A stretch of DNA of 64,000 nt from Parcubacteria group bacterium Greene0416_39 (lineage in GTDB: Bacteria; Patescibacteriota; Minisyncoccia; Minisyncoccales; UBA10102). The stretch spans positions 40,458-104,457 of the forward strand of contig VMEU01000001.1 of NCBI GenBank assembly GCA_007375675.1, read 5' to 3'. The notes below the pieces were generated by a model that was not told the DNA's origin, made no database searches, and was given only the letters and a program-made list of their open reading frames with translations. The translations under genes were made by a program, and so were the position numbers. Position 1 is the first letter of the stretch. Each line of letters opens with the position of its first letter. This document shows, piece after piece, positions 1 through 64,000 of the stretch.

Positions 1-996
1 GCAAAAGAGATTGTCGCATACGCAGTGCAGAAAACCGCGGTGTCGCAGGCGCAAGAGATCACCACAAGTACTGTTGCGCTCCCTTCAGAGGATATAAAAG
101 GGAAGATCATTGGGAAGGAAGGAAGGAATATACGCTCTTTGGAGCGATTGGCAGGGGTTGAAATTGTGGTTGATGAAACCCCGGAAGCCGTGGTCATATC
201 TGGTTTTGACCCGGTGCGCCGCCACATTGCAAAAACCGCGCTGGAGCGCCTCATCAAAGACGGAAGAATTCACCCGGCAAGAATTGAAGAAGAGGTTGCC
301 AAGGCCGAGAAAGAAATAGACCAGCAGATGAAAGAAGCTGGGGAGGCAACCGCGTACGATTTGGGGATTATTGGTCTGGATCCCAAACTCGTTCAGTTGT
401 TGGGAAGGTTGAAGTTTCGCACGAGCTACGGCCAAAACGTTCTTCTGCATTCCCTTGAGGTTGCGTACTTATCTTCTGCTTTAGCTTCTGAAATTGGGGT
501 AAACGCAACAATTGCAAAGAAGGCAGGGCTATTCCATGACATTGGGAAAGCTTTGGATTACGAGGTTGAGGGTTCGCACGTTGACATTGGGATACGGGTG
601 CTAGAAAAGTTCGGAGTGGAAAAGGAGGTCATCATTGCCATGAAGTCCCACCACGAAGACTATCCGTATGAGTCTATTGAAGCTGTCATTGTGCAGACCG
701 CAGACGCAATTTCTGCGTCAAGACCTGGCGCGAGAAAAGACACTTTAGAAAACTATCTCAAGCGCATAGGGGAGTTGGAGAATTTGGCAAAATCTTTTCA
801 GGGCGTGGAGAAAGCGTACGCCATTCAGGCAGGAAGAGAAATCCGCGTGTTTGTAAAGCCAGGGGAAATTGACGACATTGCCTCAAAAAACATGGCGCGT
901 GACATTGCAAACCGAATTCAAGAAGAACTCCGCTACCCAGGAGAAATCAAAGTCACCCTCATTCGAGAGAATAGGTTTGTAGAAGTTGCAAGATAG
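1..996 (+). CDS. rny: Ribonuclease Y, 5'-truncated by the window start (KH domain + HD domain)
   Basis: KH motif IIGKEGRNIRSLERLAGV; HD motif LLHSLEVAYL...LFHDIGKA. Reading frame is open from nt 1. Confidence 0.85.
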   Translation, partial: AKEIVAYAVQKTAVSQAQEITTSTVALPSEDIKGKIIGKEGRNIRSLERLAGVEIVVDETPEAVVISGFDPVRRHIAKTALERLIKDGRIHPARIEEEVAKAEKEIDQQMKEAGEATAYDLGIIGLDPKLVQLLGRLKFRTSYGQNVLLHSLEVAYLSSALASEIGVNATIAKKAGLFHDIGKALDYEVEGSHVDIGIRVLEKFGVEKEVIIAMKSHHEDYPYESIEAVIVQTADAISASRPGARKDTLENYLKRIGELENLAKSFQGVEKAYAIQAGREIRVFVKPGEIDDIASKNMARDIANRIQEELRYPGEIKVTLIRENRFVEVAR

Positions 997-1005
997 AAGG
1001 ATCCT

Positions 1006-2616
1006 TTATACTCCGCAACCGCCGCCCCCTTGCTGTTGCGGAATAAGATTTGGAATCTTTGCGAGTTCCGCTTGAACGTTGCCGCTGCCCGAACCGCTCG
1101 AAAAATCTTTGCCCATTACCATTTTAGGGTCAACATTCTCCCAATCGGTGTTCTTCACCGCTTTAAAATACAACGCGGTTTGAATATAGTTATCGGGAAA
1201 CCAGAATGAGTTGAACGCGAGTGCTTCTCTGTAGAGTTCATCCTCAGTTAGTCCTTGAGTTGCGCCAAGCTGCAGGAGACCGAGAAGTGCCGATCCATGA
1301 TTGCAATCTTGGAAGAAGGTTGAGTTGTTACAACAAGGCCGGTAGGTATTTTGAGCGATTTTCGTAGCCAGTGCCTCGTGGTCTGGCGTAAGTTCCACAA
1401 TCTTGAATTTGTTGAAGTACGCGCCGCCATTTTCTTCTTTGCCCAAGTTCCAGCCGCCGGTTGATGCAAAATTGAAAAGCGATTTGCCGTTGATCGGGCT
1501 GTCTTTGTTTGACGACATATAATTGGTAAGTCCCAAGGGCCAGAGGAGATTCACGTAGTAGTTTGCGTTTTCTCTCGTCAAAAGCATAGGGTTCTCTGAC
1601 GGTTTGGTGAGCACGTCTTTCAGTTCAGGAGGTAGGCCACCGCGTTCTTCGTAGATGGCTTCAAATTTTCCCCGATCAATAACGCCATTTTCTACGAGCT
1701 TCATAACACTGTCACTCAATCGGATTTTGCTTTGAAACCCTTTTTCTGGCAGGACTTTAGCCACGACTTCATCAAATAACTTATTCCCTGTTTCTGAAAA
1801 ACTTGCGCTATTCAATCTATTGTCGCTGGTGGCAAGGAGCCGTGCAATTACTGGGTCGGTTTTGAGCATGCCCCAGGCAACGTGAGTTACTATCACAGTG
1901 AGAACCAATAACCCAATGAGCCAGTGCCTCTCATTTTGTTTCAAGAAAGGGTCTCGAGGCGCTGGGCAAACGCCCTTGGCGCAGTCAGACTCCAATTTCT
2001 TGATATCTTTTCTCGTCAACCAAATCGGCAATGCAAGAAGCCCCAACGAAAGCGCTTTGAGTTCCAATCCTCCCAAAGGAAAGACGGCGAGGCCGCCAGC
2101 GATGCCAATTGCAGAGAGAAGAGTTGAGCCGCACACAGGGCACGCAGAAGCCGCTATACCCAGGAGAGAGCCCAAACCCGTAGCGGGCCCGCCCTTGCTA
2201 AAGCTGCGGCGGGGAAAGCCAAATTTCCGCAGACGATAGACAACGAGCGAAACATTGATCCCGAACAGAACAATCGCGCCAACCGTAAGCACTACATACG
2301 GCCAGAAATACAAGGGCATGCCCTTAAAATCTCTTATGAAACTGCTAATGCTCGAATCGAGTCGGAGCACCCAATAGAGCGCAATAAAGAAAACAAGCGA
2401 AGCAAAAAAACCGATGAGACCGTAGAAGAGCTTGTTGAGGAACTTGACGTTGTCTGTAGATTCTTGCATAGCGTGAGATGTAATCTCTATATTACAACTG
2501 TTATGTTCTTTGCACCATGCCTCGCACTTTTCAGCCCATTCCCTTTCTTCATAACGAAATCCGCACTCCTCGCACTGATATAATTCTTTATTTTGTTGTG
2601 TGATTGTTTTGACCAT
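1006..2616 (-). CDS. Hypothetical membrane protein with N-terminal zinc-ribbon, CPVC-containing TM region and Cys-rich C-terminal domain
   Basis: 536-aa ORF: CxxC...CxxC at N-terminus, several hydrophobic helices, AASACPVCGS in membrane region, C-terminal PCCNNSTFFQDCNHG and GGGGCGV tail. Confidence 0.6.
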   Translation of the reverse strand: MVKTITQQNKELYQCEECGFRYEEREWAEKCEAWCKEHNSCNIEITSHAMQESTDNVKFLNKLFYGLIGFFASLVFFIALYWVLRLDSSISSFIRDFKGMPLYFWPYVVLTVGAIVLFGINVSLVVYRLRKFGFPRRSFSKGGPATGLGSLLGIAASACPVCGSTLLSAIGIAGGLAVFPLGGLELKALSLGLLALPIWLTRKDIKKLESDCAKGVCPAPRDPFLKQNERHWLIGLLVLTVIVTHVAWGMLKTDPVIARLLATSDNRLNSASFSETGNKLFDEVVAKVLPEKGFQSKIRLSDSVMKLVENGVIDRGKFEAIYEERGGLPPELKDVLTKPSENPMLLTRENANYYVNLLWPLGLTNYMSSNKDSPINGKSLFNFASTGGWNLGKEENGGAYFNKFKIVELTPDHEALATKIAQNTYRPCCNNSTFFQDCNHGSALLGLLQLGATQGLTEDELYREALAFNSFWFPDNYIQTALYFKAVKNTDWENVDPKMVMGKDFSSGSGSGNVQAELAKIPNLIPQQQGGGGCGV

Positions 2617-2627
2617 AGGATTTGTGG

Positions 2628-3116
2628 TTATTCGTACCGAATCTCAATCTGGTCTCCGTCTTTGACGAGATAGTTTTGGAACTCGGTGTTTGGTTCGCCG
2701 TTGACGAACATTTTGACCGCTCCTTCCGACCCATTGCAATGTTCAAGAATGCAGGAGCCGTCGAATTTCTTGCCCCATATCGCAAAAAAGCTTCCGAGAC
2801 GAACGTCCTCTTTTTTGACGGGTCCACTCATGACTTCCCAATGGAGCGTTCCCGAATCATCATGGGTATGGATATCCGTCATTCTCATCATGGGATCGTA
2901 GCGCGGGTACCCCGCATATTGCATGCCGATGCCTATATTTGCGGGAATTTTGGTTTCTTCTCCTTTGACAACGGTTTTCAATTCCGGGTGCCAGTGAATT
3001 CCTGTGCGGGAGATGATTTCGTCTTGTGGCACAGTGGTGCGAGTGCCAGAGTACCAGATGAGCGCGCCGAGCCCGCCAAGAACCAGCACACCCATAGCTA
3101 TTTGTAATTTTTTATT
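2628..3116 (-). CDS. Hypothetical membrane-anchored His-rich protein
   Basis: Start at MNKKLQIAMGVLVLGG (N-terminal TM anchor); repeated HWHPE / IHTHDD / LHWE motifs. GGAGG lies upstream of the internal ATG. Confidence 0.5.
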   Translation of the reverse strand, partial: NKKLQIAMGVLVLGGLGALIWYSGTRTTVPQDEIISRTGIHWHPELKTVVKGEETKIPANIGIGMQYAGYPRYDPMMRMTDIHTHDDSGTLHWEVMSGPVKKEDVRLGSFFAIWGKKFDGSCILEHCNGSEGAVKMFVNGEPNTEFQNYLVKDGDQIEIRYE

Positions 3117-3132
3117 CATAGCGCTTTGCAGT

Positions 3133-3465
3133 TTAGTATAGTTTTCCTCCAAGGGGAATATCCTTATCAGGAGCAATTAAGATACATTCGTGGTTTTCGT
3201 CGGGAATCCCAAGCGTCAAAACCTCAGATACCTCAGGCCCAATCTGTTTTGGTGGGAAGTTTACAACGCACAAAACTAATTTCCCTTTTAGTTGGTCTTT
3301 GGAGTAATTCTGTGACAATTGAGCACAGGATTTTTTGATCCCAGTTTCAGGCCCCAAATCGATTTTGAGTTTGTAGGTTGGCTTGCGTGCTTCTGGGAAA
3401 TCTTCTACCTGCACAATTTTTCCCACCCTGATATCCAGTTTTTGAAAATCTTCGTACGTTGCCAT
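3133..3465 (-). CDS. csaA: tRNA-binding protein CsaA/YgjH family (EMAP-like tRNA-binding domain)
   Basis: 110 aa; LDIRVGKIVQVEDFPEARKPTYKLKIDLG...LVLCVVNFPPKQIG is typical of the tRNA-binding domain. Confidence 0.75.
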   Translation of the reverse strand: MATYEDFQKLDIRVGKIVQVEDFPEARKPTYKLKIDLGPETGIKKSCAQLSQNYSKDQLKGKLVLCVVNFPPKQIGPEVSEVLTLGIPDENHECILIAPDKDIPLGGKLY

Positions 3466-3467
3466 GG

Positions 3468-3538
3468 AGCGGGCGAGGGGAGTTGAACCCCTGTCTTGAG
3501 ATTGGAAATCTCAGGTAATACCGTTATACGACGCCCGC
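3468..3538 (-). tRNA. tRNA-Gly(TCC)
   Basis: Cloverleaf read on the minus strand: acceptor GCGGGCG/CGCCCGC; anticodon stem TGAGA/TCTCA with loop TTTCCAA; T-loop GGTTCAACTCC; CCA encoded. Confidence 0.8.
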
Positions 3539-3547
3539 CTTCGCCTG

Positions 3548-3618
3548 TCGGGGTGCTCGGATTCGAACCGAGATTAAATCCTCCCAAAGGACTCGTGCTG
3601 CCGTTGCACTACACCCCG
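3548..3618 (-). tRNA. tRNA-Pro(TGG)
   Basis: Acceptor CGGGGTG/CACCCCG; D-stem GTGC/GCAC; anticodon stem AGTCC/GGATT, loop TTTGGGA; T-arm CTCGG-TTCGAAT-CCGAG. Confidence 0.8.
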
Positions 3619-3631
3619 ATATTTCTTTATT

Positions 3632-3746
3632 GTAGTCGCCTTTGGCAAACCCCGGGGAAACCTTTCTTATGCCGTCCCGCTACGCGGGACATGGCAATCA
3701 AGGTAGGTTTCCCGCCAAAACTCAAGCAGTTGAGTTTTGGCCCCAA
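3632..3746 (+). ncRNA. Conserved tRNA-associated structured element, copy A (unknown function)
   Basis: Shares architecture and sequence with 14664-14771 and 15758-15867: a 5' tetraloop hairpin; CCCGGGGAAACCT...AGGTTTCCCG long-range stem enclosing a TTATGCC/GGCA(T)A stem and a GTCCC/GGGAC hairpin; then CAAAA + CTCAAGCAGTTGAGTTTT terminator-like hairpin. Confidence 0.55.
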
Positions 3747-3775
3747 AGCACTCGTACTGCCGGTATACGACACCC
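3739..3775 (-). pseudogene. Partial duplicate of the tRNA-Pro 5' half (acceptor + D-arm + 5' anticodon stem/loop only)
   Basis: Minus-strand read GGGGTGTCGTATACCGGCAGTACGAGTGCTTTGGGG matches the first 36 nt of the adjacent tRNA-Pro at about 30/36 positions. No T-arm or 3' acceptor follows. Confidence 0.55.
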
Positions 3776-3894
3776 CGTAAAATCACCCCGTGGTGGAAAA
3801 ATAGGAACGAAGTGACGTAAGAAACCTAAGGTTTCTTAAGCTGGGGGTCGGGGTGATTTTTCTTTTATATCATTTTCTGTGGTATAATTCAAGA

Positions 3895-4860
3895 ATGAAT
3901 GTTCAGGGGTTGGTTGCCGAACTAAATCTTGCTGCAAAAGCGCGACAATACGGAGTTCCCTTATGGCAGCACCCGCAGTTCCTTTTCTTTGTGATGGGGG
4001 TTATCATCGCCGTTTCCAGCATCTTTTCGTATAGTTTGGGAAGGCGATACATCAGCGATCCTTACCTCGTTTCCCTTTCCGTTCTCTTCTTTACCGCGCT
4101 CTTCCTTGCCATTGCTTTTCTTATCACGAGAAGTTTTGAGAGATTGGCTGAAGCAGCAAGGTTAAAAACAGAGTTTTTGAACATAGTGTCTCATCAGCTC
4201 CGCTCGCCCTTGTCTAACCTGAAATGGACCTTGGAGGTGATGATGGAAGGAAAAAGTGAAAAAAGCGAGGCAGAAAAAGCAGAGTACTTCAGAATTCTCA
4301 AAGAGAACAGTGCCCGCATGCAAGAATTAGTGAATGACTTGCTCTTGGCTTCAAAGATTGAAGAAGGAAAACTTCAGTCAGAAAGAAAAGAATTCTCTTT
4401 GCTTGAGCTCGTGAAAGACGTGGCAGGAGAGTTTGCTCCTTGGACTCAAGCGTCAAACGTTACAATTGCGGTAGAAGGCGGATCACAGATCCAAAGAATT
4501 GTTTCAGATCCTTCTTTGGTGCGCCAGGTGCTTGGGAACCTCGTGGACAATGCCGTGCGCTACGCCTCGCAACAAGAAAGCGTTATTATAATTTCTTACA
4601 CAAAGCAAGGCAAGAACGTGAAGATTGAGGTGCAAGATAATGGCCTAGGCATTCCAGCCGGAGACCAGAAGTATATCTTTCAAAGATTTTTCCGATCCAG
4701 AAATGCTTCTCGCCAAGAAACCCAGGGGTCTGGCCTTGGCCTCTACATTGCCAAAGCCATGGTAAAGAGTTTAGGAGGAGACATAGGGTTTGAATCACAA
4801 GAACATAAAGGGTCGAAGTTTTGGTTCACTATTCCTTTTAACCAGAGTTCATCCGCATAA
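3895..4860 (+). CDS. Sensor histidine kinase (HisKA + HATPase_c)
   Basis: H-box FLNIVSHQLRSPLSN; G-boxes GLGLYIAKAMVKSLGG; N-terminal TM helices. Start taken at MNVQG, 6 nt after a TATAAT. Confidence 0.8.
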   Translation: MNVQGLVAELNLAAKARQYGVPLWQHPQFLFFVMGVIIAVSSIFSYSLGRRYISDPYLVSLSVLFFTALFLAIAFLITRSFERLAEAARLKTEFLNIVSHQLRSPLSNLKWTLEVMMEGKSEKSEAEKAEYFRILKENSARMQELVNDLLLASKIEEGKLQSERKEFSLLELVKDVAGEFAPWTQASNVTIAVEGGSQIQRIVSDPSLVRQVLGNLVDNAVRYASQQESVIIISYTKQGKNVKIEVQDNGLGIPAGDQKYIFQRFFRSRNASRQETQGSGLGLYIAKAMVKSLGGDIGFESQEHKGSKFWFTIPFNQSSSA

Positions 4861-4950
4861 ATCAGCTAAATCAGCATTAATCTGCGGGATGCGAAGAACA
4901 AGGTTAACCGCTGATCTATACTGATACTGCGGATTGATGCTGATAATACT

Positions 4951-5313
4951 ATGAAGACTATCTTGTTTATTGAAGACGAACAAGCTCTCCAGAAAACCGC
5001 CGGAGATACGCTGCGCGAAGCTGGGTTTGAGGTGATCTCGGCCTTGGACGGAGAGATCGGGCTCCGCCTTGCCAAAGACAAGAACCCAGATCTTGTTATC
5101 CTTGACTTGGTGCTTCCCAAGCTGGATGGATTTGAAGTGCTGAAAGCGTTCAAGGAAACGCAAGAAACCTCGCACATTCCTGTCATGGTTTTGACAAACC
5201 TTGAGGGTATAGAGGATATCCAAAAAGTGCTTAGCTTGGGAGCAACTACGTATTTGGTAAAAGCAAATTACACGTTGGCTGAGCTCGTAGAAAAAGTGAA
5301 AAGTGTTTTGTAG
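4951..5313 (+). CDS. Single-domain response regulator (CheY-like receiver)
   Basis: 120 aa; DLVILDLVLPKLDGFEVL; phospho-acceptor Asp context; conserved K near C-terminus. Confidence 0.85.
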   Translation: MKTILFIEDEQALQKTAGDTLREAGFEVISALDGEIGLRLAKDKNPDLVILDLVLPKLDGFEVLKAFKETQETSHIPVMVLTNLEGIEDIQKVLSLGATTYLVKANYTLAELVEKVKSVL

Positions 5314-5328
5314 ATTAGCATTATACTT

Positions 5329-7083
5329 ATGCATATTGAGTCTGAACAACTACAAGCGTTTCTGCTAGACGCAAACCTTGTGCCAAAAGGAAAGCTTGAG
5401 GGCGCAGTAAAGTCGGCACTAAAGGCAAAGAAGCGTCTTCGAGACGTGCTGTTGGAACAAAATCTTCTTACCGAGGAGACTTTATTGCGCATGGAGGCCT
5501 ACATCTTGGGCATTCCCTTTGTTGATCTTGAAAAAGAAAAAATTGACCCCACGGTCTTAAAAATAATTCCAGAGCCTATCGCAAAGTCGCACAACATTGT
5601 TGCGTTTCGCAGCAAGGAGCAAGACCTTGAGGTTGCAATGTTAGATCCTGACGACTTGGCGACCATTGATTTCATTCGCAAGAAATCAAACCTAAAGATT
5701 CTTCCTCGTCTCACAACAACCGCAAGCATTAAGCAAGTTCTGCGCCAGTACTCAAAGAGTTTGGAGGCGGAGTTTGGAGAGCTCATCCAAAAAGACGCAG
5801 TGGGAATCAAGGTAGTGAAGGAGGATGAAGCGCAGAAAAAGGAAGGCAAGGAAGACCTGAAAAAGGTTGCCGAGGAACTCCCTGTCATCCGCATTGTTGA
5901 TACGTTGATGCGCCACGCAATTTTGCAGAGAGCTTCAGACATTCACATTGAGCCAACGGAAAAGGAAGTCGTTGTCCGTTATAGGATTGACGGAATCCTA
6001 AGAGACGCAATGGTGCTTCCCAAAGCTGCTTCGTCAGGAATTGTTGCGCGCATCAAAGTGCTTTCTGACCTTCAGCTTGACGAGCACCGTCTTCCCCAAG
6101 ACGGGAGGTTCAAGGTGGAGACTGACGAGTACCGCTATTCCCTAAGAGTATCCATTTTGCCTGTGTTTGACGGAGAAAAAATTGTGATGCGCCTCCTTTC
6201 AGAATCTGCAAACGCGTTTACCTTAGAGCAGCTTGGATTCAGAGGAGAGGCATTGGAGCATATCCAAAAGAGTTTGAGAAAACCCGTGGGCATGATTTTA
6301 GTCACAGGCCCTACGGGTTGCGGGAAGACGACAACCCTGTATTCTATGATGGAGATTTTGAATACGCCGCAAGTGAATATCTCCACCGTGGAAGACCCAA
6401 TAGAATACCGCATGCCCCGAGTAAACCAGACCCAGGTGAATTCTAAAGTTGGCTTAACCTTTGCTTCAGGCCTCCGTTCATTGTTGCGCCAAGACCCCGA
6501 TATTTTAATGGTAGGAGAAATAAGAGACAAGGAAACCGCAGACCTTGCCATTAACTCCGCGTTGACCGGCCACCTGGTTCTTTCCACTCTGCATACCAAC
6601 AGCGCGGCAGGTTCTTTACCTCGCCTTGTTGACATGGGAGCTGAGCCCTTTCTCATTTCTTCAACCTTGAGCGTTATTGTTGGCCAGCGACTGGTGCGCA
6701 GGCTTTTGGAGGAAAAGGAGCCATACAAGCTCACAACAAAGGAGCTCGCGAGACTTACGCCCTACTGCAACGTTGAAAAGATAACAAGGATTCTTCAAGA
6801 GCAGAAACTTTTGAGCCCCAAAGGAAGGCTTCAAGATGTGGAGTTCTTTAAGCCGAAACCAACAAAAGATTTTCCTGACGGATACAAAGGGAGGGTTGGG
6901 ATTTACGAAGTATTGCCCATCACCGAGAGTATCAAACAGCTTCTTGTGCAGAAGGCAACGTCAGACCAGATTCAAGAACAGGCAGAGAAAGAAGGCATGC
7001 TCACCATGGTGGACGATGGCTTTATCAAGGCAGTGCAGGGATTAACAACCATTGAGGAAGTCCTCAGAGTTATTACAGAGTAA
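5329..7083 (+). CDS. pilB: Type IV pilus assembly ATPase PilB/GspE family
   Basis: Walker A VTGPTGCGKTTT; GspE N-terminal domain; Asp and His boxes; 584 aa. Confidence 0.9.
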   Translation: MHIESEQLQAFLLDANLVPKGKLEGAVKSALKAKKRLRDVLLEQNLLTEETLLRMEAYILGIPFVDLEKEKIDPTVLKIIPEPIAKSHNIVAFRSKEQDLEVAMLDPDDLATIDFIRKKSNLKILPRLTTTASIKQVLRQYSKSLEAEFGELIQKDAVGIKVVKEDEAQKKEGKEDLKKVAEELPVIRIVDTLMRHAILQRASDIHIEPTEKEVVVRYRIDGILRDAMVLPKAASSGIVARIKVLSDLQLDEHRLPQDGRFKVETDEYRYSLRVSILPVFDGEKIVMRLLSESANAFTLEQLGFRGEALEHIQKSLRKPVGMILVTGPTGCGKTTTLYSMMEILNTPQVNISTVEDPIEYRMPRVNQTQVNSKVGLTFASGLRSLLRQDPDILMVGEIRDKETADLAINSALTGHLVLSTLHTNSAAGSLPRLVDMGAEPFLISSTLSVIVGQRLVRRLLEEKEPYKLTTKELARLTPYCNVEKITRILQEQKLLSPKGRLQDVEFFKPKPTKDFPDGYKGRVGIYEVLPITESIKQLLVQKATSDQIQEQAEKEGMLTMVDDGFIKAVQGLTTIEEVLRVITE

Positions 7084-8307
7084 ATGCCAACATATTCTTA
7101 TGAGGCTATATCTTCAACCGGCGAGCGTATAGGAGGCAGGGAAGTCGCGGTCTCAGAAAGGGAACTCGGGCAACTCTTGAAAGCGCGCGGCTTGGTACTG
7201 GTGCAAGCCAGTAAAGAAGCAGAAAAAAAACAGGGATCTGCGTTTTCTGATTTTTTTGCAGGGTTTTTTGGAGTGTCTCTCGCAGAGAAGCTCATGTTCA
7301 CGAGAAACTTAAAGGTTATGGTAGGAGCCGGAGTTGCCTTGCCCAAGGCCCTTGAAATTTTAACGCTGCAGGCAAAAAACAAACAACTCCGCAAGGCCTT
7401 GGAAGACATGCGCCAAAAAATATTCCAAGGGCACACGCTTTCTCAAACAATGGAGGCGCACCCCGCAGTGTTCTCTGAGCTTTTTTCCAATATGGTGAAG
7501 GTAGGAGAGGAGTCAGGAACGTTAGGCAGCGTTCTCGCGCAGCTCGCCTTGCAGATGGGGAAGCAGTACGAACTCAAAAGCAGAATCCAAGGAGCGCTGA
7601 TGTATCCTGCCGTGATACTTTTGGCAATGATTGGCATTGGGGTTTTGATGCTCGTGGTGGTAGTTCCCCAACTGGCCCGTACCTTTAAAGAGCTTAACGT
7701 TCCTCTTCCCATTACCACGCGCTTTGTCATTGGGTTGGGAGAATTTTTCACTCAGCGCTGGTACGTGGCCGCCGTCCTCTTCATTGCGGGGATTGTTGGG
7801 TTTTGGAAATTTGGGAAGACCTCAAGAGGCAAGGCGTTAAAAGACGCTCTCTTTTTTCGTTTCCCCATAATTGCCGGTATTATCTTAAAAACCAATGCAG
7901 CAACTACGGTTCGTACCCTAAGTTCTCTTATTGCTTCGGGGGTTCCTATTGTGAGGTCTTTGGAGATTACTTCTCGAGTGCTGGGAAGCTCCAAGTTTCA
8001 GCAAGCCTTATCTTTGTCAGCTCTTGAGGTAGGCAAAGGAGTGAAGCTTTCTCAGGCCCTGCGCTCCTATACGAATCTTTACCCTTTGCTTGTGGTTCAG
8101 ATGCTGGAGGTTGGCGAAGAAACAGGCAAGAGCGCGGAAGTGCTCTCACAGCTCGCCGATTTTTATGAAGAGGAAGTTGGGAACGCAACAAAGAACGTTG
8201 CGTCCGTCATAGAACCCTTGCTCATGCTTTTTATTGGAGGCGTGGTTGGGTTCTTTGCCGTTTCCATGATCCAGCCCATGTATTCCATTCTCCAAACCAT
8301 TAAATGA
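7084..8307 (+). CDS. pilC: Type IV pilus inner-membrane platform protein PilC/GspF family
   Basis: 407 aa; two GspF repeats; three TM segments; immediately follows pilB. Confidence 0.85.
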   Translation: MPTYSYEAISSTGERIGGREVAVSERELGQLLKARGLVLVQASKEAEKKQGSAFSDFFAGFFGVSLAEKLMFTRNLKVMVGAGVALPKALEILTLQAKNKQLRKALEDMRQKIFQGHTLSQTMEAHPAVFSELFSNMVKVGEESGTLGSVLAQLALQMGKQYELKSRIQGALMYPAVILLAMIGIGVLMLVVVVPQLARTFKELNVPLPITTRFVIGLGEFFTQRWYVAAVLFIAGIVGFWKFGKTSRGKALKDALFFRFPIIAGIILKTNAATTVRTLSSLIASGVPIVRSLEITSRVLGSSKFQQALSLSALEVGKGVKLSQALRSYTNLYPLLVVQMLEVGEETGKSAEVLSQLADFYEEEVGNATKNVASVIEPLLMLFIGGVVGFFAVSMIQPMYSILQTIK

Positions 8308-8312
8308 ACACT

Positions 8313-8340
8313 TGACAGTGTATATACAATGAGTATACTT
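8313..8340 (+). promoter_or_regulatory. Sigma70-like promoter TTGACA-16nt-TATACT giving a near-leaderless transcript for the TA pair
   Basis: TTGACA at 8313-8318; TATACT at 8335-8340; ATG at 8346. Confidence 0.5.
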
Positions 8341-8345
8341 AAAAC

Positions 8346-8597
8346 ATGGGAACGCTTAATATAAGAATCGATAAAAACATAAAAACGAGAGCAGGAAAGA
8401 CACTTTCTGCTTTGGGTTTAGATACCTCAACCGCAGTGCGCATTTTCTTGCATCAAGTGGTGGCCGAGAAGGGGCTTCCCTTTACTCCCACAAGAAATTC
8501 TGCAACTATCCGTATGCAATGGGATAAAGAAGTTGCCATGGCCAAGGGGAATAGCCGCCGCTACAAAACCGCGAGGGAAGCATTAGCCGATCTTTAG
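8346..8597 (+). CDS. dinJ: DinJ/RelB-family antitoxin
   Basis: 83 aa; LNIRIDKNIKTRAGKTLSALGLDTSTAVRIFL is typical DinJ; 1-nt gap to a toxin ORF. Confidence 0.7.
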   Translation: MGTLNIRIDKNIKTRAGKTLSALGLDTSTAVRIFLHQVVAEKGLPFTPTRNSATIRMQWDKEVAMAKGNSRRYKTAREALADL

Positions 8598-8598
8598 A

Positions 8599-8883
8599 AT
8601 GTACAGCATTATCCGCACGAAAGCTTTTGAACGTTCCTACAAAAGGCTGAAGCAGTCAGGCATGAAAGAGCAGGTTATTGATAGTTTAAAGAATGTCATT
8701 GATACGTTGGCATCAGGTAAAACGCTAGCGTCAAACCATCGCGACCACAAGCTTACCGGGTATTTTAGCGAGTATCGTGAATGTCATGTACGACCAAACC
8801 TGCTTCTTGTATATCAAATTGATCACGGCAATCTCATACTCATACTCGTTGATATAGGATCGCATCCTTATTTATTTGGTTAA
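8599..8883 (+). CDS. yafQ: YafQ/RelE-family mRNA interferase toxin
   Basis: 94 aa; HRDHKLTG...ECHVRPNLLLVY...DIGSHPYLF matches YafQ catalytic motifs. Confidence 0.7.
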   Translation: MYSIIRTKAFERSYKRLKQSGMKEQVIDSLKNVIDTLASGKTLASNHRDHKLTGYFSEYRECHVRPNLLLVYQIDHGNLILILVDIGSHPYLFG

Positions 8884-8888
8884 ATTTC

Positions 8889-9788
8889 GTGACCATTAAT
8901 CTTAGACGAAAGAAATTGCGAAGAGGGTTTGGTCTTATTGAACTTTTGGTTACGATTGGGATTGTTGCGATTCTCGGCGCGATTGCTCTTCCTGTATCCC
9001 ACTATCTTGAGGAAGATGCGGCTCTGGGCAACACGGCAAAAGAAATTGCGGGAACTTTGCAACTTGCCCAAAGCAAGACCTTAGCTTCAGAGGGTGCAGA
9101 TTCCTACGGCGTGTTCTTTGACACAAATGCGAGCACCTACACTTTTTTCAAGGGAGCAAACTTTAGCCAGAGGGACACAGCTAGCGATGTAGTTTCCATT
9201 CTTCCCAAATCTATTGAGTTTTCCAGTGTTACGTTTCCCGCGGGGGAGGTGGTGTTTACAAAGATCACCGGATTTCCAAATTCTGCGGGAAGCCTTGGCC
9301 TTGGAGTAAAACAACGCCCTCAAAAAACCCAGAGCGTATTCCTTGGAAGTTCAGGAGAGATTAATACGTTAGTTTCTTCTATCCCCTCAGATCTTGCAAG
9401 GGTGAAAGATTCAAGGCACATGCACATTGCGTACGCAGGGAGAACCATTGCCACTGTGAGCGAAACCCTAAAGATTACCTTTCCAAACCAAGGAAGTCCT
9501 GTCTTCCAGAGTATCGTGATTGCAAATAACTTGGTACAGGGTCAGATTTTTTGGGAGGGAAGCGTGAACGTTGGAGTACAGGCCCAAAAACTCAAGATAC
9601 ATACTCATTTCTTAAATGACCCTGTTAACAACACGCTCTTTTCTATTCACCGAGACAAAAGGTTTAATACCAAAGGGTTTTTCCTTGAGCTTTCAGGCGA
9701 TAGCTCAGGCAACGTCATTACCTATGATGATCAAGGTCAAACAACCAAAGGAACTTCTATCTATGTTTCTTCACCTGAGTTACAGTAA
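8889..9788 (+). CDS. Type IV pilin-like / pseudopilin (prepilin-type N-terminal cleavage/methylation domain)
   Basis: MTINLRRKKLRRG|FGLIELLVTIGIVAILGAIALP is the class III signal. Confidence 0.75.
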   Translation: MTINLRRKKLRRGFGLIELLVTIGIVAILGAIALPVSHYLEEDAALGNTAKEIAGTLQLAQSKTLASEGADSYGVFFDTNASTYTFFKGANFSQRDTASDVVSILPKSIEFSSVTFPAGEVVFTKITGFPNSAGSLGLGVKQRPQKTQSVFLGSSGEINTLVSSIPSDLARVKDSRHMHIAYAGRTIATVSETLKITFPNQGSPVFQSIVIANNLVQGQIFWEGSVNVGVQAQKLKIHTHFLNDPVNNTLFSIHRDKRFNTKGFFLELSGDSSGNVITYDDQGQTTKGTSIYVSSPELQ

Positions 9789-10281
9789 AGGTTTCAGCGT
9801 AATCGAGATTCTCATCGCGATATTCGTCATCGTGGTGGCTTTGGGGAGCATTTTAAACGTGGCAGTTGTTTCGCTCAAGTCGTCTTTTAATGCCAGAACA
9901 GCACTTGAAGCCTCATCATACGCGCAAGAAGCCTTAGAAGCAGTAAGAAATTTCAGAGACGGAGTTGCCTGGAATGTAGACGACCCTGCAAACGAGTACG
10001 ACGGCCTTGGCGTTCTTGCAAAGGGAGTTGCATATCGCACAGCGCTTTCCTTAGGTAATCCTCCAAGATGGCGGCTTTTGCAGGGGCAAGAGACTTTGGG
10101 CGTTTTCACAAGAAGCATTGTGTTTGAACAAGGGCAGAGAGATAACCAGAACAATATTGTAGCTTCAGGAGGAAGCGCAGACCTTGATATGGTGAAAGTG
10201 ACTGTCACTGTTTCGTGGCTAGAGCAAGGAACAACAAGGCAGTCGCAGCTTATCACGTATTTTACGAATTGGGGGCCATGA
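9763..10281 (+). CDS. Type IV minor pilin-like protein
   Basis: Start at MFLHLSYSKG|FSVIEILIAIFVIVVALG; overlaps the upstream pilin gene by 26 nt in another frame. Confidence 0.65.
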   Translation: MFLHLSYSKGFSVIEILIAIFVIVVALGSILNVAVVSLKSSFNARTALEASSYAQEALEAVRNFRDGVAWNVDDPANEYDGLGVLAKGVAYRTALSLGNPPRWRLLQGQETLGVFTRSIVFEQGQRDNQNNIVASGGSADLDMVKVTVTVSWLEQGTTRQSQLITYFTNWGP

Positions 10282-10306
10282 ACCCCGCACCATTTTTCAT
10301 ATACTT

Positions 10307-10873
10307 ATGAGATTCTTTCAAACATACCACAAAAAATGGTGCGGGGTGAAAAAAGGCTTTACACTCATTGAGCTTATAGTCTACGTGGCAGTACTAGGCA
10401 TGGTGCTTGCTTCCTTACTCACGTTTTTGCTTTGGGCCGTGAAGTCTCAGACCAAGGCAAATGCAATGCGCCAGGTTCTTGCAGCAGGCCAGAGAGTCCT
10501 GGAAGTGATTTCCCGTGAAGCCGCGGGGGCGACAAGCGTCTACACTCCAACGAGCGTGTTTGGCGTATCACCTGGCCAGGTTTCGCTCCAAACCGGATCA
10601 TACGTTCCTGCGGGAGAAACATCCTCCTTTATTGATTTTTATAAATGCGCAGATACGCTGTGCATGAAAAGAGAATCTCAAAATCCCTTGGCAATTACGT
10701 CAGATAAAGTTTCCGTGACAAGTCTTATCTTTTCCCATGTGGTTACGGGGCAGAATCGTTCTTCTTTGCAGATAACAATAACCCTTGCGGCTAAGACTTC
10801 TTCTCCAAATGCTGAATATCAAGCGTCCATCACCCTAACAGATGCCGTAACTTTGAGATCGTATGCCCAGTAG
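10307..10873 (+). CDS. Type IV minor pilin-like protein (PilW-like)
   Basis: KKGFTLIELIVYVAVLGMVLASLL prepilin signal. Confidence 0.7.
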   Translation: MRFFQTYHKKWCGVKKGFTLIELIVYVAVLGMVLASLLTFLLWAVKSQTKANAMRQVLAAGQRVLEVISREAAGATSVYTPTSVFGVSPGQVSLQTGSYVPAGETSSFIDFYKCADTLCMKRESQNPLAITSDKVSVTSLIFSHVVTGQNRSSLQITITLAAKTSSPNAEYQASITLTDAVTLRSYAQ

Positions 10874-12101
10874 AAATAGACAACAAGGATTTTCTGCAAT
10901 CTATGTGAGTGTTTTGGTCGTATTCCTGACCTTGTCTATCGGCGCGAATATTTTTCTCTTAGCTTCAACATCCCAGAAAACCGTCGTAAACGAGCGGCTT
11001 TCCCTTCAGTCTTTGTACGCTGCAGAGTCAGGAGTTGAGGATGCCTTGTTACGCCTTAAGAAAGGAATAAGCTGGACCAATCCTTTATCTGTCCTTGTTG
11101 GGAATGCGCAAGCTCAGACAACAATTTCCAATCTCGTCGGGGGAGCAAGAACAGTTCTCGCCACAGGTAACTTGGCAAGCAGGACAAGGAGGGTTCAGGC
11201 AGTGTACGCAATTGACAGCTCCGTGCCCTCATTCTTTTACGGAGCCCAGGTGGGGACAGGAGGTGTCGTAATGGACAACTTGAGCAAGATCACAGGGAAT
11301 GTGTTTTCCAACGGAAACATCCAAGGATCGTCTGGCACCACGATTACAGGCACTGCAATAGTTGCAGGCCAAGCCAACACCATAACGAATGCTTCCATTA
11401 CGCAGGATGCCTATGTTCAGTCGTGCGTGAATTCTTCAGTGGGAGGAATCTTGCATGCCGCAGCGCAGTCAGGGTGTACCTTTGCTTCACTTACTGCTTT
11501 AGGGATTCCGGTCTCGTCTGCTCCTCTTCCCATTAGCCAGGCAGAAATTGATGAATGGAAGCAAGATGCCTTGGCAGGAGGCGTGATATCTGGAAACTAT
11601 GAATTGTCAGGAACCGAGAGCGCAACGCTTGGTCCTAAAAAGATTCAAGGCAGTCTTACTGTCCAGAATTTTGCCCAGCTAACTCTCGCTGGAACTTTGT
11701 GGGTGACAGGGAGTATAGAGGTGAAAAATTCTGCTCAGGTTCGCCTCGGCACTTCCTATGGAACTTTGAGCGGGGTTATCGTGAGCGACGGGAATATCAC
11801 GCTCCAAAACAACAGTATTTCTTCTGGTTCAGGCCAGCAAGGAAGCTACCTTATGTACCTTTCCACGTCACCGAGCGAAGAAGCAATAAGGGTCAAGAAT
11901 AATACGATTGCGGATATCCTCTACACGAGCCAAGGAGGCATAGATATAGAAAACAATATCCAGACTCGAGAGGTAACAGGGCACAGCCTTCATATACAGA
12001 ACAACTCCACGATTACCTATGAAACAGGCCTTCAGAACGCCGCATTTGTTTCAGGCCCAGGAGCAGGATGGAATGTGAAAAGTTGGAAAGAAGTTGAATA
12101 G
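10863..12101 (+). CDS. PilX-like pilus tip/minor pilin protein
   Basis: N-terminal QQGFSAIYVSVLVVFLTL helix, then a Gly/Thr/Ser-rich beta-rich domain; sits in the pilus cluster. Confidence 0.55.
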   Translation: MPSRNRQQGFSAIYVSVLVVFLTLSIGANIFLLASTSQKTVVNERLSLQSLYAAESGVEDALLRLKKGISWTNPLSVLVGNAQAQTTISNLVGGARTVLATGNLASRTRRVQAVYAIDSSVPSFFYGAQVGTGGVVMDNLSKITGNVFSNGNIQGSSGTTITGTAIVAGQANTITNASITQDAYVQSCVNSSVGGILHAAAQSGCTFASLTALGIPVSSAPLPISQAEIDEWKQDALAGGVISGNYELSGTESATLGPKKIQGSLTVQNFAQLTLAGTLWVTGSIEVKNSAQVRLGTSYGTLSGVIVSDGNITLQNNSISSGSGQQGSYLMYLSTSPSEEAIRVKNNTIADILYTSQGGIDIENNIQTREVTGHSLHIQNNSTITYETGLQNAAFVSGPGAGWNVKSWKEVE

Positions 12102-12108
12102 GAGATAC

Positions 12109-12177
12109 ACCCCGTAGTGAAACTTTGACTTGCTTTCGCAAACGAAGTTTGGTCAAAGTTCTACTACAGGGTACAAT
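12109..12177 (+). promoter_or_regulatory. Conserved inverted-repeat leader element (copy 1) upstream of pilM
   Basis: CCCCGTAGTGAAACTTTG ... CAAAGTTCTACTACAGGG forms a ~16-bp outer stem. Near-identical outer arms occur at 54645-54712; a half copy at 35221-35240. Confidence 0.5.
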
Positions 12178-12183
12178 AGAAGT

Positions 12184-13287
12184 ATGCTTGAATTTTTAAC
12201 ACTGCATCCCAACGCCTTTGGACTGGATATTTCTGACATGTCTTTGAAGTTTGTGTACCTCAAAAAAAGCGCACGGGGGGTTCACGTTGCTTCATTTGGC
12301 GAGTTTCCTATCCCAGAAGGTTTTATTGCGCAGGGAGAAATAAAAAAAGAAGAGGAACTTGCGGCTCTTATTAAAAAATCCCTGAGGACTCCTCAAGGAG
12401 AGAAGATTTCAACGAAACACGTGGTTGCTTCTCTTCCTGAAGAGCAGGCGTTCTTGCAGGTGATTCAGCTTCCTAAGATGGGTGTCAAAGAGTTGCAGGG
12501 AGCGGCTTCCTTTGAGGCGGAAAACTACATTCCCTACCCTCTGGAGACTGTGTACGTAGATTCTGAGTTTGTTGAGCCTGTCAAAGATCACTTAGATCAT
12601 GCCGACGTTCTTTTGGCGTCTCTTCCAAAAACAATCGTTGATTCGTATGTCAAAGTTTTTGAAAAGGCAGGGCTTCTTGTGCAAGCGCTGGAAATAGAAT
12701 CGCTCGCAGTGGCCAGAGCCCTGGTTCCGCAAGGGGTTTCCCTTGCGCCGCTGCTTCTTGTGGATTTTGGGGCAACGAGAACGAGCGTTCTCGTGTTTGT
12801 AGGGCATAGCATGAGGTTTACCGCGTCCATTCCTGTTGCTTCCCATCAGTTTACCGCCGCTATTTCTAAAGCCTTGGGCGTGAATTTTGCAAAAGCAGAA
12901 GAGTTAAAAAAAGCGTATGGCCTTAAACAAAGAGGAAAATCAGAAGGAGGCAAGGTGTTTGAATCCTTAGTGCCTTCGTTGGTTGACTTAGTGGAACAGG
13001 TGAAAAAATATATGGAATACTACGCGTCGCACGCAACTCATCAGCACCTGCTTAAAGAGGAGCGGACGATTCAGAAAGTACTCCTTACAGGAGGAGGGGC
13101 AAACCTTCCAGGCCTTCTTGAGTTTCTAGAGAGTGAATTAAACACAAAGGCGAGTATTGGAGACGCTTGGGTAAATATAGCGTCAAAGCCGTTCGGAAAA
13201 CTTCCTTCTCTCCCATTTGAGGAATCTCTCAGATACGCTACCGCCTTGGGGCTGGCGTTACGAGGGTTAGACAGTACCCATGATTAA
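12184..13287 (+). CDS. pilM: Type IV pilus assembly protein PilM (actin-like ATPase fold)
   Basis: FGLDISDMSLKFVYLKK...; typical PilM sequence and length; followed by pilN and pilO. Confidence 0.8.
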   Translation: MLEFLTLHPNAFGLDISDMSLKFVYLKKSARGVHVASFGEFPIPEGFIAQGEIKKEEELAALIKKSLRTPQGEKISTKHVVASLPEEQAFLQVIQLPKMGVKELQGAASFEAENYIPYPLETVYVDSEFVEPVKDHLDHADVLLASLPKTIVDSYVKVFEKAGLLVQALEIESLAVARALVPQGVSLAPLLLVDFGATRTSVLVFVGHSMRFTASIPVASHQFTAAISKALGVNFAKAEELKKAYGLKQRGKSEGGKVFESLVPSLVDLVEQVKKYMEYYASHATHQHLLKEERTIQKVLLTGGGANLPGLLEFLESELNTKASIGDAWVNIASKPFGKLPSLPFEESLRYATALGLALRGLDSTHD

Positions 13288-13801
13288 TCTTCTTCCTGCT
13301 TCGTACAAGAACCGTTTGCGTTTAGAAGAGAACTTCCGCCTTCTTCTTATTCTCTCCACCGCTTTGGGAGTTTTTTTAGTGTGTCTGGTCCTGCTCTTTT
13401 TTACGGTCCGAGTGTACCTTTGGGGCGAGATCCGGGGGCAAGAGTTTCTCGTAGCTTCCCTCAAAGAACAATCCTCGGCAAGGTCAGAGGAGCTCAAGAA
13501 CATTCAGGAGCTTAATGCGGAACTTCTTGCAATTTCAGGCCTCTATGAAAAACGGCTTTCTCCAACGAGCATACTGGAGGGTATTTCTTCTCATCTTAAA
13601 CAAGGCATGTACGTGAGTTCTCTGAATATAGCTGCACGAGGAAAGATTACTGTAACCGGATTCGCAAATGTAAGAGAGGATCTGTTTGAGTTCAGGGGAG
13701 ACCTCCAGAAAGACCCGCTGTTCAAAAATGCTTACTTCCCTCCTTCAAACTGGGTAAAGCCCGCGGATATCGTATTTTCTTTCAGCGCTGAACTACAATG
13801 A
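13280..13801 (+). CDS. pilN: PilN-like fimbrial assembly protein
   Basis: MINLLPASYKNRLRLEEN + single TM helix; position after pilM. Confidence 0.7.
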   Translation: MINLLPASYKNRLRLEENFRLLLILSTALGVFLVCLVLLFFTVRVYLWGEIRGQEFLVASLKEQSSARSEELKNIQELNAELLAISGLYEKRLSPTSILEGISSHLKQGMYVSSLNIAARGKITVTGFANVREDLFEFRGDLQKDPLFKNAYFPPSNWVKPADIVFSFSAELQ

Positions 13802-14322
13802 CCCCCAAACGAAAAATTTTCATCACGATTCTCTGTCTCCTAGGTTCTTTGATTGTTGTTTTGACGTTTGGGATAGCCCCCCTTATACGGGGTATTTCCA
13901 AGGACGCTGGCAAACTTCAAACTCAAAAACAGGAGCTTGAGATTTTTGAGAAGGAAACCCAGGAGATTGAAAACTTCAAAATGTTCTCTCAAGAGAGGAA
14001 AGCAGATGTAGAGGGGCTTCATCGCCTTTTCGTTTCTTCAGAAACGCCCATCCCCTTCATTGAGTTTTTGGAGCAGTATGCAAAGCCATTAGGTATTGAA
14101 CTGACTATTATTCCAGGCGAACCAAAAAAAATTAGAGAAGACTTCTGGCCCTCCCTGGATTTCCTCGTCTCTTCCAAGGCTTCGTATCCTGCAGCTTTTG
14201 CATTCTTGAGAGCAGTGGAAAACGCGCCTTTTGCCCTTGCCGTAGAAAACATCGCCTTTTTAAGTGTTCCTTTGTCTAGTGACGTTGCATTTACCATAAC
14301 TCTCAAGGCATACACGAAATGA
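13798..14322 (+). CDS. pilO: PilO-like pilus assembly protein
   Basis: N-terminal TM, coiled coil, position after pilN. Confidence 0.65.
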   Translation: MTPKRKIFITILCLLGSLIVVLTFGIAPLIRGISKDAGKLQTQKQELEIFEKETQEIENFKMFSQERKADVEGLHRLFVSSETPIPFIEFLEQYAKPLGIELTIIPGEPKKIREDFWPSLDFLVSSKASYPAAFAFLRAVENAPFALAVENIAFLSVPLSSDVAFTITLKAYTK

Positions 14323-14615
14323 GATTACGCATAGGGACATCAAAAGAATACCTAAAAAAAGTTCCCCACACGCTTGGAGAACACGCATTTTTGTTCACCC
14401 TGTTCCTTATTGCCTTGGCGGTAGGGATCAGCGCGCTCGTGTTTTTCTTCTCTGTTCTTTCCAATAAACCGAGAGAGACTGCAACGCAGACAGAGTCAGT
14501 AGAACTTCGCAAAGACGTTTTTGAACATATTCTCAAAGAACGAAGCCTCCAAGACCAGAAGGTACAAGACTCCAAGACCGTGCTTCCCAAAGACATCTTC
14601 CGCCTCAACAGGTAA
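14319..14615 (+). CDS. Small membrane protein at the pilP position (hypothetical)
   Basis: 98 aa, single TM helix; the paralogous position in cluster 2 is 57224-57517. Confidence 0.45.
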   Translation: MRLRIGTSKEYLKKVPHTLGEHAFLFTLFLIALAVGISALVFFFSVLSNKPRETATQTESVELRKDVFEHILKERSLQDQKVQDSKTVLPKDIFRLNR

Positions 14616-14663
14616 CATTGACCAGAGAGGAGATTGGGGGTATAACAATCATGTATCAAAGGT

Positions 14664-14771
14664 AGTTCACCTTCGGTGAACCCTGGGGCATTTCTTAACG
14701 GTTCGCCGTTCCGCTCTAAGCGGAACATGGCTCACCTGAAATGCCCGACAAAACACAAGCAGTTGTGTTTT
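14664..14771 (+). ncRNA. Conserved tRNA-associated structured element, copy B, directly upstream of tRNA-Arg(TCT)
   Basis: GTTCACC-TTCG-GGTGAAC hairpin; GGGCATTT...AAATGCCC stem enclosing GTTCCG-CTCTAAG-CGGAAC; then CAAAACACAAGCAGTTGTGTTTTG hairpin abutting the tRNA. Confidence 0.55.
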
Positions 14772-14843
14772 GTCTCCATAGCTCAATGGATAGAGCGGCT
14801 CTCTTCTAAAGAGCAAATCGAGGTCCGACTCCTCGTGGAGACA
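14772..14843 (+). tRNA. tRNA-Arg(TCT)
   Basis: Acceptor GTCTCCA/TGGAGAC; anticodon stem GCTCT/AGAGC, loop CTTCTAA; T-stem CGAGG/CCTCG. Confidence 0.8.
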
Positions 14844-14854
14844 CAAAAGGATAT

Positions 14855-14928
14855 GGTGGGCGTAGCTTAGCGGCTAAAGCGTCGCTCTGTGGCAGCGAAG
14901 ATCGCGGGTTCGAATCCCGTCGCTCACC
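14855..14928 (+). tRNA. tRNA-His(GTG) with encoded G-1
   Basis: G-1 + acceptor GTGGGCG/CGCTCAC; anticodon stem TCGCT/AGCGA, loop CTGTGGC; T-loop GGTTCGAATCC; discriminator C. Confidence 0.8.
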
Positions 14929-14936
14929 CCAAAATT

Positions 14937-15461
14937 ATGGGTCAAACATTTATCACAATTACAGAAGCTGCGCGGCTTACGGGGCAAAGCGATGCTGCCA
15001 TTATGCGCGTGATCAAAGACTGCCTTCAGCAGCCCGGAGTCAACCCCGAGGAGATTCTTAGAAAAGAGCCGAGAGGCAATGGCTTTCTTTACGTTGTGAA
15101 CAAGGAAGTGTTGCTCAGAGAGCTTGGAGGAACAAAGGAAGAGCAACAGCCTGCTCAAGAAACGAAAGAAGCCCCAGAGCTCAAGCAAACCCCTTCGACA
15201 GGTCGTTCAGACTCTGAAGAGTCCTCAGACTCGAAGAGTTCAGGGCAAGCAAGCTCAGGGCAAGCGCTTCTTGAGGCGAAAAATGAAATGATTGCAATGC
15301 TGCAGAAGGTAGTTGATACACAAGGAGGGCAGATTGAGGACTTGTCGGGAAAGGTCGACCAGCTCATTGAGCGCGACCGCGAGACAAACATTCTCCTCAA
15401 AACCCTTCAGGATAAACTTTTTCTTCTTTCCGGCAAAGGCGAGAACAAAAAGCACGCCTAA
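14937..15461 (+). CDS. HTH DNA-binding protein with acidic/coiled-coil C-terminal region (hypothetical)
   Basis: MGQTFITITEAARLTGQSDAAIMRVIKD is helix-turn-helix-like; sits directly 3' of tRNA-His. Confidence 0.5.
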   Translation: MGQTFITITEAARLTGQSDAAIMRVIKDCLQQPGVNPEEILRKEPRGNGFLYVVNKEVLLRELGGTKEEQQPAQETKEAPELKQTPSTGRSDSEESSDSKSSGQASSGQALLEAKNEMIAMLQKVVDTQGGQIEDLSGKVDQLIERDRETNILLKTLQDKLFLLSGKGENKKHA

Positions 15462-15477
15462 GAAAAATTACTTCTCT

Positions 15478-15636
15478 GGATCTTCCAAATCAATTCCCTC
15501 GTCGTCTTCGTCAGAGTTGGATTTTTCTGTTTCAACACTCTCGTCGTCAGATTCTTCTTCAGGTTCCTCTGTTATCTCGTTTTCATCTTCTGGGTTAGCA
15601 AAAGAGTCTATAAGTTTTTCGTATGCCATTGTTGAG
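15478..15636 (-). CDS. Small, highly acidic protein (52 aa), hypothetical
   Basis: Minus-strand ATG...TAA ORF encoding MAYEKLIDSFANPEDENEITEEPEEESDDESVETEKSNSDEDDEGIDLEDPEK; below the ORF-track length cut-off. Confidence 0.3.
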
Positions 15637-15757
15637 AGATAGGTCTTTTAAAACGACCTTTTAAATTACGAAGTTCATTATAGATAGCCAAGAACCCTTG
15701 TCAACCCCGTTGTCCACAGGCTTGCAAAAGACCGAATTTTTTGCTACATTTACAAGG

Positions 15758-15867
15758 TATCCGCCTTCGGCGGACCCAGGGAAACCTTCGTTATGCCGTC
15801 CCTCGCTAAGCTCGGGACATGGCATATCAAGGTAGGTTTCCCGACAAAAGCAAAGCAGTTTGCTTTT
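15758..15867 (+). ncRNA. Conserved tRNA-associated structured element, copy C, directly upstream of tRNA-Arg(CCT)
   Basis: CCGCC-TTCG-GGCGG hairpin; GGGAAACCT...AGGTTTCCC stem; GTCCC...GGGAC hairpin; CAAAAGCAAAGCAGTTTGCTTTTG hairpin abutting the tRNA. Confidence 0.55.
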
Positions 15868-15939
15868 GTCCCCGTAGCTCAACGGATAGAGTAGCTCACT
15901 CCTAACGAGCAGATACAGGTCCAATTCCTGTCGGGGACA
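15868..15939 (+). tRNA. tRNA-Arg(CCT)
   Basis: Acceptor GTCCCCG/CGGGGAC; anticodon loop CTCCTAA; T-stem ACAGG/CCTGT. Confidence 0.75.
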
Positions 15940-15949
15940 CAAAAAACGA

Positions 15950-16024
15950 GGGCCCATAGCTTAGAGGAAAAGCGTTAGTATGGCATACTAAAGATCGTGG
16001 GTTCGAGTCCCACTGGGTCCACCA
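15950..16024 (+). tRNA. tRNA-Ala(GGC)
   Basis: Acceptor GGGCCCA/TGGGTCC (G-U pair); anticodon stem TTAGT/ACTAA, loop ATGGCAT; T-arm GTGGG-TTCGAGT-CCCAC; CCA encoded. Confidence 0.75.
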
Positions 16025-16026
16025 GA

Positions 16027-16112
16027 GGAGGGTTGGCAGAACGGCTATTGCGTCCGCCCCGAAAGCGGATGGGAGCAATCCCTTGCAGGTTCAAATCCTG
16101 CACCCTCCGCCA
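16027..16112 (+). tRNA. tRNA-Ser(CGA), class II with long variable arm
   Basis: Acceptor GGAGGGT/ACCCTCC; anticodon stem TCCGC/GCGGA, loop CCCGAAA (C at position 33); variable hairpin GGGAGCAATCCC; CCA encoded. Confidence 0.7.
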
Positions 16113-16161
16113 ATACAGTTGATTTTTGGGGATTTTCGTGATACTCTACTAAAGACAAACT

Positions 16162-16527
16162 ATGTCTTTTTTTAGTACAGAAAAGAAAAAAACAGAAACT
16201 CCAAAAGAAACGCAAAAGCTTGTTGAGGAGCTGGGGAAGAGAGTTCAAGAACTTCAAAACGATTTGGCAGGATACAAAAAGGCAATGAAAAGCGCGGTGA
16301 CGAAAGTGGGAATCGTCAGGTTTAATCCGTTCCACGAAATAGGGTCTGACCAGAGTTTTTCCTTGGCGTGCTTAGACCAGGAGAAGAACGGATTTGTTCT
16401 CACGAGCCACTATCTGAAAGATCATAATCGCGTATACGCAAAGCCCTTGAAAGAAGGCAAGTCGGAGTATTCACTGTCTGAAGAAGAAAAGGAAGCAATA
16501 GCGAAAGCAACGACCAATGACCAATAA
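16162..16527 (+). CDS. DUF4446-like small protein (hypothetical)
   Basis: 121 aa; VGIVRFNPFHEIGSDQSFSLACLDQEKNGFVLTS matches the DUF4446 core as I recall it. Confidence 0.45.
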   Translation: MSFFSTEKKKTETPKETQKLVEELGKRVQELQNDLAGYKKAMKSAVTKVGIVRFNPFHEIGSDQSFSLACLDQEKNGFVLTSHYLKDHNRVYAKPLKEGKSEYSLSEEEKEAIAKATTNDQ

Positions 16528-16543
16528 CCAATAATGGATACCA

Positions 16544-18001
16544 ATGACAAGACCACCCATCGTAGTTGTACTAGGGCATGTCGATCATGGCAAAAGCTCT
16601 CTTTTGGAAGCAATTCGGGAGGATTTTAAGATTACTTCAAAAGAGTCTGGCGGCATCACCCAACACATTGGAGCATACCAGGTTGAGCACCAGGGGAAGC
16701 AGATCATTTTTATTGATACGCCCGGCCACGAAGCGTTTTCTGCAATGAGAAGCAGAGGAGCAAGGGTTGCAGATATTGCAGTTCTTGTTGTTGCTGCAGA
16801 CCAGGGCGTACAGCAACAGACCAGAGAAGCAATCTTAGTAATTCAAGAAGCAGGAATCCCCATGATTGTTGCGCTCAACAAAATAGACAAGCCAGGGGCA
16901 GATGAGGAAAAAGTGAAACGAGAACTTTCTCAGAATAATGTATTTGTGGAATCGTTGGGAGGAAGTGTTCCTTGTGTGAATACATCAGCAACTGCAAAAC
17001 AGGGAATTGGAGAGTTGCTTGAGATGATTCTCCTTGTTGCAGATCTTGCGCAGTTAATCTCTGATCCGCGAAAGTCAGCTCAGGGCATGGTCATTGAAAC
17101 TTCTCTTGACAGCAAACGAGGAAACTCAGCGACTCTTCTTGTAAAAGACGGGACGTTGAGGGCTGGAGACATCGTGGGGACGAGAAGCGCGTGGGGCAAG
17201 GCAAAGATTCTGCAGAACTTTGAGGGAGCATCTGTACAGGAAACTTCTTGTACACCAGTTGTCATGGTGGGCTTTGAAGAACATCCCCACATTGGAGAAG
17301 AGTTTCAGGTATTTGACAGTGAAGATAGCGCCCGGGCGTTTCTTTCCTCTAAGGTAAAAAAAGAAAGTACAGAGGTTTCTTCATTGTCTGGCAGAAACTT
17401 TCTTAACATAGTACTCAAGGCAGACGTGGCAGGATCTCTGGAGGCTTTAGAAGGTATGCTGTCTGTTCTTCCTCAAGAGAAGATTGTTTTGAGAATCGTA
17501 AACTCTGGGGTTGGAGATATTGGGGAAGGAGACGTTCGTCTGGCGCAAGGCACTAATGCAAGGGTTTTGGGATTTCGCACAAAGGTGAATGCGAGCGCGA
17601 AAGAGTTTGCAGAAAGGGAGAGCATCCCCCTAGAAACGTTCGACGTTATTTATGATCTCATTCAACGCGTTCGTGAAGTCATGGAGAAAAGCCAAGAGTC
17701 CCAGCTCATAAGAAAAGACATTGGAAGTTTGAGAGTGTTAGCGGTATTCTTGCGAGAAAAAGACAGGCAGATTATTGGAGGCAGGGTTGTTGACGGAGAA
17801 GTTACCAAAGGCGTTAGCGTGGAAGTAGTGCGCAACGGAGAAATTGCAGGCCAAGGCCGCGCTCTCAATGTTCAAAAGAACAAAAAAGACGTAGACAAAG
17901 CTCTCAAGAGCGAGGAGTGCGGCCTGCTTTTTGTGGGGAGTATCCAGGCAGAGGCGGGAGACATCCTCCAATTTCACATTCTTGCCCCTAATACTATATA
18001 G
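16544..18001 (+). CDS. infB: Translation initiation factor IF-2, short form beginning at the G domain
   Basis: [19 protein letters not shown] (G1), DTPGHEAF (G3), NKID (G4); C-terminal beta-barrel domains; rbfA follows. Confidence 0.9.
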
Positions 18002-18003
18002 CA

Positions 18004-18348
18004 ATGACCAAAAATAGAACTTTGCGAGTGAGCAAGCTCTTCAAACGAGAGCTTGCAAATATCTTTCTCCACGAGCTCGATTTTCCCGACGGAACGTTCG
18101 TTACCATACTGGATGTTGAAGTTTCCCCAAACTTGCAGCAAGCGAAAGTTTATATTACGATTACCCCAGTAGAGAGATCAAAGCAAGTGTTCCTCATTCT
18201 TAAGAGAAACATCTTTGCAATTCAGCAGAACTTGAACAAACGCCTCAAGATGCGGCCTACCCCAAAGATTTCTTGGGTTCAGGGAGATTATGCCTCCCGC
18301 GCTCAGAGAATTGAGGAGCTCTTAGAACAAATTGAGAAGAATAAATAG
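18004..18348 (+). CDS. rbfA: Ribosome-binding factor A
   Basis: 114 aa; RVSKLFKRELANIFLHEL...VTILDVEVSPNLQQAKVYIT. Confidence 0.85.
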   Translation: MTKNRTLRVSKLFKRELANIFLHELDFPDGTFVTILDVEVSPNLQQAKVYITITPVERSKQVFLILKRNIFAIQQNLNKRLKMRPTPKISWVQGDYASRAQRIEELLEQIEKNK

Positions 18349-18349
18349 C

Positions 18350-18420
18350 GGCGCCTTGGCCGAGCGGCTAGGCAGGGGACTGCAAATCCTCGTACGGCGG
18401 TTCAACTCCGCCAGGCGCCT
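18350..18420 (+). tRNA. tRNA-Cys(GCA)
   Basis: Acceptor GGCGCCT/AGGCGCC; anticodon loop CTGCAAA; T-arm GGCGG-TTCAACT-CCGCC. Confidence 0.75.
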
Positions 18421-18431
18421 CAAACAAGAAT

Positions 18432-18514
18432 GCCGCGGTGATGGAACGGTAGACATAAGGGGCTTAAAACCCCTTGAGGGTAACCTCGTGAGAGTTCGAC
18501 TCTCTCCCGCGGCA
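18432..18514 (+). tRNA. tRNA-Leu(TAA), class II
   Basis: Acceptor GCCGCGG/CCGCGGC; anticodon stem AGGGG/CCCCT, loop CTTAAAA; long variable arm; T-arm GAGAG-TTCGACT-CTCTC. Confidence 0.75.
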
Positions 18515-18520
18515 CTAAAC

Positions 18521-18560
18521 GCAAAAGCGGTCTCGCCTCATTAGCGGACCGCTTTTGTCC
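18521..18560. terminator. Bidirectional intrinsic terminator hairpin
   Basis: AAAGCGGTC...GACCGCTTT 9-bp stem, A-rich upstream and TTTTGTCC downstream; between convergent units. Confidence 0.6.
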
Positions 18561-18570
18561 TATCTGCGTC

Positions 18571-19044
18571 CTATCCTTCTAACACCTCAATGTAGGTACG
18601 TTTGGCTCCGAAGTTGAGTGCTTGCCAATAATCTGGGAACCAGATATCTACGATAAAGTTTTTACTTGGGTGCATGCGGTCTTCTACCACAAACACCTGG
18701 TCGCCGTAGAGATCCGGGAGCTTAATTTTTGTTCCCATAGGAAGAAAGTTTGCTGCCACAATCCCTTCCCGAACTGTGGTTCCTGCTGCTGTGATAAACG
18801 GCGTGTCGTCGGTCTGCCAGATAGTGGAAGAGTACGCGGTTACCACCACCTTGATTGTTTCCGCTACTATTTCTGGCGTTTGGGGCGAAGAAACCGGCAG
18901 GAAAGCACTCGAACTCACGAGAATTCCATTGTCCAGGTCATTTCCTACCCCTTGGGCTAATCCTTTTGTTCCAAACGTCGCAAGTGCTGCTCCAAGAAAG
19001 AGTCCGGCAACCAAGGCTAGCGCGTGCTTTTGAACGTGTTGCAT
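18571..19044 (-). CDS. Secreted 3D-domain protein (MltA/YocH-like cell-wall hydrolase domain)
   Basis: Start at MQHVQKHALALVAGLFLGAALA (signal peptide); C-terminal GTKIKLPDLYGDQVFVVEDRM...IDIWFP is the 3D-domain signature. Confidence 0.7.
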   Translation of the reverse strand: MQHVQKHALALVAGLFLGAALATFGTKGLAQGVGNDLDNGILVSSSAFLPVSSPQTPEIVAETIKVVVTAYSSTIWQTDDTPFITAAGTTVREGIVAANFLPMGTKIKLPDLYGDQVFVVEDRMHPSKNFIVDIWFPDYWQALNFGAKRTYIEVLEG

Positions 19045-19160
19045 ATAAAAACCCCTTTTAGGGGCACACACAGTATAGAATAGGGAAGAGGAAAAGTCAA
19101 TACCTGCGCCTTGCGGCAAGTTACCAGAGGGGAACAAGCGATTGTATGGGATACCCTGAT

Positions 19161-19169
19161 TTATCCACA
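19161..19169 (+). promoter_or_regulatory. Perfect DnaA box TTATCCACA just upstream of the nrdR-nrdJ promoter
   Basis: TTATCCACA at 19161-19169, 8 bp upstream of a TTGACA(19178)-N17-TAAAAT promoter facing nrdR. Confidence 0.5.
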
Positions 19170-19177
19170 GGGTTCGT

Positions 19178-19212
19178 TTGACAGTCTTTACTGGAGTGCT
19201 AAAATTCAATCC
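19178..19212 (+). promoter_or_regulatory. Sigma70-like promoter for nrdR-nrdJ
   Basis: TTGACA ... TAAAAT with ~17-nt spacer. Confidence 0.45.
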
Positions 19213-19277
19213 TGGATGGGTTACTTTTCTTGTATGGTTAAGACGGTCTTCTATACAATATATTGGATAGTTGGAAC

Positions 19278-19730
19278 ATGAATTGCCCAATGTGTCAAAG
19301 TTCTTCAAAGGTTATAAACTCCAGGAGCGCAGACCATGGGAAAACCGTAAAAAGGCGCAGGGTTTGCATGAAATGCGCCAGGAGATTCACCACATATGAG
19401 CGCATAGAGCTTGTAAATGTCACGGTCTTAAAGCGCAGCGGGGCAAAAGAGCCTTACATGCGCCACAAGCTTCAGCTTGGGATGAGAAAGGCCTTGGAGA
19501 AGAGGCCGTATACCGAGCAGCAATTTGAAAGATTGGTCTCTGGGGCAGAAAATGATATTTTTAACAGGGAACACGATGTCATCTCTTCCGAACAAATTGG
19601 CCAGATTGTTCTTGCGCATTTGAAAGTATTTGATAAGGTTGCCTATCTGCGTTTTGCTTCCGTGTACCGGAGATTTGGGAGCACGAAAGCGTTTGAAAAA
19701 GAGATTGAAAAACTCGAAAAGGGAAAATGA
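19278..19730 (+). CDS. nrdR: Transcriptional repressor NrdR (zinc ribbon + ATP-cone)
   Basis: MNCPMCQSSSKVINSR...RRRVCMKCARRFTTYERIE; ATP-cone follows. Confidence 0.9.
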   Translation: MNCPMCQSSSKVINSRSADHGKTVKRRRVCMKCARRFTTYERIELVNVTVLKRSGAKEPYMRHKLQLGMRKALEKRPYTEQQFERLVSGAENDIFNREHDVISSEQIGQIVLAHLKVFDKVAYLRFASVYRRFGSTKAFEKEIEKLEKGK

Positions 19731-22700
19731 CTTCCATGCAAAAAAATCTTCTTGTACTCTCAAACAAAGAAAAGGGCGCGGTGAACGCCAGATTTTCTGA
19801 AAATGCTCTCAAGATGCTGCGCAAGCGCTATCTTGCTGTTGACGAGAAGGGAGTGCAGGAAACTGCAGCCGATATGTTTGCAAGAGTCGCAAGCGCGTTG
19901 GCAGCAGTGGAGAAAAACTACGGCAAGAAAGAACAGGATGTTAAAAAAGTCGCGCGGGATTTTTTTAACATCATGTCAACAAAAGAATACACTCCTGCGG
20001 GCCGCACGATCACCAATGGAGGAGGCGAAACCCCGGTTATTGCAAACTGCGTTGTCTTGCCTATTCATGATTCTATGGAGAGCATTTTTCAAACCCTCAA
20101 AGACGCGGCCTTGCTGCAGCAGGCAGGTTGCGGCCTTGGCTTTGATCTTTCTGAAATGCGGCCTGCTGACTTCCCTACAAGAAAATCTAGAGGGAGAGCT
20201 TCGGGTCCCGTTACTTTTTTGAAGGTGTATGACTATGCGTTTGGAACCATTAAGCAGCAGGGCAGGCACGGCGCGAATATGTCAATGATGAGGGTAGATC
20301 ACCCAGATGTTTTGGATTTTATTCATTGCAAAGAAGTGGAGGGTGAAATCCACAACTTCAACATTTCAGTCACCGTCACAGACGAGTTCATGGAACAGTT
20401 AGAGAAGAACCCCAACAAGCAGTGGTGGTGCGTATTCAATAACAAGAAATATAAGCCCAGAAAAGTGTTGCGCCATCCCAATGGGAGTGTGTACGGAACA
20501 GAGGAGGTAGATATTAGCGCAAAAGAGGTTTTTGACGAGTTGGTGAAAGGAGCGTGGACAAACGGAGAACCTGGCATTGCGTTTATTGACACGGTGAACA
20601 AAACCAATCCGCTTCCAGGTCTTGGCCCAATCGCAACGTCTAACCCGTGCGTGACAGGAGATACTCTCATACCCACTGAGCAAGGTTTTCTGACAATGGA
20701 GGAGCTCGTAGAGAGGTATGGCAAGGGCGGTGTCAAAATCGCAATCGATGTTCGTGTTCCCAAAACCATTGCCACTTCTCTTGTTGTGGAAAGTCTTATT
20801 GGCAATGGAGGAGAAGAAACAGTTCCTGTGCTGAATCTTTCGTTGTATGGAGAAGAAGGAGTGGGAGAAGTATCTAAAGCATGGAAGACAGGGGTGAAAG
20901 CAGTGTATAAGCTTACGACTCGTTCTGGCTACGAACTTGAAGCAACCGCGGAGCATGAAATTTTTACACCAAAAGGAAAGGTTCCTCTTGGGGAACTTCA
21001 GAAAGGAGATACGTTACTTCTTCAGTCGCGAGAAGGTCTTTGGAGCAACGAAGCGAAATTGCCCTTTACGTTTTCTAACGAGGTTCGAGGACGAAATGGC
21101 CACACGTATCGGTATAACTTTCCGACTGAATGGAGTCAACAGCTCGGGCAAGCCTTAGGATGGCTTATCGGAGACGGCTGGATACGAGAAAAACCAAAAC
21201 AAAACTGCGTAGGTTTTACCTTTGCAGAGGAAGATAAAAAAGTTTTACTGTATCTCAAAGAGATTTTAAACAAGTGGTATCGCAATAGCACTTCTCAAGA
21301 AATCAAAAGGCACAACGGAGTGTACCATTTAGTGTATGGTTCGAAAGATTTTATGCAATATATGAAGAACTTGGGAGTGAAAGCGGTACGTGCCCAAGGG
21401 AAAGAGGTGCCCTCTACTTTATGGAAAGCACCTAGAGAAGCAGTCATCGGATTTCTTCAGGGACTTTTTAGTTCCGACGGGACCATTAATATTTTTGAAC
21501 CAAATCAAACTCGGTATATCCGTCTCACCTCCAAGTCTGAGAAACTCCTCAAGGGAGTACAGCTCTTGCTACTGAATCTTGGCATTCGTTCAACCGTATA
21601 CAATAGAAGTAGGAAACCGAGTATGAAACTTGGATACCCCAACGACGGCGTACTCTTTGAGTTGCAGATTACGAAGACGAACATTCCGATATTCCTTAAG
21701 AAGATCGGATTTCTTGGAACCCATTACACAAAGAAAGCAGAGATACTTAGAACGTGCTCCTACTATCGAGAAACCTTTGAAGACAAGGTGAAAGAAATTC
21801 GGTTTGTTGGAACAAAGAAGGTGTATGACCTTACAGAATCCCTCTCCCATTCTTTGGTTGCAAATGGAATTGTCATATCAAATTGCGGCGAACAATATTT
21901 GCATCCGTATGACAACTGCAACTTGGGATCCATTAATCTTGCGGCATTTGTAAAACAGGGAAAAGTGGATTGGGCAAGACTCCGTTTTGTCACGAGAACC
22001 GCAACACGGCTCATGGACAATGTGATAGACGTTTTTGACTTTCCCGTAAAAGAAGTGACTGACTTAGCCAAGAATAACAGGAGGATTGGCTTGGGCATCA
22101 TGGGTTTTGCTGATATGCTCTATCAGCTTGGGGTGCGCTATGATTCCAAACAAGGATTTGCGTTAGGAGAAAAAGTTATGGGCTTTATTACTAATGAGGC
22201 CCATACAATGTCTGAGGAGTTGGCAAAAGAAAAAGGCGCATTTCCTAACATTGCAAAGAGCGTGTTTGCCAGATCCAAGAAAAAGATGCGCAACGCTGCC
22301 CTTACCACGGTTGCTCCCACAGGTTCTATCTCCATGATGTTTGACTGTTCTTCTGGCATTGAACCAAACTTTGCTCTTTCTTATGTGAAACAAGACAAAG
22401 ACGGCGTCCAATACCACTACCTTAACAAATACTTTGAGGAAGCGGTTGCCAAGTTGAAGCTTGCGGCAAAAGAAAAAGACGAGATTCTCCAGGAGGTTGT
22501 GGGAAAGGGGACCATACAGCATATTGGAAAGCTTCCAAAGGCATTGCGGGATACGTTCGTGATCTCCATGGATATTGTGGGACTTGACCATATGAAAATG
22601 CAGGCTGCGTTTCAGAAGCACGTTGATAACTCTATTTCCAAAACCGTCAACTTCCCAAATTCTGCGACCAGAGAAGATGTTGCCGGAAGTTTTGTAGCGG

Positions 22701-23377
22701 CTTGGAAGTTAGGGTGCAAATCAGCAACCGTGTATCGTGAAGGAAGCAGGGTGGTGCAGATTCTCAACCTTGGCACTGGAGAAAACCTTATTGCTCCCAC
22801 TGCGCTTGGAGTTGGGAAAGACAGCATAGAGAAACTCGACTTGCGCATGGACCAGCAACGTTTGGCCTCAAGGCCAAGGCCAGAGGTGATGACAGGCAAA
22901 ACCTACCGTGTGAAAACAGGGTACGGGAATCTATACGTTACCGTGAACAACGATGAAAAAGGAGTGCCTTTTGAGGTTTTTGCAACCATTGGGAAAAATG
23001 GAGGGTTTTTCCAGGAACAGTCAGAGGCCATATGCAGAATGATCTCTCTTGTGTTAAGAACAGGGGTAAAAATTGAAGAAGTGGTGGAGCAACTAAAGGG
23101 CATTAGAGGGCCAATGCCCATATTCACAGACAAAGGCACTATTCTTTCTCTGCCTGACGCCTTAGGCCGTATTCTTGAAGACCACGTGAAGTTTGCTCCA
23201 AGAGTGGAAGAAGCAGTTGCGAGGCCCGAGAGACAGGAAGTACTTCCTTTTATAGAAAAAAAACAGACCATTGCTGAAATGGGTTTTATGCCAGGATGCC
23301 CTGACTGCGGCTCCCCTTTACTGATGTCTGAAGGATGCATTAGCTGCAAGGAGTGCGGATTTAGCCGCTGTATGTAA
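19727..23377 (+). CDS. nrdJ: Class II (adenosylcobalamin-dependent) ribonucleotide reductase NrdJ, interrupted by an intein
   Basis: RNR catalytic motif split as ...ATSNP | intein | CGEQYLHPYDNCNLGSINL; C-terminal zinc ribbon CPDCG...CKECG; 1216 aa including a 412-aa intein. Confidence 0.9.
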   Translation: MTSMQKNLLVLSNKEKGAVNARFSENALKMLRKRYLAVDEKGVQETAADMFARVASALAAVEKNYGKKEQDVKKVARDFFNIMSTKEYTPAGRTITNGGGETPVIANCVVLPIHDSMESIFQTLKDAALLQQAGCGLGFDLSEMRPADFPTRKSRGRASGPVTFLKVYDYAFGTIKQQGRHGANMSMMRVDHPDVLDFIHCKEVEGEIHNFNISVTVTDEFMEQLEKNPNKQWWCVFNNKKYKPRKVLRHPNGSVYGTEEVDISAKEVFDELVKGAWTNGEPGIAFIDTVNKTNPLPGLGPIATSNPCVTGDTLIPTEQGFLTMEELVERYGKGGVKIAIDVRVPKTIATSLVVESLIGNGGEETVPVLNLSLYGEEGVGEVSKAWKTGVKAVYKLTTRSGYELEATAEHEIFTPKGKVPLGELQKGDTLLLQSREGLWSNEAKLPFTFSNEVRGRNGHTYRYNFPTEWSQQLGQALGWLIGDGWIREKPKQNCVGFTFAEEDKKVLLYLKEILNKWYRNSTSQEIKRHNGVYHLVYGSKDFMQYMKNLGVKAVRAQGKEVPSTLWKAPREAVIGFLQGLFSSDGTINIFEPNQTRYIRLTSKSEKLLKGVQLLLLNLGIRSTVYNRSRKPSMKLGYPNDGVLFELQITKTNIPIFLKKIGFLGTHYTKKAEILRTCSYYRETFEDKVKEIRFVGTKKVYDLTESLSHSLVANGIVISNCGEQYLHPYDNCNLGSINLAAFVKQGKVDWARLRFVTRTATRLMDNVIDVFDFPVKEVTDLAKNNRRIGLGIMGFADMLYQLGVRYDSKQGFALGEKVMGFITNEAHTMSEELAKEKGAFPNIAKSVFARSKKKMRNAALTTVAPTGSISMMFDCSSGIEPNFALSYVKQDKDGVQYHYLNKYFEEAVAKLKLAAKEKDEILQEVVGKGTIQHIGKLPKALRDTFVISMDIVGLDHMKMQAAFQKHVDNSISKTVNFPNSATREDVAGSFVAAWKLGCKSATVYREGSRVVQILNLGTGENLIAPTALGVGKDSIEKLDLRMDQQRLASRPRPEVMTGKTYRVKTGYGNLYVTVNNDEKGVPFEVFATIGKNGGFFQEQSEAICRMISLVLRTGVKIEEVVEQLKGIRGPMPIFTDKGTILSLPDALGRILEDHVKFAPRVEEAVARPERQEVLPFIEKKQTIAEMGFMPGCPDCGSPLLMSEGCISCKECGFSRCM
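20648..21883 (+). mobile_element. Intein in NrdJ with LAGLIDADG homing-endonuclease domain
   Basis: Begins Cys (CVTGDTLI, Hint block A); ends ...GIVISN with +1 Cys; two LAGLIDADG motifs LGWLIGDGWI and FLQGLFSSDGTI. In frame: 20648-19727=921 and 21884-19727=2157. Confidence 0.85.
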
Positions 23378-23459
23378 AATAATGCGAATCTACAAATCCA
23401 TGCGAATGTACAAATCTATTATATTCGCGGCATTCGCACATCATTTGTAGATTTGCATT
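23378..23459. repeat. 85-nt quasi-palindromic GCGAAT/ATTCGC-rich intergenic element, copy 1
   Basis: AATGCGAATCTACAAAT ... ATTTGTAGATTTGCATT outer inverted repeat; inner TGCGAATG / TATTCGCGGCATTCGCA. Fills the nrdJ stop to pduO start gap exactly. Confidence 0.7.
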
Positions 23460-24029
23460 ATGCTATTCTATACGGGCAAAGGAGACAAGGGGAGTTCTGT
23501 TATCGGGAAAAAGAAGTTTCCCAAAGATTCTCCTGTGCCCGAGGTCTTAGGCGAGCTCGACGAACTAAACAGCTTGATAGGACTTTTCAAAAGTACTGAA
23601 AAAGGGAAACCATTTTTTTTAAAACTTACCAAGGTTCAGGAGACTCTCTTTATCATTCAAGCGAGAATAGCGTGGATTCTCTATCCAAAATTCTCCTCTC
23701 CCCAGGTCTTAGGAGAAAAAATAAAGGAGCTTGAAAAAGAGATTGAGAGAGCTGAAAAAACAATACATCCTGAGCGCGGTTTTGTGATTTCTGGAACCAA
23801 TGAAACTTCCTCATGGCTTGATTATCTGCGGGCCGTAGCGAGAAGAGTGGAAAGGAGGGCGTATACTCTTTCCCGCCTTCGCCAAGGCTACGGCGGGCAG
23901 GCCAAAAAATATGCAGTTCCAAAAGAAATACTTGCGTATCTCAACCGGCTTTCAAGTTATCTGTACGCTTTAGCTCGGCTTGAGATTCACAAGAAAAAAC
24001 TCAAAGAACCAAAACCAAGTTATAAATAA
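23460..24029 (+). CDS. pduO: PduO-type ATP:cob(I)alamin adenosyltransferase
   Basis: N-terminal MLFYTGKGDKGSS (consensus is YTRTGDKG); 189 aa; sits beside the B12-dependent RNR. Confidence 0.75.
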   Translation: MLFYTGKGDKGSSVIGKKKFPKDSPVPEVLGELDELNSLIGLFKSTEKGKPFFLKLTKVQETLFIIQARIAWILYPKFSSPQVLGEKIKELEKEIERAEKTIHPERGFVISGTNETSSWLDYLRAVARRVERRAYTLSRLRQGYGGQAKKYAVPKEILAYLNRLSSYLYALARLEIHKKKLKEPKPSYK

Positions 24030-24113
24030 TAATGCAAATCCACAAATGACTGCGAATGTACAAATACGAGTATTCGCGGCATTCGCATATTATTCGTAGA
24101 TTCGCATTTTACT
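24028..24113. repeat. 85-nt quasi-palindromic intergenic element, copy 2
   Basis: Same organisation as copy 1; ATG of the downstream gene follows directly. Confidence 0.7.
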
Positions 24114-24650
24114 ATGAACCGCACCCTTTTTGCCTTCCTTTTACTTATAGCAATCGGCACTATCACAGTAAGACTTCTCCCTCATATGCCAAACTTTACT
24201 CCCATGGGGGCGCTTGCGCTTTTTGTTGGGGTATACCTCGCAAAGGCTCACAAAGCCGCTCTGTTACTCCCGTTGCTTGCGATGTTCTTATCCGATCTTT
24301 TCATTGGATTCTACGATGCAAAGCTTATGGCAGTGGTGTACGGAAGCTTTCTATCTTATGGCGTTATTGGAATGTTGGTTGTCAAACAAAAAAACGCTCA
24401 AACAGTTTTGCTCGGCAGCATTGGAGGAGCAGTGATATTCTACCTTACAACAAACTTTGCCGTATGGGCGTTTTCCAGCTGGTATCCCCATACGCTTTCA
24501 GGCTTGATGCTTTCTTACACGCTCGCGCTTCCTTTTTTCAAGTATACCCTGTTGGGGGATGTGTTTTTCTCCGCGCTTTTCTTTGGCGCGTACGAGTTTG
24601 CGAAGACGTACATGGTACAGCGCGAAGCGAAGATCGCGGTGGTTCCTTAG
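24114..24650 (+). CDS. Small polytopic membrane protein; possible solitary ECF-type S component (cobalamin?)
   Basis: 178 aa, ~5 TM helices, RLLPHMPNFTPMGALALFVG N-terminal motif reminiscent of ECF S components. The substrate guess rests on genomic context only. Confidence 0.4.
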   Translation: MNRTLFAFLLLIAIGTITVRLLPHMPNFTPMGALALFVGVYLAKAHKAALLLPLLAMFLSDLFIGFYDAKLMAVVYGSFLSYGVIGMLVVKQKNAQTVLLGSIGGAVIFYLTTNFAVWAFSSWYPHTLSGLMLSYTLALPFFKYTLLGDVFFSALFFGAYEFAKTYMVQREAKIAVVP

Positions 24651-24667
24651 GAGCGGGATAATAGTAG

Positions 24668-25876
24668 ATGAAGACAGTCAAGTCTTTTGTAAAAGAATCT
24701 CTTGAGTATTCATTTTTTGGGACGCAAAGGTTCGCCATTGAAGCGCTCACGAAAACTCAGTCTCAGCAATGGCACAGGTTTGATATTTTGCGCAGGCTGA
24801 GCCTGAACCTTATTTTCCTTGGAATTTACGGATTCATCGTATGGCAGACATTCCAAGGGAAATTTACCTTAGGAGAAATGACCCTGCTCATTCAGCTTGC
24901 AACACAAACGCAGTTTCCCTTGTTTGCCTCCTCCTTTATTGTTGAACAAGTTCAAAAAGCTCAAACAGGGAGTAAAGACTTTTTTGAAACTCTCGCGTTA
25001 GAGCCTGCCATTAAAGACAGACCTAAGGCAAAAGAGCTGCAGGTTGTGAAGGGCAAAGTGGAGTATCAAAACGTGTCATTTCAATACGAAAAGGGCGCAA
25101 CAGTTTTGCAGAGAATATCTTTTGCCATACCTCCTGGAACAAAGCTCGCTTTGGTAGGAGAAAGCGGAGAAGGGAAAACCACCATCGCAAACCTTCTCCT
25201 GCGCTTGTACGAGCCCTTTGAGGGCGAGATCCTTATTGACGGCATGAATATTAAAGAAGTAACCCAATCCTCTCTGCGAAAGAATATTGCGGTTGTATTT
25301 CAATCTCCCTCTTTATTTTCAGGCACTGTCCGAGAAAGTATTGCGTATGGCACAGACGAGGCAATAGAAGACAAGATCGTGCGCGCCGCAAAAGCGGCAA
25401 ATGCCCACGACTTTATCATGAAGCTTCCTCAAGGGTATGACACCTTGATTGGAGAACGGGGAGTAAAGCTGTCAGGAGGGCAGCAGCAAAGAGTCGCCAT
25501 TGCAAGAGCAGTGTTGAAAAACGCCCCACTATTGATTCTGGACGAAGCAACAAGTTCTTTGGACAGCAGGTCAGAGAGAGAAGTCCAAGGAGCATTGGAA
25601 GTGTTGATGCAGGGCCGCACCACTCTTATTATCGCGCACCGCCTCTCAACCATTCAAAACGTAGACACTATTGTTACCCTCAAAGAGGGGAGGGTAGATG
25701 AAATAGGAACGCCCGGGGAGTTGGCCTCAACAAAGGGCATTTACGCGCAACTGCTTTCGCTCCAGCAAATGCCTTTGCTTTTGAGGAAACAAAAACTCAA
25801 GCAGTACGACATTGAGAGCGGGCCGCCCTCGCCCAAAGGGCGGGGCGAGCCTCGCTCAAATTTCGCAGAAATTTGA
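24668..25876 (+). CDS. ABC transporter ATP-binding protein with only a partial transmembrane domain (N-terminally truncated type I exporter)
   Basis: Walker A GESGEGKTT; signature LSGGQQQRVAIARA; Walker B ILDEATSSLD; H-loop. Only ~130 aa (2 TM) precede the NBD. Confidence 0.75.
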   Translation: MKTVKSFVKESLEYSFFGTQRFAIEALTKTQSQQWHRFDILRRLSLNLIFLGIYGFIVWQTFQGKFTLGEMTLLIQLATQTQFPLFASSFIVEQVQKAQTGSKDFFETLALEPAIKDRPKAKELQVVKGKVEYQNVSFQYEKGATVLQRISFAIPPGTKLALVGESGEGKTTIANLLLRLYEPFEGEILIDGMNIKEVTQSSLRKNIAVVFQSPSLFSGTVRESIAYGTDEAIEDKIVRAAKAANAHDFIMKLPQGYDTLIGERGVKLSGGQQQRVAIARAVLKNAPLLILDEATSSLDSRSEREVQGALEVLMQGRTTLIIAHRLSTIQNVDTIVTLKEGRVDEIGTPGELASTKGIYAQLLSLQQMPLLLRKQKLKQYDIESGPPSPKGRGEPRSNFAEI

Positions 25877-25946
25877 GCGGGTGATGGGAATCGAACCCAC
25901 GTGCCTTGATTGGCAACCAAGTGTACTGCCATTGTACTACACCCGC
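25876..25946 (-). tRNA. tRNA-Gly(GCC)
   Basis: Acceptor GCGGGTG/CACCCGC; D-stem GTAC/GTAC; anticodon stem CTTGG/TCAAG, loop TTGCCAA; T-arm GTGGG-TTCGATT-CCCAT. Confidence 0.75.
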
Positions 25947-25969
25947 ACTTCGGCCTTCTGGCCTCAGTG

Positions 25970-26251
25970 TGCCGCGGGGGTGAATTGAACACCCGACGCC
26001 AGCCTCTTCCAAAGGCCGTTTTGGACTATCTCATCTCCCTTGAAAGGGAGTTGGGCGCTATTTGCAGGATTATTGTTGGGACTCACCCGCTAGTCTCTAC
26101 ACCTTCCGAGAAACTACTACCCTTCTCGGCTTGGCTCGGGATTGATCGTCCCAGACGATTTTTCCCCGAATTCACCCAATTTTTCAATCCGCCTTACGAC
26201 GGAAAGCCCCAAAGAGTTTAGGGCTGCGCTCTACCACTGAGCTACCGCGGC
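25970..26251 (-). tRNA. tRNA-Phe(GAA) interrupted by a 210-nt group I intron (exons 26220-26251 and 25970-26009)
   Basis: 5' exon GCCGCGGTAGCTCAGTGGTAGAGCGCAGCCCT; 3' exon GAAGAGGCTGGCGTCGGGTGTTCAATTCACCCCCGCGGCA. Joined, the anticodon loop is CTGAAGA. Confidence 0.8.
26010..26219 (-). mobile_element. Group I self-splicing intron in the tRNA-Phe anticodon loop (between nt 33 and 34)
   Basis: P1 pairs exon AGCCCU with intron GGGGCU, with U.G at the 5' splice site. P/Q/R/S-like elements AATTCGGGGAAA, AATCCCGAGC, GTGTAGAGACTAGCG, GAGATAGTCC. Terminal omega-G. No ORF inside. Confidence 0.8.
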
Positions 26252-26261
26252 ATCTGACAGT

Positions 26262-26960
26262 TTATGCAAAGAGCTGCTTTATGCCCTCTATCCATCCCAT
26301 AATCCGGTGGAAATTCTGTGTATCTCCTACACTAATCTGAATTGTCCCAAATGGCAAGCGGTTGTAAGGTCTTTTCCCCAAGCTCGATTTACTAATTCCG
26401 TAGTAAACTTTCTCAAATTGATTTTTAGGTAACCCAGTAATCTCTTGCCAATATTTTAATGCTGTTTGTTCGTTAGTATGTTTAAATATTCTTACGCCTG
26501 CTCTTACTCTAGATTCGGGTATTTTTAAGATGTTCTTTAAAAACTCTAGGAATACTTTAACCAGTATAGGGTCTGTATTACTTAAACTAATCTTATGGTA
26601 GGTACGCTCTTTTCCATTTTTGATTATTGGCTTTTTATATCCTTCTCCCCAGTAAAGCGCAGTTCCTATTAATAAAAGTTCTCTTTGCGACAGTTTTTTG
26701 ATTACTAACTTTGCATCTTTGCGTATTTGTTTTGCTTGCTGTTGGGCTAAGTGAGTTTGAAGTTGATTTTTCTTTATTAATCCTCTTAGAGATCCTTCGT
26801 GAACCCGCCGCTGAATTCTCGCATGAGCTTTTTCTGATAAAACAAGTCCGGTAAACCAGCCCGAAAGCGTAGCTTTCGGAATTCCAAGCTTGGTTGTAAT
26901 CTCGTTATAGCTATACCCCTGAAGACGTAGCGAGAGCGCCTTTTCCTTATCACTGCGCAT
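26262..26960 (-). CDS. HTH + LAGLIDADG-like protein; possible free-standing homing endonuclease
   Basis: 232 aa; N-terminal HTH YSYNEITTKLGIPKATLSGWF; LLLIGTALYWGEGYK resembles a LAGLIDADG motif. Lies 10 nt upstream of, and co-oriented with, the intron-containing tRNA-Phe. Confidence 0.4.
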   Translation of the reverse strand: MRSDKEKALSLRLQGYSYNEITTKLGIPKATLSGWFTGLVLSEKAHARIQRRVHEGSLRGLIKKNQLQTHLAQQQAKQIRKDAKLVIKKLSQRELLLIGTALYWGEGYKKPIIKNGKERTYHKISLSNTDPILVKVFLEFLKNILKIPESRVRAGVRIFKHTNEQTALKYWQEITGLPKNQFEKVYYGISKSSLGKRPYNRLPFGTIQISVGDTQNFHRIMGWIEGIKQLFA

Positions 26961-26991
26961 TACATATACTATAGCACAGCCAGTTCAGGTT

Positions 26992-27447
26992 TCAATATGG
27001 ATAACCCTGGAAGTAGTATTGCACCGCTTCCTTATAGGTATTTTCAAACTCTATACTATCAACTTCTTCTTTTGTTATCCACTTGAAAGCCTGATGTTCC
27101 GGGCTCAGCTGTATTTCTCCTTTTTGATAAGCACATTGAAAACCTACAAGGAAAATACAAAAATCGTTATCCCTGTACTGTGATTTTGTATCTTTAATAG
27201 GGTCAGGTTTTCGAATCCACGCGTGAAAGATTGGGCCAATTTCGTATTGCAGCGCCTCCCCTAATTCTTCTTTTGCTTCCCGCGCCAAGATTTCCCGCAA
27301 ATCTTTATGGATTTCTGATTTTTCCGTTCTGCCCCCAGGGAGCTCCCAAAGCCCTTCAGTATCTTGAAGGATCAAAAGTTTCTCGCCGTCTGCTATAAAG
27401 GCTTTCAGGCCGACATGGAAGGTTTGGTGTTCCCGTTTTTCTGGCAT
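26992..27447 (-). CDS. NUDIX hydrolase
   Basis: Nudix box GGRTEKSEIHKDLREILAREAKEELG. Confidence 0.8.
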   Translation of the reverse strand: MPEKREHQTFHVGLKAFIADGEKLLILQDTEGLWELPGGRTEKSEIHKDLREILAREAKEELGEALQYEIGPIFHAWIRKPDPIKDTKSQYRDNDFCIFLVGFQCAYQKGEIQLSPEHQAFKWITKEEVDSIEFENTYKEAVQYYFQGYPY

Positions 27448-27454
27448 GGTATTT

Positions 27455-27529
27455 TGGTGGGCAGCAGAGGATTCGAACCTCTAACCCCCGCGATGTAAAC
27501 GCGATGCTCTGCCGTTGAGCTAGCTGCCC
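27455..27529 (-). tRNA. tRNA-Val(TAC)
   Basis: Acceptor GGGCAGC/GCTGCCC; anticodon stem TCGCG/CGCGG, loop TTTACAT; T-arm AGAGG-TTCGAAT-CCTCT; CCA encoded. Confidence 0.75.
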
Positions 27530-27542
27530 CAATTCTGGTGGG

Positions 27543-27625
27543 TGCGCGGGAGAGGATTTGAACCTCCAAGCCTTGCGGCACTAGGCCCTCGACCTAGCGT
27601 GTTTACCGGGTTTCACCACCCGCGC
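27543..27625 (-). tRNA. tRNA-Leu(GAG), class II
   Basis: Acceptor GCGCGGG/CCCGCGC; anticodon stem CTAGG/CCTAG, loop TCGAGGG (C33); long variable arm; T-loop GGTTCAAATCC. Confidence 0.7.
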
Positions 27626-27630
27626 GTGCT

Positions 27631-28089
27631 CTACTTTGGAGGGTACAGTACTGTACCCTCCTTTGCTGGTTCCCCGCCCGCCTCACCCGCCAACATCTCC
27701 GAAGTTGTGGCGGGTTGGGCGGGTTCTGCCACTGCAATTCCTAATTCTTTTGCCTTGAGCTTTGCCCTCTTGCCTTTAGCTGTTCGCAAGTAGAAAAGCT
27801 TTGCCCTCCTCACTTTTGCGTGTTTCACCAGCTCAATTTTCTCAATGAGAGGGGAGTGGAGAGGGAAAATTCTTTCCACTCCTACGCCTTCAGCAACCTT
27901 TCTCACGGTTATGGTTCCTTGTATTCCTTTGCCGTGTTTGGCCGCAAGCACAAGGCCCTCAAATACCTGGATTCTTTCTTTATCTGTCTCTTTTACTTTT
28001 TGGTGCACCCTAACTATGTCGCCAGGCCGGACTTCAAGGAGGTCTTTTCTCAAATACTGTTGTTTGAATGTTTCAAGTTTAGTGGTCAT
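27631..28089 (-). CDS. rplS: 50S ribosomal protein L19 with a ~45-aa C-terminal extension
   Basis: MTTKLETFKQQYLRKDLLEVRPGDIVRVHQKV... is canonical L19. The last codons run through a perfect 24-nt palindrome at 27638-27661. Confidence 0.8.
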   Translation of the reverse strand: MTTKLETFKQQYLRKDLLEVRPGDIVRVHQKVKETDKERIQVFEGLVLAAKHGKGIQGTITVRKVAEGVGVERIFPLHSPLIEKIELVKHAKVRRAKLFYLRTAKGKRAKLKAKELGIAVAEPAQPATTSEMLAGEAGGEPAKEGTVLYPPK

Positions 28090-28744
28090 AGTTTTGTGTG
28101 TTACGAGATACAAGATTCTCTAAAACTTTCTGTAAATCTTGGGGCAGTTCTGACTTAAACTCTTTTTTACTTCCATCTCTCATACCTATCTTCAAGAAGG
28201 TTGCGTGGAGAAACTGCCGCTTGAGGCCTTGAGGGATGCTTTGGCCCTTGAAAGCGTAGAGTTTATCTCCTGCAATGGGGTGGCCAATGTGCGCAAGATG
28301 CGCTCTAATCTGGTGCTTTCTCCCGGTCTTTGGCGTTACCTCCAAGAGGGTGTATTTTTCAAAGCGCTGAAGAACCTCAAAGGAGCTTATAGCTTCTCGT
28401 TTCCCTTCAGATCCCGGTTCTCCTGCAAGATATACTTTTTGTTTCCTCTTGTCTCCCTTTGACCTTCCTACCAATGTTTCAATTGTTCCCTTGTTTTCCT
28501 TGACGTTGCCTTCCACAAGACAAACGTATTTTTTCTCCACCTTCCTTTGCTGGAATTGTTTTTGGAGAAAATCAAGAGTTTCTGGATTTTTGGCGACAAG
28601 GAGAACCCCTGAAGTATCCTTGTCGAGCCGGTGAGCTGGAAAGGAACCCTTCGGCAAGGCATTCTTGATCCCCTCAATATCAATACCAGCCGGCTTATCT
28701 ACAACCAGTAGCGTATCATCTTCATAGAGAATTTTCAAGTTCAT
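28079..28744 (-). CDS. RluA-family pseudouridine synthase
   Basis: Catalytic motif HRLDKDTSGVLLVAKN; start at MNLKILYEDDTLLVVDKPAG. Confidence 0.8.
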   Translation of the reverse strand: MNLKILYEDDTLLVVDKPAGIDIEGIKNALPKGSFPAHRLDKDTSGVLLVAKNPETLDFLQKQFQQRKVEKKYVCLVEGNVKENKGTIETLVGRSKGDKRKQKVYLAGEPGSEGKREAISSFEVLQRFEKYTLLEVTPKTGRKHQIRAHLAHIGHPIAGDKLYAFKGQSIPQGLKRQFLHATFLKIGMRDGSKKEFKSELPQDLQKVLENLVSRNTQNYDH

Positions 28745-28749
28745 GATGG

Positions 28750-28823
28750 TGGACGCACCCCGGCTCGAACGGGGGACCTTCACAATGTCAATGTGACGCT
28801 CTAACCAGCTGAGCTATGCGTCC
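28750..28823 (-). tRNA. tRNA-Val(GAC)
   Basis: Acceptor GGACGCA/TGCGTCC; anticodon stem TCACA/TGTGA, loop TTGACAT; T-loop GTTCGAGCC; CCA encoded at 28747-28749. Confidence 0.75.
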
Positions 28824-28827
28824 ATGG

Positions 28828-28900
28828 TGGGCGTGGATGGACTCGGACCATCGACCTCGGCCTTATAAGGACCTTGCTCTGACCACTGAGCTACACGCCC
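28828..28900 (-). tRNA. tRNA-Ile(TAT) candidate (AUA decoder); anticodon arm has a 27-43 A.G mismatch
   Basis: Acceptor GGGCGTG/CACGCCC; D-arm GCTC-AGTGGTCA-GAGC; anticodon stem AGGTC/GGCCG (4 pairs), loop CTTATAA; T-arm GATGG-TCCGAGT-CCATC; CCA encoded. Confidence 0.5.
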
Positions 28901-31900
28901 CCATTATACTTTTCTTGCCAATCAACCTTTCAAACTCTTCTCGCTCCAATGTTTCCTTTTCTATCAGGGCTTTGGCTATCTTGACAAGCGTTGGCCTTTT
29001 TTGTTTCAAAACGTTCTCCGCCTTTTTTCTCGCGACTTCTACAAGGCCAGATACCTCTTTATCTATTTCTTCGGCAAGTTTTTGGGAATAGTTCACATAT
29101 TCTCCAATGTGCGCGAACGGGTGCTCCTCCCTTTCTCCAAAAGTTACGGGTCCCAGCGATTCAGACATGCCGTATTCTTTCACGAGGCGCCGTGCAAGAT
29201 CTGAAGCCTGCTGAAGATCATTGCTCGCTCCCGTGGTCACATCTTTGAATACCAACTTCTCTGCGCAGTATCCTCCAAGAAACGTTGCGAGTTCATCCAA
29301 AAATTCTGCTCTGCTCTTTAAATGTTTTTCTTCTGAAGGGAGTTTCAAAGTGTATCCTCCAGCTCTTCCTCGGGATATGATGGAAACTTTGCGCACCGGG
29401 TCTGCGTGGGGGAGCGAAGAAGCAACCAAAGCATGGCCTGCTTCATGGTACGCGGTGATCTCTTTTTCTTTTTTGGAAAGAATGTGGCTTTTCCTTTCAG
29501 GGCCCAAGAGCACCTTGTCTATGGATTCCAGAAGTTCTTCTTGGGAGACTATGGTTTTGTTGCGCCTCGCAGTAAGAATTGCTGACTCGTTCATAAGGTT
29601 GGCAAGGTCTGCCCCTGAAAATCCTGGGGTTCTCTCTGCAATTTCCCGTAAAGAGGTTTTGGGAGCCAATGGTTTGCCCAAGGAATGAATCTTGAGGATT
29701 TCTTCCCTGTCATTCACGTCAGGAAGGTCAAGAACGATTCTTCGGTCAAAGCGTCCTGGCCTCAAAAGAGCAGAATCCAACACGTCAGGGCGATTGGTAT
29801 TGTGAAGTAGGATAGGGCTTTCTCCTCCAAAGAAAGCTTCATTCTCGCAGCCACAGAAATCGTAGACGTAACCGTCATAAGGCAACTTCCTGATCGACTT
29901 CACAATCGCTCGTTTCGTGCTTGCTTTTCCGATTTTTGGATCGAGGGGATTTTGTGTTTTCCCAAATCCAAGCCGATATGCCTTGGTTTCTTGGAGTGGC
30001 TTCCCATCCCTAATTTTTCTTCCCGCTTTCACCGTAAATTCACGAATATAGCTTTTGAATCCGTGCATTCGAGAAAGCCAGTTTAATCCAAGGATTAGAC
30101 GCTTGCTTACCGAAGTAAGCTCGAGGCGTCCTCGTGTATCGGTGTAACCGTCTCCTGCTGCATATCCTTTGAGAAATTCAGTGTAGTATTCCTTTGGAGC
30201 TTCAAAAAGGAACTGGGGCACCTGTTTATTTTTTGCGCCTTTCCCACAGTGAAACGCAAGGAAGCTTGCGACAGGCTTGCAGTGGTACACAATATTTATG
30301 GCGTTTTTGGTAATATGACGTTCCCGATCTGGTTCAAGGTGAAAGATGGTTTTCATCAGATATCTCACGTCTTCTATGTATTCCTTTTCCTTCTCATTGA
30401 AACAAAAATCGAGTTCTTTCCTGGCATAACCCTCGGCGGTATAGTATCCAAAAAGCCTCATCAATTCTGGGCTTACTTCCACTGTTTCTGGAAGTTGATC
30501 TTTATATTGGTAGTAATTCCTACTTAGCGCTCGCGGCACACAAATACCCTGTTGCCATTTTCCAATAGTTCTTTGAGAGAACCCCAGCATATTGCCAAGC
30601 TCTGTTTGCGACGTTTCTCCCTCATGAGTACGAGCAAATTGATACGCATACTCTACTGACTGAAAAGGCATAAAGAGTGGTTCCCATAGCTGGAGTTGGA
30701 GCTCGAGTTTCTGGCTAAACTTATGGCCCCGTATTTCTCTCCTGTTTTTATTGGTGCGATTTACTTTATATGGAAGATCTACAAGAATGTCCCCTGGTTT
30801 AATTTCACATACAGGTTTTGGAACCAGCCCTTGAGCATTCGTTCGTATAAATACAGAGTGATTCCCAGTAGTTCTGATAGTTCCTCCCATATATTCTACT
30901 TCGTAAATCTCCTGTACTTTGTGACGGAATACGCTCCGCACTTTCTTAAATGCGCTGTTCTGGAGATACGTCTTTTTTTGCGCAGAAAATCCTTTTCCAA
31001 TTTTCTTTTCAAACCCAAGCACCTCTAATCTTTGCGACGGTTTTTCTACTCCTTCTTCGCCCTCTTGATAGTAGGGGTCTATGACTTGATCGATAGGAAG
31101 AAGCTTATCCTCCCCATTTTCTCGAATTAGTACAGGAGTATCACCGGTAACGCTTGCACCCATCACTATGCGTTGATCGTCTCGCTCAAAGCCGTCCATT
31201 TCCACTAAGATTTGGTTTAAGGTTTGTTCTCGTTCCTCGTGTCCGCCCGTGAATCCAGAGCCCCTCGTGCGGCCAATGGCGTCTAATTCGTCAATAAAGA
31301 TAATGCTTCTCCCAGCCCTTTTTGCAGTAGAAAAGAGATCCCGAACTCTCGAGCTTCCCACACCCACGAACATTTCCACGAATTCAGAACCTGAAGCAGA
31401 AAAGAATGCGACTCCAGCTTCGTTGGCCACAGCTCTTGCCAACAGGGTTTTCCCTGTGCCGGGCGCCCCTACCAAAAGCACTCCTCTTGGGATGCGAGCT
31501 CCCATGTCTAGATACTTTTTTGGGTTCTTCAAAAAATCCACTACTTCCTGGAGCTCTTCTTTTGCTTCTTTGAGACCTGCAACGTCTTTGAACGTGACTT
31601 TTTCTTTTGTCTGGCCGTCTGCTCCAAATAACCTGGCGCGAGACTTTGTGAACTCAAACGCCTGCCCGAGTCCAGCTCTTGCCTGGCGGAACATCATCAA
31701 AAAGAAGAACACGAAAAAGAGCATGGGAAGAATCACAAACAGAAAAGGCGAAATCCAGGCCCCAATGCCGCCTTCCTTTCTCTGCTCAATTGTTACATTG
31801 TTTAATTGTTCTTTATCAACTCCTAAGTTGAGAAGCGTTTGGGAAAGAGAGGAATCAGACTCTTTGAGAGCAGCAACTTCAGAGCCGTCTTCCAAAGTTA

Positions 31901-32081
31901 CCTTGAGCGCAGTCCCCTCAAGAACAATGCTTTTGGTATTCCCCTTGTTGATGTCTTGCACAAGCTCGCTCAAGGAGATCTGCTTTTGAGCTTCAAACGG
32001 CCGTGCAAAAAGCGAAAACAGCGCCGAGAGCACCAGGAGCGCCACAAACGCAACAAGAAGGTTTTTAGAAAAGTTTTTCAT
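28863..32081 (-). CDS. ftsH: ATP-dependent zinc metalloprotease FtsH, interrupted by a 452-aa intein
   Basis: N-terminal TM; Walker [16 protein letters not shown]; Walker [10 protein letters not shown]; sensor-1 region split as IVMGA | intein | TNRPDVLD; protease HEAGHALVA. 3' end overlaps the tRNA at 28828-28900. Confidence 0.9.
29799..31154 (-). mobile_element. Intein in the FtsH AAA module (Ser1 ... Asn, +1 Thr) with degenerate LAGLIDADG-like endonuclease region
   Basis: [15 protein letters not shown] start; ...[10 protein letters not shown]|TNRPD end; [14 protein letters not shown] and [13 protein letters not shown] motifs; 1356 nt, in frame. Without it FtsH is ~620 aa. Confidence 0.8.
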
Positions 32082-32121
32082 GGCAGAAGTATTCTATATG
32101 AAATAAGGTAAAATTTCAAGA

Positions 32122-32159
32122 GAAAAAAATGAGGCCCCATTGCTGGCAACAATGGGGCC
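32122..32159 (-). terminator. Intrinsic terminator for the 32180-33307 gene
   Basis: GGCCCCATTG...CAATGGGGCC 10-bp stem followed, on the minus strand, by TTTTTTTCTC. Confidence 0.65.
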
Positions 32160-32179
32160 TATTAGGGTTATTGAGATGC

Positions 32180-33307
32180 TTAGTGCATCTTTACTTGGAT
32201 AGCCCTGCACCTTAGGAGTGCAAAGTTGTACCAGCGGCACTGGTTCTTTAGCGTTGAGGTACATATCCCTTCCCTGCATCTCTCTTGCCGAGAGGGTTCA
32301 AACCCGCCTTCCAGGCACATCTTCACGGTTTCCACGATCGTGTCCAGGGGTATCTTGGTGGCTGGGATATCAGGGCGAGAGCGTCCTCCATTAAGGATAT
32401 TGTTGGTCTCCTTGTGGAAGAACCATGTGGGATAATCTTTGAGCGCCCCCTCCTGCTCAATTTGCTTCCAGGGTATGTCGAGTTTGTTTCCCCGAGCCCA
32501 CTCTTCGCGAGATCTAAGGACGCGGACCACGTCTCGCATGTCAAGGCGTAGATGACTGGTAGGGAGGATCTGAATGTGACCGCTCGGATTCTTTACCACT
32601 ACCACTGCAGCGCCGAGGAAGCGCGCAAATGCGGGAGCTTTGGGGTCGTCCCCCTCTATCACCGTAATCCACTGCTGTTTGCCATTGAGTTGAAGCTCCA
32701 CCTGTCTCATGGGAAGGAGAGATGTGGCCGCGAACTGGTCCGCCTTTTTCAAATGTGCGTTTAGGGTCATCTCCGTATACTGGAGAACAGCATGCAGTCC
32801 CCAGCCTTGGAGCTGAAATTCCATGACTGTTACCGAGAGATCTAGCGCAAGGTTCGGTGGATTTTTGTCCGTGTGGAGGACTGCTCTTAAGATCTTCCTC
32901 CACCGGAACTCCTGGTCAAGCCCCAGGAACTTGGCAGCCAGGGTTGCGGCGCACTCGTTTTTCTGCGTCTGGTCGCCAGTGACAACATGTTCATCAACGA
33001 TCCTGTGCTTGTTGCCTTCGTCCCTAAATGCGGCACCAAGCCCAAGAAGAACGGTGTCCTCTCTTTGCGCGAGCTCCTCGACGTTGTCTTGTGCAGTGAG
33101 GCAGCGAAACTGCGCTGTGTTTACCCCAGGCAGCTTTTCTTCTCCATGTTGTTGAAGGAGAAGTACTGCCACCAACTCGTCCAGATGCGCTGGGCTTCCA
33201 TGAGTGACGATTTCTGTAATCATCAACCTCCCCCTTGTTGTAAACTCGAGGAGTAAGTCTTGTCCTCGGCTAGCCTTGCTTATATCATGTTCTGTAAGCT
33301 TTGTCAA
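32180..33307 (-). CDS. MYG1/UPF0160-family metal-dependent hydrolase (putative exonuclease)
   Basis: THGSPAHLDELVAVLLL matches the MYG1 N-terminal THxGxFHxDEALAxxLL signature; 375 aa. GC is visibly higher than in neighbouring genes. Confidence 0.55.
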   Translation of the reverse strand: MTKLTEHDISKASRGQDLLLEFTTRGRLMITEIVTHGSPAHLDELVAVLLLQQHGEEKLPGVNTAQFRCLTAQDNVEELAQREDTVLLGLGAAFRDEGNKHRIVDEHVVTGDQTQKNECAATLAAKFLGLDQEFRWRKILRAVLHTDKNPPNLALDLSVTVMEFQLQGWGLHAVLQYTEMTLNAHLKKADQFAATSLLPMRQVELQLNGKQQWITVIEGDDPKAPAFARFLGAAVVVVKNPSGHIQILPTSHLRLDMRDVVRVLRSREEWARGNKLDIPWKQIEQEGALKDYPTWFFHKETNNILNGGRSRPDIPATKIPLDTIVETVKMCLEGGFEPSRQERCREGICTSTLKNQCRWYNFALLRCRAIQVKMH

Positions 33308-33356
33308 TGTTTTTTATCGTTCAATACCTTGGAATCACTCCATGATATACTGAAAT

Positions 33357-34136
33357 ATGAAAATACTTGTTCTGTTACCATGTTTGTTTTTTCCTTTCTT
33401 GGCGTTTGCCCAGCCTATTCTCATCAATGAGATTGCTTGGATGGGGAGTTCAGTTGAGGGCGTTGATGCAAACCAGTGGTGGCGCTACGAATGGGTGGAG
33501 TTGTACAACAATGCAGATACTGTTGGAATGGTAGACGGTTGGATGTTGGAATTGTATCGCGACAAATTGGACTTTCGTATTCCCCTCAAAGGAGCAATTG
33601 AACCAAAAGGATATTTTTTGATTGGAGCTTCAGAGAAAATTAAGAATCTCAACCTCAACTACGCGAATCTTGCGGGAAAATTCGTGAACTCCGGACAAAA
33701 AATCGTTTTGAAAAACAGCGCAGGCGAAATTGTAGACGAGGTTGACCCCGTTAGAAGCGAGGCTTCTAACGGGGTTGATGCAACAAAAGGCTGGCCCGCA
33801 GGGGATAATGAAACTAAACGCACCATGGAGCGTGTAGCTGGGACTGTCCCAGCTACGTGGCAGACGAGCAGGGACTCGGGAGGAACGCCAAAGGCTCAAA
33901 ACAGCAGCGGAGCGGCGGCGAAGCTCATGGCGCAGAAGCTTAGCTTCCCTGGGAAGCTAAGCTTCAACAGCAAAGCCGTGGCTTTGAAGCCGAGCGAAAC
34001 AAAAAAAGACATTTCCATGTCTTCTGACGAAGAATCTCAAGACCTTTTCAATTCTACTGGTCTTGTTGCGTTGGTTCTTGCTCTAGGGTCGTCTGCTGCT
34101 GCGGTTCTGCTGCGGCGGCGCTTGTCGCGAGTCTAA
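33357..34136 (+). CDS. Secreted lamin-tail-domain (LTD) protein with C-terminal hydrophobic anchor
   Basis: Signal peptide; INEIAWMGS...EWVELYN...GWMLELY...GYFLIG is an LTD signature; C-terminal LVALVLALGSSAAAVLLRRRL. Confidence 0.7.
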   Translation: MKILVLLPCLFFPFLAFAQPILINEIAWMGSSVEGVDANQWWRYEWVELYNNADTVGMVDGWMLELYRDKLDFRIPLKGAIEPKGYFLIGASEKIKNLNLNYANLAGKFVNSGQKIVLKNSAGEIVDEVDPVRSEASNGVDATKGWPAGDNETKRTMERVAGTVPATWQTSRDSGGTPKAQNSSGAAAKLMAQKLSFPGKLSFNSKAVALKPSETKKDISMSSDEESQDLFNSTGLVALVLALGSSAAAVLLRRRLSRV

Positions 34137-35160
34137 GGGACATTCGGTGCTCCTGGGGGCTAACCTCCAAAATCTGGAAGGCATAAGTTTCCCCAACGTT
34201 CACGGTTTCTTCCATTTTTGTTTTAGTTCCAAACTCTGAAATGTGGCACAAGGCCTGGATTTTAGGCTCAATCTCCACAAACGCTCCAAAAGGATTCAGT
34301 TTTGTTACTCTCCCCTGAACCATGCCTAGCTTTGCATACTTTTTCTCAACCTCTTTCCAAGGATCTTCCTTGAGCGCCTTAAGCGAGAGAGAAACTCTTC
34401 CATTTGCAATATCAATGATCTTTGCTTGTATTTTATCTCCTATCTTAAGAAACTTTGAAAGGTCTTCAATAATTTGCCAGTCAACCTCTGAAATATGTAT
34501 TAACCCTTCAATAGGTTCGGGGGCGCCAAATTGCATGAACGCCCCAAAGTCAACAACTCCGGTGATTTCTCCCTCTACCACGTCTCCCAGTTTGTAAGAA
34601 GAGAGAAGCTCTTTCAATTTATTTTTCTCTTTTGATTTCTCTGAGAGAATGATTTTTTGGTCTCTTGGGTCAAGGTCAAGGATTTCAACCTCAAGCTCTT
34701 GGCCCATGAATTTCTGCAGCTCTCTCAAAATCTTTGTAGGGTCTCCTCCCTCTACCTTTGGATAATGCTCTTGCGATAACTGGGAAACCGGCAAGAACGC
34801 CTGAATGCCGTTGAGTTCAGCCAAGAGGCCGCCCTTGTTTGCTCCCACAACCTTCACTTTCATGATTTCTTCCGATTCTTTCTTCTCCTGGAGTTCTTTC
34901 CAAGAAAGTTCTCTTCCTGCTTGTCCGAGAGAAAGCTCAATGTAGCCCTCTTCGTTTTCAAGCTCCACGATTTTTGAGGCAAGAGCGTCTCCAACAACAA
35001 CTCCTTTTAATTTGGTTTTTTCCACCAGGAATTCTCTTCCATAGATAATGCCCGTGCCTCTTGGCCCCAAGTCTAAATAAATGGCAGAACGGCCAGTTCC
35101 AATGACTTTTCCCTCAACAATTTCTCCCAAACGAAAAGGCTTTAAGTATTCCAATTCCAT
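34054..35160 (-). CDS. rpsA: 30S ribosomal protein S1 (four S1 domains)
   Basis: Repeated S1-domain pattern (GEIVEGKVIG..., GDVVEGEITGV..., GMVQGRVTKLNPFGAFVEI); 368 aa. 3' end overlaps the convergent LTD gene by 83 nt. Confidence 0.8.
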   Translation of the reverse strand: MELEYLKPFRLGEIVEGKVIGTGRSAIYLDLGPRGTGIIYGREFLVEKTKLKGVVVGDALASKIVELENEEGYIELSLGQAGRELSWKELQEKKESEEIMKVKVVGANKGGLLAELNGIQAFLPVSQLSQEHYPKVEGGDPTKILRELQKFMGQELEVEILDLDPRDQKIILSEKSKEKNKLKELLSSYKLGDVVEGEITGVVDFGAFMQFGAPEPIEGLIHISEVDWQIIEDLSKFLKIGDKIQAKIIDIANGRVSLSLKALKEDPWKEVEKKYAKLGMVQGRVTKLNPFGAFVEIEPKIQALCHISEFGTKTKMEETVNVGETYAFQILEVSPQEHRMSLRLATSAAAAEPQQQTTLEQEPTQQDQ

Positions 35161-35220
35161 ACCGTTTTACTTATACTCTCCCTTGCGCACGCTGTCAATA
35201 ATTGATATACTGAAGTATTA

Positions 35221-35240
35221 ATTCAAATTTCTACTACAGG
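35221..35240 (+). promoter_or_regulatory. Half copy (3' arm) of the pilM leader element, 3 nt before the ATG at 35243
   Basis: CAAATTTCTACTACAGGG compared with CAAAGTTCTACTACAGGG at 12160-12177 and 54695-54712. Confidence 0.4.
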
Positions 35241-35242
35241 GT

Positions 35243-35896
35243 ATGCAGATATTTTGGAAAGGCCAGGCGTGCTTTCAGATTCTCACATCCCGCGGCAAAG
35301 ACAGCCAGCTTTCAATTGTTGTTGATCCTTACGAGGAATCCATTGGGTTAAAACTTCCAAGCCTTCAGGCCGACATTCTTTTGGTTACGCACAATCATTT
35401 CGACCACAACAATGCAAAAGACGTGAAAGGATCCCCCTTTGTCATTTCAAATCCAGGAGAGTATGACGTGAAAGGCGTGTTCGTGCAAGGGATCTTTTCA
35501 TTTCATGACGATACCCAAGGCAAAGAAAGAGGCAGTAACACCATATACCGTATAGAAGTTGAGGGCATGAGGATTTGTCATTTGGGCGATTTGGGCCAAA
35601 AAGAGCTTACCCAAGAACAGCTCAACCAAATAGGTGATGTGGACATTTTGTTTGTTCCAGTAGGGGGCGTGTATACCATAGACGGCAAAGAAGCTGCGCG
35701 CATTGTAAGCCAGCTTGAGCCAAAGATTGTTATCCCCATGCACTATGCATTGCCAAAGCTCAAGGTGAAGCTTGAAGGCGTGGAAGAGTTTCTCAAACCC
35801 ATGGGAGCAAAAAATGCAGTGGCTGAACCCAAACTCCTAGTGAAAGAACGTGATCTTGTGAATGAAGAAAGGAGAGTGGTGGTCTTGACGCCATGA
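35243..35896 (+). CDS. MBL-fold metal-dependent hydrolase (UPF0173/YtkL-like)
   Basis: LLVTHNHFDHNN metallo-beta-lactamase motif; 217 aa. Confidence 0.75.
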   Translation: MQIFWKGQACFQILTSRGKDSQLSIVVDPYEESIGLKLPSLQADILLVTHNHFDHNNAKDVKGSPFVISNPGEYDVKGVFVQGIFSFHDDTQGKERGSNTIYRIEVEGMRICHLGDLGQKELTQEQLNQIGDVDILFVPVGGVYTIDGKEAARIVSQLEPKIVIPMHYALPKLKVKLEGVEEFLKPMGAKNAVAEPKLLVKERDLVNEERRVVVLTP

Positions 35897-38800
35897 TCAA
35901 AGAAAACAAACCGAGCGCCATAGGCAAGGTTGAGCCAAGAGAAATTGTGCAGGAGATGAAAACTGCGTATTTAGATTACGCAATGTCTGTTATTGTTGCA
36001 AGAGCTTTGCCTGACGTAAGAGATGGATTAAAACCAGTTCACCGGAGAATTCTGTACGCAATGTACGAAATGGGGTTGACCCACGGAGCGAAATTAAGAA
36101 AATCAGCTGGCGTGGTAGGAGAAGTGCTTGGAAAGTACCATCCTCACGGAGACATTTCCGTGTACGACGCTTTGGTTCGCATGGCCCAAGATTTTTCCAT
36201 GCGCTACCCCTTAATAGACGGCCAAGGAAATTTTGGTTGTTTCACAAAAGATACCGAAATCCAACTGACCGATGGGAGAGCCCTCTCTTTTGGACAACTA
36301 ATTGAGGAACAGAAAAAAGGGGAAAGGCATTGGACCTTCTCATTTAATCAAAAAGAAGAAAAAATTGAGATAGCGGAAATTAAGCGTCCCCGCCTGACGA
36401 GAGAAAACGCAGAATTAGTGGAGGTGGTGCTTGATAACGGAGCACAAATTCGATGTACCCCAGATCATCGATTTATGCTTCAAAACGGAACATACCAGGA
36501 AGCCCGTTATCTTTCTCAGGGGGATTTTTTGATGTCGATGCTGGAATATACAAAAAACAAAACATCCGCTTTTGAGGCGGAAGTTTTGGGAGTCGCAGAT
36601 AGTACCGGTGCTTCGGAGTTGTCGTCTATTCCTATACTAGCAAACCAAGCAGTTCTGTCAAGTGTGTCCACGGAGCCGTGGACGGCACGGGAATTGCACC
36701 CGTCGACTTCTGGACGACAACTCCGAAGCCGGGACTACCCGCCGCCCACGGCCCCTCTATTATACCTACGAAAAGTAGAATGTATCAAGGTGAACAATGT
36801 AAGATTCCTTGAAGAAAAGACAGATGTGTACGACATCACAGTAGATCCTTGGCATAACTTTGCACTTGCAGCAGGTATTTTTGTTCACAACTCAATTGAC
36901 GATGACCCTGCGGCGGCAATGCGTTATACGGAAAGCCGCATGTCTCGGGCAGGGGAAGAACTGCTCGAAGACATTGAGAAAAATACCGTTGACTTCATTG
37001 ATACATACGACGGAATGAGGCAAGAACCCAAGGTTCTTCCTTCTCCTTTGCCCCAACTTTTGTTGAACGGCACCTTGGGAATCGCGGTGGGAATGGCAAC
37101 CAACATTCCTCCGCATAACTTAGCAGAGGTTGCAGACGCAGTAGCCTTCCTTATTGAAAATCCCAAGGCAGACACCGAAGATTTATTTCAATTTATCAAG
37201 GGGCCGGATTTCCCGACTGGCGGAACCATTTTTAACAAACAAGAAATGATTGCGGGCTACTCACAGGGCAAAGGCCCTATTGTGGTGCGAGGCAAAGCAG
37301 AAGTGGTGGAGAATGACAAGAAGAATCAGATCATCATTAGCGAGATTCCTTTCCAGGTGACCAAGTCTACTCTTGTGGAACAGTTTGCAAACCTTGTGCA
37401 GGAAAAGAAAATTGAGGGAATTAGAGACATCCGCGACGAGTCAGACAAAGACGGCATGCGAATTGTGTTTGACCTTGCAAGAGAAGCCCAGCCCCAGAAA
37501 ATTTTAAACCGGCTCTACAAATTTTCAGACCTGCAAAAAACATTTCACTTAAACCTTCTTGCCTTGGTAGACGGCATTCAGCCCAAGGTTCTTTCTTTGG
37601 CTGAAATCCTTCTGCTTTTTCTTGAGCACAGAAGGAATGTGGTTTCAAGGAGAACCCAGTGGGAGTTAGACAGAGCCAAAGAGAGAGCGCATATCTTAGA
37701 AGGCCTTGTAAAATGTCTTGGCAGCATTGACGAAGTTATTAAAATTATCAGACGGTCAGATGACCGGGACGACGCCAAAAAGAACCTCATGGCGCGCTTT
37801 AAGCTTACTGAAATCCAGGCAAACGCAATCCTAGACACAAAGCTTAGCCAACTGGCAAAGCTTGAGCGAAAGAAAATAGAAGAAGAATTAGTTGCGCTGA
37901 AAGCAACAATCAAAGAACTAACCTTAATTCTTGCAAACCCCAAGGAAATTGACCGCATCATTGCAAAAGAACTTGAGGTCGCCAAGGCAGCCTATGGAGA
38001 CCAGAGGAGAACCAAAGTGGTGGTGCAGGGCCTTGGCGAAATTGCAGAAGAAGATTTAATCCCCCAGGAAGACACGGTCATCACCTTAACCCAGGGAGGG
38101 TACATTAAGCGTATTAATCCCGCCACCTACAAAATTCAAAAGAGAGGAGGAAAGGGCATTGTGGGCATGAAAACCATGGGGGAAGACATTGTAGAGCACT
38201 TCCTGTATGGCCAGACCCACGACTCTTTAATGGTGTTTACCGATTCAGGCAAGGTGTTTCAAATACCCGTGTATGAAGTCGCAGAGGGAACAAGGGTTTC
38301 TAAGGGCAGAGGTCTTCTCAACTTTATTGACCTTACTCCTCAAGACAAGGTATTGACCCTTTTTGCCATTGGCAAAGAAGACATTGTGGCTGGCAAAAAA
38401 TATCTGGCCATGATTACCAAAGACGGAATAATGAAAAAAACCCTTTTGGACGACTTCAAAAACGTGCGGCGTTCAGGACTTATTGCAGTAACCCTTAAAA
38501 AGGGAGATCGTCTGCAGGGAGCGCAAAAAACCACTGGCGAAGACGATATCATTATTGTGACAAAACACGGCAAATCCATTCGCTTCAAAGAATCGCAGGT
38601 GAGAGCAATGGGAAGGCAGGCCGCAGGAATCCACGCCATACGCCTCAAAAAAGGGGATGAGGTTATGGGGATGGACATTATCCCTGGTTTGCCGTCGCGA
38701 CTCTTTATACTTTCAGAAAATGGGTATGGGAAAAGCACTGACGTGAAAGAATACCGGATACAGAGCAGGGGAGGGTCTGGAATCAAAACCGCAAACGTTA

Positions 38801-38994
38801 CCTCAAAAACAGGCAATCTCGTGTTTGCCAAAGTTCTTGAGGGCCCAGAAGAAGACTTAATCGTGATTTCAAGAAAAGGCCAGGTAATACGAACTCCTGT
38901 TACGTCTATTCCTAAGATAAGCCGCTCCACGCAAGGCGTGCGTTTCATGAGGCTTGATGAGGGAGACAAGGTTGTGTCGGCCGCTTGCATGTAA
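35893..38994 (+). CDS. gyrA: DNA gyrase subunit A, interrupted by a 218-aa mini-intein
   Basis: RALPDVRDGLKPVHRRILYAM; GQGNFG | intein | SIDDDPAAAMRYTES; C-terminal beta-pinwheel repeats; 815 aa without the intein. Confidence 0.9.
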   Translation: MIKENKPSAIGKVEPREIVQEMKTAYLDYAMSVIVARALPDVRDGLKPVHRRILYAMYEMGLTHGAKLRKSAGVVGEVLGKYHPHGDISVYDALVRMAQDFSMRYPLIDGQGNFGCFTKDTEIQLTDGRALSFGQLIEEQKKGERHWTFSFNQKEEKIEIAEIKRPRLTRENAELVEVVLDNGAQIRCTPDHRFMLQNGTYQEARYLSQGDFLMSMLEYTKNKTSAFEAEVLGVADSTGASELSSIPILANQAVLSSVSTEPWTARELHPSTSGRQLRSRDYPPPTAPLLYLRKVECIKVNNVRFLEEKTDVYDITVDPWHNFALAAGIFVHNSIDDDPAAAMRYTESRMSRAGEELLEDIEKNTVDFIDTYDGMRQEPKVLPSPLPQLLLNGTLGIAVGMATNIPPHNLAEVADAVAFLIENPKADTEDLFQFIKGPDFPTGGTIFNKQEMIAGYSQGKGPIVVRGKAEVVENDKKNQIIISEIPFQVTKSTLVEQFANLVQEKKIEGIRDIRDESDKDGMRIVFDLAREAQPQKILNRLYKFSDLQKTFHLNLLALVDGIQPKVLSLAEILLLFLEHRRNVVSRRTQWELDRAKERAHILEGLVKCLGSIDEVIKIIRRSDDRDDAKKNLMARFKLTEIQANAILDTKLSQLAKLERKKIEEELVALKATIKELTLILANPKEIDRIIAKELEVAKAAYGDQRRTKVVVQGLGEIAEEDLIPQEDTVITLTQGGYIKRINPATYKIQKRGGKGIVGMKTMGEDIVEHFLYGQTHDSLMVFTDSGKVFQIPVYEVAEGTRVSKGRGLLNFIDLTPQDKVLTLFAIGKEDIVAGKKYLAMITKDGIMKKTLLDDFKNVRRSGLIAVTLKKGDRLQGAQKTTGEDDIIIVTKHGKSIRFKESQVRAMGRQAAGIHAIRLKKGDEVMGMDIIPGLPSRLFILSENGYGKSTDVKEYRIQSRGGSGIKTANVTSKTGNLVFAKVLEGPEEDLIVISRKGQVIRTPVTSIPKISRSTQGVRFMRLDEGDKVVSAACM
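36238..36891 (+). mobile_element. Mini-intein in GyrA (no endonuclease domain), inserted between GQGNFG and SIDDDP
   Basis: CFTKDTEIQLTDGR (block A) ... FALAAGIFVHN|S (blocks F/G); in frame (345 and 990 nt from the CDS start); low-complexity linker in the middle. Confidence 0.8.
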
Positions 38995-38995
38995 T

Positions 38996-41900
38996 ATGAT
39001 AAAGAAAATGAGAGCCCACTCGTTATCTCTTCTTCTTGCAGTAATTCTTCTTTTTGTTGCGGGCGGTTCTGTCTTATCAGCGCCGCGCACAGATATTCCC
39101 GCACCCTCCAGCCCTTCTCCTCAAAACAACGGAAGCGCAACAATCCCTGTAACCTTGCAATGGAGCAAGGTAACATTTCCTTTTGGCCTTGCTGGCGGGT
39201 ATCTTTTGGAGGTGGTAGGCGGAGGCGTGAATCGGTCAGGAGTAAACAGCATATGGACTTCAGCAAATTCCTCTGTTTTGCCAGAACAGCTTGTGTCTTT
39301 GGCAGGGCAAACATACCAATGGCGAGTGCGCGCGTGCCTTGGAGCTATGCTTCCTACATCTGGAACAGAAGACAGCGTATGCGGCAATTGGGGCAGCGGC
39401 ATCGCTGGATTCTGGACTTTTACTACCGCGCTTTCAAAACCCATTCTCCTTTTGCCAAAAAATAATGAACTTGCGTTTCTCCAGCCAATAGCTCCCAGTT
39501 CCACGGTTGATTCTGTAAAACTTGAATGGCAAAAAGTGCCGGGATTTATAGATAGTTATAAGATTATTCTTTCAAATTCCCAATTCGCTCAACCTTTTGA
39601 GTTCAAAACCCAGCGTACGGCATCAGGCACAGGATCATTAGAACCCGCAACATCTTTCTGGATTCCCAAACAACTCGTCTTTGTGCATAGTGAACCCTAT
39701 TCCTGGAGAGTTGTTCCCATTCAGGGGGTAACCACCGGGCCCTCGTCTGATACGTGGAAGTTCATGATTTCGTTAGGAGAGGCAGAACCAGTGAAGCCAA
39801 AACCAGATACGCAGGCACCATATCCTTTAGTTCTTGAGTGGTCAAAGGTTTCTGGAGCCAGTAGGTATGCGTTTCAGGTCACAGATTCTAAGGGGGAGAC
39901 AATTCCCGCAGACACTCCCCAGTTGTCTTTTCCCTTTCCCGCGGGCGCAAGGAATGATTTCTTTCGTATTGGAGAAAATTATACCTGGCAGGTGACTGCG
40001 TGCCAGACTCTTTCTCTGTGTGGCGTTCCTGGCGGGCCTTGGCGGTTTACGTTAGGGCTTGCCTCTCCCACACTGGAGAATCCAAAAGAAGGGTCTACCA
40101 TTTCAAGCTCTTCTCCCACATTCAAATGGAGTAGGCCTCCGGCGCCACCCGGGGATCTTCGTTACTCCCTGGAAGTGGAAGGACCAAAAACCATTTCAGT
40201 AAACAAGTCTAGCGGCACAACACCAGTTACCTTTAATGTTTCTTCACTTGTTCCTGGTTCTTATATCTGGCGAGTGCGCGCGTGTAAAACTGACGGAAGC
40301 GCGTGCAGCAACTGGAGCGCGGACGCAACATTCAAGGTCCCCACCCCTGTTACAGAAATCGCTGGTCCTACAACTCCTACTTCAGGCGCCCCACCAACTT
40401 CACAAGAACCTTTTTCCCCTCTTAATGCTCCCTCTCTTATTTCTCCTGCGAACAACGCAAACGATGCCACAACCGCTTTGCCCCTCACGCTTACGTGGAA
40501 CACGGTAGATTTTGAAGGGCTTAAAGGAGGTTATGCCGTTGAGCTGTTGAAAGCAGGGGATAATAAACCATTAAAGTCTGAGTGGGTCAAGAGTGACAAA
40601 CATTCTTTAGATAACCTTTCTACCCCTCTTTTGAAAATAGGAACAACCTATAGATGGAGAGTTCAGGCGTGCTTGGGTGATTCCGCGCCTACTATTCCTC
40701 TTATCTGTAGTAACTGGGGTAGCGGTTCAGGATTTTGGGACTTCACTCCTACCCTCGTTAAACCCGTTCTTCGTTTCCCTGCAGACAAAAGTAATACTTT
40801 CCTGGAGAAAGATTCTTCAGGAACGAAGTCTGTTCATCTGGAGTGGAACGTAGTTGCAGGGGCAGAAAGTTACGTCGTTTCTCTACGTAATCTTAGTGAA
40901 TCAAATGTGAAGGATTTTCCTGCTGGCACAAACGATGTTTGGATTAAACCCGAACTCCTCACGGTTAATAATCAATATACTTGGAAGGTCAAGGCTTTAT
41001 CTGGCACCAATAAAAGTCCTGATTCTGCAACTCGGAGGTTTACTGTTCTTAACGAGCTTCCTGCGTCTGAAATTACTGCCCCTACTGAAAATCAGCAAAT
41101 AACGGCTCCCGCATCGTTTACTTTCAAATGGAAGAGACCGTCAACTCTTTCCAATGATCCTCTGAAGTATAAATGGGCTATTTTGGAAGATTCAGGTTCC
41201 CCGAGTTTTTCTGGTGAGGTTCCAGCAACCGCAAGTTCCACAATGGAATTGCCTAACCAGCAATTGACGAAATTGGGCCAGTACACGTTTTATGTACAGG
41301 CGCTTGGTGCAGATGGCAGTGGAGCTGGTCAGTTAGGCAAGGTAACATTTTCCGTGGTTGAGCCAATCTCTGGTCAGCTTCTCATTTTCGACCCGGAGGC
41401 AGTTGATTACACAGTCCAAGGGGAAAGCCATACATTTACGCTAAAGGCGTTATCGAAAGTAGAAGCAAGAGCATTTCCACTAAGGGGGAATATAACCACG
41501 TTTATTCAAGGGGAATTCGTTCCTTTTCCCTCAAACGGCAAAAGAACCCCAGAGGGTTTTAGCTGCGTAAGCGGGTGTACATACAGTTTTAATAGGCAAG
41601 ACGAACAGCACTCTGTTGTTATTGATTTTATTCTTCCCGGACAGACAGGGGATGTTCTTGGGTTTGCATCAACCCAACACGGAGGTCGTGTAGACCTTTT
41701 GGGGCAAGGCAACATTCTCTCAGCTTCAATAAAGCGTTTGGGAGCGTCTTGCGATCTCACAGGCAAGTCGGATCGGTGTGCCTCAGGTCTTGAATGCAAA
41801 GCAGAAGGTGGGGGAGCAGCGATCTGTAAAGCCTCGGCGACTGCAACAGCTCCAACAGCGCCGGGGGTAACTGCTCCTTCTTCAACAATTTTTTCTGTTG

Positions 41901-42421
41901 CTGACAAAGCCCTGAACGTTGCTTTTACTGCCCTGCTCATTGCTGCTTCGCTATTCGTGTTGCTTGCGGCGTTTCAGTTTGTCACTGGAGGAGACAATCC
42001 AGAGATGATTGCTGAAGCCAGGGGTAAACTTGCATGGGCTGCAGTAGGAATTGGCGTTGCATTGGTTGCCAAAGGAGCGGCAAAGATTTTGCAGGAGATT
42101 CTTTTGCCGTCTGAAGGCGGAGGTGCTCCTAAAGACCTCTGTCCTGGAATAACAAAATCTGCTGACGCTATTCAGAATCCTCTAAAAACACTCTGTTTCA
42201 GCGGGATTCTTGACAGCATTCTTAATGTTATTTTTACACTTTCTTTAATTGTGGTTCCTTTTGTGGTAATATATGCTGGATTCCTTTATGTGACAGGCGG
42301 AAGCAATCCAGCGCAGATTACCAAGGCCCGTGATACCTTGATCTGGACAGCAATTGGCTTTGGAGTTATACTGATTGCAAAGGGTTTGCCGTTTATTCTA
42401 AAGGACATCCTTGGGATTTAA
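38996..42421 (+). CDS. Giant secreted repeat protein (about seven Cys-containing ~100-aa repeats) ending in two tandem VirB2/TrbC-like double-TM modules
   Basis: Signal peptide MIKKMRAHSLSLLLAVILLFVAGGSVLSA. Repeats with Y.W(R/K)V.AC...C.NW...F pattern. C-terminus holds two copies of the module seen in the 42473-42820 protein: AAFQFVTGGDNPEMIAEARGKLAWAAVGIGVALVAKG and AGFLYVTGGSNPAQITKARDTLIWTAIGFGVILIAKG. Confidence 0.7.
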   Translation: MIKKMRAHSLSLLLAVILLFVAGGSVLSAPRTDIPAPSSPSPQNNGSATIPVTLQWSKVTFPFGLAGGYLLEVVGGGVNRSGVNSIWTSANSSVLPEQLVSLAGQTYQWRVRACLGAMLPTSGTEDSVCGNWGSGIAGFWTFTTALSKPILLLPKNNELAFLQPIAPSSTVDSVKLEWQKVPGFIDSYKIILSNSQFAQPFEFKTQRTASGTGSLEPATSFWIPKQLVFVHSEPYSWRVVPIQGVTTGPSSDTWKFMISLGEAEPVKPKPDTQAPYPLVLEWSKVSGASRYAFQVTDSKGETIPADTPQLSFPFPAGARNDFFRIGENYTWQVTACQTLSLCGVPGGPWRFTLGLASPTLENPKEGSTISSSSPTFKWSRPPAPPGDLRYSLEVEGPKTISVNKSSGTTPVTFNVSSLVPGSYIWRVRACKTDGSACSNWSADATFKVPTPVTEIAGPTTPTSGAPPTSQEPFSPLNAPSLISPANNANDATTALPLTLTWNTVDFEGLKGGYAVELLKAGDNKPLKSEWVKSDKHSLDNLSTPLLKIGTTYRWRVQACLGDSAPTIPLICSNWGSGSGFWDFTPTLVKPVLRFPADKSNTFLEKDSSGTKSVHLEWNVVAGAESYVVSLRNLSESNVKDFPAGTNDVWIKPELLTVNNQYTWKVKALSGTNKSPDSATRRFTVLNELPASEITAPTENQQITAPASFTFKWKRPSTLSNDPLKYKWAILEDSGSPSFSGEVPATASSTMELPNQQLTKLGQYTFYVQALGADGSGAGQLGKVTFSVVEPISGQLLIFDPEAVDYTVQGESHTFTLKALSKVEARAFPLRGNITTFIQGEFVPFPSNGKRTPEGFSCVSGCTYSFNRQDEQHSVVIDFILPGQTGDVLGFASTQHGGRVDLLGQGNILSASIKRLGASCDLTGKSDRCASGLECKAEGGGAAICKASATATAPTAPGVTAPSSTIFSVADKALNVAFTALLIAASLFVLLAAFQFVTGGDNPEMIAEARGKLAWAAVGIGVALVAKGAAKILQEILLPSEGGGAPKDLCPGITKSADAIQNPLKTLCFSGILDSILNVIFTLSLIVVPFVVIYAGFLYVTGGSNPAQITKARDTLIWTAIGFGVILIAKGLPFILKDILGI

Positions 42422-42472
42422 AAAGCAAAGGTCGCAGTTTTTAAGAAAGAATTTTCTATATAACAAATCACC

Positions 42473-42820
42473 ATGAAAAAAAGCTTACTAATTGGACTTC
42501 TGGCTTCTGTAATGTTTCTGTCTTTTGCCAGCTTGGTATTCGCACTTCCGACCGACATCGAGACGCTTCCTGAGGTGACTAAAGCAACTCTCTTTGGGGA
42601 CACAGGGCTCATTAATAAAGCGGCAAATCTCATATTTACTGGATTGCTCATCGTTTCGACGTTCTTTATTTTGATAGCAGCGTTTCAGTTTGTCACTGGA
42701 GGAGGAAACGCAGAAGCTCTTGAAAAGGCGCGAGCCATGCTTATCTGGGCAGTAGTAGGAATTGCCGTTGCATTTCTTGCAAAGGGGTTGCCAACGATAA
42801 TCTTTGGCGTATTGAAATAA
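42473..42820 (+). CDS. Small secreted VirB2/TrbC-like (conjugative-pilin-like) protein: signal peptide + two hydrophobic helices
   Basis: 115 aa; signal MKKSLLIGLLASVMFLSFASLVFA; then LIVSTFFILIAAFQFVTGGGNAEALEKARAMLIWAVVGIAVAFLAKGLP. Paralogous to the two C-terminal modules of the upstream protein. Confidence 0.55.
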   Translation: MKKSLLIGLLASVMFLSFASLVFALPTDIETLPEVTKATLFGDTGLINKAANLIFTGLLIVSTFFILIAAFQFVTGGGNAEALEKARAMLIWAVVGIAVAFLAKGLPTIIFGVLK

Positions 42821-42870
42821 TAATAGAAATGAGAATAGAATAGAGTGGAAAATCAAAAGATGATTTCCGG

Positions 42871-42906
42871 CCCGCCAGGTACAGGACTGTACCTGGCGGG
42901 TTTTGT
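42871..42906 (+). terminator. Intrinsic terminator
   Basis: CCCGCCAGGTACAG-GA-CTGTACCTGGCGGG followed by TTTTGTTT. Confidence 0.7.
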
Positions 42907-42970
42907 TTCTTGCCATTCATTGTACTTGAGCTCCAAATGAGGTAGACTTTTCTTGCGAGCCTCCGTGTTT

Positions 42971-43052
42971 GTCGGAGTGGCGGAACTGGAAGACGCGCTG
43001 GCCTTAGAAGCCAGTGGGGCAACCCGTGAGAGTTCGACTCTCTCCTTCGACA
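42971..43052 (+). tRNA. tRNA-Leu(TAG), class II
   Basis: Acceptor GTCGGAG/CTTCGAC (G-U); anticodon stem CTGGC/GCCAG, loop CTTAGAA; variable hairpin; T-arm GAGAG-TTCGACT-CTCTC. Confidence 0.7.
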
Positions 43053-43054
43053 CA

Positions 43055-44269
43055 ATGAAAAACTTTTGCAAAGACTGCGGATATTCAAACTTCTATCATC
43101 TCACTACGTGGCTCCAAGATTTGACGAGCCGTTTCCTGTGGCTTCCAAAACTGCCAAAGAAAATTGAAGATTTTTTTGACGGTTTTCTCGCAACAGTTTT
43201 TACCGTTTTGAGGATAGCCAAATTCAGGGCTGATTTTACGGCACAAGACGTTCAATTGCGGTCTTTTTGTTTTTTGGAAGAGATGAAAAAACGAGGAGTA
43301 ACGTGTTATGCGTTGAAAACAATTTTTGGCTACACCAATCACTTCAAGATGCGTATTGGGGAAAAAGTGTTTCATTTTGAAATGCTGCCAACCGCAGGGT
43401 TCAAAAGCAAATATACAAATCGTGTTGTTGACGACAAACAGCTAACCAAAGAATTTTGCAAAGAAGGTAATTTCCCTATTAGCCAAGGCCAATCATTTTG
43501 GTTTTGGCAAAAACAAAAAGCAGTTCAGTTTGCCCATCAGATTGGCTTCCCCGTTGTTGTGAAACCCAGAGGTGGATCTGTAAGCCGGCACGTTACCACA
43601 AATATAGAAGGCGTTGAGCAGTTGGAGTGCGCAATACGGAAAGCAACAGCGTATTCGCCCGCATTCATTGTCGAAAAATTTATTCCAAACACCTTTGTGT
43701 ACAGGGCAACAGTTGTAGATTTTGATTTTGTAGTATGCGTACAGCAGCTTCCGGCAAATGTTGTGGGCAATGGTATCTTAACAGTACGCGAACTGATTGA
43801 TAAGAAAAATAACAGTCCCAACAGAGGCCCGCTTCGCTCTCGCGAAGGCGAGGCGAGCAAGCCCCATCAAAAAGAGCATACGCTCTATACGATAGTTGAA
43901 AACGCAGTGACCGAAACATTATTGAGCAAAAAGGGATATACTTTTTTCAGTGTGCCGAAAGAAAGTGAGGTGGTGTTTTTACAATACGATCCATTTCTTA
44001 AGTTAGGGGGCGATTTGGTTGAAGTGACAAACACAGTGCACCCCGACAACCTTACACTCGTAAAGCAAGCCGCCAGATACTTTGATATTAGGGTTGTGGG
44101 AATAGACTTTTTGGCGCAAGATATTTCCCGATCTTGGAAAGAGCAGCAATGCGCCATTCTTGAGTTAAACAGCGCTCCGTGCATTGAGTTGCACCATTTT
44201 CCGTCTGCGGGAGAACCCACAAATCCAGCCAAAGCATTGGCTGACATGTTTTTTAAATATTATACATGA
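43055..44269 (+). CDS. ATP-grasp family ligase (cyanophycin-synthetase/RimK-like fold)
   Basis: Start MKNFCKDCGYSNFYHL immediately after the tRNA; FPVVVKPRGGSVSRHV ATP-grasp motif; 405 aa. Confidence 0.6.
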   Translation: MKNFCKDCGYSNFYHLTTWLQDLTSRFLWLPKLPKKIEDFFDGFLATVFTVLRIAKFRADFTAQDVQLRSFCFLEEMKKRGVTCYALKTIFGYTNHFKMRIGEKVFHFEMLPTAGFKSKYTNRVVDDKQLTKEFCKEGNFPISQGQSFWFWQKQKAVQFAHQIGFPVVVKPRGGSVSRHVTTNIEGVEQLECAIRKATAYSPAFIVEKFIPNTFVYRATVVDFDFVVCVQQLPANVVGNGILTVRELIDKKNNSPNRGPLRSREGEASKPHQKEHTLYTIVENAVTETLLSKKGYTFFSVPKESEVVFLQYDPFLKLGGDLVEVTNTVHPDNLTLVKQAARYFDIRVVGIDFLAQDISRSWKEQQCAILELNSAPCIELHHFPSAGEPTNPAKALADMFFKYYT

Positions 44270-44290
44270 AGAATGTAAAATTCTAACGGG

Positions 44291-44812
44291 ATGAATATCC
44301 TTTTATTGTTCCTTTATGGCTCCTTTAGTGTTTTTACGCTGCTTTTCCTTATTATAATGATAGAGTCTTTACTGCGAGGACACGACTTGCCAACAAATAG
44401 CAAGACAACTGAAAGTATTTGTAAAATTATATCAGAGTATAAACGTGAAGCCAGTAATTTTTACGATTTAGGGTGCGCCAGAGGCGCGCTCGCAATTCGC
44501 ATAAAAAGAAGGTTTCCCAACCTTTCTGTTTATGCGTTCGACAATAGCGGTATACGTATTGTATGTGCTAAGCTGAGAGCCCTATTGGTAAGGGCAGACA
44601 TACGCTTTGCGCAAGAAAACATTTTTGACGTGGATTTAGGCAACTCAGATATTGTCTACACGTATCTTTGGTATGACACAATGCCTTTGCTTGAGAAAAA
44701 ATTGCAAAAGGAGTTAAAAAAAGGCGCCCTGGTAATTGCGAACACCTCGCATTTTCCCAATTGGGAGCCCATAAAACAAATCGAAACTTTATTTATCTAC
44801 CGTAAAACTTAA
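44291..44812 (+). CDS. Class I SAM-dependent methyltransferase with N-terminal TM helix
   Basis: Motif I FYDLGCARGALAI; 173 aa. Confidence 0.6.
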   Translation: MNILLLFLYGSFSVFTLLFLIIMIESLLRGHDLPTNSKTTESICKIISEYKREASNFYDLGCARGALAIRIKRRFPNLSVYAFDNSGIRIVCAKLRALLVRADIRFAQENIFDVDLGNSDIVYTYLWYDTMPLLEKKLQKELKKGALVIANTSHFPNWEPIKQIETLFIYRKT

Positions 44813-44829
44813 AAAATTGCAGTTGAGTT

Positions 44830-45321
44830 TCAGCCTCTTATCTTAATTTTGCGTACCTTCTGGCGTTCCATTTTAGGAAGGCGCAAGGTGAAAATGCCGT
44901 CTTTGAGAGATGCCTCAATTCTGTTTATGTCAACTTCTTCAGGGAGAATGATCTGGCGGGAAAACGGCCCCCAGTAGCATTCCTGATAAAAGTAGTTTTT
45001 TTCTTCTTCTGGGTTGGGGTTGTTTCTTGTTCCTGAAATAGTCACCACGTCATTCTCCATGTTGATATCCAAATCGTCTGGGCCTACCCCCGCAACAGTA
45101 GACTGAATAACAATTTCTTGGTCTGTTTGGTACACGTCAACAGCGAGCTCTCCTTCTGGTTCAAACCATTCCTTTTCCTTTTTACTCATCTTCACCTCAA
45201 TCTTTTTGCCTTTCTTAGGCTGCTTCTCTTCTTTGTTTTCCGTTTCTTCTTCCTCTTGCTTTTCTTTAACCTCCTCAGCCTCAACTCCCATGCTGTTCTT
45301 TAGTTTGTTAAAAAATCCCAT
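44830..45321 (-). CDS. Hsp20/alpha-crystallin small heat-shock protein
   Basis: ACD region AVDVYQTDQEIVIQSTVAGV...FSRQIILPEEVD...ASLKDGIFTLRLPK; Lys/Glu-rich N-terminus. Confidence 0.8.
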   Translation of the reverse strand: MGFFNKLKNSMGVEAEEVKEKQEEEETENKEEKQPKKGKKIEVKMSKKEKEWFEPEGELAVDVYQTDQEIVIQSTVAGVGPDDLDINMENDVVTISGTRNNPNPEEEKNYFYQECYWGPFSRQIILPEEVDINRIEASLKDGIFTLRLPKMERQKVRKIKIRG

Positions 45322-45325
45322 ACGT

Positions 45326-46048
45326 TTAGAGTTTGCAGACGCCTTTCATCTTTTTTACCTGTGAAATGATAAAGAAGAGAAAGATCGCTGTGCTACAAAT
45401 TATGATGAGGGGAATGCCAAAGTGCATCCATCCCCCTCCTTTTATTATAAACAAGTTGAAGAAACCATGCAAGAGCGTGCTCAAAGAAAGGCCTGCTGCA
45501 AGAGTGAAGAATGATGGTTTGCGCCTACGGCTGGAAAGTACGAGAAAATAGCCCAGCATTCCAGAAGCTAAGGTATGAAGAAATGTTGCCCCAATAAATC
45601 TGAAAGCGCTCAAGGCGGCAATATGAGAAGGAAGCGCAAAAGGGCCAAGGCCAGCTAATATTAAGACATTCTCAAGCGCGGCAAATCCCAGAGCAGAGAT
45701 TATCATGTATAGTATGAGGTCTAGCGGTTCGTCAAGCGCCGAGACCGAGTTTGAAAACACTTTCCATTTCACCACAAGGAATTTGAGCACCTCCTCTACC
45801 AAGGCAATGCCAAAGAATACATACAGAATGAAAAGGAGCTGGGGAGAGAGCAAAGAAAGCTTGAGCATGGGGCGCAGCGCGAGCTCAATGCCAATTGCAG
45901 GAATGGTAGCAGCCATGCCCCAGAAAAATACGCGAAGGATCATAGGGTTGGGTTCTGGGTGCACATCTTTTCTCAAGTAAAAGAGGAGCCACACGATGCT
46001 GGGCGCAAATCCAAAAAATATAAACAAAGGATAATTTATACTGGCCAT
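45326..46048 (-). CDS. PrsW-family intramembrane metalloprotease
   Basis: Multi-TM; EEVLKF and GFAALEN PrsW motifs. Confidence 0.7.
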   Translation of the reverse strand: MASINYPLFIFFGFAPSIVWLLFYLRKDVHPEPNPMILRVFFWGMAATIPAIGIELALRPMLKLSLLSPQLLFILYVFFGIALVEEVLKFLVVKWKVFSNSVSALDEPLDLILYMIISALGFAALENVLILAGLGPFALPSHIAALSAFRFIGATFLHTLASGMLGYFLVLSSRRRKPSFFTLAAGLSLSTLLHGFFNLFIIKGGGWMHFGIPLIIICSTAIFLFFIISQVKKMKGVCKL

Positions 46049-48171
46049 TTTTCAATCATGAGTGTTTCTTTCTTGTTTTTCAAAGGAAGCTGCTGATAGA
46101 TTTCTTCGGTTACAAAAGGAATAAAAGGATGAAGCATCTTTATTATATCTTTAAAGATTGATAAAAGCACGTACTGCCTTGCGGTTTTTCGTTTGGGGTT
46201 TTGGAGAATTGCTTTTGACTCCTCAAGGATTTTGTCTGCAAACGTGTGCCAGAGATAATGGTATAGGGTTTCTGCTGCATGAGAGAATCGAAACTTTTCA
46301 ATGTAGCTTGTGGTTTTCTTTGCCACGAGAGAGAATTCTTTTTGTATCTTTCGGTCTTGCGTGGTGAGGCGGGGGATCGTCTTTCGATCGTAGTCCTGGG
46401 CGTTAAGGAGCAGGAATCTCGCAACGTTCCATACTTTGTTCACAAAGTTTCTGTATCCCCTTATCTTTTCTTCTGAAAGAATAGTATCTTTGCCTGGCAT
46501 ATTCCCGATAGTTAAGGCCATGCGCAGTGCATCGGTACCATACTGTTCAGTAATGCCAAGAGGATCTACTACGTTGCCCTTGGACTTTGACATTTTCTGC
46601 CTGTCTTTATCGCGCACGAGGCCGTGAAGGTACACGGTTTCAAAAGGTACTTTTCCCGTACAGTAGAGTCCAAGCATGATCATGCGTGCCACCCAGAAGA
46701 ATAAAATATCCCAGCCCGTTTCCAGTACGGAGGTAGGGTAGAATGTTTTGAAATCTTTTCCGTTGGGAAAGCCCAAGGTAGCAAACGGCCACTGCCCAGA
46801 AGAAAACCACGTATCAAACACGTCAGGATCTTTTGTGAGGTTTGAAGAGTTGCATTTTGAACATTGCGTCGGTTCTTTGCCTTCGGTAGTAACCCAAGAA
46901 AAGCATTCATTGCATTGCCAGGCGGGTATTGCAATGCCCCACCAGTTTTGGCGGGATATGTTCCAGTCTCTGATGTTTTTCATCCAATGGGAGAATATCT
47001 TTTCTTGGTTTTTGGGGATGATGGCGATTTTTTTTCTTTTCACAGCTTCTGTTGCTGCTTTTGTCAAAGGTTCTACCCTCACAAACCACTGAGCCATGAG
47101 CATTGGTTCAATGACGCTGTTGCATTTGTAGCAGAGGGCAACGGTATGAGTATAATTTTGGTCTATCTTTTCCATGAGCCCTTTTATTTGCATGTCCTCT
47201 GCGACTTTCTGGCGTGCTTCAAGAACTTTCATTCCCGCATAAGGCCCAGCGACTTGGGTAAGTTTTCCATCTTGCGCTATAACCCGAATGGGCCCTGGAA
47301 TTTCTTGTTTGTGCCTCTGCCACGTTTCAAAATCATTAAAGTCGTGCGCCGGTGTTACTTTTACTGCTCCAGTCCCGAATTCAGGATCTACTGATTCATC
47401 TGCGATAACTTTGATTTTTTTCTTTCCGAGCACTGTCTCTACTTCAAGCTCTTTGCCAATATATTGCAGGTACCGTTTGTCTTTTGGGTGAACCGCAATT
47501 GCAGTATCTCCGAATTTTGTTTCAGGACGAACAGTAGCCAATGTGATTGGCCCATACTTCATATAGTAGAGAGGGTCTTTTCTTTCTTCGTGTTTGATTT
47601 CAAGCTCTGAAAATGCAGTTCTGTGTTTGGTGCAGTAATTGACCAATCGTTCTCCGCGGTAGATTAGTCCCTCATCGAACATTCTCTTGAACGTGCCGTA
47701 CACGGTTTTTACGATGGCGGGATCAAGCGTAAATGTATCGCGAGACCAGTCGCAAGAAGCGCCAAGTTTTTTAATCTGATTTCGCACCACTGCTCTGTTC
47801 TCCTGGGTATACCGCCATACTTCTTCGTAAAACTGTTGTCGAGTCATTTGAAACCGCGCCCTTCCTTCTTTTTCCAATTTCTTTTCGTATACCACTTGAG
47901 TCTCAAAGCCGGCATGGTCTTCCCCGGGGAGCCATAGCGTCTTTTCCCCTTTCATGCGGTGATATCGGATTATGATATCTTCCAATGCAATCATTACTGC
48001 GTTGCCAGCGTGGAGAGGATTGGATGCATTAGGAGGAGGCATTAAAATAGTAAAGGGTTTCTTGTGGTTCCTGGGGAGATTGTCTGGATTAAAAAATCCG
48101 CTCTTTTCCCACAAGGCATAGATTTTATCCTCCACCCGTTTGTGATCGTATGTCTTTGATAGTTCTTTCAT
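46036..48171 (-). CDS. valS: Valine--tRNA ligase (short form lacking C-terminal coiled coil)
   Basis: PFTILMPPPNASNPLHAGN (HIGH-like), WLPGEDHAGFETQ, KMSKSKGN; 711 aa. Confidence 0.8.
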   Translation of the reverse strand: MKELSKTYDHKRVEDKIYALWEKSGFFNPDNLPRNHKKPFTILMPPPNASNPLHAGNAVMIALEDIIIRYHRMKGEKTLWLPGEDHAGFETQVVYEKKLEKEGRARFQMTRQQFYEEVWRYTQENRAVVRNQIKKLGASCDWSRDTFTLDPAIVKTVYGTFKRMFDEGLIYRGERLVNYCTKHRTAFSELEIKHEERKDPLYYMKYGPITLATVRPETKFGDTAIAVHPKDKRYLQYIGKELEVETVLGKKKIKVIADESVDPEFGTGAVKVTPAHDFNDFETWQRHKQEIPGPIRVIAQDGKLTQVAGPYAGMKVLEARQKVAEDMQIKGLMEKIDQNYTHTVALCYKCNSVIEPMLMAQWFVRVEPLTKAATEAVKRKKIAIIPKNQEKIFSHWMKNIRDWNISRQNWWGIAIPAWQCNECFSWVTTEGKEPTQCSKCNSSNLTKDPDVFDTWFSSGQWPFATLGFPNGKDFKTFYPTSVLETGWDILFFWVARMIMLGLYCTGKVPFETVYLHGLVRDKDRQKMSKSKGNVVDPLGITEQYGTDALRMALTIGNMPGKDTILSEEKIRGYRNFVNKVWNVARFLLLNAQDYDRKTIPRLTTQDRKIQKEFSLVAKKTTSYIEKFRFSHAAETLYHYLWHTFADKILEESKAILQNPKRKTARQYVLLSIFKDIIKMLHPFIPFVTEEIYQQLPLKNKKETLMIEKWPV

Positions 48172-48194
48172 CCTGGTATCATTCTAACATTCTC

Positions 48195-49361
48195 TCATTC
48201 CAACCGTAAATTGGGCTTGGCAGCAATACGACTGAGGGCTTTGCCATGTTTTTTCTTTGAGAGATTGAAAAACCCTGCTAAAGCGGGCATCAAACCATTG
48301 TCAGTACACAGCCCAGGAGGAGCGACTAAAACTTGTATTTTGTATTTAGTATCTTGTATTTTGTATCGTAACTGTCTCCGGAGTTCTTCGTTTGCAGCGA
48401 CGCCGCCGCCAAGAACGATGCTTTTTGCGTTGTATTCGTAGGCGGCGCGCAGAGTTTTTGCTATCAATACGTCAATAATGGCTTGCTGAATTTCTTTTGC
48501 CATTGCACGGGTATATTCTTTTGATTTTCTTACTTTTTCTGGGCGTGACTTCCAGTCGTAGAGCACTGCAGTTTTCAAGCCGGAAAAGCTGAAGTCGTAA
48601 TCTTTCGTGTGCATCATTGGCCTAGGTAATTTAGGCAGAGAAAACGAAATTTTAGAAAACGTTTCCCCCCTTCCTCGCTTCGCTCGGAAGCCGCGCCCAC
48701 CCCCCACGTTTTCAAAATTTGTTTTCTCTGCCTCTTTGGCAATTGCTGGCCCGCCTGGATACGGAAGACCCAAAATTCTCGCGGTTTTATCAAAACATTC
48801 TCCTGCCGCGTCGTCTCTTGTTTCGCCTAGAATTTTATATTCTCCAAGCCCCGTTACCAACACCAGCTGGGTGTGTCCTCCAGAGACGAGCAAAGCAATA
48901 GCGGGGAAAGTGTTTTTAGTATTTAGTATTTTGTATTTAGTATTTTGTATTTGTTTCGGATTTTCATTTCCATAGAAAAACAGGGAAATGAGCATGTGTC
49001 CTTCCATGTGATCTATGGGAACTAGAGGAACGTTCCATTTTTTGGCAAGGTCTTTTGCAAACTCAATCCCAGTCCATAGACATGGATCAAGTCCAGGACC
49101 ATACGTAACCGCAATAACATCAATTGCGGGCTGTGCGAAGACGCCGGCCTCTTGGAGAGCGCGCTCGAGCACAACCGGCAAGTTTTTTATGTGTTCTCGT
49201 TTTGCGAGCGATGGGTACACCCCTCCGTATTTTGCATGAAGTTTTGCCTGGGAAGCAATAACGTTTGAGAGAATGCGAAAACGAGGGTTTTTCTTCCCTT
49301 GAATCTCTAAAACTGCGATAGCAGTTTCGTCGCACGAAGTTTCAATACCTAATATTCGCAT
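48195..49361 (-). CDS. tsaD: tRNA N6-adenosine threonylcarbamoyltransferase TsaD, carrying two in-frame low-complexity insertions
   Basis: MRILGIETSCDETAIAV...GVYPS...; insertions IQNTKYKILNTKNT and KIQDTKYKIQV are encoded by AT-rich tandem repeats at 48913-48952 and 48332-48368. Confidence 0.85.
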   Translation of the reverse strand: MRILGIETSCDETAIAVLEIQGKKNPRFRILSNVIASQAKLHAKYGGVYPSLAKREHIKNLPVVLERALQEAGVFAQPAIDVIAVTYGPGLDPCLWTGIEFAKDLAKKWNVPLVPIDHMEGHMLISLFFYGNENPKQIQNTKYKILNTKNTFPAIALLVSGGHTQLVLVTGLGEYKILGETRDDAAGECFDKTARILGLPYPGGPAIAKEAEKTNFENVGGGRGFRAKRGRGETFSKISFSLPKLPRPMMHTKDYDFSFSGLKTAVLYDWKSRPEKVRKSKEYTRAMAKEIQQAIIDVLIAKTLRAAYEYNAKSIVLGGGVAANEELRRQLRYKIQDTKYKIQVLVAPPGLCTDNGLMPALAGFFNLSKKKHGKALSRIAAKPNLRLE

Positions 49362-49425
49362 ATCCTTGAGCATAAGCGAAGTATTGATTTTTTGCAATTT
49401 TTGAGGTAGAATTGGAATACTCTAG

Positions 49426-49503
49426 GGCCCCATCGTCTAGCCCGGTCTAGGACATCTCCTTTTCAAGGAGGTAACACGAGTTCGAATCTCGTTGGGGCCA
49501 CCA
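49426..49503 (+). tRNA. tRNA-Glu(TTC)
   Basis: Acceptor GGCCCCA/TGGGGCC; anticodon stem TCTCC/GGAGG, loop TTTTCAA; T-arm ACGAG-TTCGAAT-CTCGT; CCA encoded. Confidence 0.8.
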
Positions 49504-49504
49504 C

Positions 49505-51592
49505 TTATTCAAGGTGGAGTTTTGCTCGGAGCTCTTGGATTTTTTGTTTGAGCAGAGGATATTTTTTGAGAGCAATGTCTTCGTCAAGAATCTTTGTAGC
49601 TGCGTCCCTTGTTTCTTGCACGAGCTCAAGGTTGGTGAGCTGGGTCATTGCAAAGTCTGGAATGCCCCACTGTTTGGTTCCTGCAAAATCGCCAGGGCCT
49701 CGGATTTTCAGGTCTTGTTCGGCTAACTCAAATCCGCTGTCTAACTGCTCCAAGGCCTTGAGGCGCGCCCTTGCATTTGGGGAGTTTGATTCTGCAAACA
49801 GCAGGCAATACGATTGATGTTCTGCTCTGCCAACTCTGCCTCGAAATTGGTGGAGCTGGGCTAAACCAAATCGATCTGCTCCTTCAATCATCATCACAGC
49901 GGCGTTTGGAATATCAACTCCAACCTCCACAACAGACGTTGAGACTAAAATATCTGTTTTGCCTTGCCTGAACTTCTTCATCACCTCCTCTTTTTCTCTG
50001 GAGCTCAGCTTCCCGTGGAGCATGCCAACGCGCAGGTCGGGGAATACCTCTTTGGAAAGTTTTTCATACTCTTCTTTTACTGTTTTTATGTCTTCTCCTT
50101 CTGCCGTGTGCTCGGTCCTCTCAATGCGAGGACAAATCACAAACACCTGCCTTCCTTTTTGTACTTGCTTAGCAATAAACCCGTACGCGCTTTTCCTTGC
50201 AGAAGGAGGAACTACTTTTGTGATTATCTTTTTTCTCCCCTCAGGGAGTTCTTTAATAAGCGTGAGGTCTAAGTCTCCATATAGAGTAAGAGCAAGAGTT
50301 CTTGGGATTGGAGTTGCAGTCATTGATAAGAGGTGGGGGATGAGAACTGAACGACGAAGAAGCTTGGCCCGCTGCTTGATTCCAAAGCGGTGCTGCTCGT
50401 CAACCACCAAAAGGCCCAGGTTCTCAAACTTCACTTTATCTTCAATCAAGGCATGGGTGCCAATAAGAATATCAATGTCTCCTTCCAAGGTTTTTTTGAG
50501 AAGTCGGGCTCTTGAGATTTCAATCACATCATTGGGAAGTTTGGGGGAGACAAACCGGTCTGCGCTCCCTGTAAGCAAGCCAATCGTAACCTTAAACTTT
50601 TGGAGGATTTCACTCACTGTTTTAAAATGCTGTTTTGCAAGAATTTCCGTTGGAGACAGAAAGGCAACCTGCAGCCCTGCCTTCATTGCTCCAAGGGCTG
50701 CCATTGTAGCAACTATTGTTTTGCCAGAGCCTACGTCTCCTTGGAGCAACCGGTTCATGGGCCTTGGTTTTTCCAAGTCTTTCAAGATAACCCAGGCAGC
50801 TTTTTTTTGGGAGTCTGTTAACTGGAAAGGCAAAGAATTGGTGAGGCGCTTCATGAGAGGCGGATCAAAGGGTATGGCAGGAGCTTTCACCTCTGCTATT
50901 TTTTTGCGTTCCGCGAGAACAAAGAGAAGAATATAAAAAAGTTCTTCAAATGCAAAGCGTTTTGCGGCGGTATCTGCGCTCTCCATAGAATTTGGGAAAT
51001 GGATTTGCCACAAGGCCTGCTTTACAGGAAGGAAGCGTTTCTCTCTTACAATTGATTCTGGGAGCGTTTCTGGAATCTCTGATATTGTTGCCAACACCCG
51101 TTTGATAATAGTTCTTAGCCATCGTGAAGAAAGCCCTCTTGTTTCAGGGTACACAGGAATTATTCTTCCCACATGGGTGAGTGAGGAACGGTCTTTCTCA
51201 TGAGATGGGTTGACAAACGCAATCCCGTCTTTATCTCGTGTGACTTTTCCTGCGACAAGGACGACGTCACCATTAGTAAAGTATTCTGCAAGATACGGTT
51301 GGCTGAACCACACTATTCTCAAGGATCCTGTTGCATCTTTGAGTATTGCAGATGTGAGAGAGAACCGTTTTTTGAACGTCTGAGTCTTTTTAAGGTTTGT
51401 CAGTTCTCCCTTCACGCAATACGTTCCTCCCTCTTTAATGTCTGAAATCTTGGTGATGCGAGAGAAATCTACATAGGTGCGGGGGAAGTAAAACAAAAGA
51501 TCTCGTACATTTGCAATGCCGAGCTTCTTTAATTTCTGGGAGAATGAGGGCCCTACGCCCAAAACTTCAGAGAGGGGAGTTGAGAATGTCAT
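49505..51592 (-). CDS. recG: ATP-dependent DNA helicase RecG
   Basis: Wedge domain; Walker A GDVGSGKTIVA; DEAH-like VVDEQHRFG; 695 aa. Confidence 0.85.
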   Translation of the reverse strand: MTFSTPLSEVLGVGPSFSQKLKKLGIANVRDLLFYFPRTYVDFSRITKISDIKEGGTYCVKGELTNLKKTQTFKKRFSLTSAILKDATGSLRIVWFSQPYLAEYFTNGDVVLVAGKVTRDKDGIAFVNPSHEKDRSSLTHVGRIIPVYPETRGLSSRWLRTIIKRVLATISEIPETLPESIVREKRFLPVKQALWQIHFPNSMESADTAAKRFAFEELFYILLFVLAERKKIAEVKAPAIPFDPPLMKRLTNSLPFQLTDSQKKAAWVILKDLEKPRPMNRLLQGDVGSGKTIVATMAALGAMKAGLQVAFLSPTEILAKQHFKTVSEILQKFKVTIGLLTGSADRFVSPKLPNDVIEISRARLLKKTLEGDIDILIGTHALIEDKVKFENLGLLVVDEQHRFGIKQRAKLLRRSVLIPHLLSMTATPIPRTLALTLYGDLDLTLIKELPEGRKKIITKVVPPSARKSAYGFIAKQVQKGRQVFVICPRIERTEHTAEGEDIKTVKEEYEKLSKEVFPDLRVGMLHGKLSSREKEEVMKKFRQGKTDILVSTSVVEVGVDIPNAAVMMIEGADRFGLAQLHQFRGRVGRAEHQSYCLLFAESNSPNARARLKALEQLDSGFELAEQDLKIRGPGDFAGTKQWGIPDFAMTQLTNLELVQETRDAATKILDEDIALKKYPLLKQKIQELRAKLHLE

Positions 51593-51617
51593 GGTTTACA
51601 CTGAGCTTGTCGAAGTG

Positions 51618-51829
51618 TGTCCCCATGTGGAATCGAACCACAATTTTAGCCTTCGCCCCGCACCGTTTCTGTGCGTCCACGAGGAATCGAACCTCGATTT
51701 CAGCCTTCGCAGGGCTGCGCTCTATCCGTTGAGCTATGAACGCATAAAGGTGCGGGGCAGGCAGGGCTATTTACCCCGTACCGAGCTTTGCTCTGGTACG
51801 GGGCGCTCTATCCGTTGAGCTATGGGGAC
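51618..51829 (-). tRNA. Split/outer tRNA-like gene: acceptor + D-arm + 5' anticodon stem (51797-51829) and 3' anticodon stem + T-arm + acceptor (51618-51660) separated by ~140 nt that contain a complete tRNA
   Basis: 5' part GTCCCCATAGCTCAACGGATAGAGCGCCCCG; 3' part CGGGGCGAAGGCTAAAATTGTGGTTCGATTCCACATGGGGACA. Acceptor halves GTCCCCA/TGGGGAC and anticodon-stem halves CCCCG/CGGGG are perfectly complementary. The 5' part resembles the tRNA-Arg genes at 14772 and 15868. Confidence 0.45.
51672..51743 (-). tRNA. tRNA-Arg(GCG) (unusual anticodon), nested inside the split tRNA-like gene
   Basis: Acceptor GCGTTCA/TGGACGC; D-arm GCTC-AACGGATA-GAGC; anticodon stem CAGCC/GGCTG, loop CTGCGAA; T-arm CGAGG-TTCGATT-CCTCG. 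Confidence 0.65.
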
Positions 51830-51901
51830 GTACATTTTTTATAGCATACAACGCGACCCGTTGGTATAGGCAAGTTTGTATGCTTGTGATAGTATGGAGG
51901 T

Positions 51902-52906
51902 ATGGCTGAAATGGTAAATTCTAAAAGGGCAAAGTTCCCTAGAGGGCTACAAAGAAGGTTCATTCAGAAAGTTCTCATAAACCTTTCTTTTGAGAAAGTC
52001 GCAGGTCTTTGTGGAGTTTCTCAGCGTACCATAAGAGATTGGCGCCGCGAAAAGTTTTTAATGGATTTTAGTGCCGTCAAGGTATTATGCAACAGAGCAA
52101 AGCTGCCATTCCCGCAACATATCAAGCTCAAGGATCGTTATTGGTATACTTCAAAAGGAGCCAAGTATGGCTGGAGTTTGGTGCTCAAAAAATATGGGAG
52201 GATTCCTTTAGATGAAGAGTATCGTAAAGAGAAATGGTATGAATGGTGGGAACGGGAGGGAAGGTATAAAAGGCATCCTATCATAAACGTTTCCAAACCA
52301 ATCCGAAAACCCGCTTTTTCCAAGGAGCTTGCCGAATTTGTAGGTATTGTGTTAGGTGATGGTGGCATAAGTAAAAGGCAGATTACGGTATCTTTACACA
52401 GTATCGATGACAAAGAATATTCACATTATGTTTCTGCATTAATCAAAAAGCTTTTCCTTGTTCCTGTTTCAATTCGTCCAGATAAAAACGCTAAAGTTGT
52501 AGATCTTGTTATTTCTCGTACGGAGTTGATACGTTTCTGTACCCAGACATTAGGCTTACGAATCGGCAACAAAGTAAAACAGCAAGTAGATGTTCCTCAT
52601 TGGATTAAACACAATAAGAGCTATATTCTTGCCTGCACCAGGGGACTTGTTGATACCGATGGTTCCGTATATCTTCACAGATACAAGGTAAATGGGAAGT
52701 GGTATACGTATTCAAAACTTTCGTTTTCTAATCGTTCCATGCCACTTCTTCAGTTTGTGCTTTGTACCTTTAAAACGCTTGGCATGAATCCTCGTTTAAC
52801 CAAGTATAACGAGGCCGTACGTTTAGAAAGTAAAAACGACATGAAATCATATTTTGGTTTAATAGGAACTCATAACCCGAAATATTTGAAGAAATACAGG
52901 AATTAG
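51902..52906 (+). CDS. Free-standing LAGLIDADG homing endonuclease (two motifs)
   Basis: FVGIVLGDGGISKRQ and ACTRGLVDTDGSVYLH LAGLIDADG motifs; 334 aa; divergent from the nested tRNA locus 70 nt away. Confidence 0.75.
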   Translation: MAEMVNSKRAKFPRGLQRRFIQKVLINLSFEKVAGLCGVSQRTIRDWRREKFLMDFSAVKVLCNRAKLPFPQHIKLKDRYWYTSKGAKYGWSLVLKKYGRIPLDEEYRKEKWYEWWEREGRYKRHPIINVSKPIRKPAFSKELAEFVGIVLGDGGISKRQITVSLHSIDDKEYSHYVSALIKKLFLVPVSIRPDKNAKVVDLVISRTELIRFCTQTLGLRIGNKVKQQVDVPHWIKHNKSYILACTRGLVDTDGSVYLHRYKVNGKWYTYSKLSFSNRSMPLLQFVLCTFKTLGMNPRLTKYNEAVRLESKNDMKSYFGLIGTHNPKYLKKYRN

Positions 52907-52924
52907 GATATAATTAGATATAAG

Positions 52925-53012
52925 GGAGGAGTCGCATAGTTGGCCTATTGCGGCACTTTGCTAATGTGCTTGGGGAGAAATCCCCTCGTGGGTTCGAATC
53001 CCACCTCCTCCG
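52925..53012 (+). tRNA. tRNA-Ser(GCT), class II
   Basis: Acceptor GGAGGAG/CTCCTCC; anticodon loop TTGCTAA (31-39 U.U); variable hairpin GGGGAGAAATCCCC; T-arm GTGGG-TTCGAAT-CCCAC. Confidence 0.7.
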
Positions 53013-53029
53013 CAGCAAATGAAATACGT

Positions 53030-53422
53030 ATGGAGATGACGAACGAAGAACTCATTGAAAAAGCAAGGTCTATTGTAAAGCCAAAAAAGATGAGGCATGG
53101 TTTTACCACCGCAGATTGCGCTTGCGTTTTGGTTACAGAGAAAGGAAATGTGTACCTTGGCGTGAGCATAGATACTTCTTCTAGTATGGGATTTTGTGCT
53201 GAGCGTAGTGCTCTTGCGGCTATGGTTACCAATCAGGAGTTTAAGATTAAGAAGATAGTTGCTGTTCTTGAGGACGGTACTGTTCTTTCCCCCTGTGGCG
53301 TGTGCCGAGAGTTTATGTATCAAATCGATAGAGATAACTTAGATGCGGATGTGATAGTAGAAAAAGATAAAGTGGTTAAACTCAAAGATTTACTCCCTTT
53401 TCCATGGGATGAGAGCTTGTAA
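53030..53422 (+). CDS. cdd: Cytidine/deoxycytidine deaminase (tetrameric Cdd type)
   Basis: Zinc ligand motifs GFCAERSALAAM and SPCGVCREFM; start MEMTNEEL after the tRNA. Confidence 0.75.
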   Translation: MEMTNEELIEKARSIVKPKKMRHGFTTADCACVLVTEKGNVYLGVSIDTSSSMGFCAERSALAAMVTNQEFKIKKIVAVLEDGTVLSPCGVCREFMYQIDRDNLDADVIVEKDKVVKLKDLLPFPWDESL

Positions 53423-53535
53423 AGGGTTCCAACATAGTCCCGGGCGTTAAGCACTCAGCGTTTAACGGTTCACATATGATGGCAAAAATTTCAAAAGCCC
53501 TTGGTATTCCAATGGAAAGTTTATTGAAATAATTT

Positions 53536-54051
53536 ATGAAAATTTTAGTTTTTCTACAAGGCACACTGATAATGCATAAAAACGCGGTTGGGAAAACCCG
53601 CGAGGAAATCATTGAGCAAGTAAAAGCTCAAGGAGAATCAGTTCGTGATTTTAGTTCCTATGTTCCTATCGGTAATGCCGTGGATAAACTGAAAAAATGG
53701 ACAAAGCAGGGCGCAGAGATTTTTTATTTAAGTGCTTTAACTGAGGACAAAAAAGCGAGAGGCGATGAAATTATTGGCAAGGAGGGTATAAAAGTAGACC
53801 AGGAAATTTTGAACAGGTATGGGTTCCCCAAAGGAGAAATTTATCATCGCCAAAAAGGGGAAAGTTATGCTCAAATAGCTGAAAAGATTGTGCCGGATAT
53901 TTTAATTGAAGATGATTGTGAGAGTATAGGCGGAGAAAAAGCAATGACGATTACTTTTGTTAGGCCAGAAATCAAGAAAATGATAAAATCCGTAGTAGTA
54001 AAAGAATTTAGCGGAGTTGACCACTTGCCCGATAATATCAAGGATTTATAG
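53536..54051 (+). CDS. Hypothetical protein
   Basis: 171-aa ORF, no confident motif; start uncertain. Confidence 0.4.
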   Translation: MKILVFLQGTLIMHKNAVGKTREEIIEQVKAQGESVRDFSSYVPIGNAVDKLKKWTKQGAEIFYLSALTEDKKARGDEIIGKEGIKVDQEILNRYGFPKGEIYHRQKGESYAQIAEKIVPDILIEDDCESIGGEKAMTITFVRPEIKKMIKSVVVKEFSGVDHLPDNIKDL

Positions 54052-54086
54052 GAATTTGCCGCCACATCCTTCGCTAAAGCTACGGA

Positions 54087-54482
54087 GTGCAATGCAAAGA
54101 AAAACTTGAAATGCGCAAAAACTACACAAAGACCTACCATATTATTTTTGACTCGTTTGGAGTAGACAAGAAACTGCTCAACAGCGAAGAGTTTGTATTT
54201 GGGCTTCTTCTGGCAATTCCCAAACTCATTGGCATGAGAGTGCTGTCTGGGCCCAATGTGGTGCGGGATTATGACAAGGGACACGAAGGCGTTACAGGCT
54301 TTGCCATCATTGACTTTTCTCATATTTCAGTGCATACCTTTGTTGATACCAAAGAAGCATTTGTAGACATATTTTCGTGCAAGAAGTTTGACTACAAGAA
54401 AGCGCGCTCATATCTATATAAAACACTCAAGGTGAAACCAAAACAGGTTGAGACGCTAGAAGTAAAGTATCCGTGGGAATGA
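54087..54482 (+). CDS. speH: S-adenosylmethionine decarboxylase proenzyme (pyruvoyl-dependent, SpeH type)
   Basis: Self-cleavage site region GFAIIDFSHISVHTF and DIFSCK motif; 131 aa. Confidence 0.75.
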   Translation: MQCKEKLEMRKNYTKTYHIIFDSFGVDKKLLNSEEFVFGLLLAIPKLIGMRVLSGPNVVRDYDKGHEGVTGFAIIDFSHISVHTFVDTKEAFVDIFSCKKFDYKKARSYLYKTLKVKPKQVETLEVKYPWE

Positions 54483-54483
54483 A

Positions 54484-54565
54484 GGAGGGTTGGCAGAACG
54501 GCAATGCACCGCTCTTGAAAAGCGGCGGGCGAAAGCCCTTAGAGGTTCGAGCCCTCTACCCTCCG
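54484..54565 (+). tRNA. tRNA-Ser(TGA), class II
   Basis: Acceptor GGAGGGT/ACCCTCC; anticodon stem CCGCT/AGCGG, loop CTTGAAA; variable hairpin GGGCGAAAGCCC; T-arm AGAGG-TTCGAGC-CCTCT. Confidence 0.75.
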
Positions 54566-54644
54566 CAGTGTAATAAATTCGCAGAGTTGTTGCAAAGTTC
54601 TTGACATGGTATACTGATGCGGTAATCATTTCCAAACCCCGTAG

Positions 54645-54712
54645 TGAAACTTTGGCATGTGGTTCCCAAAGGAAACACATCGTTGCTGAAAGCAGCCAAA
54701 GTTCTACTACAG
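54645..54712 (+). promoter_or_regulatory. Conserved inverted-repeat leader element (copy 2) upstream of the second pilus cluster
   Basis: CCCCGTAGTGAAACTTTGG ... CCAAAGTTCTACTACAGGG with a different internal hairpin pair; preceded by TTGACA at 54600. Confidence 0.5.
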
Positions 54713-54769
54713 GGAAAGGTCGAGAGGAATATAGCAGTGATGCAAGATATTTTTTCGTAAAATCGAACT

Positions 54770-54922
54770 ATGAACAAGAAAGTCCTTATCATCGGCGTTA
54801 TTGTAGTTATTGCGGTGGTGGTTTACTTAATGCAAGGTCAAGGCGGCACAGGAACTCCAACGCCAACCCCAACACCAACCCCAACAGAAGCCCCAGCTCC
54901 AGAACCAACACCTGCTCAGTAG
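54770..54922 (+). CDS. Small membrane protein with Pro/Thr-rich tail (50 aa), hypothetical
   Basis: MNKKVLIIGVIVVIAVVVYLMQGQGGTGTPTPTPTPTPTEAPAPEPTPAQ; below the ORF-track cut-off. Confidence 0.35.
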   Translation: MNKKVLIIGVIVVIAVVVYLMQGQGGTGTPTPTPTPTPTEAPAPEPTPAQ

Positions 54923-55031
54923 AATTGAAAGTTTATGCACTTAGAAGCCGAGCTCCTAATTAAGGAGCTCGGCTTCTTAAGTTTGTTATGGTATGTAAAT
55001 TTCTAATGGGATGAGGTATGATATACTATAC

Positions 55032-56087
55032 ATGAAATTCATCCCATTTCGGTTCGTTCCAAAAAGTTTCCTGGGAGTAGACATTGGCACATCTGCAATA
55101 AAAATTGTAGAGCTTCAGAGTTGGGGTTCTCGCAAGAGCTTGAAAAACTACGGAGAGCTCCAATCATCTTCTCTCTATGACAAACCCTTTCGATCCCTTG
55201 AAAAGAATACGCTCGTGCTTTCTTCAAAAGATATAGCGAGAGCGATAAAAGGCATTCTGTTGGAATCCTCCAGCGAGACTAAACGGGCAGTATTTTCAAT
55301 CCCCGATTTTTCAAGCTTTTTCACCCATTTCTCGCTTCCTCCTATGACCAAAGAAGAACTTGGGGAAGCGGTGAAGTTTGAAGCACGCAAGCACATTCCT
55401 TTGCCCTTGTCTGAAGTCACCATTGACTGGCAAATAGCGCAGGGCCGTGTTGACAGCAAAACGCCATTTCAAATTCTTTTGGTTGCAGTTCCAAACGAGG
55501 TTATCAATCAGTACCAGGAGATAGCTTCTTTTGCGGGGCTCCAGCTTATTGCCTTGGAGGCTGAAGTATTCGGGCTCGTTCGCTCGTGCTTGGCGCCAAC
55601 GAGAAGCCCGGTCGTGCTCTTAGATATTGGAGCGCAGAGCACCACGGTAAACGTTATTGTGAACAACGTTCTCAAAATATCCCACAGCACTGATATTGCA
55701 GGGAACAACCTTACCGAGAGAATCAGCCAGTCTTTGTCTCTTGACAAAAAGAGCGCGCAAGAGCAAAAACACGCAAAAGGCATGTTGCCGCAAGACCTTG
55801 GCGTGATTCTTTCTCCGCTTATTGATATGATAGGGGCAGAGGTTGAAAAGATCTCCCAGGAGTTTTTCCAAATTGAAGGAAAAGAAGTAGAACGGGTGGT
55901 ACTGGCAGGGGGATCCGCGCTGCTCAAGGGTTTGAGAGAATACTTTGAAACAAATCTCAAAAAGCCAGTTGACATCGCAGATCCATTTGGCAGAATCTTT
56001 TATCCCCCCATTTTGGAGCCCACAATTAAAGAACTTGGAGTTTCATACGCCGTGGCCCTAGGCATGGCCCTCCGAGGATTAGAATAA
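55032..56087 (+). CDS. pilM: Type IV pilus assembly protein PilM, paralog 2
   Basis: FLGVDIGTSAIKIVELQ...; PilM-like throughout. Confidence 0.8.
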   Translation: MKFIPFRFVPKSFLGVDIGTSAIKIVELQSWGSRKSLKNYGELQSSSLYDKPFRSLEKNTLVLSSKDIARAIKGILLESSSETKRAVFSIPDFSSFFTHFSLPPMTKEELGEAVKFEARKHIPLPLSEVTIDWQIAQGRVDSKTPFQILLVAVPNEVINQYQEIASFAGLQLIALEAEVFGLVRSCLAPTRSPVVLLDIGAQSTTVNVIVNNVLKISHSTDIAGNNLTERISQSLSLDKKSAQEQKHAKGMLPQDLGVILSPLIDMIGAEVEKISQEFFQIEGKEVERVVLAGGSALLKGLREYFETNLKKPVDIADPFGRIFYPPILEPTIKELGVSYAVALGMALRGLE

Positions 56088-56172
56088 TGCAAATCTACGA
56101 ATGACTTCGAATGCCGCAAATAAATACTATTCGTACATTCGCATATAATTTGTAGATTCGCATTATACTATT
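56085..56172. repeat. 85-nt quasi-palindromic intergenic element, copy 3, inverted relative to copies 1, 2 and 4
   Basis: Matches the reverse complement of copy 2 over its whole length: CGAATGCCGCAAATA core on the left, TACATTCGCA on the right. Confidence 0.7.
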
Positions 56173-56688
56173 ATGGTTGACCTTATTCCAAAACAAGCTT
56201 TCGCCTATCCAAAAAGAACAACACTATTTTTTTACGGAGGGCTTTTTCTGCTTATTGCAGTTGTCGCGGGATTTTGGTTCTTAAAAGTTCTTGGAACCAG
56301 GACTTTCTCAGAGATTACAAGCATTGAAGAACAGCTTTCAAGAGAAAAAACTCCAGAAGAACGAACGCTTGAAAAAACGGCGCTCACGTATGAGGAAAAA
56401 CTCAAAGATTTTGCTTCTCTTGTAAAAAGCCGCGAGAACGTTTTGCCCTTTTTTGCGTTTCTTGAAGAGAATACCCACCCTGCCGTGTTTTTCACAAGTT
56501 TTACCCTCACCGTAAAAGAAAGAAAAATTTCTCTTTTAGGAGAAGCCCTGGATTTTAAAACTCTAGATCAGCAGCTCACGATATTTCGCGCAAGCGAAAA
56601 GGTCGCGTTCTCGGAAGTATCAGATATTGCCATTGGAGACAAAGGGAGGGTCACGTTTCAATTCGTTCTTCTTCTTAACAAACTATGA
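56173..56688 (+). CDS. pilN: PilN-like protein, paralog 2
   Basis: Single N-terminal TM; position after pilM. Confidence 0.65.
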   Translation: MVDLIPKQAFAYPKRTTLFFYGGLFLLIAVVAGFWFLKVLGTRTFSEITSIEEQLSREKTPEERTLEKTALTYEEKLKDFASLVKSRENVLPFFAFLEENTHPAVFFTSFTLTVKERKISLLGEALDFKTLDQQLTIFRASEKVAFSEVSDIAIGDKGRVTFQFVLLLNKL

Positions 56689-57194
56689 ATCGCCCATTGT
56701 TTAGCATTGTATTCTTAGTAGGGGCCGTTCTTGCAGCCGTATTTTTCACGTGGCCGGCTTTGCAAGATTTGAAGTTTCTCCAAATGGAGAAACGCTCAAA
56801 GCTTGCCGATTTTGAAAACCGGGAAGAATATTTTACAAATATCAGGAACCTTACCGTACAGCTCAAAAACTTTGAACCAGAGCTTGGCAAACTTGACCAT
56901 GCCTTGCCTGAAGATACTTTTCTTCCTTCTCTGTACCAGCTTGTGCAGGAGGTTGCCTCAAGTTCCGGGGTTGTGCTCAAGTCCATTGCCTCCTCGGTTC
57001 AAAAAGGAGAATCTCCTGTCAAGACCATTGACCTTCAGCTCAAGGTTGCGGGCGTCTACGAAAGCCTAAAATCATTCCTTGAAAACAGCCAGAATGCCTG
57101 GAGGCTGCTTTCTATTGATTCTGTTTCTTTTGTTTCTCCCAAAACAGGATCTTCGTTTGAGGTTTCTTTTCGCATGCAAGCCCATTCCTATTAA
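56685..57194 (+). CDS. pilO: PilO-like protein, paralog 2
   Basis: N-terminal TM + coiled coil; position. Confidence 0.65.
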   Translation: MNRPLFSIVFLVGAVLAAVFFTWPALQDLKFLQMEKRSKLADFENREEYFTNIRNLTVQLKNFEPELGKLDHALPEDTFLPSLYQLVQEVASSSGVVLKSIASSVQKGESPVKTIDLQLKVAGVYESLKSFLENSQNAWRLLSIDSVSFVSPKTGSSFEVSFRMQAHSY

Positions 57195-57223
57195 GCTCAA
57201 AACGAGGTATGATACACTAAGCT

Positions 57224-57517
57224 ATGGCAATTACATTTTCAAAAGGAGGAACGTTCACTTCTCAGAAAAAGAGAGACCAAGTGCTCATTCTTCTTTTCTT
57301 TGGCGCGCTTCTTGCAACAAGCATTGTTCTCTGGCAGGGATTTTTCAAAAAAGGCGCAGAGATTCCTTTCTCAAAACCCGCAGCCGCTGCTCCAAAAAAG
57401 GTTGAGATTCGCTTTGACGTGCTCAAAGGGGAAGAGTTGCAAGGGCTTCAAACAAGACCCGGCCTTTCTCCTTTGCCAGAAAAGATTGGAAGAGAAAATC
57501 CATTCGTCCCATTTTAA
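57224..57517 (+). CDS. Small membrane protein at the pilP position (hypothetical)
   Basis: 97 aa, one TM; paralogous position to 14319-14615. Confidence 0.45.
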   Translation: MAITFSKGGTFTSQKKRDQVLILLFFGALLATSIVLWQGFFKKGAEIPFSKPAAAAPKKVEIRFDVLKGEELQGLQTRPGLSPLPEKIGRENPFVPF

Positions 57518-59256
57518 TGGATATTATTGAACTCTTAGTACAAAAAAATATTCTCTCGGCAGAAAAAGCAAAGGAGGTGCAAGACGAGGTCAAAAAATCC
57601 TCCAAGAGAGCAGAGGAGGTTGTCCTTGGAGAAAAACTCATAGACGAGGAACTCTTGTTTTCTTTAAAATCAGAAGCTTTGGGCATCCCCCTCAAGACCC
57701 CAGACGTTGGAGAAGTTTCTCTTAAAGTTCTGGAGCTTGTCCCCGAAGATTCTGCAAAATATTACCACATGGTTCCTTTATTTCACGCGGGGAATACGCT
57801 GGAGATTGGCATGGTGTACCCGGAAGACCTCAATGCCCAGGAAGCGTTAAAGTTTCTTGCAAGGCAAGGCAGTTTTTCTTACAAGGCGTTTCTCATACGT
57901 CTTAGCACTTTTGAAAATTTGATGAAGCAATACCGGAGCCTCAAGGAGGAAATGAAAGAAGCTTTGCGCGAATTGGAAAAGGAAATAGAAGCAGAAGGCG
58001 TACAGATAAGGGAAGGAAAAGGCGTTGGCCTCCAGCGTTTGGTTCAAGAAGCTCCGGTGACAAAAATGGTTGCGGTAATTTTGCGCACGGCAGTGGAAGG
58101 AAACGCTTCAGACATTCACATTGAACCTGCGAAAGAAAATGTCAGGGTGCGGTTCCGCTTTTTGGGAGAGCTTCATTCTTCTCTCGTTTTGCCCTTGAGA
58201 GTTCAACAGGCAATTGTCGCGAGAATTAAAATTTTATCCTCTCTTCGCATTGACGAGATGCGGATTCCCCAAGACGGCAGGTTTTCTGCTCCTGTTGAAG
58301 GGAGAATGATTGACTTTCGCGTGTCCACGTTTCCCACCGCGCTGGGAGAAAAAGTTGCAATCAGGGTATTAGATCCTGCCACAGGGCTCAAGGGCTTGGA
58401 CGAGCTTGGCCTGGAAGGAGCAAACCTTGCAAAGGTGAAGGCAGCTGCCCAAAGGCCATACGGTTTGATTCTCGCAACCGGGCCCACGGGATCGGGCAAA
58501 ACAACAACCTTGTACGCCATTTTGCAGCTTTTGAACCGGGAAGGTTTAAACATTGTGAGCCTTGAAGATCCAATTGAATACCTCGTAGCCGGAGTAAACC
58601 AGTCTCAAGTGAGGCCCGAAATCGGGTATGACTTTGCTTCTGGGCTCCGCCAGATTTTGCGCCAAGACCCCAACATTATTATGGTAGGCGAGGTGCGAGA
58701 CAAAGAGACCGCCTCTTTGGTTATTCACGCGGCGTTGACCGGGCACATCGTTCTTTCAACCTTGCATACAAACAATGCCCAGGGAGTGATCCCAAGGCTT
58801 GTTGACATGGGCATTGATACATACTTAATTCCTTCAACGTTGAGCGTTGCAATGTCTCAACGGCTCGTGAGGAGACTGTGCGAGGAGTGCAAAGAAAAGG
58901 TTGTGGCTCAAAAGCCCATGCAGCAGCTTATTGAACAAGAACTTGCCTTAGCTTCTCTTCAAGTGAAAAAGCAGGCAGAAGGCTTGCGGGGAAAGGGCAA
59001 AGAGTTTTTTGTGTACAAAGCTCGTGGCTGCAAGAAATGCGCGAGTTCTGGCTATTCAGGGAGGATTGCTATTTTTGAAGTATTGAGCATGACCCCGGAG
59101 TTATCCGAGATTGTTCTCAATAAGGTTTCAGAGAACGCCATTGCAAAAGAGGCCAAAAGGCAAGGCATGGCGTCTATGCGCCAAGACGGAATTCTGAAAG
59201 CATTAGACGGCCTCACCACGCTTGAAGAAATAGTGAGGGTAAGCGACGAACCATGA
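57517..59256 (+). CDS. pilB: Type IV pilus assembly ATPase PilB/GspE, paralog 2
   Basis: Walker A ATGPTGSGKTTT; GspE N-domain; zinc-binding CxxC...CxxC (CEECKEK...CKKC). Confidence 0.9.
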   Translation: MDIIELLVQKNILSAEKAKEVQDEVKKSSKRAEEVVLGEKLIDEELLFSLKSEALGIPLKTPDVGEVSLKVLELVPEDSAKYYHMVPLFHAGNTLEIGMVYPEDLNAQEALKFLARQGSFSYKAFLIRLSTFENLMKQYRSLKEEMKEALRELEKEIEAEGVQIREGKGVGLQRLVQEAPVTKMVAVILRTAVEGNASDIHIEPAKENVRVRFRFLGELHSSLVLPLRVQQAIVARIKILSSLRIDEMRIPQDGRFSAPVEGRMIDFRVSTFPTALGEKVAIRVLDPATGLKGLDELGLEGANLAKVKAAAQRPYGLILATGPTGSGKTTTLYAILQLLNREGLNIVSLEDPIEYLVAGVNQSQVRPEIGYDFASGLRQILRQDPNIIMVGEVRDKETASLVIHAALTGHIVLSTLHTNNAQGVIPRLVDMGIDTYLIPSTLSVAMSQRLVRRLCEECKEKVVAQKPMQQLIEQELALASLQVKKQAEGLRGKGKEFFVYKARGCKKCASSGYSGRIAIFEVLSMTPELSEIVLNKVSENAIAKEAKRQGMASMRQDGILKALDGLTTLEEIVRVSDEP

Positions 59257-59621
59257 CGAAAATTCTTCTTGTTGAAGACGACCCAATGCTGCAAGACATT
59301 TATCTCACGAAATTGAAAGAAGTGGGATTTGACGTTTCCTTGGCTGGGGACGGTGAAAAAGTAATGCCAGAGCTCCACAAGGCAAAGCCAGACATTATGC
59401 TTTTAGACATTGTTCTTCCCTTGAAAGACGGCTGGGAAGTGCTTTCTGAAGTGCGAAAAGATCCAAAGTGGAATAGCGTGAAAATCGTTGTCCTTTCAAA
59501 CATTGGCGAGGCACAAGACGTGGAAAAAGGATTTGCCCTGGGAGCAGACCTCTACCTTATTAAAGCGCACTTCACTCCGAGCCAGGTCGTTGGCGAAATT
59601 AACAAACTTTTATCTTCATAA
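59253..59621 (+). CDS. Single-domain response regulator (CheY-like)
   Basis: DIMLLDIVLPLKDGWEVL; 122 aa; paralog of 4951-5313. Confidence 0.85.
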   Translation: MTKILLVEDDPMLQDIYLTKLKEVGFDVSLAGDGEKVMPELHKAKPDIMLLDIVLPLKDGWEVLSEVRKDPKWNSVKIVVLSNIGEAQDVEKGFALGADLYLIKAHFTPSQVVGEINKLLSS

Positions 59622-59625
59622 TTCT

Positions 59626-60690
59626 ATGCCAGAAAAAAAATCCATTGACGAATTATTTGAAATAGCATTCAAGGAGCGCGCGTCTGACCTTCACATTTCC
59701 TTGGGCCATGCTCCTGCGCTTCGCGTGGAAGGCCGCCTCGTTCCTTTGATGAAGCAAAAGGTATTGTCTGCTTCAGACATAGAAGGCCTTGTGGCGCCGC
59801 TCCTTTCTTCAGAACAGCATGCAAGATTAAAGGCAGAAAAAGACATTGATTTTTCGTATGATTTTCAAGGGCGGGCAAGGTTCCGAGTAAACGTATTCTT
59901 CCAGCAGGGCTCTTTGAGCCTTGCCTCGCGCCTCATTCCCTCGCGAATTCAAACTATGGAAGAGCTCAACCTTCCTGAAGTTTTGCATGAATTCACCAGA
60001 GCAACCCAGGGGTTTGTCATTATCACAGGGCCTTCAGGCCACGGGAAAAGCACAACCTTAGCCGCGCTTATTGACGAAATAAACCATTCCAGAGCAGATC
60101 ACATCATCACCATAGAAGACCCCATTGAATACGTGTTTGAAGACGATAAGGCAATTATTGACCAAAGAGAGGTGAACCAAGATACCTTGAGTTTTGCCAA
60201 AGCGTTGAGGGCTACCTTTCGCCAGGATCCAGACGTTATCATGGTAGGAGAAATGCGAGACCCTGAAACCATGGCAACCGCGATCACCGCCGCTGAAACC
60301 GGGCATTTGGTATTTGCAACCTTGCACACAAACTCTGCCTCTCAAACCGTGCACCGGATTGTCGATTCTTTCCCGGCAGAGCAGCAGGGCCAAGTGAGAG
60401 CGCAGCTTTCCGCCTCTTTGCTTGGAGTAGTTGCCCAAAAACTTGTTCCAAGAATCAAAGGCGGGCTTATCCCAGCGTGTGAAATCCTTTTAGCCAATGC
60501 CGCGGTGAGCAACCTCATACGAGAAAACAAAATCCACGAGATTCCCCTGGTCATTGAGACTGGAGCAGAAGCTGGAATGATTTCTCTGAACCGTTCGTTA
60601 GCAAACCTTGTGAAGGGTAAAGAAATCAGCTTTGAGAACGCGCTGTCTTATTCTTTGAACCCCAATGAACTTCGCTCCCTTGCGAGATAA
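59626..60690 (+). CDS. pilT: Twitching-motility/retraction ATPase PilT
   Basis: Start MPEKKSIDELFEIAFKERASDLHIS; Walker A GPSGHGKSTT; 354 aa, typical PilT size. Confidence 0.85.
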   Translation: MPEKKSIDELFEIAFKERASDLHISLGHAPALRVEGRLVPLMKQKVLSASDIEGLVAPLLSSEQHARLKAEKDIDFSYDFQGRARFRVNVFFQQGSLSLASRLIPSRIQTMEELNLPEVLHEFTRATQGFVIITGPSGHGKSTTLAALIDEINHSRADHIITIEDPIEYVFEDDKAIIDQREVNQDTLSFAKALRATFRQDPDVIMVGEMRDPETMATAITAAETGHLVFATLHTNSASQTVHRIVDSFPAEQQGQVRAQLSASLLGVVAQKLVPRIKGGLIPACEILLANAAVSNLIRENKIHEIPLVIETGAEAGMISLNRSLANLVKGKEISFENALSYSLNPNELRSLAR

Positions 60691-60777
60691 CATAATGCAA
60701 ATCCGCAAATGACTGCGAATGTACAAATACGAGTATTCGCGGCATTCGCATAGTATTTGTAAATTCGCATTATATGT
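60690..60777. repeat. 85-nt quasi-palindromic intergenic element, copy 4
   Basis: Fills the pilT stop to pilC start gap exactly; same orientation as copies 1 and 2. Confidence 0.7.
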
Positions 60778-61983
60778 ATGAAGTTTAACTATCAGGCAAG
60801 AGACGCAAAGGGACAGACTCAAATAGGCCAAGTGGAGGCTTCTTCGCAAGACGCTGCCTTGGAGGTTCTTTCAAGGAGCAGCCTGTATGTCACGCTCCTG
60901 GAAGAAGCTGCAAAAAAACCCGTCTACGCCAAGCGCATTTCGTTTTTTGAAAAGGTTTCTGTAAAAGACGTGATGTTGTTTTCCCGCCAGCTTGCCATTA
61001 TGTTCAAGTCGCAGGTTTCGCTTTTGGAAGCGCTGAGAACCTTAGCCGTGCAAACCAAAAACCAGAGCTTTAAAGAAAAGATTTTTGATATGGCAGAGCA
61101 GGTGGAGGCCGGCACCCCTTTGTCCCAGGCCTTAGCTTTGCATTCAGCAATTTTCTCCCCATTTTATATTGCCATGGCAAAATCAGGCGAGGCTTCCGGA
61201 ACTCTTGCCAAATCTTTGGAGTATTTAGCAGACCATCTTTCTCGAGAGTATGAGTTGACGAGCAGGGTGAGGGGAGCGTTAGTGTACCCGGCGTTTGTTG
61301 TCGCGGTCGCGTTCCTGGTGCTGTTTTTAATGATGTTCTTTGTGATCCCCAACATGACCAAGGTGTTAGAGGGTCTGGGCCAGCAGCTCCCTCTGTTAAC
61401 AAGAATTGTCATATCCACGGCCGATTTTCTGCGCAGCAAGTGGTGGCTTCTCTTACTGCTCCTTGCCTTATCGGGAACCTTTTTGTTTAGGTACGTGAGA
61501 ACGCCAGAAGGCAAAAGATTTTTGAATTCTGCGTTTTTGAGTTTTCCGCTTCTGGGTCCTCTGCTTTCTATGGTGTATCTTGCGAGGTTTGCAGAGAACC
61601 TTTCCACTCTTGTGGCTGGCGGCATTCCTATTGTGCAGGCTTTAGATATTACAGGGTCTGTGGTGGGGAATACCGTGTACCGCAAGATCATTTCTGAAGC
61701 GCGAGACGAAGTGAAAAAGGGGAGGAATATAAGCGAGGTTTTGCAAAGGCATCCCAAAGAGTTTCCGCCCTTGTTCACGCAGATGGTGCTCGTTGGGGAG
61801 AAGTCTGGAACATTAGATACGAGCCTTCTCAATATTGTGGAGTTCTATCAAAAAGAGGTTGCCAGAACCGTTGACAGCTTCCTCTCTTTGATAGAGCCTA
61901 TGTTAATTGTTGTGCTTGGGCTCATGATTGGAGGGCTCATGGCGTCAGTTCTTCTGCCCTTGTATCAGATTTCCGCGCTCTAA
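60778..61983 (+). CDS. pilC: PilC/GspF platform protein, paralog 2
   Basis: 401 aa, two GspF repeats, 3 TM. Confidence 0.85.
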   Translation: MKFNYQARDAKGQTQIGQVEASSQDAALEVLSRSSLYVTLLEEAAKKPVYAKRISFFEKVSVKDVMLFSRQLAIMFKSQVSLLEALRTLAVQTKNQSFKEKIFDMAEQVEAGTPLSQALALHSAIFSPFYIAMAKSGEASGTLAKSLEYLADHLSREYELTSRVRGALVYPAFVVAVAFLVLFLMMFFVIPNMTKVLEGLGQQLPLLTRIVISTADFLRSKWWLLLLLLALSGTFLFRYVRTPEGKRFLNSAFLSFPLLGPLLSMVYLARFAENLSTLVAGGIPIVQALDITGSVVGNTVYRKIISEARDEVKKGRNISEVLQRHPKEFPPLFTQMVLVGEKSGTLDTSLLNIVEFYQKEVARTVDSFLSLIEPMLIVVLGLMIGGLMASVLLPLYQISAL

Positions 61984-62045
61984 AAGTTTTTCCACAGGCT
62001 TGCCTTGTTGACAGGTAGTCATTGGTCTATACTATACTTATGTAT

Positions 62046-62531
62046 ATGAAAAAAGGTGGTGCTGGATTTACACTCATTGAACTGCTTGTTGTGATTGCGG
62101 TCATTGGCATGTTAGCTTCCATTGTGCTCGTTTCTTTGGGCCCCACGAGGGCAAAGGCAAGAGACTCAAAAAGGATAGCAGAAGTGCGCCAAATGGGTTT
62201 GGCTTTAGAACAAGAAGCCGCAGACGGGGGAGAGGCAATTGCAGGATGCGCAGGAGATCAGGTTGACGCGAAAACGTGCACTGGCCCTGGAGTTGCGAAT
62301 TTTGCGAATTTCAACGATCCTTCAACGCCTGGAACTCCTTGCCCTGCAGGCGCGGGAACTGTTACGTGTCAGTACTCTATTGCTACAAACGCGGGCCTAT
62401 TAGGCGCGAGATCAGACGATTACCAGATTTGTTTTGTGTTAGAACAAGGAATTGGCACCATCACAGGGTTGAGTTCCCCGGGAAAATACCAGATTGAAAC
62501 AGGAGGAAATTTCAAGGCAGGATGTGAATAA
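62046..62531 (+). CDS. Type IV major pilin candidate (prepilin)
   Basis: MKKGGAG|FTLIELLVVIAVIGMLASIVLVSL class III signal; four Cys in the C-terminal domain. Confidence 0.8.
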   Translation: MKKGGAGFTLIELLVVIAVIGMLASIVLVSLGPTRAKARDSKRIAEVRQMGLALEQEAADGGEAIAGCAGDQVDAKTCTGPGVANFANFNDPSTPGTPCPAGAGTVTCQYSIATNAGLLGARSDDYQICFVLEQGIGTITGLSSPGKYQIETGGNFKAGCE

Positions 62532-62578
62532 TCCGAAAGGTCGATGAATGCGAAAGGTTAGTGATACTCTACACGATT

Positions 62579-63061
62579 ATGAAATTCACAAAAGGTTTTA
62601 CGTTAATTGAACTACTCGTTGTTATCGCGGTCATTGGCATGTTAGCTTCTATTGTGCTCATTTCTTTGGGCCCCACAAGGGCAAAGGCAAGAGACTCCAA
62701 AAGAATAGTTGAAGTGCGCCAAATGGGCTTGGCTTTAGAGCAAGAAGCCGCAGACGGAGCAGAGGCAATCACTGGATGTGTCCTCGATCAGGTTGACGCC
62801 TCCACGTGTACTGGCCCTGGAGCCGCAAACTTTGCAAACTTCAAAGATCCTTCAGCGCCAGCAACTCCATGCCCTGCAGGAGCTGGAACTGCTACGTGTC
62901 AGTACTCTATTGCTACAAATGCGGGAGTTGCGGGAGCAAAAACAGACGACTACCAAATTTGTTTTGTATTAGAGCAAGGAGTTGGCACCATCACAGGGTT
63001 GAGTTCCCCGGGAAAATATCAGATTGAAACAGGAGGAAATTTCAAGGCAGGATGTGAATAA
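62579..63061 (+). CDS. Type IV pilin, tandem near-duplicate of 62046-62531
   Basis: MKFTKG|FTLIELLVVIAVIGMLASIVLISL; ~85-90% identical to the upstream gene, including the 3' spacer TAATCCGAAAGGTCGATGAAT. Confidence 0.8.
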   Translation: MKFTKGFTLIELLVVIAVIGMLASIVLISLGPTRAKARDSKRIVEVRQMGLALEQEAADGAEAITGCVLDQVDASTCTGPGAANFANFKDPSAPATPCPAGAGTATCQYSIATNAGVAGAKTDDYQICFVLEQGVGTITGLSSPGKYQIETGGNFKAGCE

Positions 63062-63107
63062 TCCGAAAGGTCGATGAATTTGAAAGACTAGTGATACCAT
63101 AAGCAAC

Positions 63108-63617
63108 ATGCAATCTATACAAAAAAAGGGGTTTACCCAAGCACCACTTTTTTGCAAAAAAGGTGGTGCTGGGTTTACGTTGATTGAACTGCTCGTTGTT
63201 ATTGCGATTATTGGCATATTGGCAGGAATTGTCCTTGTTTCTCTTGGAGGTGCTCGTACTTCAGCCAGAGACGCAAAACGGCAGGCAGACATAAGGGGCG
63301 TGAACACCGCAATGGTGTTGTGCTATGACGATGCAAACTGCGGAGCTGCGCAAGCGTACATTCAGTCAGTAGCAGCGCCGGCAGCCATTGGAACGCACCT
63401 TACACCCATGCCCAAAGATCCCGGGAGCGGCAACCCAGCATACGGCTGGGTGAACAACACTGCCACAGGAACCAACACCACCCAGTCATACTGTTCGTAC
63501 GCAATTCTTGAACGGACTTCTGGAACCGCGGGAAATGAATGGTACTTTTTTTCCGATCCCAAGGGCGTGAGAGAGTCAGACCAGGCAGCTCCTCCAACAA
63601 CCACGCCTTGCAACTAA
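63108..63617 (+). CDS. Type IV pilin paralog 3 (divergent globular domain)
   Basis: KKGGAG|FTLIELLVVIAIIGILAGIVLVSL. Confidence 0.75.
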   Translation: MQSIQKKGFTQAPLFCKKGGAGFTLIELLVVIAIIGILAGIVLVSLGGARTSARDAKRQADIRGVNTAMVLCYDDANCGAAQAYIQSVAAPAAIGTHLTPMPKDPGSGNPAYGWVNNTATGTNTTQSYCSYAILERTSGTAGNEWYFFSDPKGVRESDQAAPPTTTPCN

Positions 63618-63658
63618 TCGTATTACGATAACTAAGTTTATCGCACTACTATACAGGA

Positions 63659-63684
63659 GACGCCCCTCACGGGGCGTTTTCTCG
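63659..63684 (+). terminator. Intrinsic terminator after the pilin genes
   Basis: GACGCCCC-TCAC-GGGGCG + TTTTCTC. Confidence 0.6.
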
Positions 63685-63726
63685 TGTCCCCATGCCTCTG
63701 TCTATTTATCCTTAAGCCGAGCTTAG

Positions 63727-63760
63727 TTATCCACACCTAAGCTCGGCTTAGTTATCCACA
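63727..63760 (+). promoter_or_regulatory. Two perfect direct-repeat DnaA boxes (TTATCCACA) embedded in an inverted repeat, overlapping the pilD promoter
   Basis: TTATCCACA at 63727-63735 and 63752-63760, each preceded by AAGCCGAGCTT / AAGCTCGGCTT arms. TATAAT at 63768-63773 and ATG at 63780 (near-leaderless). Confidence 0.55.
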
Positions 63761-63779
63761 TAAGAGGTATAATGAAAGA

Positions 63780-64000
63780 ATGATTTCTTTTGCAGTTTTT
63801 GTATTTGGGTTGGCTATTGGAAGTTTTTTGAACGCGGTTATCTATCGTTTGGAAAGAGGAGAAAGCGCGTTCCGCGGCAGATCGTACTGCCCCCGTTGCA
63901 AACATACGCTCGCTTGGCACGACTTAGTTCCCGTTGTGAGCTTTCTTTTCTTGCAAGGCAAATGCAGATACTGCAAAGAAAAGATTTCCTGGCAATATCC
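63780..64000 (+). CDS. pilD: Prepilin peptidase PilD (A24 family), 3'-truncated by the window end
   Basis: MISFAVFVFGLAIGSFLNAVIYRL...CPRCKHTLAWHDLVPVVSFLFLQGKCRYC is the N-terminal zinc-binding domain of prepilin peptidases. Confidence 0.75.
   Translation, partial: MISFAVFVFGLAIGSFLNAVIYRLERGESAFRGRSYCPRCKHTLAWHDLVPVVSFLFLQGKCRYCKEKISWQY

Follow-up and report, generated by a model that had tools for sequence, protein, structure and literature searches.

Three structured elements beside tRNA genes

The window, by which we mean the whole 64,000-nt stretch of DNA analysed here, carries three related plus-strand elements, copies A, B and C, each of which lies beside tRNA genes (Table 1). The first-pass annotation had picked out these three elements from the letters alone, and a pattern search, a hairpin scan and a covariance model all return exactly the same sites. 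The 22-base pattern of the 3' module, CCCGNCAAAANNNAAGCAGTTNNNTTTTG, matches the window three times against none expected (100 shuffles), a scan for GCAG-loop hairpins finds only these sites, with a 12-bp stem in each, and a covariance model built on 26 family members scores the copies at 88-89 bits (E ~1e-25), with the next match in the window at 9 bits. The copies align over their full length with a mean column identity of 72%, flanks included.

Table 1. Elements, their parts and adjoining tRNA genes and promoter-like sequences in the window.
Feature	Position	Strand	Details
tRNA-Pro(tgg), complete, divergent from copy A	3547..3618	-	13 nt from copy A 5' end
Copy A, full element	3632..3745	+	covariance model 88.7 bits
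Copy A, P1 (5' hairpin)	3635-3649
Copy A, CCCC	3650-3653
Copy A, hairpin A domain	3654-3713		outer stem GGGGAAACCT/AGGTTTCCC
Copy A, hairpin B	3714-3741		GCCAAAACTCAA-GCAG-TTGAGTTTTGGC
Copy A, CCCA	3742-3745
Antisense tRNA-Pro(UGG) 5'-half fragment	3739..3777	-	acceptor strand to anticodon loop
Promoter-like sequence 5' of copy B	14618..14646	+	TTGACC-17 nt-TATAAC; read from sequence
Copy B	14661..14774	+	covariance model 89.2 bits
Copy B, P1	14665-14681		followed by CCCT
Copy B, hairpin A domain	14685-14746		GGGGCATTTC/GAAATGCCC
Copy B, hairpin B	14747-14774		GACAAAACACAA-GCAG-TTGTGTTTTGTC; final three bases are nt 1-3 of tRNA-Arg(tct)
tRNA-Arg(tct)	14772-14844	+	ARAGORN, Rfam; tRNA-His next
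Promoter-like sequence 5' of copy C	15722..15750	+	TTGCAA-17 nt-TACATT; putative, read from sequence
Copy C	15757..15870	+	covariance model 87.8 bits
Copy C, P1	15760-15774		followed by CCCA
Copy C, hairpin A domain	15779-15842		GGGAAACCT/AGGTTTCCC
Copy C, hairpin B	15843-15870		GACAAAAGCAAA-GCAG-TTTGCTTTTGTC; overlaps tRNA-Arg(cct) nt 1-3
tRNA-Arg(cct)	15868-15940	+	ARAGORN, Rfam; then tRNA-Ala, tRNA-Ser

All three copies fold far more stably than shuffled sequence (z = -6.2 to -7.4), and the reverse strand folds equally well. As regards the strand call, the minus strand has a slight advantage in folding energy, and counts of G-U versus A-C mismatches are confounded by stem ends. Rfam 15 recognised only tRNAs and one group I intron over the window, with no match on the elements, and even with E up to 10 it gave no credible overlap with the elements over positions 14500-16200.

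Given that both ARAGORN and Rfam start the two tRNA-Arg genes at 14772 and 15868, the G of the TTTTG that ends the element is position +1 of the tRNA. The 3' hairpin (hairpin B), described in the first-pass annotation as 9-10 bp, is 12 bp long, extended through a G-N-C/G-N'-C pairing into tRNA nt 1-3; the T-run does adjoin the tRNA-Arg genes, as had been noted, but the last three paired bases of the hairpin are themselves the first three of the tRNA. The TTCG tetraloops proposed for the 5' hairpin also need revision, for in the context GCC-UUC-GGC these are triloops and not true cUUCGg tetraloops.

Copy A joins the antisense tRNA-Pro half through a common CCCCAAAG. The half is real, as first proposed, but it is a diverged paralogue rather than a fresh duplicate, given that only ~29 of 36-39 positions match the adjacent tRNA-Pro, and judged by its sequence it appears foreign. 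It is identical at 38/39 positions to its counterpart in relatives (L059/L109/L121), and from the 3' strand of stem A, the outer stem of hairpin A, through the antisense half the window and L109/L121 agree at 84/85 positions. Among these lineages the functional tRNA-Pro genes have diverged by ~30%, so that the fragment is better conserved between lineages than the gene it resembles, and the intact tRNA-Pro of the window matches the native tRNA-Pro of the relative L123 in both halves.

The promoter-like sequence upstream of copy B is absent from the consensus-scan list because its -10 hexamer ends in C; at the orthologous site of L119, TTGACC-17-TATAAT lies upstream of the element. Since this promoter precedes the element, copy B is predicted to form the 5' leader in transcripts of the tRNA-Arg/tRNA-His operon. 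RNase P has a universal role in the removal of 5' leaders, and would presumably remove this one.

The element family and its covariation

One gene downstream of copy A encodes a product with 100% identity to a protein of 'Parcubacteria group bacterium Greene0714_21'. The 3'-module pattern matched 22 genome loci, all in Patescibacteria MAGs, and 95 metagenome stretches. Among the 22 loci were seven copies on small contigs of one MAG and several in Wildermuthbacteria. After removal of duplicates and chance matches, ~70 distinct elements of one common plan remained, from Wildermuthbacteria, other Patescibacteria MAGs and metagenomes. Copies were also present in loci that had been retrieved via proteins and not by the pattern (L119, L121 and L125), and the density in the stretches examined is about one copy per 10-20 kb. 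The single match of the 3' pattern among viral contigs lies inside coding sequence and is due to chance, and there is thus no sign of a phage-borne element. We found no previous description of the family in the searchable literature and no Rfam family for it; a search on CPR tRNA-linked RNAs or repeats gave nothing on this element, and PMC13011429 deals with group I introns only.

The core unit, 70-95 nt long, consists of hairpin A followed without a linker by hairpin B, and may be preceded by an optional 5' module, two forms of which occur, the short hairpin seen in the window and a 15-bp hairpin. The unit is set between C-runs, CCCN before hairpin A and CCC(C/A) after hairpin B; CCC is found at 78-90% of 5' junctions and 78-98% of 3' junctions, including those of copies away from tRNAs. 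In hairpin A the outer stem surrounds a small hairpin, after which comes a conserved AU bulge (ACAUGG or ACAUCG), while the 12-bp hairpin B has the consensus G-N-C-AAAA-NNN-AA[GCAG]TT-N'N'N'-TTTT-G-N'-C.

Both stems covary. That compensatory changes preserve pairing had been seen among the three window copies, and across the family the same holds on a much larger scale: stem A occurs in 28 distinct, fully compensated variants, and at least 8 of its 9 pairs form in 50/70 real units compared with 136/1400 controls in which 3' strands were swapped between unlike elements. In stem B the 4 variable pairs are every one compensatory, with none broken in 26 sequences, and the N/N' pair at position 2 occurs in all four Watson-Crick combinations. 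The first-pass annotation had asked for a search of related CPR genomes for further copies, and ~70 units with compensated stems were found.

Many genomes that are otherwise ~70% identical have the same hairpin B over 33 nt (100% identity), a figure that is partly built in, because the loci were found by a pattern that fixes much of this hairpin, and that fits strong functional constraint and recent spread equally well. Conserved unpaired positions are few, being limited to the CCC, the AU bulge and the GCAG loop.

tRNA junctions and mobility of the element

The family is less tied to tRNA genes than the window suggests. In ~21 distinct copies (~30%) a co-oriented tRNA begins at the G of TTTTG, that is, at its own +1; these are tRNA-Arg of all anticodons, tRNA-Lys and tRNA-Glu, and all start with GNCCCC. 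Six or seven copies are followed by a complete antisense tRNA 9 nt downstream, and in others the 3' flank is a tRNA fragment, consisting of antisense 5' parts in the window, L059/L109, L035, L044 and L092, and of the sense 3' part of a tRNA-Gly, starting in the anticodon loop, in L008. The remaining copies lie in ordinary intergenic DNA beside housekeeping genes, in every orientation, and ~70% of all copies are not adjacent to a tRNA. Thus, the statement that the element always stands next to tRNA genes holds for the window but not for the family, members of which are also intergenic, inside other copies, and in frame within genes. The order of complete tRNA, element and fragment of the same tRNA type recurs, with Pro in the window, Gly in L008 and further cases in L044/L092, and one simple insertion does not explain it.

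The exact 12-bp hairpin that reaches tRNA nt 1-3, with N and N' always complementary, looks selected. This complementarity and the exact junction can be accounted for in either of two ways, namely that insertion needs target identity with the last 6-7 nt of the element (GNCCCCA), or that selection acts for an intact 12-bp hairpin at the RNase P site. In the L119 variant the register of hairpin B relative to the tRNA is shifted, so that +1 is the one tRNA position within the stem; the hairpin is still 12 bp, which speaks for a constraint on its length. Bacterial elements normally target tRNA 3' ends, and it is for this reason that the unusual target-recognition rule suggested by the exact +1 junction and the invariable N/N' complementarity is of interest.

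The limits of the unit are evident from comparisons between copies. Between CCCGGGGAAACC (CCCGGGG) and TTTTGGCCCC, copy A and the L031 unit share 97% identity, with unrelated flanks, and in 308 pairwise comparisons the 3' limit of homology lay mostly at +4 to +8 after TTTT, that is, after GNCCCC(A), while the 5' limit varied with the modules that the two copies had in common. Units also occur within and behind one another. In L045/L112/L118 a 75-nt unit sits within hairpin A of another element, just 5' of a CCCC run, and in L002, L041 and L068 head-to-tail chains are found with CCCN between units.

The first-pass annotation had proposed a comparison of occupied and empty sites among relatives, and such differences were found at three sites. 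At tRNA-Glu(ttc) the window is empty, with a 13-nt spacer from the -10 box to +1, and L014/L074 have a type I unit there, L021 a type III unit whose hairpin B loop differs. The tRNA-Arg(gcg) site is likewise empty in the window; it holds units of different subtypes in L097, L021 and L029, and decayed ones in L013/L081. Site A is filled in the window and in L109/L121 and empty in L119, and in L123, a closer relative than L119, the tRNA pair is inverted and the element absent.

Five sense-oriented insertions were found in four protein genes, encoding a Mur ligase (L003), UvrC (L017, two insertions, one of which includes the 5' hairpin), a class I aaRS (L064) and an RluA-family pseudouridine synthase (L083). 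In these inserts hairpin B always reads (P)PKAKQ(F/L)AFGP, after which the protein enters its conserved C-terminal domain. All five keep the frame and contain no stop codon, which argues from the sequence that they are translated rather than spliced out. The PPKAKQFAFGP frame is open in 40/50 units, compared with ~50% for other frames. In RluA, 2 proteins carry the insert (24 aa, 72 nt) and 8 orthologues with 79-89% identity lack it; at the DNA level, the filled gene has 72 nt added between AAGGTTC and CCAGGACTC, which is compatible with a 3-nt CCC duplication in this single pair of genomes that are only ~85% identical. The sequences available for comparison with the Mur ligase are paralogues, not orthologues, of the L003 gene. 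The 31-aa translation of copy A had only chance matches among 1.84 billion proteins (eukaryote-like WPxSLQQLSFG repeat proteins and one spurious 44-aa ORF).

Taken together, the gain and loss of copies, their nesting, their foreign flanks and their in-frame presence inside genes show that the element is mobile in the evolutionary sense. Within 3.5 kb of the ~70 copies (about 120 loci) we found no recurring gene for a transposase, integrase or reverse transcriptase; the only recurrent neighbours there are housekeeping genes and those of local synteny, and no recombinase was found beside the three window copies. RAYT-like Y1_Tnp genes were considered as a source of the mobilising enzyme and rejected, as those present (L121/L109 and L039/L104) are flanked by different palindromes of their own, GCGTAGGAGGGTCAGACCCTCCTACGC and ATGTTAGACCTCGGAGGTCTAACAT.

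Competing explanations and relation to known repeats

We consider, with a probability of roughly three in four, that the window elements belong to a family of mobile, selfish DNA repeats of Parcubacteria that are structured and non-autonomous. Among the three roles that had been proposed from the window alone, the evidence favours that of a miniature mobile element, although not one restricted to tRNA genes.

One alternative is that the element is first of all a functional RNA that acts in cis. It would be the structured 5' leader of operons for tRNA-Arg, -Lys and -Glu, in which hairpin B, by sequestering tRNA nt 1-3 together with the U-run, controls cleavage by RNase P, folding of the tRNA or transcription read-through, the dispersed copies being secondary. 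The ~21 co-oriented copies that end exactly at +1 and the promoter upstream of the element are what this proposal would predict, as is the 12-bp hairpin kept in L119 despite the shifted register. All four lineages examined (the window, L038, L051 and L119) have an element at site B (pilO - element - tRNA-Arg(tct) - tRNA-His), and some copies may thus be kept for a function; the outer closing helices around the stand-alone copies L004 and L090 also carry compensatory changes. As a description of copies B and C, with a promoter upstream, the leader role put forward in the first-pass annotation stands. It is not an indispensable tRNA function, however, since orthologous tRNA genes manage without the element, as tRNA-Glu(ttc) and tRNA-Arg(gcg) do in the window, and the L013 copy has decayed. 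Against the proposal are also the ~70% of copies that lie away from tRNAs, in any orientation relative to neighbouring genes, and the units in frame within coding genes. Furthermore, the scarcity of conserved unpaired nucleotides is unlike riboswitch or T-box leaders. We found neither a ligand- or tRNA-binding core nor a terminator/antiterminator pair, and the apical loops are variable, with no relation to the anticodon downstream; the loop of copy B, which had been likened to an anticodon loop, precedes tRNA-Arg(tcg) in L012 with the same UCUAA. Hairpin B itself is a poor intrinsic terminator, because its stem is AT-rich and its U-run paired, and it is not on the terminator-scan list. On balance we regard a cis-acting leader as the primary identity of the element as rather unlikely.

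A second alternative takes the element for a footprint, or an end, of an integrative element that targets tRNA genes by means of a site-specific recombinase, the partial tRNA-Pro being an attachment-site duplication. The anticodon loop and the D loop are classical integrase crossover regions, and the fragment junctions fall in one or the other; the recurrence of a complete tRNA, element and same-type fragment (Pro, Gly and the L044/L092 cases) would be expected, and in L119 a large serine recombinase gene follows tRNA-His. On the other hand, no recombinase recurs near the copies, the distance from tRNA to fragment is only 110-160 nt, and most copies have no tRNA fragment at all. The attachment-site analogy drawn in the first-pass annotation is further weakened by the Pro half, which has diverged from its neighbour and varies less between lineages than the functional tRNA-Pro does, and by the intact tRNA-Pro, which is the L123 native version in both halves. 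Given that intragenic and nested copies would also be left unexplained, we think this account very improbable.

An independent family of trans-acting small RNA genes, perhaps a protein sponge acting through repeated AAGCAG and only by chance beside tRNA genes, would agree with the strongly negative folding z-scores, the several copies per genome and the recurrence of AAGCAG in the hairpin B loop, in the long 5' hairpin of type III elements and 5' of some copies, but we give it scarcely any credence, given that the empty orthologous sites and the dispersed and in-gene copies count here too, the L021 unit has the hairpin B loop AAC in place of AAGCAGTT, no terminator follows the element, the tRNA starts within hairpin B, and the in-gene copies appear from their sequence to be read in frame. 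Likeness to integron attC sites and to SRP RNA was considered and dropped, as the defining motifs do not fit.

For the mobile repeat, we propose that an enzyme supplied in trans would recognise hairpin B and the C-run and insert units at CCC-containing sites, possibly with duplication of the CCC. Targets equal to the element's own last 6-7 nt (GNCCCCA, as in the 5' acceptor strand of tRNA-Arg, -Lys and -Glu) might be favoured or best tolerated, and insertion there would leave the element flush with tRNA +1. In that position the promoter of the tRNA operon would drive its transcription, and RNase P would discard it as a long, folded 5' leader. Its cost would presumably be small, because the whole element would lie in the discarded leader. 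Copies would then persist where harm is least, and inside genes the survivors would be those whose length is a multiple of 3 and which are open in the PPKAKQFAFGP frame. Insertion into the CCCA runs of tRNA genes could leave tRNA fragments behind, of which the antisense tRNA-Pro half by copy A may be an example.

It is conceivable, though we would wager little on it, that hairpin B with its G-N-C/G-N'-C extension is a guide module, such that the element, as RNA or single-stranded DNA, recognises GNCCCC tRNA starts and other CCC sites by pairing or short identity, and an enzyme inserts it. If true, this would represent a new homing mechanism at tRNA 5' ends, and possibly a domesticated RNase P gate in CPR tRNA-Arg, -Lys and -Glu operons.

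Several known systems resemble the element in part. Classical MITEs and Correia elements have terminal inverted repeats. The element is small, non-coding and multi-copy with presence/absence polymorphism, as MITEs are, but it has no terminal inverted repeats, its 5' end (AAGGTAG and P1, or CCCNGGG) not being the inverse of its 3' end TTTTGNCCCC, and no parent insertion sequence with its ends was found within 3.5 kb of the ~70 copies. With BOX, Correia/NEMIS and ERIC repeats it shares exchangeable modules, multiple copies, co-transcription with neighbouring genes and stable RNA folds; it differs in its preference for C-runs and tRNA 5' ends, and again in that a parent insertion sequence was not found. 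REP/BIME sequences are likewise small structured repeats between genes, and RAYT-like Y1_Tnp genes exist in element-bearing genomes; however, REP sequences are imperfect palindromes of 20-40 nt that flank the RAYT gene, whereas the element has 70-110 nt, two hairpins and no inverted pairs, and is not confined to extragenic DNA.

The PATEs, miniature elements derived from IS200/IS605, also lack terminal inverted repeats, have a subterminal hairpin at each end and show strand-specific orientation. In IS608 a short sequence by the hairpin foot pairs with the cleavage site, which recalls the G-N-C/G-N'-C extension of hairpin B, but the two ends of IS608 are alike whereas the 5' hairpin and hairpin B of our element are unrelated in sequence, and no TnpA/TnpB gene with the element's ends was found in the ~120 loci. 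For the eukaryotic retrotransposons Ty3 and Dictyostelium TRE5, tRNA gene 5' regions serve as safe landing sites (PMC6101501). The element resembles these in landing at tRNA 5' regions; in contrast to it, they are autonomous and guided by Pol III factors, while the element has no reverse transcriptase and meets the mature tRNA at its first nucleotide.

The closest analogues in properties are, with REP and BOX repeats, the Rickettsia palindromic elements (RPE), short hairpin-forming repeats that are also found in frame inside unrelated housekeeping genes (PMC10969869). Both are non-autonomous, hairpin-forming and, at ~100-150 bp, of similar size, with no known transposase, and both occupy intergenic sites as well as in-frame genic sites where they add a peptide segment. 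The element differs in its host phylum, Parcubacteria/CPR, and is distinguished by its core of two adjacent hairpins set in C-runs, its exchangeable 5' modules, its tandem and nested arrays and its exact junction with the tRNA 5' end. The genomes of CPR/Patescibacteria are ~1 Mb and regarded as highly streamlined; even here, a repeat family is present inside essential genes and right before tRNA genes. For annotation, the element accounts for spurious small ORFs, odd inserts in conserved proteins and tRNA pseudo-fragments, and its filled and empty sites offer a possible marker of strain-level evolution. As in RPE, the reading frame is kept in unrelated genes, and the five insertions in four genes provide a second, independent case of selfish DNA inside protein genes after Rickettsia.

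Interrupted tRNA genes in the window

Two interruptions lie within one tRNA-Arg(GCG) gene of the window. The first insert, located after the D arm, is a 30-nt hairpin (CCCCGTACC...GGTACGGGG) followed by TAAA, while the second occupies the anticodon loop, where a 10-bp helix (GCCCCGCACC/GGTGCGGGGC) encloses a complete second tRNA-Arg(gcg). In sequence, the outer gene's three "exons" are identical to the uninterrupted orthologous tRNA of L097, one of the loci compared with the window. The doubly interrupted gene could be a disrupted pseudogene accompanied by a replacement tRNA cassette, or it could represent an unrecognised type of bacterial tRNA intervening sequence.

A second tRNA gene, directly upstream of tRNA-Gly(gcc) and not called by ARAGORN, contains a group I intron (64.6 bits, Rfam). 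Group I introns were recently reported to be frequent in the tRNA genes of Patescibacteria (PMC13011429), and the window intron fits this report.

The tRNA-Pro/tRNA-Gly and tRNA-His sites in relatives

We compared the tRNA-Pro/tRNA-Gly pair of the window with that of the closest relative found (L123/L124), whose histidine kinase gene is 80% identical to the window's at the nucleotide level. Relative to the kinase gene, the pair in L123/L124 is oriented opposite to that of the window, its tRNA-Gly differs in sequence, and the site carries neither the element (the mobile structured repeat) nor the antisense tRNA-Pro 5'-half fragment. The site has thus undergone a local inversion or replacement. 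In L109 and L121 an insertion of ~740 nt separates tRNA-Gly from tRNA-Pro and contains a 221-aa ORF with a helix-turn-helix-like segment at its N-terminus; the window lacks this insertion, and its two genes are 8 nt apart.

In L119 the tRNA-Arg(tct)/tRNA-His pair is directly followed by the start of a gene for a large serine recombinase with Resolvase, Recombinase and Zn_ribbon_recom domains. The corresponding place in the window is occupied by an uncharacterised 174-aa protein, for which Pfam gave no match; a small acidic ORF comes next, with copy C of the element behind it. The 3' side of tRNA-His may be an island integration site.

Element copies elsewhere and RAYT-like genes

Directly upstream of dnaA in L041, ~330 nt from its start, is a chain of three element units, in one of which hairpin B is degenerate; a naive ORF call reads through these upstream units and lengthens DnaA by ~107 aa. 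The flanks of two stand-alone copies (L004, L090) pair into an extra outer helix around the copy, and the differences between the two helices are compensatory.

The CPR contigs L121 and L039 encode RAYT-like Y1_Tnp proteins (236 aa, motif HYHLI), and each gene is bracketed by palindromes of its own, which is the classical REP-RAYT arrangement, here in Parcubacteria.

Locations and sequences of the features described
Feature	Location	Strand	Sequence
Interrupted tRNA-Arg(GCG)	window 51625-51830	-	
Inner tRNA-Arg(gcg)	window 51671-51743		
Intron-bearing tRNA	window 25975-26300	-	5' exon GCCGCGGTAGCTCAGTGGTAGAGCGCAGCCCT; 3' exon end GGGTGTTCAATTCACCCCCGCGGCA
Group I intron	window 26000-26229		
tRNA-Pro/tRNA-Gly pair	window 3465-3621		
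tRNA-Pro/tRNA-Gly pair	L123 1489-1648; L124 442-601		
~740-nt insertion	L109 752-1491 (= L121 8972-9637)		
Serine recombinase gene	L119 20294-20975	-	
Outer helix around element	L004		CAGTTTCCCCCG...CGGGGGAAACTG
Outer helix around element	L090		GAAATCCCCCCG...CGGGGAGATTTC
Perfect palindromes, both sides of RAYT-like gene	L121 7690-7730 and 8460-8500		GCGTAGGAGGGTCAGACCCTCCTACGC
Perfect palindromes, both sides of RAYT-like gene	L039 7051-7089 and 7798-7862		ATGTTAGACCTCGGAGGTCTAACAT

Follow-up and report, generated by a model that had tools for sequence, protein, structure and literature searches.

Probable MITE-like insertions at promoters of two pilM operons and an MBL-gyrA operon in a Parcubacteria genome, with GIY-YIG nuclease elements as candidate autonomous relatives

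Introduction

The Correia elements of Neisseria and the ERIC and RUP elements are MITEs: they are small and non-coding, carry terminal inverted repeats and target site duplications, and lie between genes near promoters, for which they can contribute elements; their transcripts form hairpins. REP sequences, which contain GTAG/CTAC, and REPINs are extragenic imperfect palindromes whose inverted doublets form long hairpins and which are mobilised in trans; REPINs occur in hundreds of copies, have no target site duplication and depend on a RAYT gene. Insertion sequences of the IS1380 family make 4-5-bp duplications and have CC termini. Integron attC sites have conserved imperfect inverted repeats with conserved unpaired bases around a variable centre. 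We know of no HUH or integron integrase reaction that produces duplications of variable sequence. Homing endonuclease genes such as T4 seg and I-TevI encode a GIY-YIG catalytic domain, which is also found in UPF0213/YhbQ and Slx1, together with an added DNA-binding domain; each targets a single cognate site, recombination repair is their means of spread, and inverted-repeat ends and duplications are lacking. The genomes of CPR/Parcubacteria are tiny and are thought to be poor in classical insertion sequences.

A first-pass annotation of a Parcubacteria contig described a long inverted repeat upstream of pilM in two type IV pilus clusters and read it as a conserved leader at equivalent positions, suited to co-regulate the two pilus systems. 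Here, the repeats are compared with close relatives and with a wider family, and are very probably MITE-like, non-autonomous transposable elements that represent lineage-specific insertions into promoter and 5' regions, with GIY-YIG elements as the likely autonomous members.

Materials and methods

The window is the whole stretch of DNA that was analysed, 64,000 nt of contig VMEU01000001.1 (positions 40,458 to 104,457, forward strand) of Parcubacteria group bacterium Greene0416_39, the closest named relatives of which are Wildermuthbacteria. Arms were located with the left-arm 17-mer (up to three mismatches) and with a weight matrix built from 264 arms, each compared with shuffled sequence. 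Family members were collected by an exact scan for CAAANTTCTACTACAGGG in one genome per species, which gave 59 loci, and by an independent metagenome scan with the left arm, which gave at least 120 loci corresponding to at least 96 unique elements, mostly of 60-85 bp. Loci are designated by L numbers. Direct repeats were compared with permuted flanks. Pre-insertion sites were rebuilt by deleting the element and one repeat, and were compared with random positions. Insertions, duplications, empty sites, family distribution, target bias and GIY-YIG-bearing members were treated as observations.

Results

Two inverted-repeat elements and one solo right arm (35222-35241) are present in the window (Table 1). 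Copy 1 occupies 12110-12171 (62 bp), and its last base lies 12 nt 5' of the pilM-1 ATG (12184). Copy 2 occupies 54637-54714 (78 bp), and its arms close with GGC/GCC. The solo right arm ends 1 nt 5' of the ATG (35243) of an MBL-fold hydrolase gene. The first-pass annotation had recognised the arm sequences at both pilM loci and the half-copy at the MBL gene, and its coordinates led to the right loci; the limits had to be corrected to those given here, and the spacings of 17 nt to the pilM-1 ATG and 3 nt to the MBL ATG were overestimates. Its gene context was accurate: one type IV pilus cluster encodes PilB, PilC, pilins and PilMNO, the other PilMNO, PilB, PilT and PilC, and the MBL-fold hydrolase gene lies 5' of gyrA. 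The site of copy 1 is intra-operon, in a -10 box, and about 300 nt separate copy 2 from the downstream pilM-2, with a small ORF and a terminator-like hairpin in between.

The left-arm 17-mer gave four matches in the window with 0.24 expected, and none of 100 shuffles gave as many. The weight matrix recovered exactly five window arms at 28-35 bits, with no further arm above 8 bits in the window and a best score of 17 in the shuffles. As annotated earlier, the arms have the same imperfections in both copies (pair 4 is C.A, pair 10 G.U and pair 11 A.C when read on the + strand), and the interiors, which have no sequence relation, fold into hairpins of their own, one in copy 1 and two in copy 2. 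Just inside the arms, there is one compensatory change between the copies (GAC/GTC versus GGC/GCC).

Table 1. Coordinates of the elements, duplications and promoter-like sites in the window
Feature	Position	Strand	Remarks
Copy 1, left target site duplication TACA	12106..12109	+	Single TACA and no element in L063 and L064
Copy 1, left arm (terminal inverted repeat) CCCCGTAGTGAAACTTTGAC	12110..12129	+	Weight-matrix score 34.8 bits
Copy 1, 22-nt interior that forms a small hairpin	12130..12151	+	From folds
Copy 1, right arm GTCAAAGTTCTACTACAGGG	12152..12171	+	Weight-matrix score 32.6 bits
Right TACA duplication (12172-12175), opening the -10-like hexamer TACAAT	12172..12177	+	Empty sites of relatives read TACAAT-N6-ATG
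Native extended -10-like TGaTATACT of the MBL-gyrA operon	35203..35211	+	Aligns with TGgTATAAT and TGaTAGAAT of relatives
Extra DNA of about 25-30 bp, missing in relatives	35212..35241	+	Alignment with L069, L070 and L071
TATG flank, including the MBL start codon (35243)	35242..35245	+	Typical duplication of start-codon insertions
Promoter-like TTGACA-17-AATCAT, 5' of copy 2	54601..54629	+	Kept in L066 and L068, which have no element
Extended -10-like TGgTATACT inside the promoter-like site 5' of copy 2	54607-54615	+	
Copy 2, left target site duplication AAA	54634..54636	+	L066, L067 and L068 are empty here and have one AAA (..cattcccAAAggtcgagagg..)
Copy 2, left arm CCCCGTAGTGAAACTTTGGC	54637..54656	+	30.2 bits
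Copy 2, interior of 38 nt with two small hairpins	54657..54694	+	From folds
Copy 2, right arm GCCAAAGTTCTACTACAGGG	54695..54714	+	28.0 bits
Right AAA duplication, then native leader motif AAAGGTCGAGAGGA	54715..54728	+	Motif present in element-free relatives

The RNA folds of copies 1 and 2 have energies of -30.3 and -36.5 kcal/mol (z = -6.3 and -4.6), those of the opposite strand are at least as good (-32.3 and -42.8 kcal/mol), and the DNA folds reach -14.4 and -23.0 kcal/mol. Rfam at gathering thresholds gave no match for the elements across the whole window, and at E values up to 10 only chance miRNA and snoRNA matches were returned at the two loci. The first-pass annotation had leaned away from a riboswitch, and that judgement holds because Rfam has no match; riboswitches and other structured cis-regulatory RNAs were rejected on this result together with the empty orthologous sites described below and the equal folding of both strands. 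An intrinsic terminator was rejected, since there is no U tract and neither element was picked up in the terminator scan; the right arms are followed by TACAAT.. in copy 1 and AAAGGT.. in copy 2.

All three window positions have intact empty counterparts in the closest relatives, whose PilM and MBL proteins are 79-92% identical. At pilM-1, relatives whose PilM is 79-84% identical have the upstream gene and pilM 16-21 nt apart and read ..GAATAGGCGA-TACA-ATAGAACTATG (GGCGA-TACA-ATAGAACTATG) where the window has TACA[62 bp]TACA. At pilM-2, relatives at 85-89% identity read cccAAAggtcgagagg, that is, ..TAATCATTCCC-AAA-GGTCGAGAGG.., and their one AAA corresponds to AAA[78 bp]AAA in the window. At the MBL gene, relatives at 84-88% identity have TGnTAnAAT-N5-8-ATG and no arm; in the alignment their extended -10-like box lies 5-8 nt 5' of the ATG, and the window has the extra bases including the arm. 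This extra DNA consists of a short AT-rich remnant gaagTATTAATt and the solo right arm TTCAAATTTCTACTACAGGG (35222-35241; 29.2 bits), and in sequence it looks like a 5'-truncated element of the large start-codon class, the right ends of which read ..TTATAAATTAATTGTCAAAnTTCTACTACgGGG|TATG. The Pfam match of the MBL protein runs from residue 2 on. A search for the arm in relatives, proposed earlier as a check on the leader, found 0 arms in 62 kb of a relative's syntenic 89-kb contig, and about 20 kb outside the window, from the same or a nearly identical genome, added none. Judged from these comparisons, the elements arrived after the split from the nearest sampled relatives and in this lineage only.

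The reading as a dedicated cis-regulatory leader, an RNA hairpin or operator that co-regulates both type IV pilus operons, draws on the presence of an element 5' of both pilM genes in the window and on stable helices with common mismatches. It was rejected because the orthologous sites are empty, which by itself largely refutes it. In addition, the two positions are not equivalent, one being in the operon's -10 box and the other about 300 nt 5' of its pilM gene, the arms are flanked by duplications, Rfam has no match, and the same family of arms stands at dozens of unrelated genes, among them infA, infC, rpsL, metK and tRNA genes. The conserved leader and the co-regulation of the two pilus systems are therefore highly improbable.

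In the genome scan, about 40 of the 59 loci are in Patescibacteria MAGs (Nomurabacteria, Paceibacterota, Parcubacteria, Nealson-, Uhr- and Buchananbacteria, with some labelled Saccharibacteria), and nearly all of these combine the right arm with a CCCYGTAGTGAAAnTTT-type left arm. Element sizes were 37-38 bp, i.e. arms only (n = 20), 62-81 bp (n = 15), 120-142 bp (n = 8) and 316 bp (n = 1). Altogether, other Parcubacteria/CPR genomes and metagenomes contain at least about 140 distinct elements, 37-320 bp long, that are bounded by the 20-bp arms. On the sequences collected, the family is common in Parcubacteria/CPR bacteria, and it appears to be undescribed: published descriptions of the element family were not found in a literature coverage that is incomplete, so its novelty is provisional. 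A phage or plasmid origin was rejected, as blastn against plasmid and phage collections gave no match and the matches in viral contigs were a coding-sequence coincidence with no right arm.

Direct repeats of 4-5 bp flank 32 of 43 elements in the genome set (4 bp in 19 and 5 bp in 13, with 3.3 and 2.5 expected from permuted flanks). In the metagenome set, repeats of at least 4 bp flank 72 of 96 elements among the matches listed (10.2 +/- 2.9 with permuted flanks). Simple extension of the palindrome is ruled out because duplications such as TGTA|TGTA, TTATA|TTATA, TACA|TACA and CAAG|CAAG are non-palindromic; the flanks are direct and not inverted repeats, with 13 direct versus 1 inverted at 5 bp. 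Several elements are nested in the loop of another and have a duplication of their own (e.g. L088 with CTTTG). The neighbouring genes are diverse across the family and include infA, infC, rpsL, lysS, a second aminoacyl-tRNA synthetase gene, metK, parA, hpf, rodA, tRNA 3' ends, many genes for small membrane or secreted proteins, pilM and pilins. The window elements are assigned to the MITE-like class because the same arms bound many elements with direct repeats, nesting and unrelated neighbour genes.

A likeness to REP sequences had been pointed out in the first-pass annotation and is real as far as repeated palindromes, conserved arms and variable centres go. The corresponding explanation is that the elements are REP/REPIN palindromes moved by RAYT (HUH tyrosine transposase), or else attC-like or invertible-promoter recombination sites. 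The arms do contain GTAG/CTAC, their centres vary, and the conserved tandem mismatch could mark a structure-specific site. Against this, the variable-sequence duplications are confirmed by empty sites, the copy number is low (three sites in the approximately 84 kb examined), and neither a RAYT gene, an integrase nor a cassette array was found nearby; no Y1/HUH (RAYT) gene was seen among the window proteins scanned. Membership in REP/REPIN-RAYT systems was rejected on the duplications and copy number, integron attC sites on the ends (CCCCG..CAGGG) and on the lack of an integrase among the neighbouring proteins, and an invertible promoter on the compact elements, where only 2-4 nt separate the arms and inversion would be meaningless. 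This explanation is extremely improbable in either form.

The arms are nearly invariant across many genomes, and the interiors and flanks diverge. In at least 107 of 125 unique elements, 17-18 of the 20 arm positions are complementary. Pair 14 covaries across the 125 (A-T in 52, T-A in 39, C-G in 28), pair 4 is C-G in 73, C.A in 35 and T-A in 11, and the G.T/A.C asymmetry of pairs 10 and 11 is kept in 121-123. The near-invariant arms and the kept asymmetry suggest selection on the arms, possibly including a function at the level of the host. In a host-use explanation, which is compatible with a mobile origin, the elements are now used by the cell: the arms bind a factor, or the hairpin serves as mRNA stabiliser, RNase III site or terminator, and the pilus operons and MBL-gyrA share a regulatory input. 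In addition to the arm conservation, it can be argued from the very stable hairpins, from the orthologous elements L017 and L041, which keep identical arms and in which a compensatory change from G-C to A-T preserves the hairpin of the interior, from the -35-like TGGTCA that copy 1 places 16 bp 5' of TACAAT, and from the recurrent pilM and pilin neighbours. The latter are found in at least seven independent cases, above a naive random expectation (two in the window, one common to L020 and L034, and L054, L108 and L124 are included). However, arm conservation is also expected of a family mobilised by a sequence-specific enzyme, both strands fold equally well, the compensatory pair is a single one, no candidate binding protein is known, and the insertions are lineage-specific, with close relatives having the same pilus operons without the element. 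Host use is thus regarded as unlikely, and insertion of mobile elements remains the preferred account of the three window sites.

The rebuilt sites show a strong bias. The -35 consensus TTGACW is overlapped by 22 of 101 rebuilt sites versus 1.4% of random positions, and 25 of 101 versus 4.4% of random positions are inside a -10-like hexamer with a start codon after N5-8. Of the compact elements, 19 of 20 restore a -10 hexamer, N5-9 and start codon, with an extended TGnTAnnnT box in about half. TATG stands at both ends of eight elements of 120-150 bp, and the second ATG serves the downstream gene as its start codon. The native leader motif next to copy 2, AAAGGTCGAGAGGA, is a recurrent insertion site that flanks elements in L054, L031, L044, L085, L105, L108, L124 and L135. 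The three window sites fit the bias: copy 1 has duplicated the first four bases of TACAAT, 6 nt 5' of the pilM-1 ATG, copy 2 sits a few bases 3' of the -10 of TTGACA-17-AATCAT, at about the transcription start, and at the MBL gene TATG directly follows the arm. The bias may reflect either target choice by the enzyme or survival of those insertions that spared the promoter. A common sequence without positional preference had been named as the outcome that would speak against the leader; the arm is indeed repeated, but it does prefer promoters.

A gene is found between the arms in a few family members. L055 is a 316-bp element with exact family arms, a TAAAA duplication and an 88-aa ORF that fills the space between the arms; it shares a Nomurabacteria MAG with three small copies (L017, L036 and L051). 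In L153, the element measures 390 bp; its arms are closely related, its duplication is TAAT, and besides a homologous ORF of 86 aa it contains a 73-bp copy nested within it. L124 is a decayed GIY-YIG-bearing copy with a CATG duplication. These three, one of them decayed, are the only GIY-YIG-bearing elements with family arms that were found. The ORFs encode single-domain GIY-YIG nucleases (Pfam PF01541, E = 4e-16 to 1e-17), and the residues Y5, Y16, G18, R26, H30 and E50 are invariant in seven sequences. Among solved structures, the nearest are Slx1 and the UPF0213 proteins 1ywl and 1zg2, all with weak E-values (0.03-0.25). Related ORFs lie between other CCC-initiated inverted repeats in L149 (CCCCGTAGGACAAC, duplication TATG), L045 (TCCCGTTATAGACA, duplication TGAA) and L165 (CCCCCACACCA, duplication TGAA). 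The likeness of the arms follows the identity of the proteins: at 63-78% identity the arms are the same, at 55% only CCCCGTAG is common, and at 52% or less the arms are different. In L149, L045 and L124, the nuclease ORF begins at the ATG of the left duplication and runs through the arm, and the ATG of the right duplication is the start of the host gene; such start-codon insertions appear to hijack the initiation signals of the host gene for the nuclease ORF.

Other sources of a mobilising enzyme were searched for in the same data. Among 404 arms in 1.35 Mb, a search for arm-bounded elements of 0.5-5 kb with a duplication yielded only L034 and L153; L034 was rejected as a long element, being two separate compact elements, and L153 led to the GIY-YIG element. 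An IS481-like ORF beside the L097 element is outside the arms and was judged coincidental. In the fetched loci, GIY-YIG is the only gene located between a single arm pair with a duplication. Neither an autonomous copy nor a GIY-YIG gene was found in the window or in about 20 kb beyond it in the same or a near-identical genome, and tblastn of the GIY-YIG proteins against the large-class and L154 elements gave nothing significant (best E = 0.2). A protein-based scan of viral contigs gave one GIY-YIG gene, with no obvious repeats. No published description of bacterial GIY-YIG genes bounded by inverted repeats and duplications was found in the literature covered, which is incomplete.

These data bear on whether the elements are ordinary MITEs moved by a DDE transposase, e.g. 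an IS1380-like one, with GIY-YIG as a passenger or an independent selfish gene. Terminal inverted repeats with 4-5-bp duplications are the classic DDE signature, GIY-YIG-bearing copies are very few, and to our knowledge there are no transposases among the GIY-YIG enzymes, no strand transfer by them and no mechanism by which such a nuclease would make a 4-5-bp duplication; four GIY-YIG enzymes leave short 3' overhangs. On the other side, no long arm-bounded element was found among the 404 arms in 1.35 Mb, no transposase is encoded among the window proteins, the sole gene found in an arm pair with a duplication is GIY-YIG, which recurs with several inverted-repeat families, and GIY-YIG protein similarity parallels arm similarity. 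A DDE transposase as the mover is rather doubtful, with a real share of the probability nonetheless. From its position and its covariation with the arms, the leading candidate for a mobilising enzyme is the GIY-YIG gene, on few examples. Tentatively, and a little short of even chances, the GIY-YIG elements could represent an unrecognised class of prokaryotic transposon, 316-390 bp long, whose sole gene encodes an approximately 86-aa single-domain GIY-YIG nuclease.

Discussion

In the proposed sequence of events, an element with 20-bp terminal inverted repeats and a short variable interior of small hairpins inserted in this lineage at three promoter or 5' regions, with target site duplications of 3-4 bp. 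Copy 1 entered the first four -10 bases of a leaderless-type pilM-1 promoter, copy 2 a position at about the transcription start of the small-ORF/pilM-2 operon promoter, and a now-truncated copy the start codon of the MBL-gyrA operon. The GIY-YIG protein would cut element ends and targets and mobilise small copies in trans. The inverted repeats that open with CCCC may be what it recognises, perhaps in the form of an extruded hairpin or a cruciform; with target cuts staggered by about 4 nt, it could carry both its own element and a swarm of derivatives of 37-160 bp to promoter hexamers and start codons.

The inserted hairpins may alter expression. TACAAT lies 6 nt 5' of the pilM-1 ATG (12184), a leaderless-type layout, and the promoter scan reported TGGTCA-16-TACAAT, with the -35-like hexamer supplied by copy 1; the pair may function as a promoter. 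Copy 1 left the -10 and ATG of pilM-1 intact and replaced the upstream DNA, placing TGGTCA 16 bp upstream, and any read-through transcript from the upstream pilin genes would carry an intercistronic hairpin of -30 kcal/mol. In the small-ORF/pilM-2 transcript, copy 2 would contribute a hairpin of about -36 kcal/mol close to the 5' terminus of the leader. The MBL transcript, leaderless-type in relatives, would here have a leader that ends in an arm. That both pilM operons carry an element reflects target preference or chance and no dedicated regulatory design, and co-regulation of the pilus operons is at most a side effect. These effects do not demonstrate an input common to the operons, and nothing indicates that pilus control is the reason for which the elements were selected.

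A tempting regulatory story for the two pilus operons is removed in this way, since the shared leader is parasitic DNA. By landing repeatedly in -35 and -10 boxes and start codons, a family of such very small elements would contribute significantly to the rewiring of expression in CPR/Parcubacteria, and false leaders, N-termini and small ORFs would enter annotations as errors. If the GIY-YIG protein mobilises the elements, it would be a new class of enzyme for prokaryotic cut-and-paste elements, and the GIY-YIG element would be among the smallest self-contained mobile elements known. The candidate GIY-YIG partner deserves follow-up.

Compared with known systems, the elements have the features of MITEs: the copies are 62 and 78 bp long in a family whose small members have 37-160 bp, only spurious ORFs run across them, and they have terminal inverted repeats, variable target site duplications, empty sites, and dispersed and nested copies. 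As for an autonomous relative, no DDE-type element was found, and the 316-390-bp GIY-YIG elements have the same or closely related arms. The family shares with the Correia, ERIC and RUP elements the architecture, intergenic location and transcript hairpins described above. It differs from them in that its duplication is 4-5 bp and variable and not TA, its sizes go down to 37 bp, i.e. two arms alone, its arms are nearly invariant across many Parcubacteria genomes, it markedly prefers -35/-10 hexamers and start codons, and its candidate partner is a GIY-YIG nuclease and not a DDE transposase. With REPs and REPINs it has in common the extragenic imperfect GTAG palindromes, but unlike REPINs it has duplications, empty sites and a low copy number. 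The likeness to integron attC sites is in the imperfect inverted repeats, variable centre and unpaired bases; R''/L''/L'/R' boxes and a terminal GTTRRRY core are lacking, and duplications are present. IS1380-type insertion sequences resemble the family in duplication length and in ends that open with CC, but no DDE gene lies between the family arms, and the ends of ISEcp1 are, we presume, unrelated to the arm sequence. With homing endonuclease genes, the GIY-YIG elements share the catalytic domain and the organisation in which a nuclease is the sole gene of a selfish element; they were not classed as such genes, having a single domain of 86-94 aa, many different sites, and inverted repeats with duplications.

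The sequence AAAGGTCGAR was found as 48 unique occurrences in the 1.37 Mb scanned, three of them in pilin-gene leaders, and in 11 of the 48 the mobile element, a MITE-like palindrome with 20-bp terminal inverted-repeat arms, was inserted immediately 5' of the motif. AAAGGTCGAR may be a conserved 5'-leader signal. Many Parcubacteria loci carry it 6 to 20 nt 3' of -10-like boxes and 20 to 60 nt 5' of start codons, and it is also present in relatives without the mobile element. Features and their positions are listed in the table; L-numbers denote loci from other genomes or metagenomes.

Where the element is inserted at a start codon, the host AUG lies 1 nt 3' of the 20-bp helix, without a Shine-Dalgarno sequence. 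Several of these element interiors end, immediately 5' of the right arm, in AT-rich -10-like boxes suggestive of a promoter directed outward. Between L096 and L103, and within similar pairs, the order of the two hairpin modules of the interior differs against a fixed asymmetry of the arms, a pattern that resembles an inversion of the interior between the arms or an exchange of the arms. One truncated element, in L173, is followed by three tandem units of ~75 bp (aagaacc..gcgagaaccttgattcgctaaggtata..).

Features and their positions
Feature	Location	Context
AAAGGTCGAR sites	window 54715-54728; L054, L066-L068, L085, L105, L108, L124, L135, others	
Start-codon insertions	L025, L029, L006, L046, L101, L166, L172, L181	
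Truncated element, then tandem units	L173, about 4400-4650 (reverse strand)	
GIY-YIG genes in other inverted repeats	L149, L045, L165, L112, L124:5041-5295, L125	
relB/yafQ toxin-antitoxin pair	window 8346-8883	between pilC and pilin genes, cluster 1
Small ORF, 50 aa, proline/threonine-rich	window 54770-54922	5' of the 54943-54977 hairpin
15-bp perfect hairpin, terminator-like	window 54943-54977	between small ORF and pilM-2
Group I intron	window 26000-26229 (-)	
Intein-containing genes (ribonucleotide reductase, FtsH, GyrA)	window 19727-23377, 28863-32081 (-), 35893-38994	
LAGLIDADG ORF	window 51902-52906	

In pilus cluster 1, the closest relative (L061) has no relB/yafQ pair at the corresponding position. 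The terminator-like hairpin preceding pilM-2 is replaced in relatives by another hairpin at the equivalent position. Besides the mobile palindromes, the window is dense in further selfish elements. Among them are a free-standing LAGLIDADG ORF, a group I intron that Rfam scores at 64.6 bits, and the inteins of ribonucleotide reductase, FtsH and GyrA.

Small GIY-YIG genes of 82 to 96 aa are also enclosed by other CCC-initial inverted-repeat families (CCCCGTAGGACAAC, TCCCGTTATAGACA, CCCCCACACCA, and CCCCGCACCTTTTAAGC). Duplications of 4 bp were observed at several of these genes, and in some of them the duplicated host ATG is the ORF start.

Follow-up and report, generated by a model that had tools for sequence, protein, structure and literature searches.

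Four operon junctions in the window, by which we mean the whole 64-kb stretch of DNA analysed here, are each filled by one copy of a quasi-palindrome of 82 to 88 nt that spans the gap from the upstream stop codon to the downstream start codon. This arrangement raises the question of what kind of element occupies such positions and how it came to be there. As set out below, the four copies and a solo arm are probably non-autonomous, MITE-like, gene-less miniatures of a Patescibacteria-wide family of operon-junction cassettes, and would be co-transcribed as hairpins. No description of this cassette family was found in the searchable literature, and it is apparently undescribed.

Build of the palindromic elements

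A first-pass annotation of this DNA had reported four copies, and its sequence and coordinates for each, the filling of a stop-to-start gap by each, and its names for the flanking genes (which agreed with the Pfam results) were all confirmed (Table 1). The gene 3' of copy 2, annotated as a "membrane protein", is DUF6580 in Pfam. All four copies are real and lie between protein-coding genes, but a solo arm had been missed. It overlaps the TAG stop codon of a response-regulator gene (4951-5313), ends 1 nt short of the ATG of a pilB-like gene (5329), and is probably what is left of a copy that has decayed, the loss of a unit having a precedent in strain L120, where copy 2 is without its last 22-nt unit. 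No further copies of the element were present in the 10 kb added on either side of the window. Copy 1 adjoins nrdJ/nrdR.

Table 1. Positions and composition of the palindromic elements in the window
Feature	Position	Strand	Junction	Units (orientation)	Termini
Copy 1	23378-23459	.	nrdJ-pduO; stop TAA 23375-23377, ATG 23460	23382-23397 (+), 23400-23415 (+), 23423-23439 (-), 23443-23458 (-)	ATA/ATGC...GCAT/TAT
Copy 2	24028-24113	.	pduO-DUF6580; stop 24027-24029, ATG 24114	24032-24047 (+), 24050-24065 (+), 24072-24088 (-), 24092-24107 (-)	
Copy 3	56085-56172	.	pilM-pilN; stop 56085-56087, ATG 56173	56087-56102 (+), 56104-56120 (+, GCCGCAAAT variant), 56129-56144 (-), 56148-56163 (-)	
Copy 4	60690-60777	.	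pilT-pilC; stop 60688-60690, ATG 60778	60695-60710 (+), 60713-60728 (+), 60735-60751 (-), 60755-60770 (-)	
Solo terminal unit with ATTATACT tail (TTTGTAGATTAGCATTATACT); right arm, fifth partial copy	5306-5327	-			

The building block is a unit of 16-17 nt, ATGCRAAT-N3/4-CRAAT, which recurs with a period of 18-19 nt, twice in forward and then twice in reverse orientation, and the element ends are TAATGC...GCATTA. The arms are 17-19 nt long and 95% complementary, and the 64 kb contain four copies and one remnant. The inverted-repeat arms of about 17 nt that had been described were borne out, the 17-nt arm AATGCRAATCYRCRAAT having 17 matches at ≤3 mismatches against 2.8 expected, a number that 0 of 100 shuffles reached. 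The hexamer GCGAAT/ATTCGC had been said to occur four to five times per copy, but exact counts were 4, 4, 2 and 4 for copies 1 to 4. Its window-wide count was at chance (32 versus 31.5), with 14 of the 32 occurrences inside the four elements, and only this clustering was significant. The two alternative pairings proposed for the core do exist, but they are a trivial outcome of the repetition of the 16-17-nt unit.

Copy 3 had been described as the reverse complement of the other copies over its whole length. This holds against copy 1, whereas in comparison with copies 2 and 4 the flip is confined to the core and the spacers (GAC on the left, TATA on the right) keep the same orientation. The asymmetric core of copy 3 is thus inverted relative to the other copies, and the gene-carrying cassettes described below show the copy 3 orientation; either an inversion of the whole element or a flip of the core alone could have produced it. 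Copies 2 and 4 are 94% identical across 83 nt, which we count as support for their having spread or been converted recently in the window genome.

We take the unit and its direct-repeat arrangement to be unlike NrdR, ARG and DnaA boxes, CIRCE, parS, DNA-uptake sequences and attC core sites, and the arm AATGCRAATCYRCRAAT to bear no resemblance to the Correia repeat. Integron attC core sites have the form R''/R' = RYYYAAC...GTTRRRY, and integrons have cassette genes that vary between strains and an IntI integrase. An attC site or integron gene cassette was rejected as an identity for the elements, given their TAATGC...GCATTA ends and flanking genes that, between the window and its relatives, are conserved housekeeping genes in conserved order. 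A search of the window against Rfam at gathering thresholds returned only tRNAs and one group I intron, with no rRNA and nothing at the elements.

The same junctions in related genomes

The junctions were compared with those of relatives whose flanking proteins are 64-86% identical. At nrdJ-pduO the element is absent, the spacer being 4 nt in L204 and 1 nt in L206 and L207, and the genes overlapping in L205. At pduO-DUF6580, L204 and L207 have just 4 nt and no element, and L205 has an unrelated palindrome of GTATTT units. In L210 both pilus sites are empty (6 nt at pilM-pilN, 13 nt at pilT-pilC), and in L211 and L212 other palindrome or cassette types were found at pilM-pilN, that of L212 being an IVP-type cassette, while pilT-pilC of L211 holds a cassette with a 23S_rRNA_IVP gene. 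Stop codons, start codons and first residues are conserved between empty and filled sites (MLFYTGKGD, M-x-DLIPKQ and MKFNYQAR). Since the relatives' junctions measure only 0-13 nt at all four sites, the elements are insertions; they are shown to have entered a short stop-to-start spacer with both ancestral codons kept and to be absent from close relatives. The proposal that the element inserts like a miniature inverted-repeat mobile element was therefore strongly supported, with all four junctions empty in relatives and the number of units varying between strains. An ancestral fusion of pilM and pilN, split by copy 3, was considered and rejected, as PilN homologues have 169-174 aa and the PilM stop codon is ancestral.

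A non-palindromic target-site duplication was not detected, direct repeats outside the inverted repeat being no different from a permutation control. About half of 54 elements have the termini (A)TA...TA(T), which fit a palindromic TA duplication that is indistinguishable from an extension of the inverted repeat. From these termini and one comparison of an empty with a filled site, a TA dinucleotide is possibly the target. Some cassettes occupy one and the same site in genomes that have diverged (L144, L146 and L190), a distribution that shows long vertical inheritance rather than frequent movement.

These comparisons bear on the function that had been proposed for the element, namely a portable internal promoter and operator, bound by a shared regulator, that would let the downstream gene be transcribed almost without a leader and place the B12/RNR and pilus clusters under joint control. 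The right termini do finish in ATTATA/TATAnT-like sequence near the ATG, and leaderless expression is plausible in an organism in which Shine-Dalgarno motifs are few (10/67 genes) and many element-free genes show TAnnnT 6-10 nt before the ATG. The repeated units could also serve as protein-binding sites, and Correia elements create promoters at their own ends (PMC2649163). However, all four sites are empty in relatives that retain the same operons, and the start codons are ancestral, having formerly lain 1-13 nt after the upstream stop. A -10-like hexamer had been placed 5-12 nt before the ATG in every copy; in copies 2-4 the hexamers end 0-3 nt before it (TTTACT directly followed by ATG, TATACT-ATT-ATG and TATATG-T-ATG), too close for the start codon to be at +1, and copy 1, whose arm adjoins the ATG directly, therefore lacks one. 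A sigma-70 consensus scan found no outward, plus-strand promoter at the element 3' ends, where the terminal TATAAT-like hexamers face inward. The genes that flank such elements across genomes are functionally unrelated (L24, SSB, ClpB, TyrRS, RmuC, rpoA, CTP synthase, nusG-rplK) and make up no regulon, and the same arrays flank a nuclease gene. Neither the promoter nor the shared operator was thus upheld, and we regard this explanation as very unlikely, although promoter activity may arise as a side effect, by analogy with Correia elements. A consensus scan predicted no intrinsic terminator at any copy, the stems being AT-rich and followed directly by the ATG.

Gene-carrying cassettes and the GxxExxY protein

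A search with the arm pattern returned 119 loci, nearly always intergenic, from Saccharibacteria, Falkow-, Uhr-, Moran-, Giovannoni-, Wildermuth- and Parcubacteria and other lineages, and 69 of the 119 contained multi-unit arrays, mostly two forward units followed by two reverse. Gene calls in the fetched loci were simple longest-ORF calls, and many of the cassette contigs are only 1-3 kb long. A GxxExxY gene between the unit arrays was first noticed in L020, L066 and L098. When loci were fetched by the GxxExxY protein alone, window-type units in forward-then-reverse order were found on both flanks in 42 of 80 and on one flank in 20, with almost none elsewhere. In a de novo test, 58 of 63 GxxExxY genes were flanked by a significant inverted repeat, compared with 5 of 39 neighbouring genes, and three of those five neighbours are IVP cassette genes. 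The full-length cassette consists of two to three direct units of 16-18 nt (ATGCRAAT-N3/4-CRAAT), a GxxExxY gene of about 130 codons and the same array inverted. In 37 of 37 cases, the cassette gene runs in the same direction as its host genes.

The relation of the window copies to such cassettes could be traced directly, since the reverse complement of copy 2 aligns over 72/86 nt to the arrays of the L192 GxxExxY cassette minus its gene. In addition, gene-less and gene-carrying elements of one contig have genome-specific termini in common in L188, L147 and L158, and the same sharing was seen for the IVP-type cassette in L211. The array hexamers differ by cassette lineage (GCGAAT, CCGAAT, CCGGAT, ACTAAT, TCAGAT), and the arms of one cassette always agree. 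A miniature would be the two arrays joined without the gene, and two inverted arrays so joined make a palindrome. With a central loop of only 5-20 nt, lacking an ORF, and no GxxExxY homologue in the window, the window copies were classed as gene-less derivatives. No GxxExxY gene was found in the window or in the 10 kb on either side, and a resident mobilising gene is accordingly unproven for the window genome.

The same architecture could be read in the opposite direction, with the gene-less palindrome as the original element, serving as a landing pad or attachment site whose centre GxxExxY and IVP genes enter later, for example by nuclease homing; the miniatures would then be "empty" sites and not deletion derivatives. 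That the gene always lies exactly in the loop between the inverted arrays, that two unrelated gene families share one architecture and that one host junction carries different cassette types in relatives would all fit such a history. However, the array sequence tracks the gene family or lineage, GCGAAT window-type units occurring with GxxExxY and other hexamers with IVP, and orthologous sites yielded no case of a single palindrome that holds a gene in one genome and none in another. The palindromes would, moreover, still have to insert at new junctions, so that a mobilisation mechanism would still be needed. We consider this order of events unlikely and retain the derivation of the miniatures from gene-carrying cassettes.

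GxxExxY (PF13366) belongs to the PD-(D/E)XK group and is predicted to be a minimal RecB/Cas4-like nuclease with an intact D...ExK plus QxxxY site. Its invariant residues are D69, E79, K81, Q93 and Y97. An AlphaFold model had a pLDDT of 91.8, and the PDB folds that best matched it were Cas4 SSO0001, lambda exonuclease and AddB-type nucleases. On the invariant site residues, the model confidence and these nuclease folds, the protein looks functional. The only families above curated cut-offs were PF13366 and TIGR04256, apart from one protein with a weak sub-threshold match to HSDR_N_2, and when the GxxExxY profile was run against PDB sequences, no relative of solved structure emerged. Pfam lists the function of PF13366 as unknown, and the family is seldom mentioned in the literature, even though this Patescibacteria clade by itself yielded more than 1,500 relatives in a search. 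In a plasmid collection only two GxxExxY genes were found. That of a member of the Bacteroidota has the same inverted-array architecture with CACAGAGA units, and in place of inverted arrays the gene of a member of the Fusobacteria has direct repeats some 50 nt long.

Hairpins, known repeat families and implications

Copies 1-4 fold as long hairpins, with sense-strand energies of -22.7 to -34.4 kcal/mol (z of -2.4 to -7.4), the lowest being that of copy 1 at -34.4 kcal/mol. An RNA element of benefit to the host, REP-like or IVS-like, might therefore be envisaged, in which RNase III processing or stabilisation of the upstream mRNA sets the ratio of the cistrons. The strength of the sense-strand hairpins (mean -32 kcal/mol), the position always inside operons, an architecture like that of the 23S rRNA intervening sequences (IVSs) excised by RNase III (PMC4990558) and the IVS-protein gene in sibling cassettes are in its favour. 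Against it, stem mismatches disfavour the sense-strand hairpin (103 A.C versus 56 G.U, p = 2.4e-4) and the antisense fold is the more stable in 23 of 31 elements; the A.C excess and the antisense stability argue against a positively selected sense-RNA structure. In the cassettes, transversions exceed transitions (336 versus 219) and neither strand is favoured; Rfam gives no match, and the sites are empty in close relatives. With the mismatch and fold biases running the opposite way, a selected sense RNA structure was dropped as the primary explanation, and we hold a host-beneficial RNA element to be distinctly improbable.

The preferred explanation therefore remains a mobile one. We infer that a resident GxxExxY nuclease, by recognising the unit arrays, would mobilise the miniatures in trans in an IS/MITE- or RAYT/REPIN-like manner, possibly with the TA dinucleotide as the target of insertion. 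We know of no strand-joining activity of a 130-aa PD-(D/E)XK nuclease, so the chemistry of transposition cannot be named. Once inserted, the elements would be transcribed within the operon, and their arms would pair into a hairpin (-23 to -34 kcal/mol), at the base of which the upstream stop and the downstream start codon would meet. A terminating ribosome could open this hairpin and so preserve translational coupling, or RNase III could cut it, as in the architecturally similar 23S rRNA IVSs and Correia elements. Any promoter or regulatory effects would be secondary.

Among known systems, prokaryotic MITEs and their autonomous IS partners (reviewed in PMC10969869) resemble these elements in being small, non-coding and dispersed in many copies, bounded by terminal inverted repeats and polymorphic for insertion among relatives. 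Both also have a longer, gene-carrying partner that shares their genome-specific termini, and the (A)TA...TA(T) termini are like those of TA-targeting families. Here, however, no DDE, HUH or serine transposase is encoded by the partner, whose product is a 130-aa PD-(D/E)XK GxxExxY protein. Each side of the inverted "repeat" comprises an array of two to three short direct units, there is no demonstrable target-site duplication, and insertions are confined to operon stop-start junctions with the cassette gene always co-oriented with the host genes. The REP/REPIN-RAYT system is similar in that one small gene lies between inverted copies of a repeat that is also dispersed intergenically without the gene, as palindromic doublets; the repeat differs between lineages and matches within a genome, and inheritance is partly vertical. 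It differs in that the fold here is PD-(D/E)XK (nearest Cas4 and lambda exonuclease) rather than that of an HUH Y1 (IS200/IS605-like) transposase, the units are not themselves palindromic, and the sites are operon junctions, whereas REP sequences mostly lie downstream of genes.

To our knowledge, Correia elements have no known autonomous partner. As described in PMC2649163, these elements of Neisseria (CREE/NEMIS) are palindromic, of about 100-150 bp with TA ends, inserted between co-transcribed genes, with RNase III-cleavable hairpin transcripts and the ability to create promoters at their ends. The present elements share the palindromic build, the TA ends and the position, but are unrelated to them in sequence and phylum, and their predicted -10-like hexamers face inward. 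The 23S rRNA IVSs with S23p/23S_rRNA_IVP ORFs, known from Leptospira and Coxiella (PMC4990558), have in common with the cassettes a small ORF inside terminal inverted repeats that form a long stem, set in a longer transcript that tolerates excision. Sibling cassettes carry the PF05635 gene at pilM-pilN (L212), pilT-pilC (L211) and nusG-rplK (L074), and these IVP cassettes also have gene-less miniatures (L211). In contrast to IVSs, the elements studied here lie between protein-coding genes and not in rRNA helices 25/45, and the window copies lack an ORF and have arrays that match the GxxExxY cassettes, not the IVP cassettes.

We tentatively extend this to a wider proposal, which we put forward as a possibility rather than as the probable outcome: that the genes for GxxExxY (PF13366) and 23S-rRNA-IVS proteins (PF05635) serve as cargo or for mobility in unrecognised mobile "junction cassettes". 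Bounded by inverted arrays of short, lineage-specific units, such cassettes would insert at operon stop/start junctions, and sometimes in rRNA (where they would be the IVSs), and spawn gene-less palindromic miniatures, the class reaching beyond Patescibacteria. If the cassette interpretation of the window elements is correct, it would give the GxxExxY family its first functional context and link it architecturally to the long-puzzling ORFs of the 23S rRNA intervening sequences. The elements would apparently also be the first MITE-like family described in Patescibacteria, whose tiny, dense genomes are not expected to tolerate them; a literature search for Patescibacteria repeats or MITEs returned nothing relevant, and the phylum is absent from a 2024 review of prokaryotic MITEs. 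For those who work with such genomes, the repeats would break metagenome assemblies and create false N-terminal extensions in gene calls, examples being the 24056 ORF of the window and the IVP ORF at L211:11580. For the organisms themselves, the few nucleotides between operon stop and start codons would be a place where several element families have landed repeatedly and independently of one another in related genomes, and operon architecture would be altered in bacteria that apparently rely on leaderless or coupled translation.

Structure of the elements and their junctions

Sequence inspection placed the four copies where the first-pass annotation had put them, each spanning from the upstream stop codon to the downstream ATG, and Pfam identified the flanking genes that it had named (see table). 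In the window, the 17-nt arm pattern had 17 matches at ≤3 mismatches against 2.8 expected, a count reached by 0 of 100 shuffles, and copies 2 and 4 were 94% identical over 83 nt. The building block is a 16- to 17-nt unit, ATGCRAAT-N3/4-CRAAT, with an 18- to 19-nt period, repeated twice forward and twice in reverse. Both the alternative pairings and the hexamer array described earlier follow from this arrangement, although the exact hexamer occurs 4, 4, 2 and 4 times in copies 1 to 4, not 4 to 5 times in each. Copy 3 had been described as inverted throughout; the inversion of its core was confirmed, and whether the rest is flipped too varies with the copy used as reference. At the DUF6580 locus the longest ORF opens at an ATG within copy 2, in a frame different from that of the DUF6580 gene, and illustrates the spurious ORFs to which these elements give rise.

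Repeats and other features of the window
Feature	Position	Content or flanking genes	Spacer in relatives
Copy 1	23378-23459	class II ribonucleotide reductase with intein (nrdJ), then pduO (Pfam)	overlapping, 1 nt or 4 nt
Copy 2	24028-24113	PduO-type cobalamin adenosyltransferase, then DUF6580 (Pfam)	4 nt
Copy 3	56085-56172	PilM (Pfam), then PilN-like protein without Pfam hit	6 nt
Copy 4	60690-60777	PilT-type ATPase, then PilC (Pfam)	13 nt
Solo arm (fifth, partial copy)	5306-5327	one terminal unit plus ATTATACT; overlaps stop of response-regulator gene, pilB-like gene begins just after	
ORF opening in copy 2	24056-24661		
DUF6580 gene	24114-24650		
16-nt inverted repeat	10282-10347	ACCCCGCACCATTTTT / AAAAATGGTGCGGGGT, perfect, around start codon of gene at 10307	
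Second family, full copies	12109-12172, 54637-54714	each just upstream of a gene	
Second family, half copy	35229-35242	right arm alone (TTCTACTACAGGGT), directly 5' of ATG at 35243	
NrdJ	19727-23377	1216 aa; intein with LAGLIDADG domain (Pfam)	
tRNA-Gly(GCC)	25875-25946	same strand as group I intron	
Group I intron match	26000-26229 (- strand)	just beyond the tRNA	
FtsH	28863-32081	1072 aa	
TsaD gene	48195-49397 (- strand)	400 aa, reading frame uninterrupted	
TsaD gene repeat regions	48334-48366, 48911-48957, 48633-48733		
Arm related to TsaD repeats	52694-52729		

Strain-level relatives share the window copies, and one of them (locus L120) is without one 22-nt unit of copy 2, indicating that unit number slips between strains. 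The ancestral junctions were read from more distant relatives, with PduO homologues of 71 to 86% identity and PilN homologues of 64 to 75%. In these the four junctions measure 13 nt or less, and the stop codons, ATGs and first residues of the junction genes are conserved. The elements therefore entered very short intercistronic spacers and left both reading frames intact, which accounts for their exact fill of the stop-to-start gaps and strongly supports the earlier suggestion that they insert like a miniature mobile element. They are mobile or at least insertional, and stop-start junctions tolerate them. Comparison of empty and filled sites at nrdJ-pduO is consistent with insertion at a TA to which the base just before the ATG contributes. 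Termini of the form (A)TA...TA(T) were present in about half of 54 elements; a non-palindromic target duplication beyond the permutation control was not found at the elements.

A scan with a single arm pattern across one genome per species returned at least 119 loci, at least 69 of them with multi-unit arrays, mostly two units forward and then two reverse. Among the matches listed, these arrays come from many Patescibacteria lineages and are nearly always intergenic, at median distances of 14 nt to the flanking stop and 10 nt to the flanking start; flanking genes were co-directional in at least 65 cases, convergent in at least 5 and divergent in at least 5. Some array-bearing MAGs are labelled Gammaproteobacteria, a label taken as recorded.

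Gene-carrying cassettes

Three loci have a gene of ~130 codons between their arrays; Pfam and NCBIfam assign it to PDDEXK_3/GxxExxY. Among 80 metagenome loci fetched by the GxxExxY protein alone, window-type units (scored at ≤3 mismatches, so that diverged units are undercounted) stood on both flanks, forward then reverse, in 42 and on one flank in 20, and were almost absent away from the gene flanks. The loci scored as having none carry analogous arrays of other hexamers (CCGGAT, CCGAAT, ACTAAT/ACGAAT, TCAGAT). A de novo test that assumed no unit sequence found a significant flanking inverted repeat at 58 of 63 nonredundant GxxExxY genes, compared with 5 of 39 neighbouring genes, 3 of which were genes of 23S_rRNA_IVP (IVP) cassettes. 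Metagenome near-duplicates were removed before this test and the mismatch test below, and gene calls in fetched loci were longest-ORF heuristics. The cassette gene followed the orientation of the host genes in all 37 informative cases.

The window elements are related to these cassettes. With its gene taken out, the cassette of locus L192 aligns with the reverse complement of copy 2 at 72 of 86 nt, and where one contig carries both gene-less elements and cassettes, the two have idiosyncratic termini in common (L188, L147, L158). A nuclease gene for the window genome was not found in the window or 10 kb either side.

A search with the protein returned 1,550 relatives at E ≤ 1e-10; every one is named GxxExxY or hypothetical, and many lie on very short contigs. 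D69, E79, K81, Q93 and Y97, invariant in a 35-sequence alignment, are presumably the D...ExK and QxxxY motifs of RecB-like nucleases. The AlphaFold model was confident (pLDDT 91.8), and its best PDB matches were weak (E about 1e-3, TM 0.5-0.6), comprising Cas4 SSO0001, an Argonaute-associated Cas4-family protein, lambda/alkaline exonucleases and AddB/AdnAB nuclease domains; a PDB sequence search detected no solved structure. GxxExxY is seldom mentioned in the searchable literature, and Pfam's source paper for the family lists its function as unknown, with "multiple transfers".

The nuclease cassette and gene-less miniatures are arranged like RAYT/REPIN systems. Given this likeness, the agreement of lineage-specific arrays between arms and the match of cassette and miniatures within a genome, we infer that the GxxExxY nuclease may recognise the arrays and mobilise both; the proposed system includes no joining enzyme.

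The same junctions are reused. The nusG-rplK gap has four different contents in four genomes: a GxxExxY cassette (L178), an IVP gene (PF05635, E 2e-33) between inverted CCGTTA/CGGTAA arrays (L074), a gene-less palindrome of AAAGTT units (L093) and a GC-rich palindrome (L192). Elsewhere in the loci, too, IVP genes lie between inverted arrays, each with its own hexamers. In relatives of the window organism, the pilM-pilN junction holds an IVP (PF05635) cassette in L212 (670-1220) and a gene-less palindrome of CAAAAA units in L211 (6897-7000); 4.5 kb away, pilT-pilC of L211 (11580-12040) holds an IVP cassette with the same array variant, whose gene call enters the left array, likely as a false N-terminal extension. 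At pduO-DUF6580, the relative L205 has a palindrome of GTATTT/AAATAC units. These varied contents indicate that various members of a single architectural class have colonised the junctions repeatedly, which could reflect either targeting or the survival of only harmless insertions.

Outside Patescibacteria, the repeat association of GxxExxY may take other forms. A Bacteroidota plasmid gene has inverted CACAGAGA arrays on its flanks, whereas that of Fusobacteria plasmid CP102406.1 (L208, 895-1640) lies between direct, not inverted, ~50-nt repeats (…AATCAGTGAAAA…CAGATTTAATCCGTGTACCTAT), with a third copy upstream. Significant flanking inverted repeats also surround genes for a 90-aa winged-helix protein (L148, 2681-2953) and a 171-aa SET-domain protein (L182, 232-747), which may represent additional cargo types for the cassette architecture. 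By eye, the flank of an IVP-family gene in L102 (1223-1663, - strand) resembles the 5' part of a 16S rRNA gene (GGCGAACGAGTTAGTAACAC...); were this right, the gene would be an rRNA-embedded member of the same gene family, of the sort reported among CPR rRNA insertions (PMC11270868).

Expression across the occupied junctions

The first-pass annotation had proposed an internal promoter plus operator driving the downstream gene under a shared regulator. Across genomes, the genes downstream of arrays include L24, SSB, ClpB, TyrRS/TrpRS, RmuC, glycosyltransferases, rpoA, CTP synthase and rplK, a diversity that rules out a regulon. A sigma-70 consensus scan found no outward promoter at element ends; the terminal TATAAT-like hexamers point inward, where they could serve the nuclease gene in cassettes. 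The -10-like hexamers, placed earlier at 5 to 12 nt before every ATG, end 0 to 3 nt from it and are lacking in copy 1. The genome itself does seem inclined to leaderless expression: Shine-Dalgarno-like motifs precede only 10 of 67 window genes (heuristic gene calls) and many have a TAnnnT hexamer 6 to 10 nt ahead of the ATG (TATAAT-GAAAGA-ATG at 63780; TATACT-TAAAAC-ATG at 8346), which suggests widespread leaderless or short-leader expression. Because the hexamers at the elements are too close, the sites are empty in relatives and the neighbours are diverse, the promoter-operator model lacks support as an account of the primary function; promoter activity may occur as a side effect.

The elements must, we infer, be co-transcribed with their operons. 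The predicted sense hairpins of the window copies (-23 to -34 kcal/mol) would set the upstream stop beside the downstream start at their base, and coupling could survive because the ribosome, on terminating, would open the outer stem and so free that start. Sense-strand stem mismatches were 103 A.C versus 56 G.U (p = 2.4e-4), and the antisense fold was more stable than the sense fold in 23 of 31 elements (p = 3e-4); gene-carrying cassettes had no such A.C bias. The simplest reading is selection weakening the sense-mRNA hairpin where the arms adjoin; alternatively, the other strand may have a function. The analogy with 23S rRNA IVSs, in which RNase III cuts a 28-bp stem (PMC4990558), and with Correia elements (PMC2649163) makes RNase III processing of the hairpins plausible.

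Other selfish elements and relation to known families

Several classes of selfish element are present in the window genome. The TsaD gene holds two GTATTT-type unit arrays, of the kind that builds the L205 palindrome, and a ~100-nt palindrome with arms AGGCAGAGAAAACGAAATTTTAGAA / TTTTCAAAATTTGTTTTCTCTGCCT about a GC-rich centre; these look like in-frame repeat-element insertions, a likeness to Rickettsia palindromic elements. A second palindromic family (ACCCCGTAGTGAAACTTTGRC, variable 22- to 38-nt centre, GYCAAAGTTCTACTACAGGG) had no Rfam match at the gathering threshold. The gene at 10307 reads TATACTT-ATG at its start, as at the solo arm (5327). The group I intron match scored 64.6 bits in Rfam (gathering score 50). 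NrdJ is intein-less in relatives L204, L205 and L206 (796-814 aa), and FtsH, with precomputed Intein_splicing and faint LAGLIDADG_3 matches, probably holds an intein too.

The searchable literature yielded no relevant account of a MITE-like family in CPR/Patescibacteria. Patescibacteria are absent from a 2024 review of prokaryotic MITEs (PMC10969869), and a 2024 survey of CPR rRNA insertions (PMC11270868) records IVP ORFs and makes no mention of inverted repeats, palindromes or PDDEXK. MITE-like palindromes whose partners carry a gene are a kind of element already known. What appears new here is the partner gene, together with the array-type ends, the strict location at junctions and the connection to cassettes for IVS proteins.
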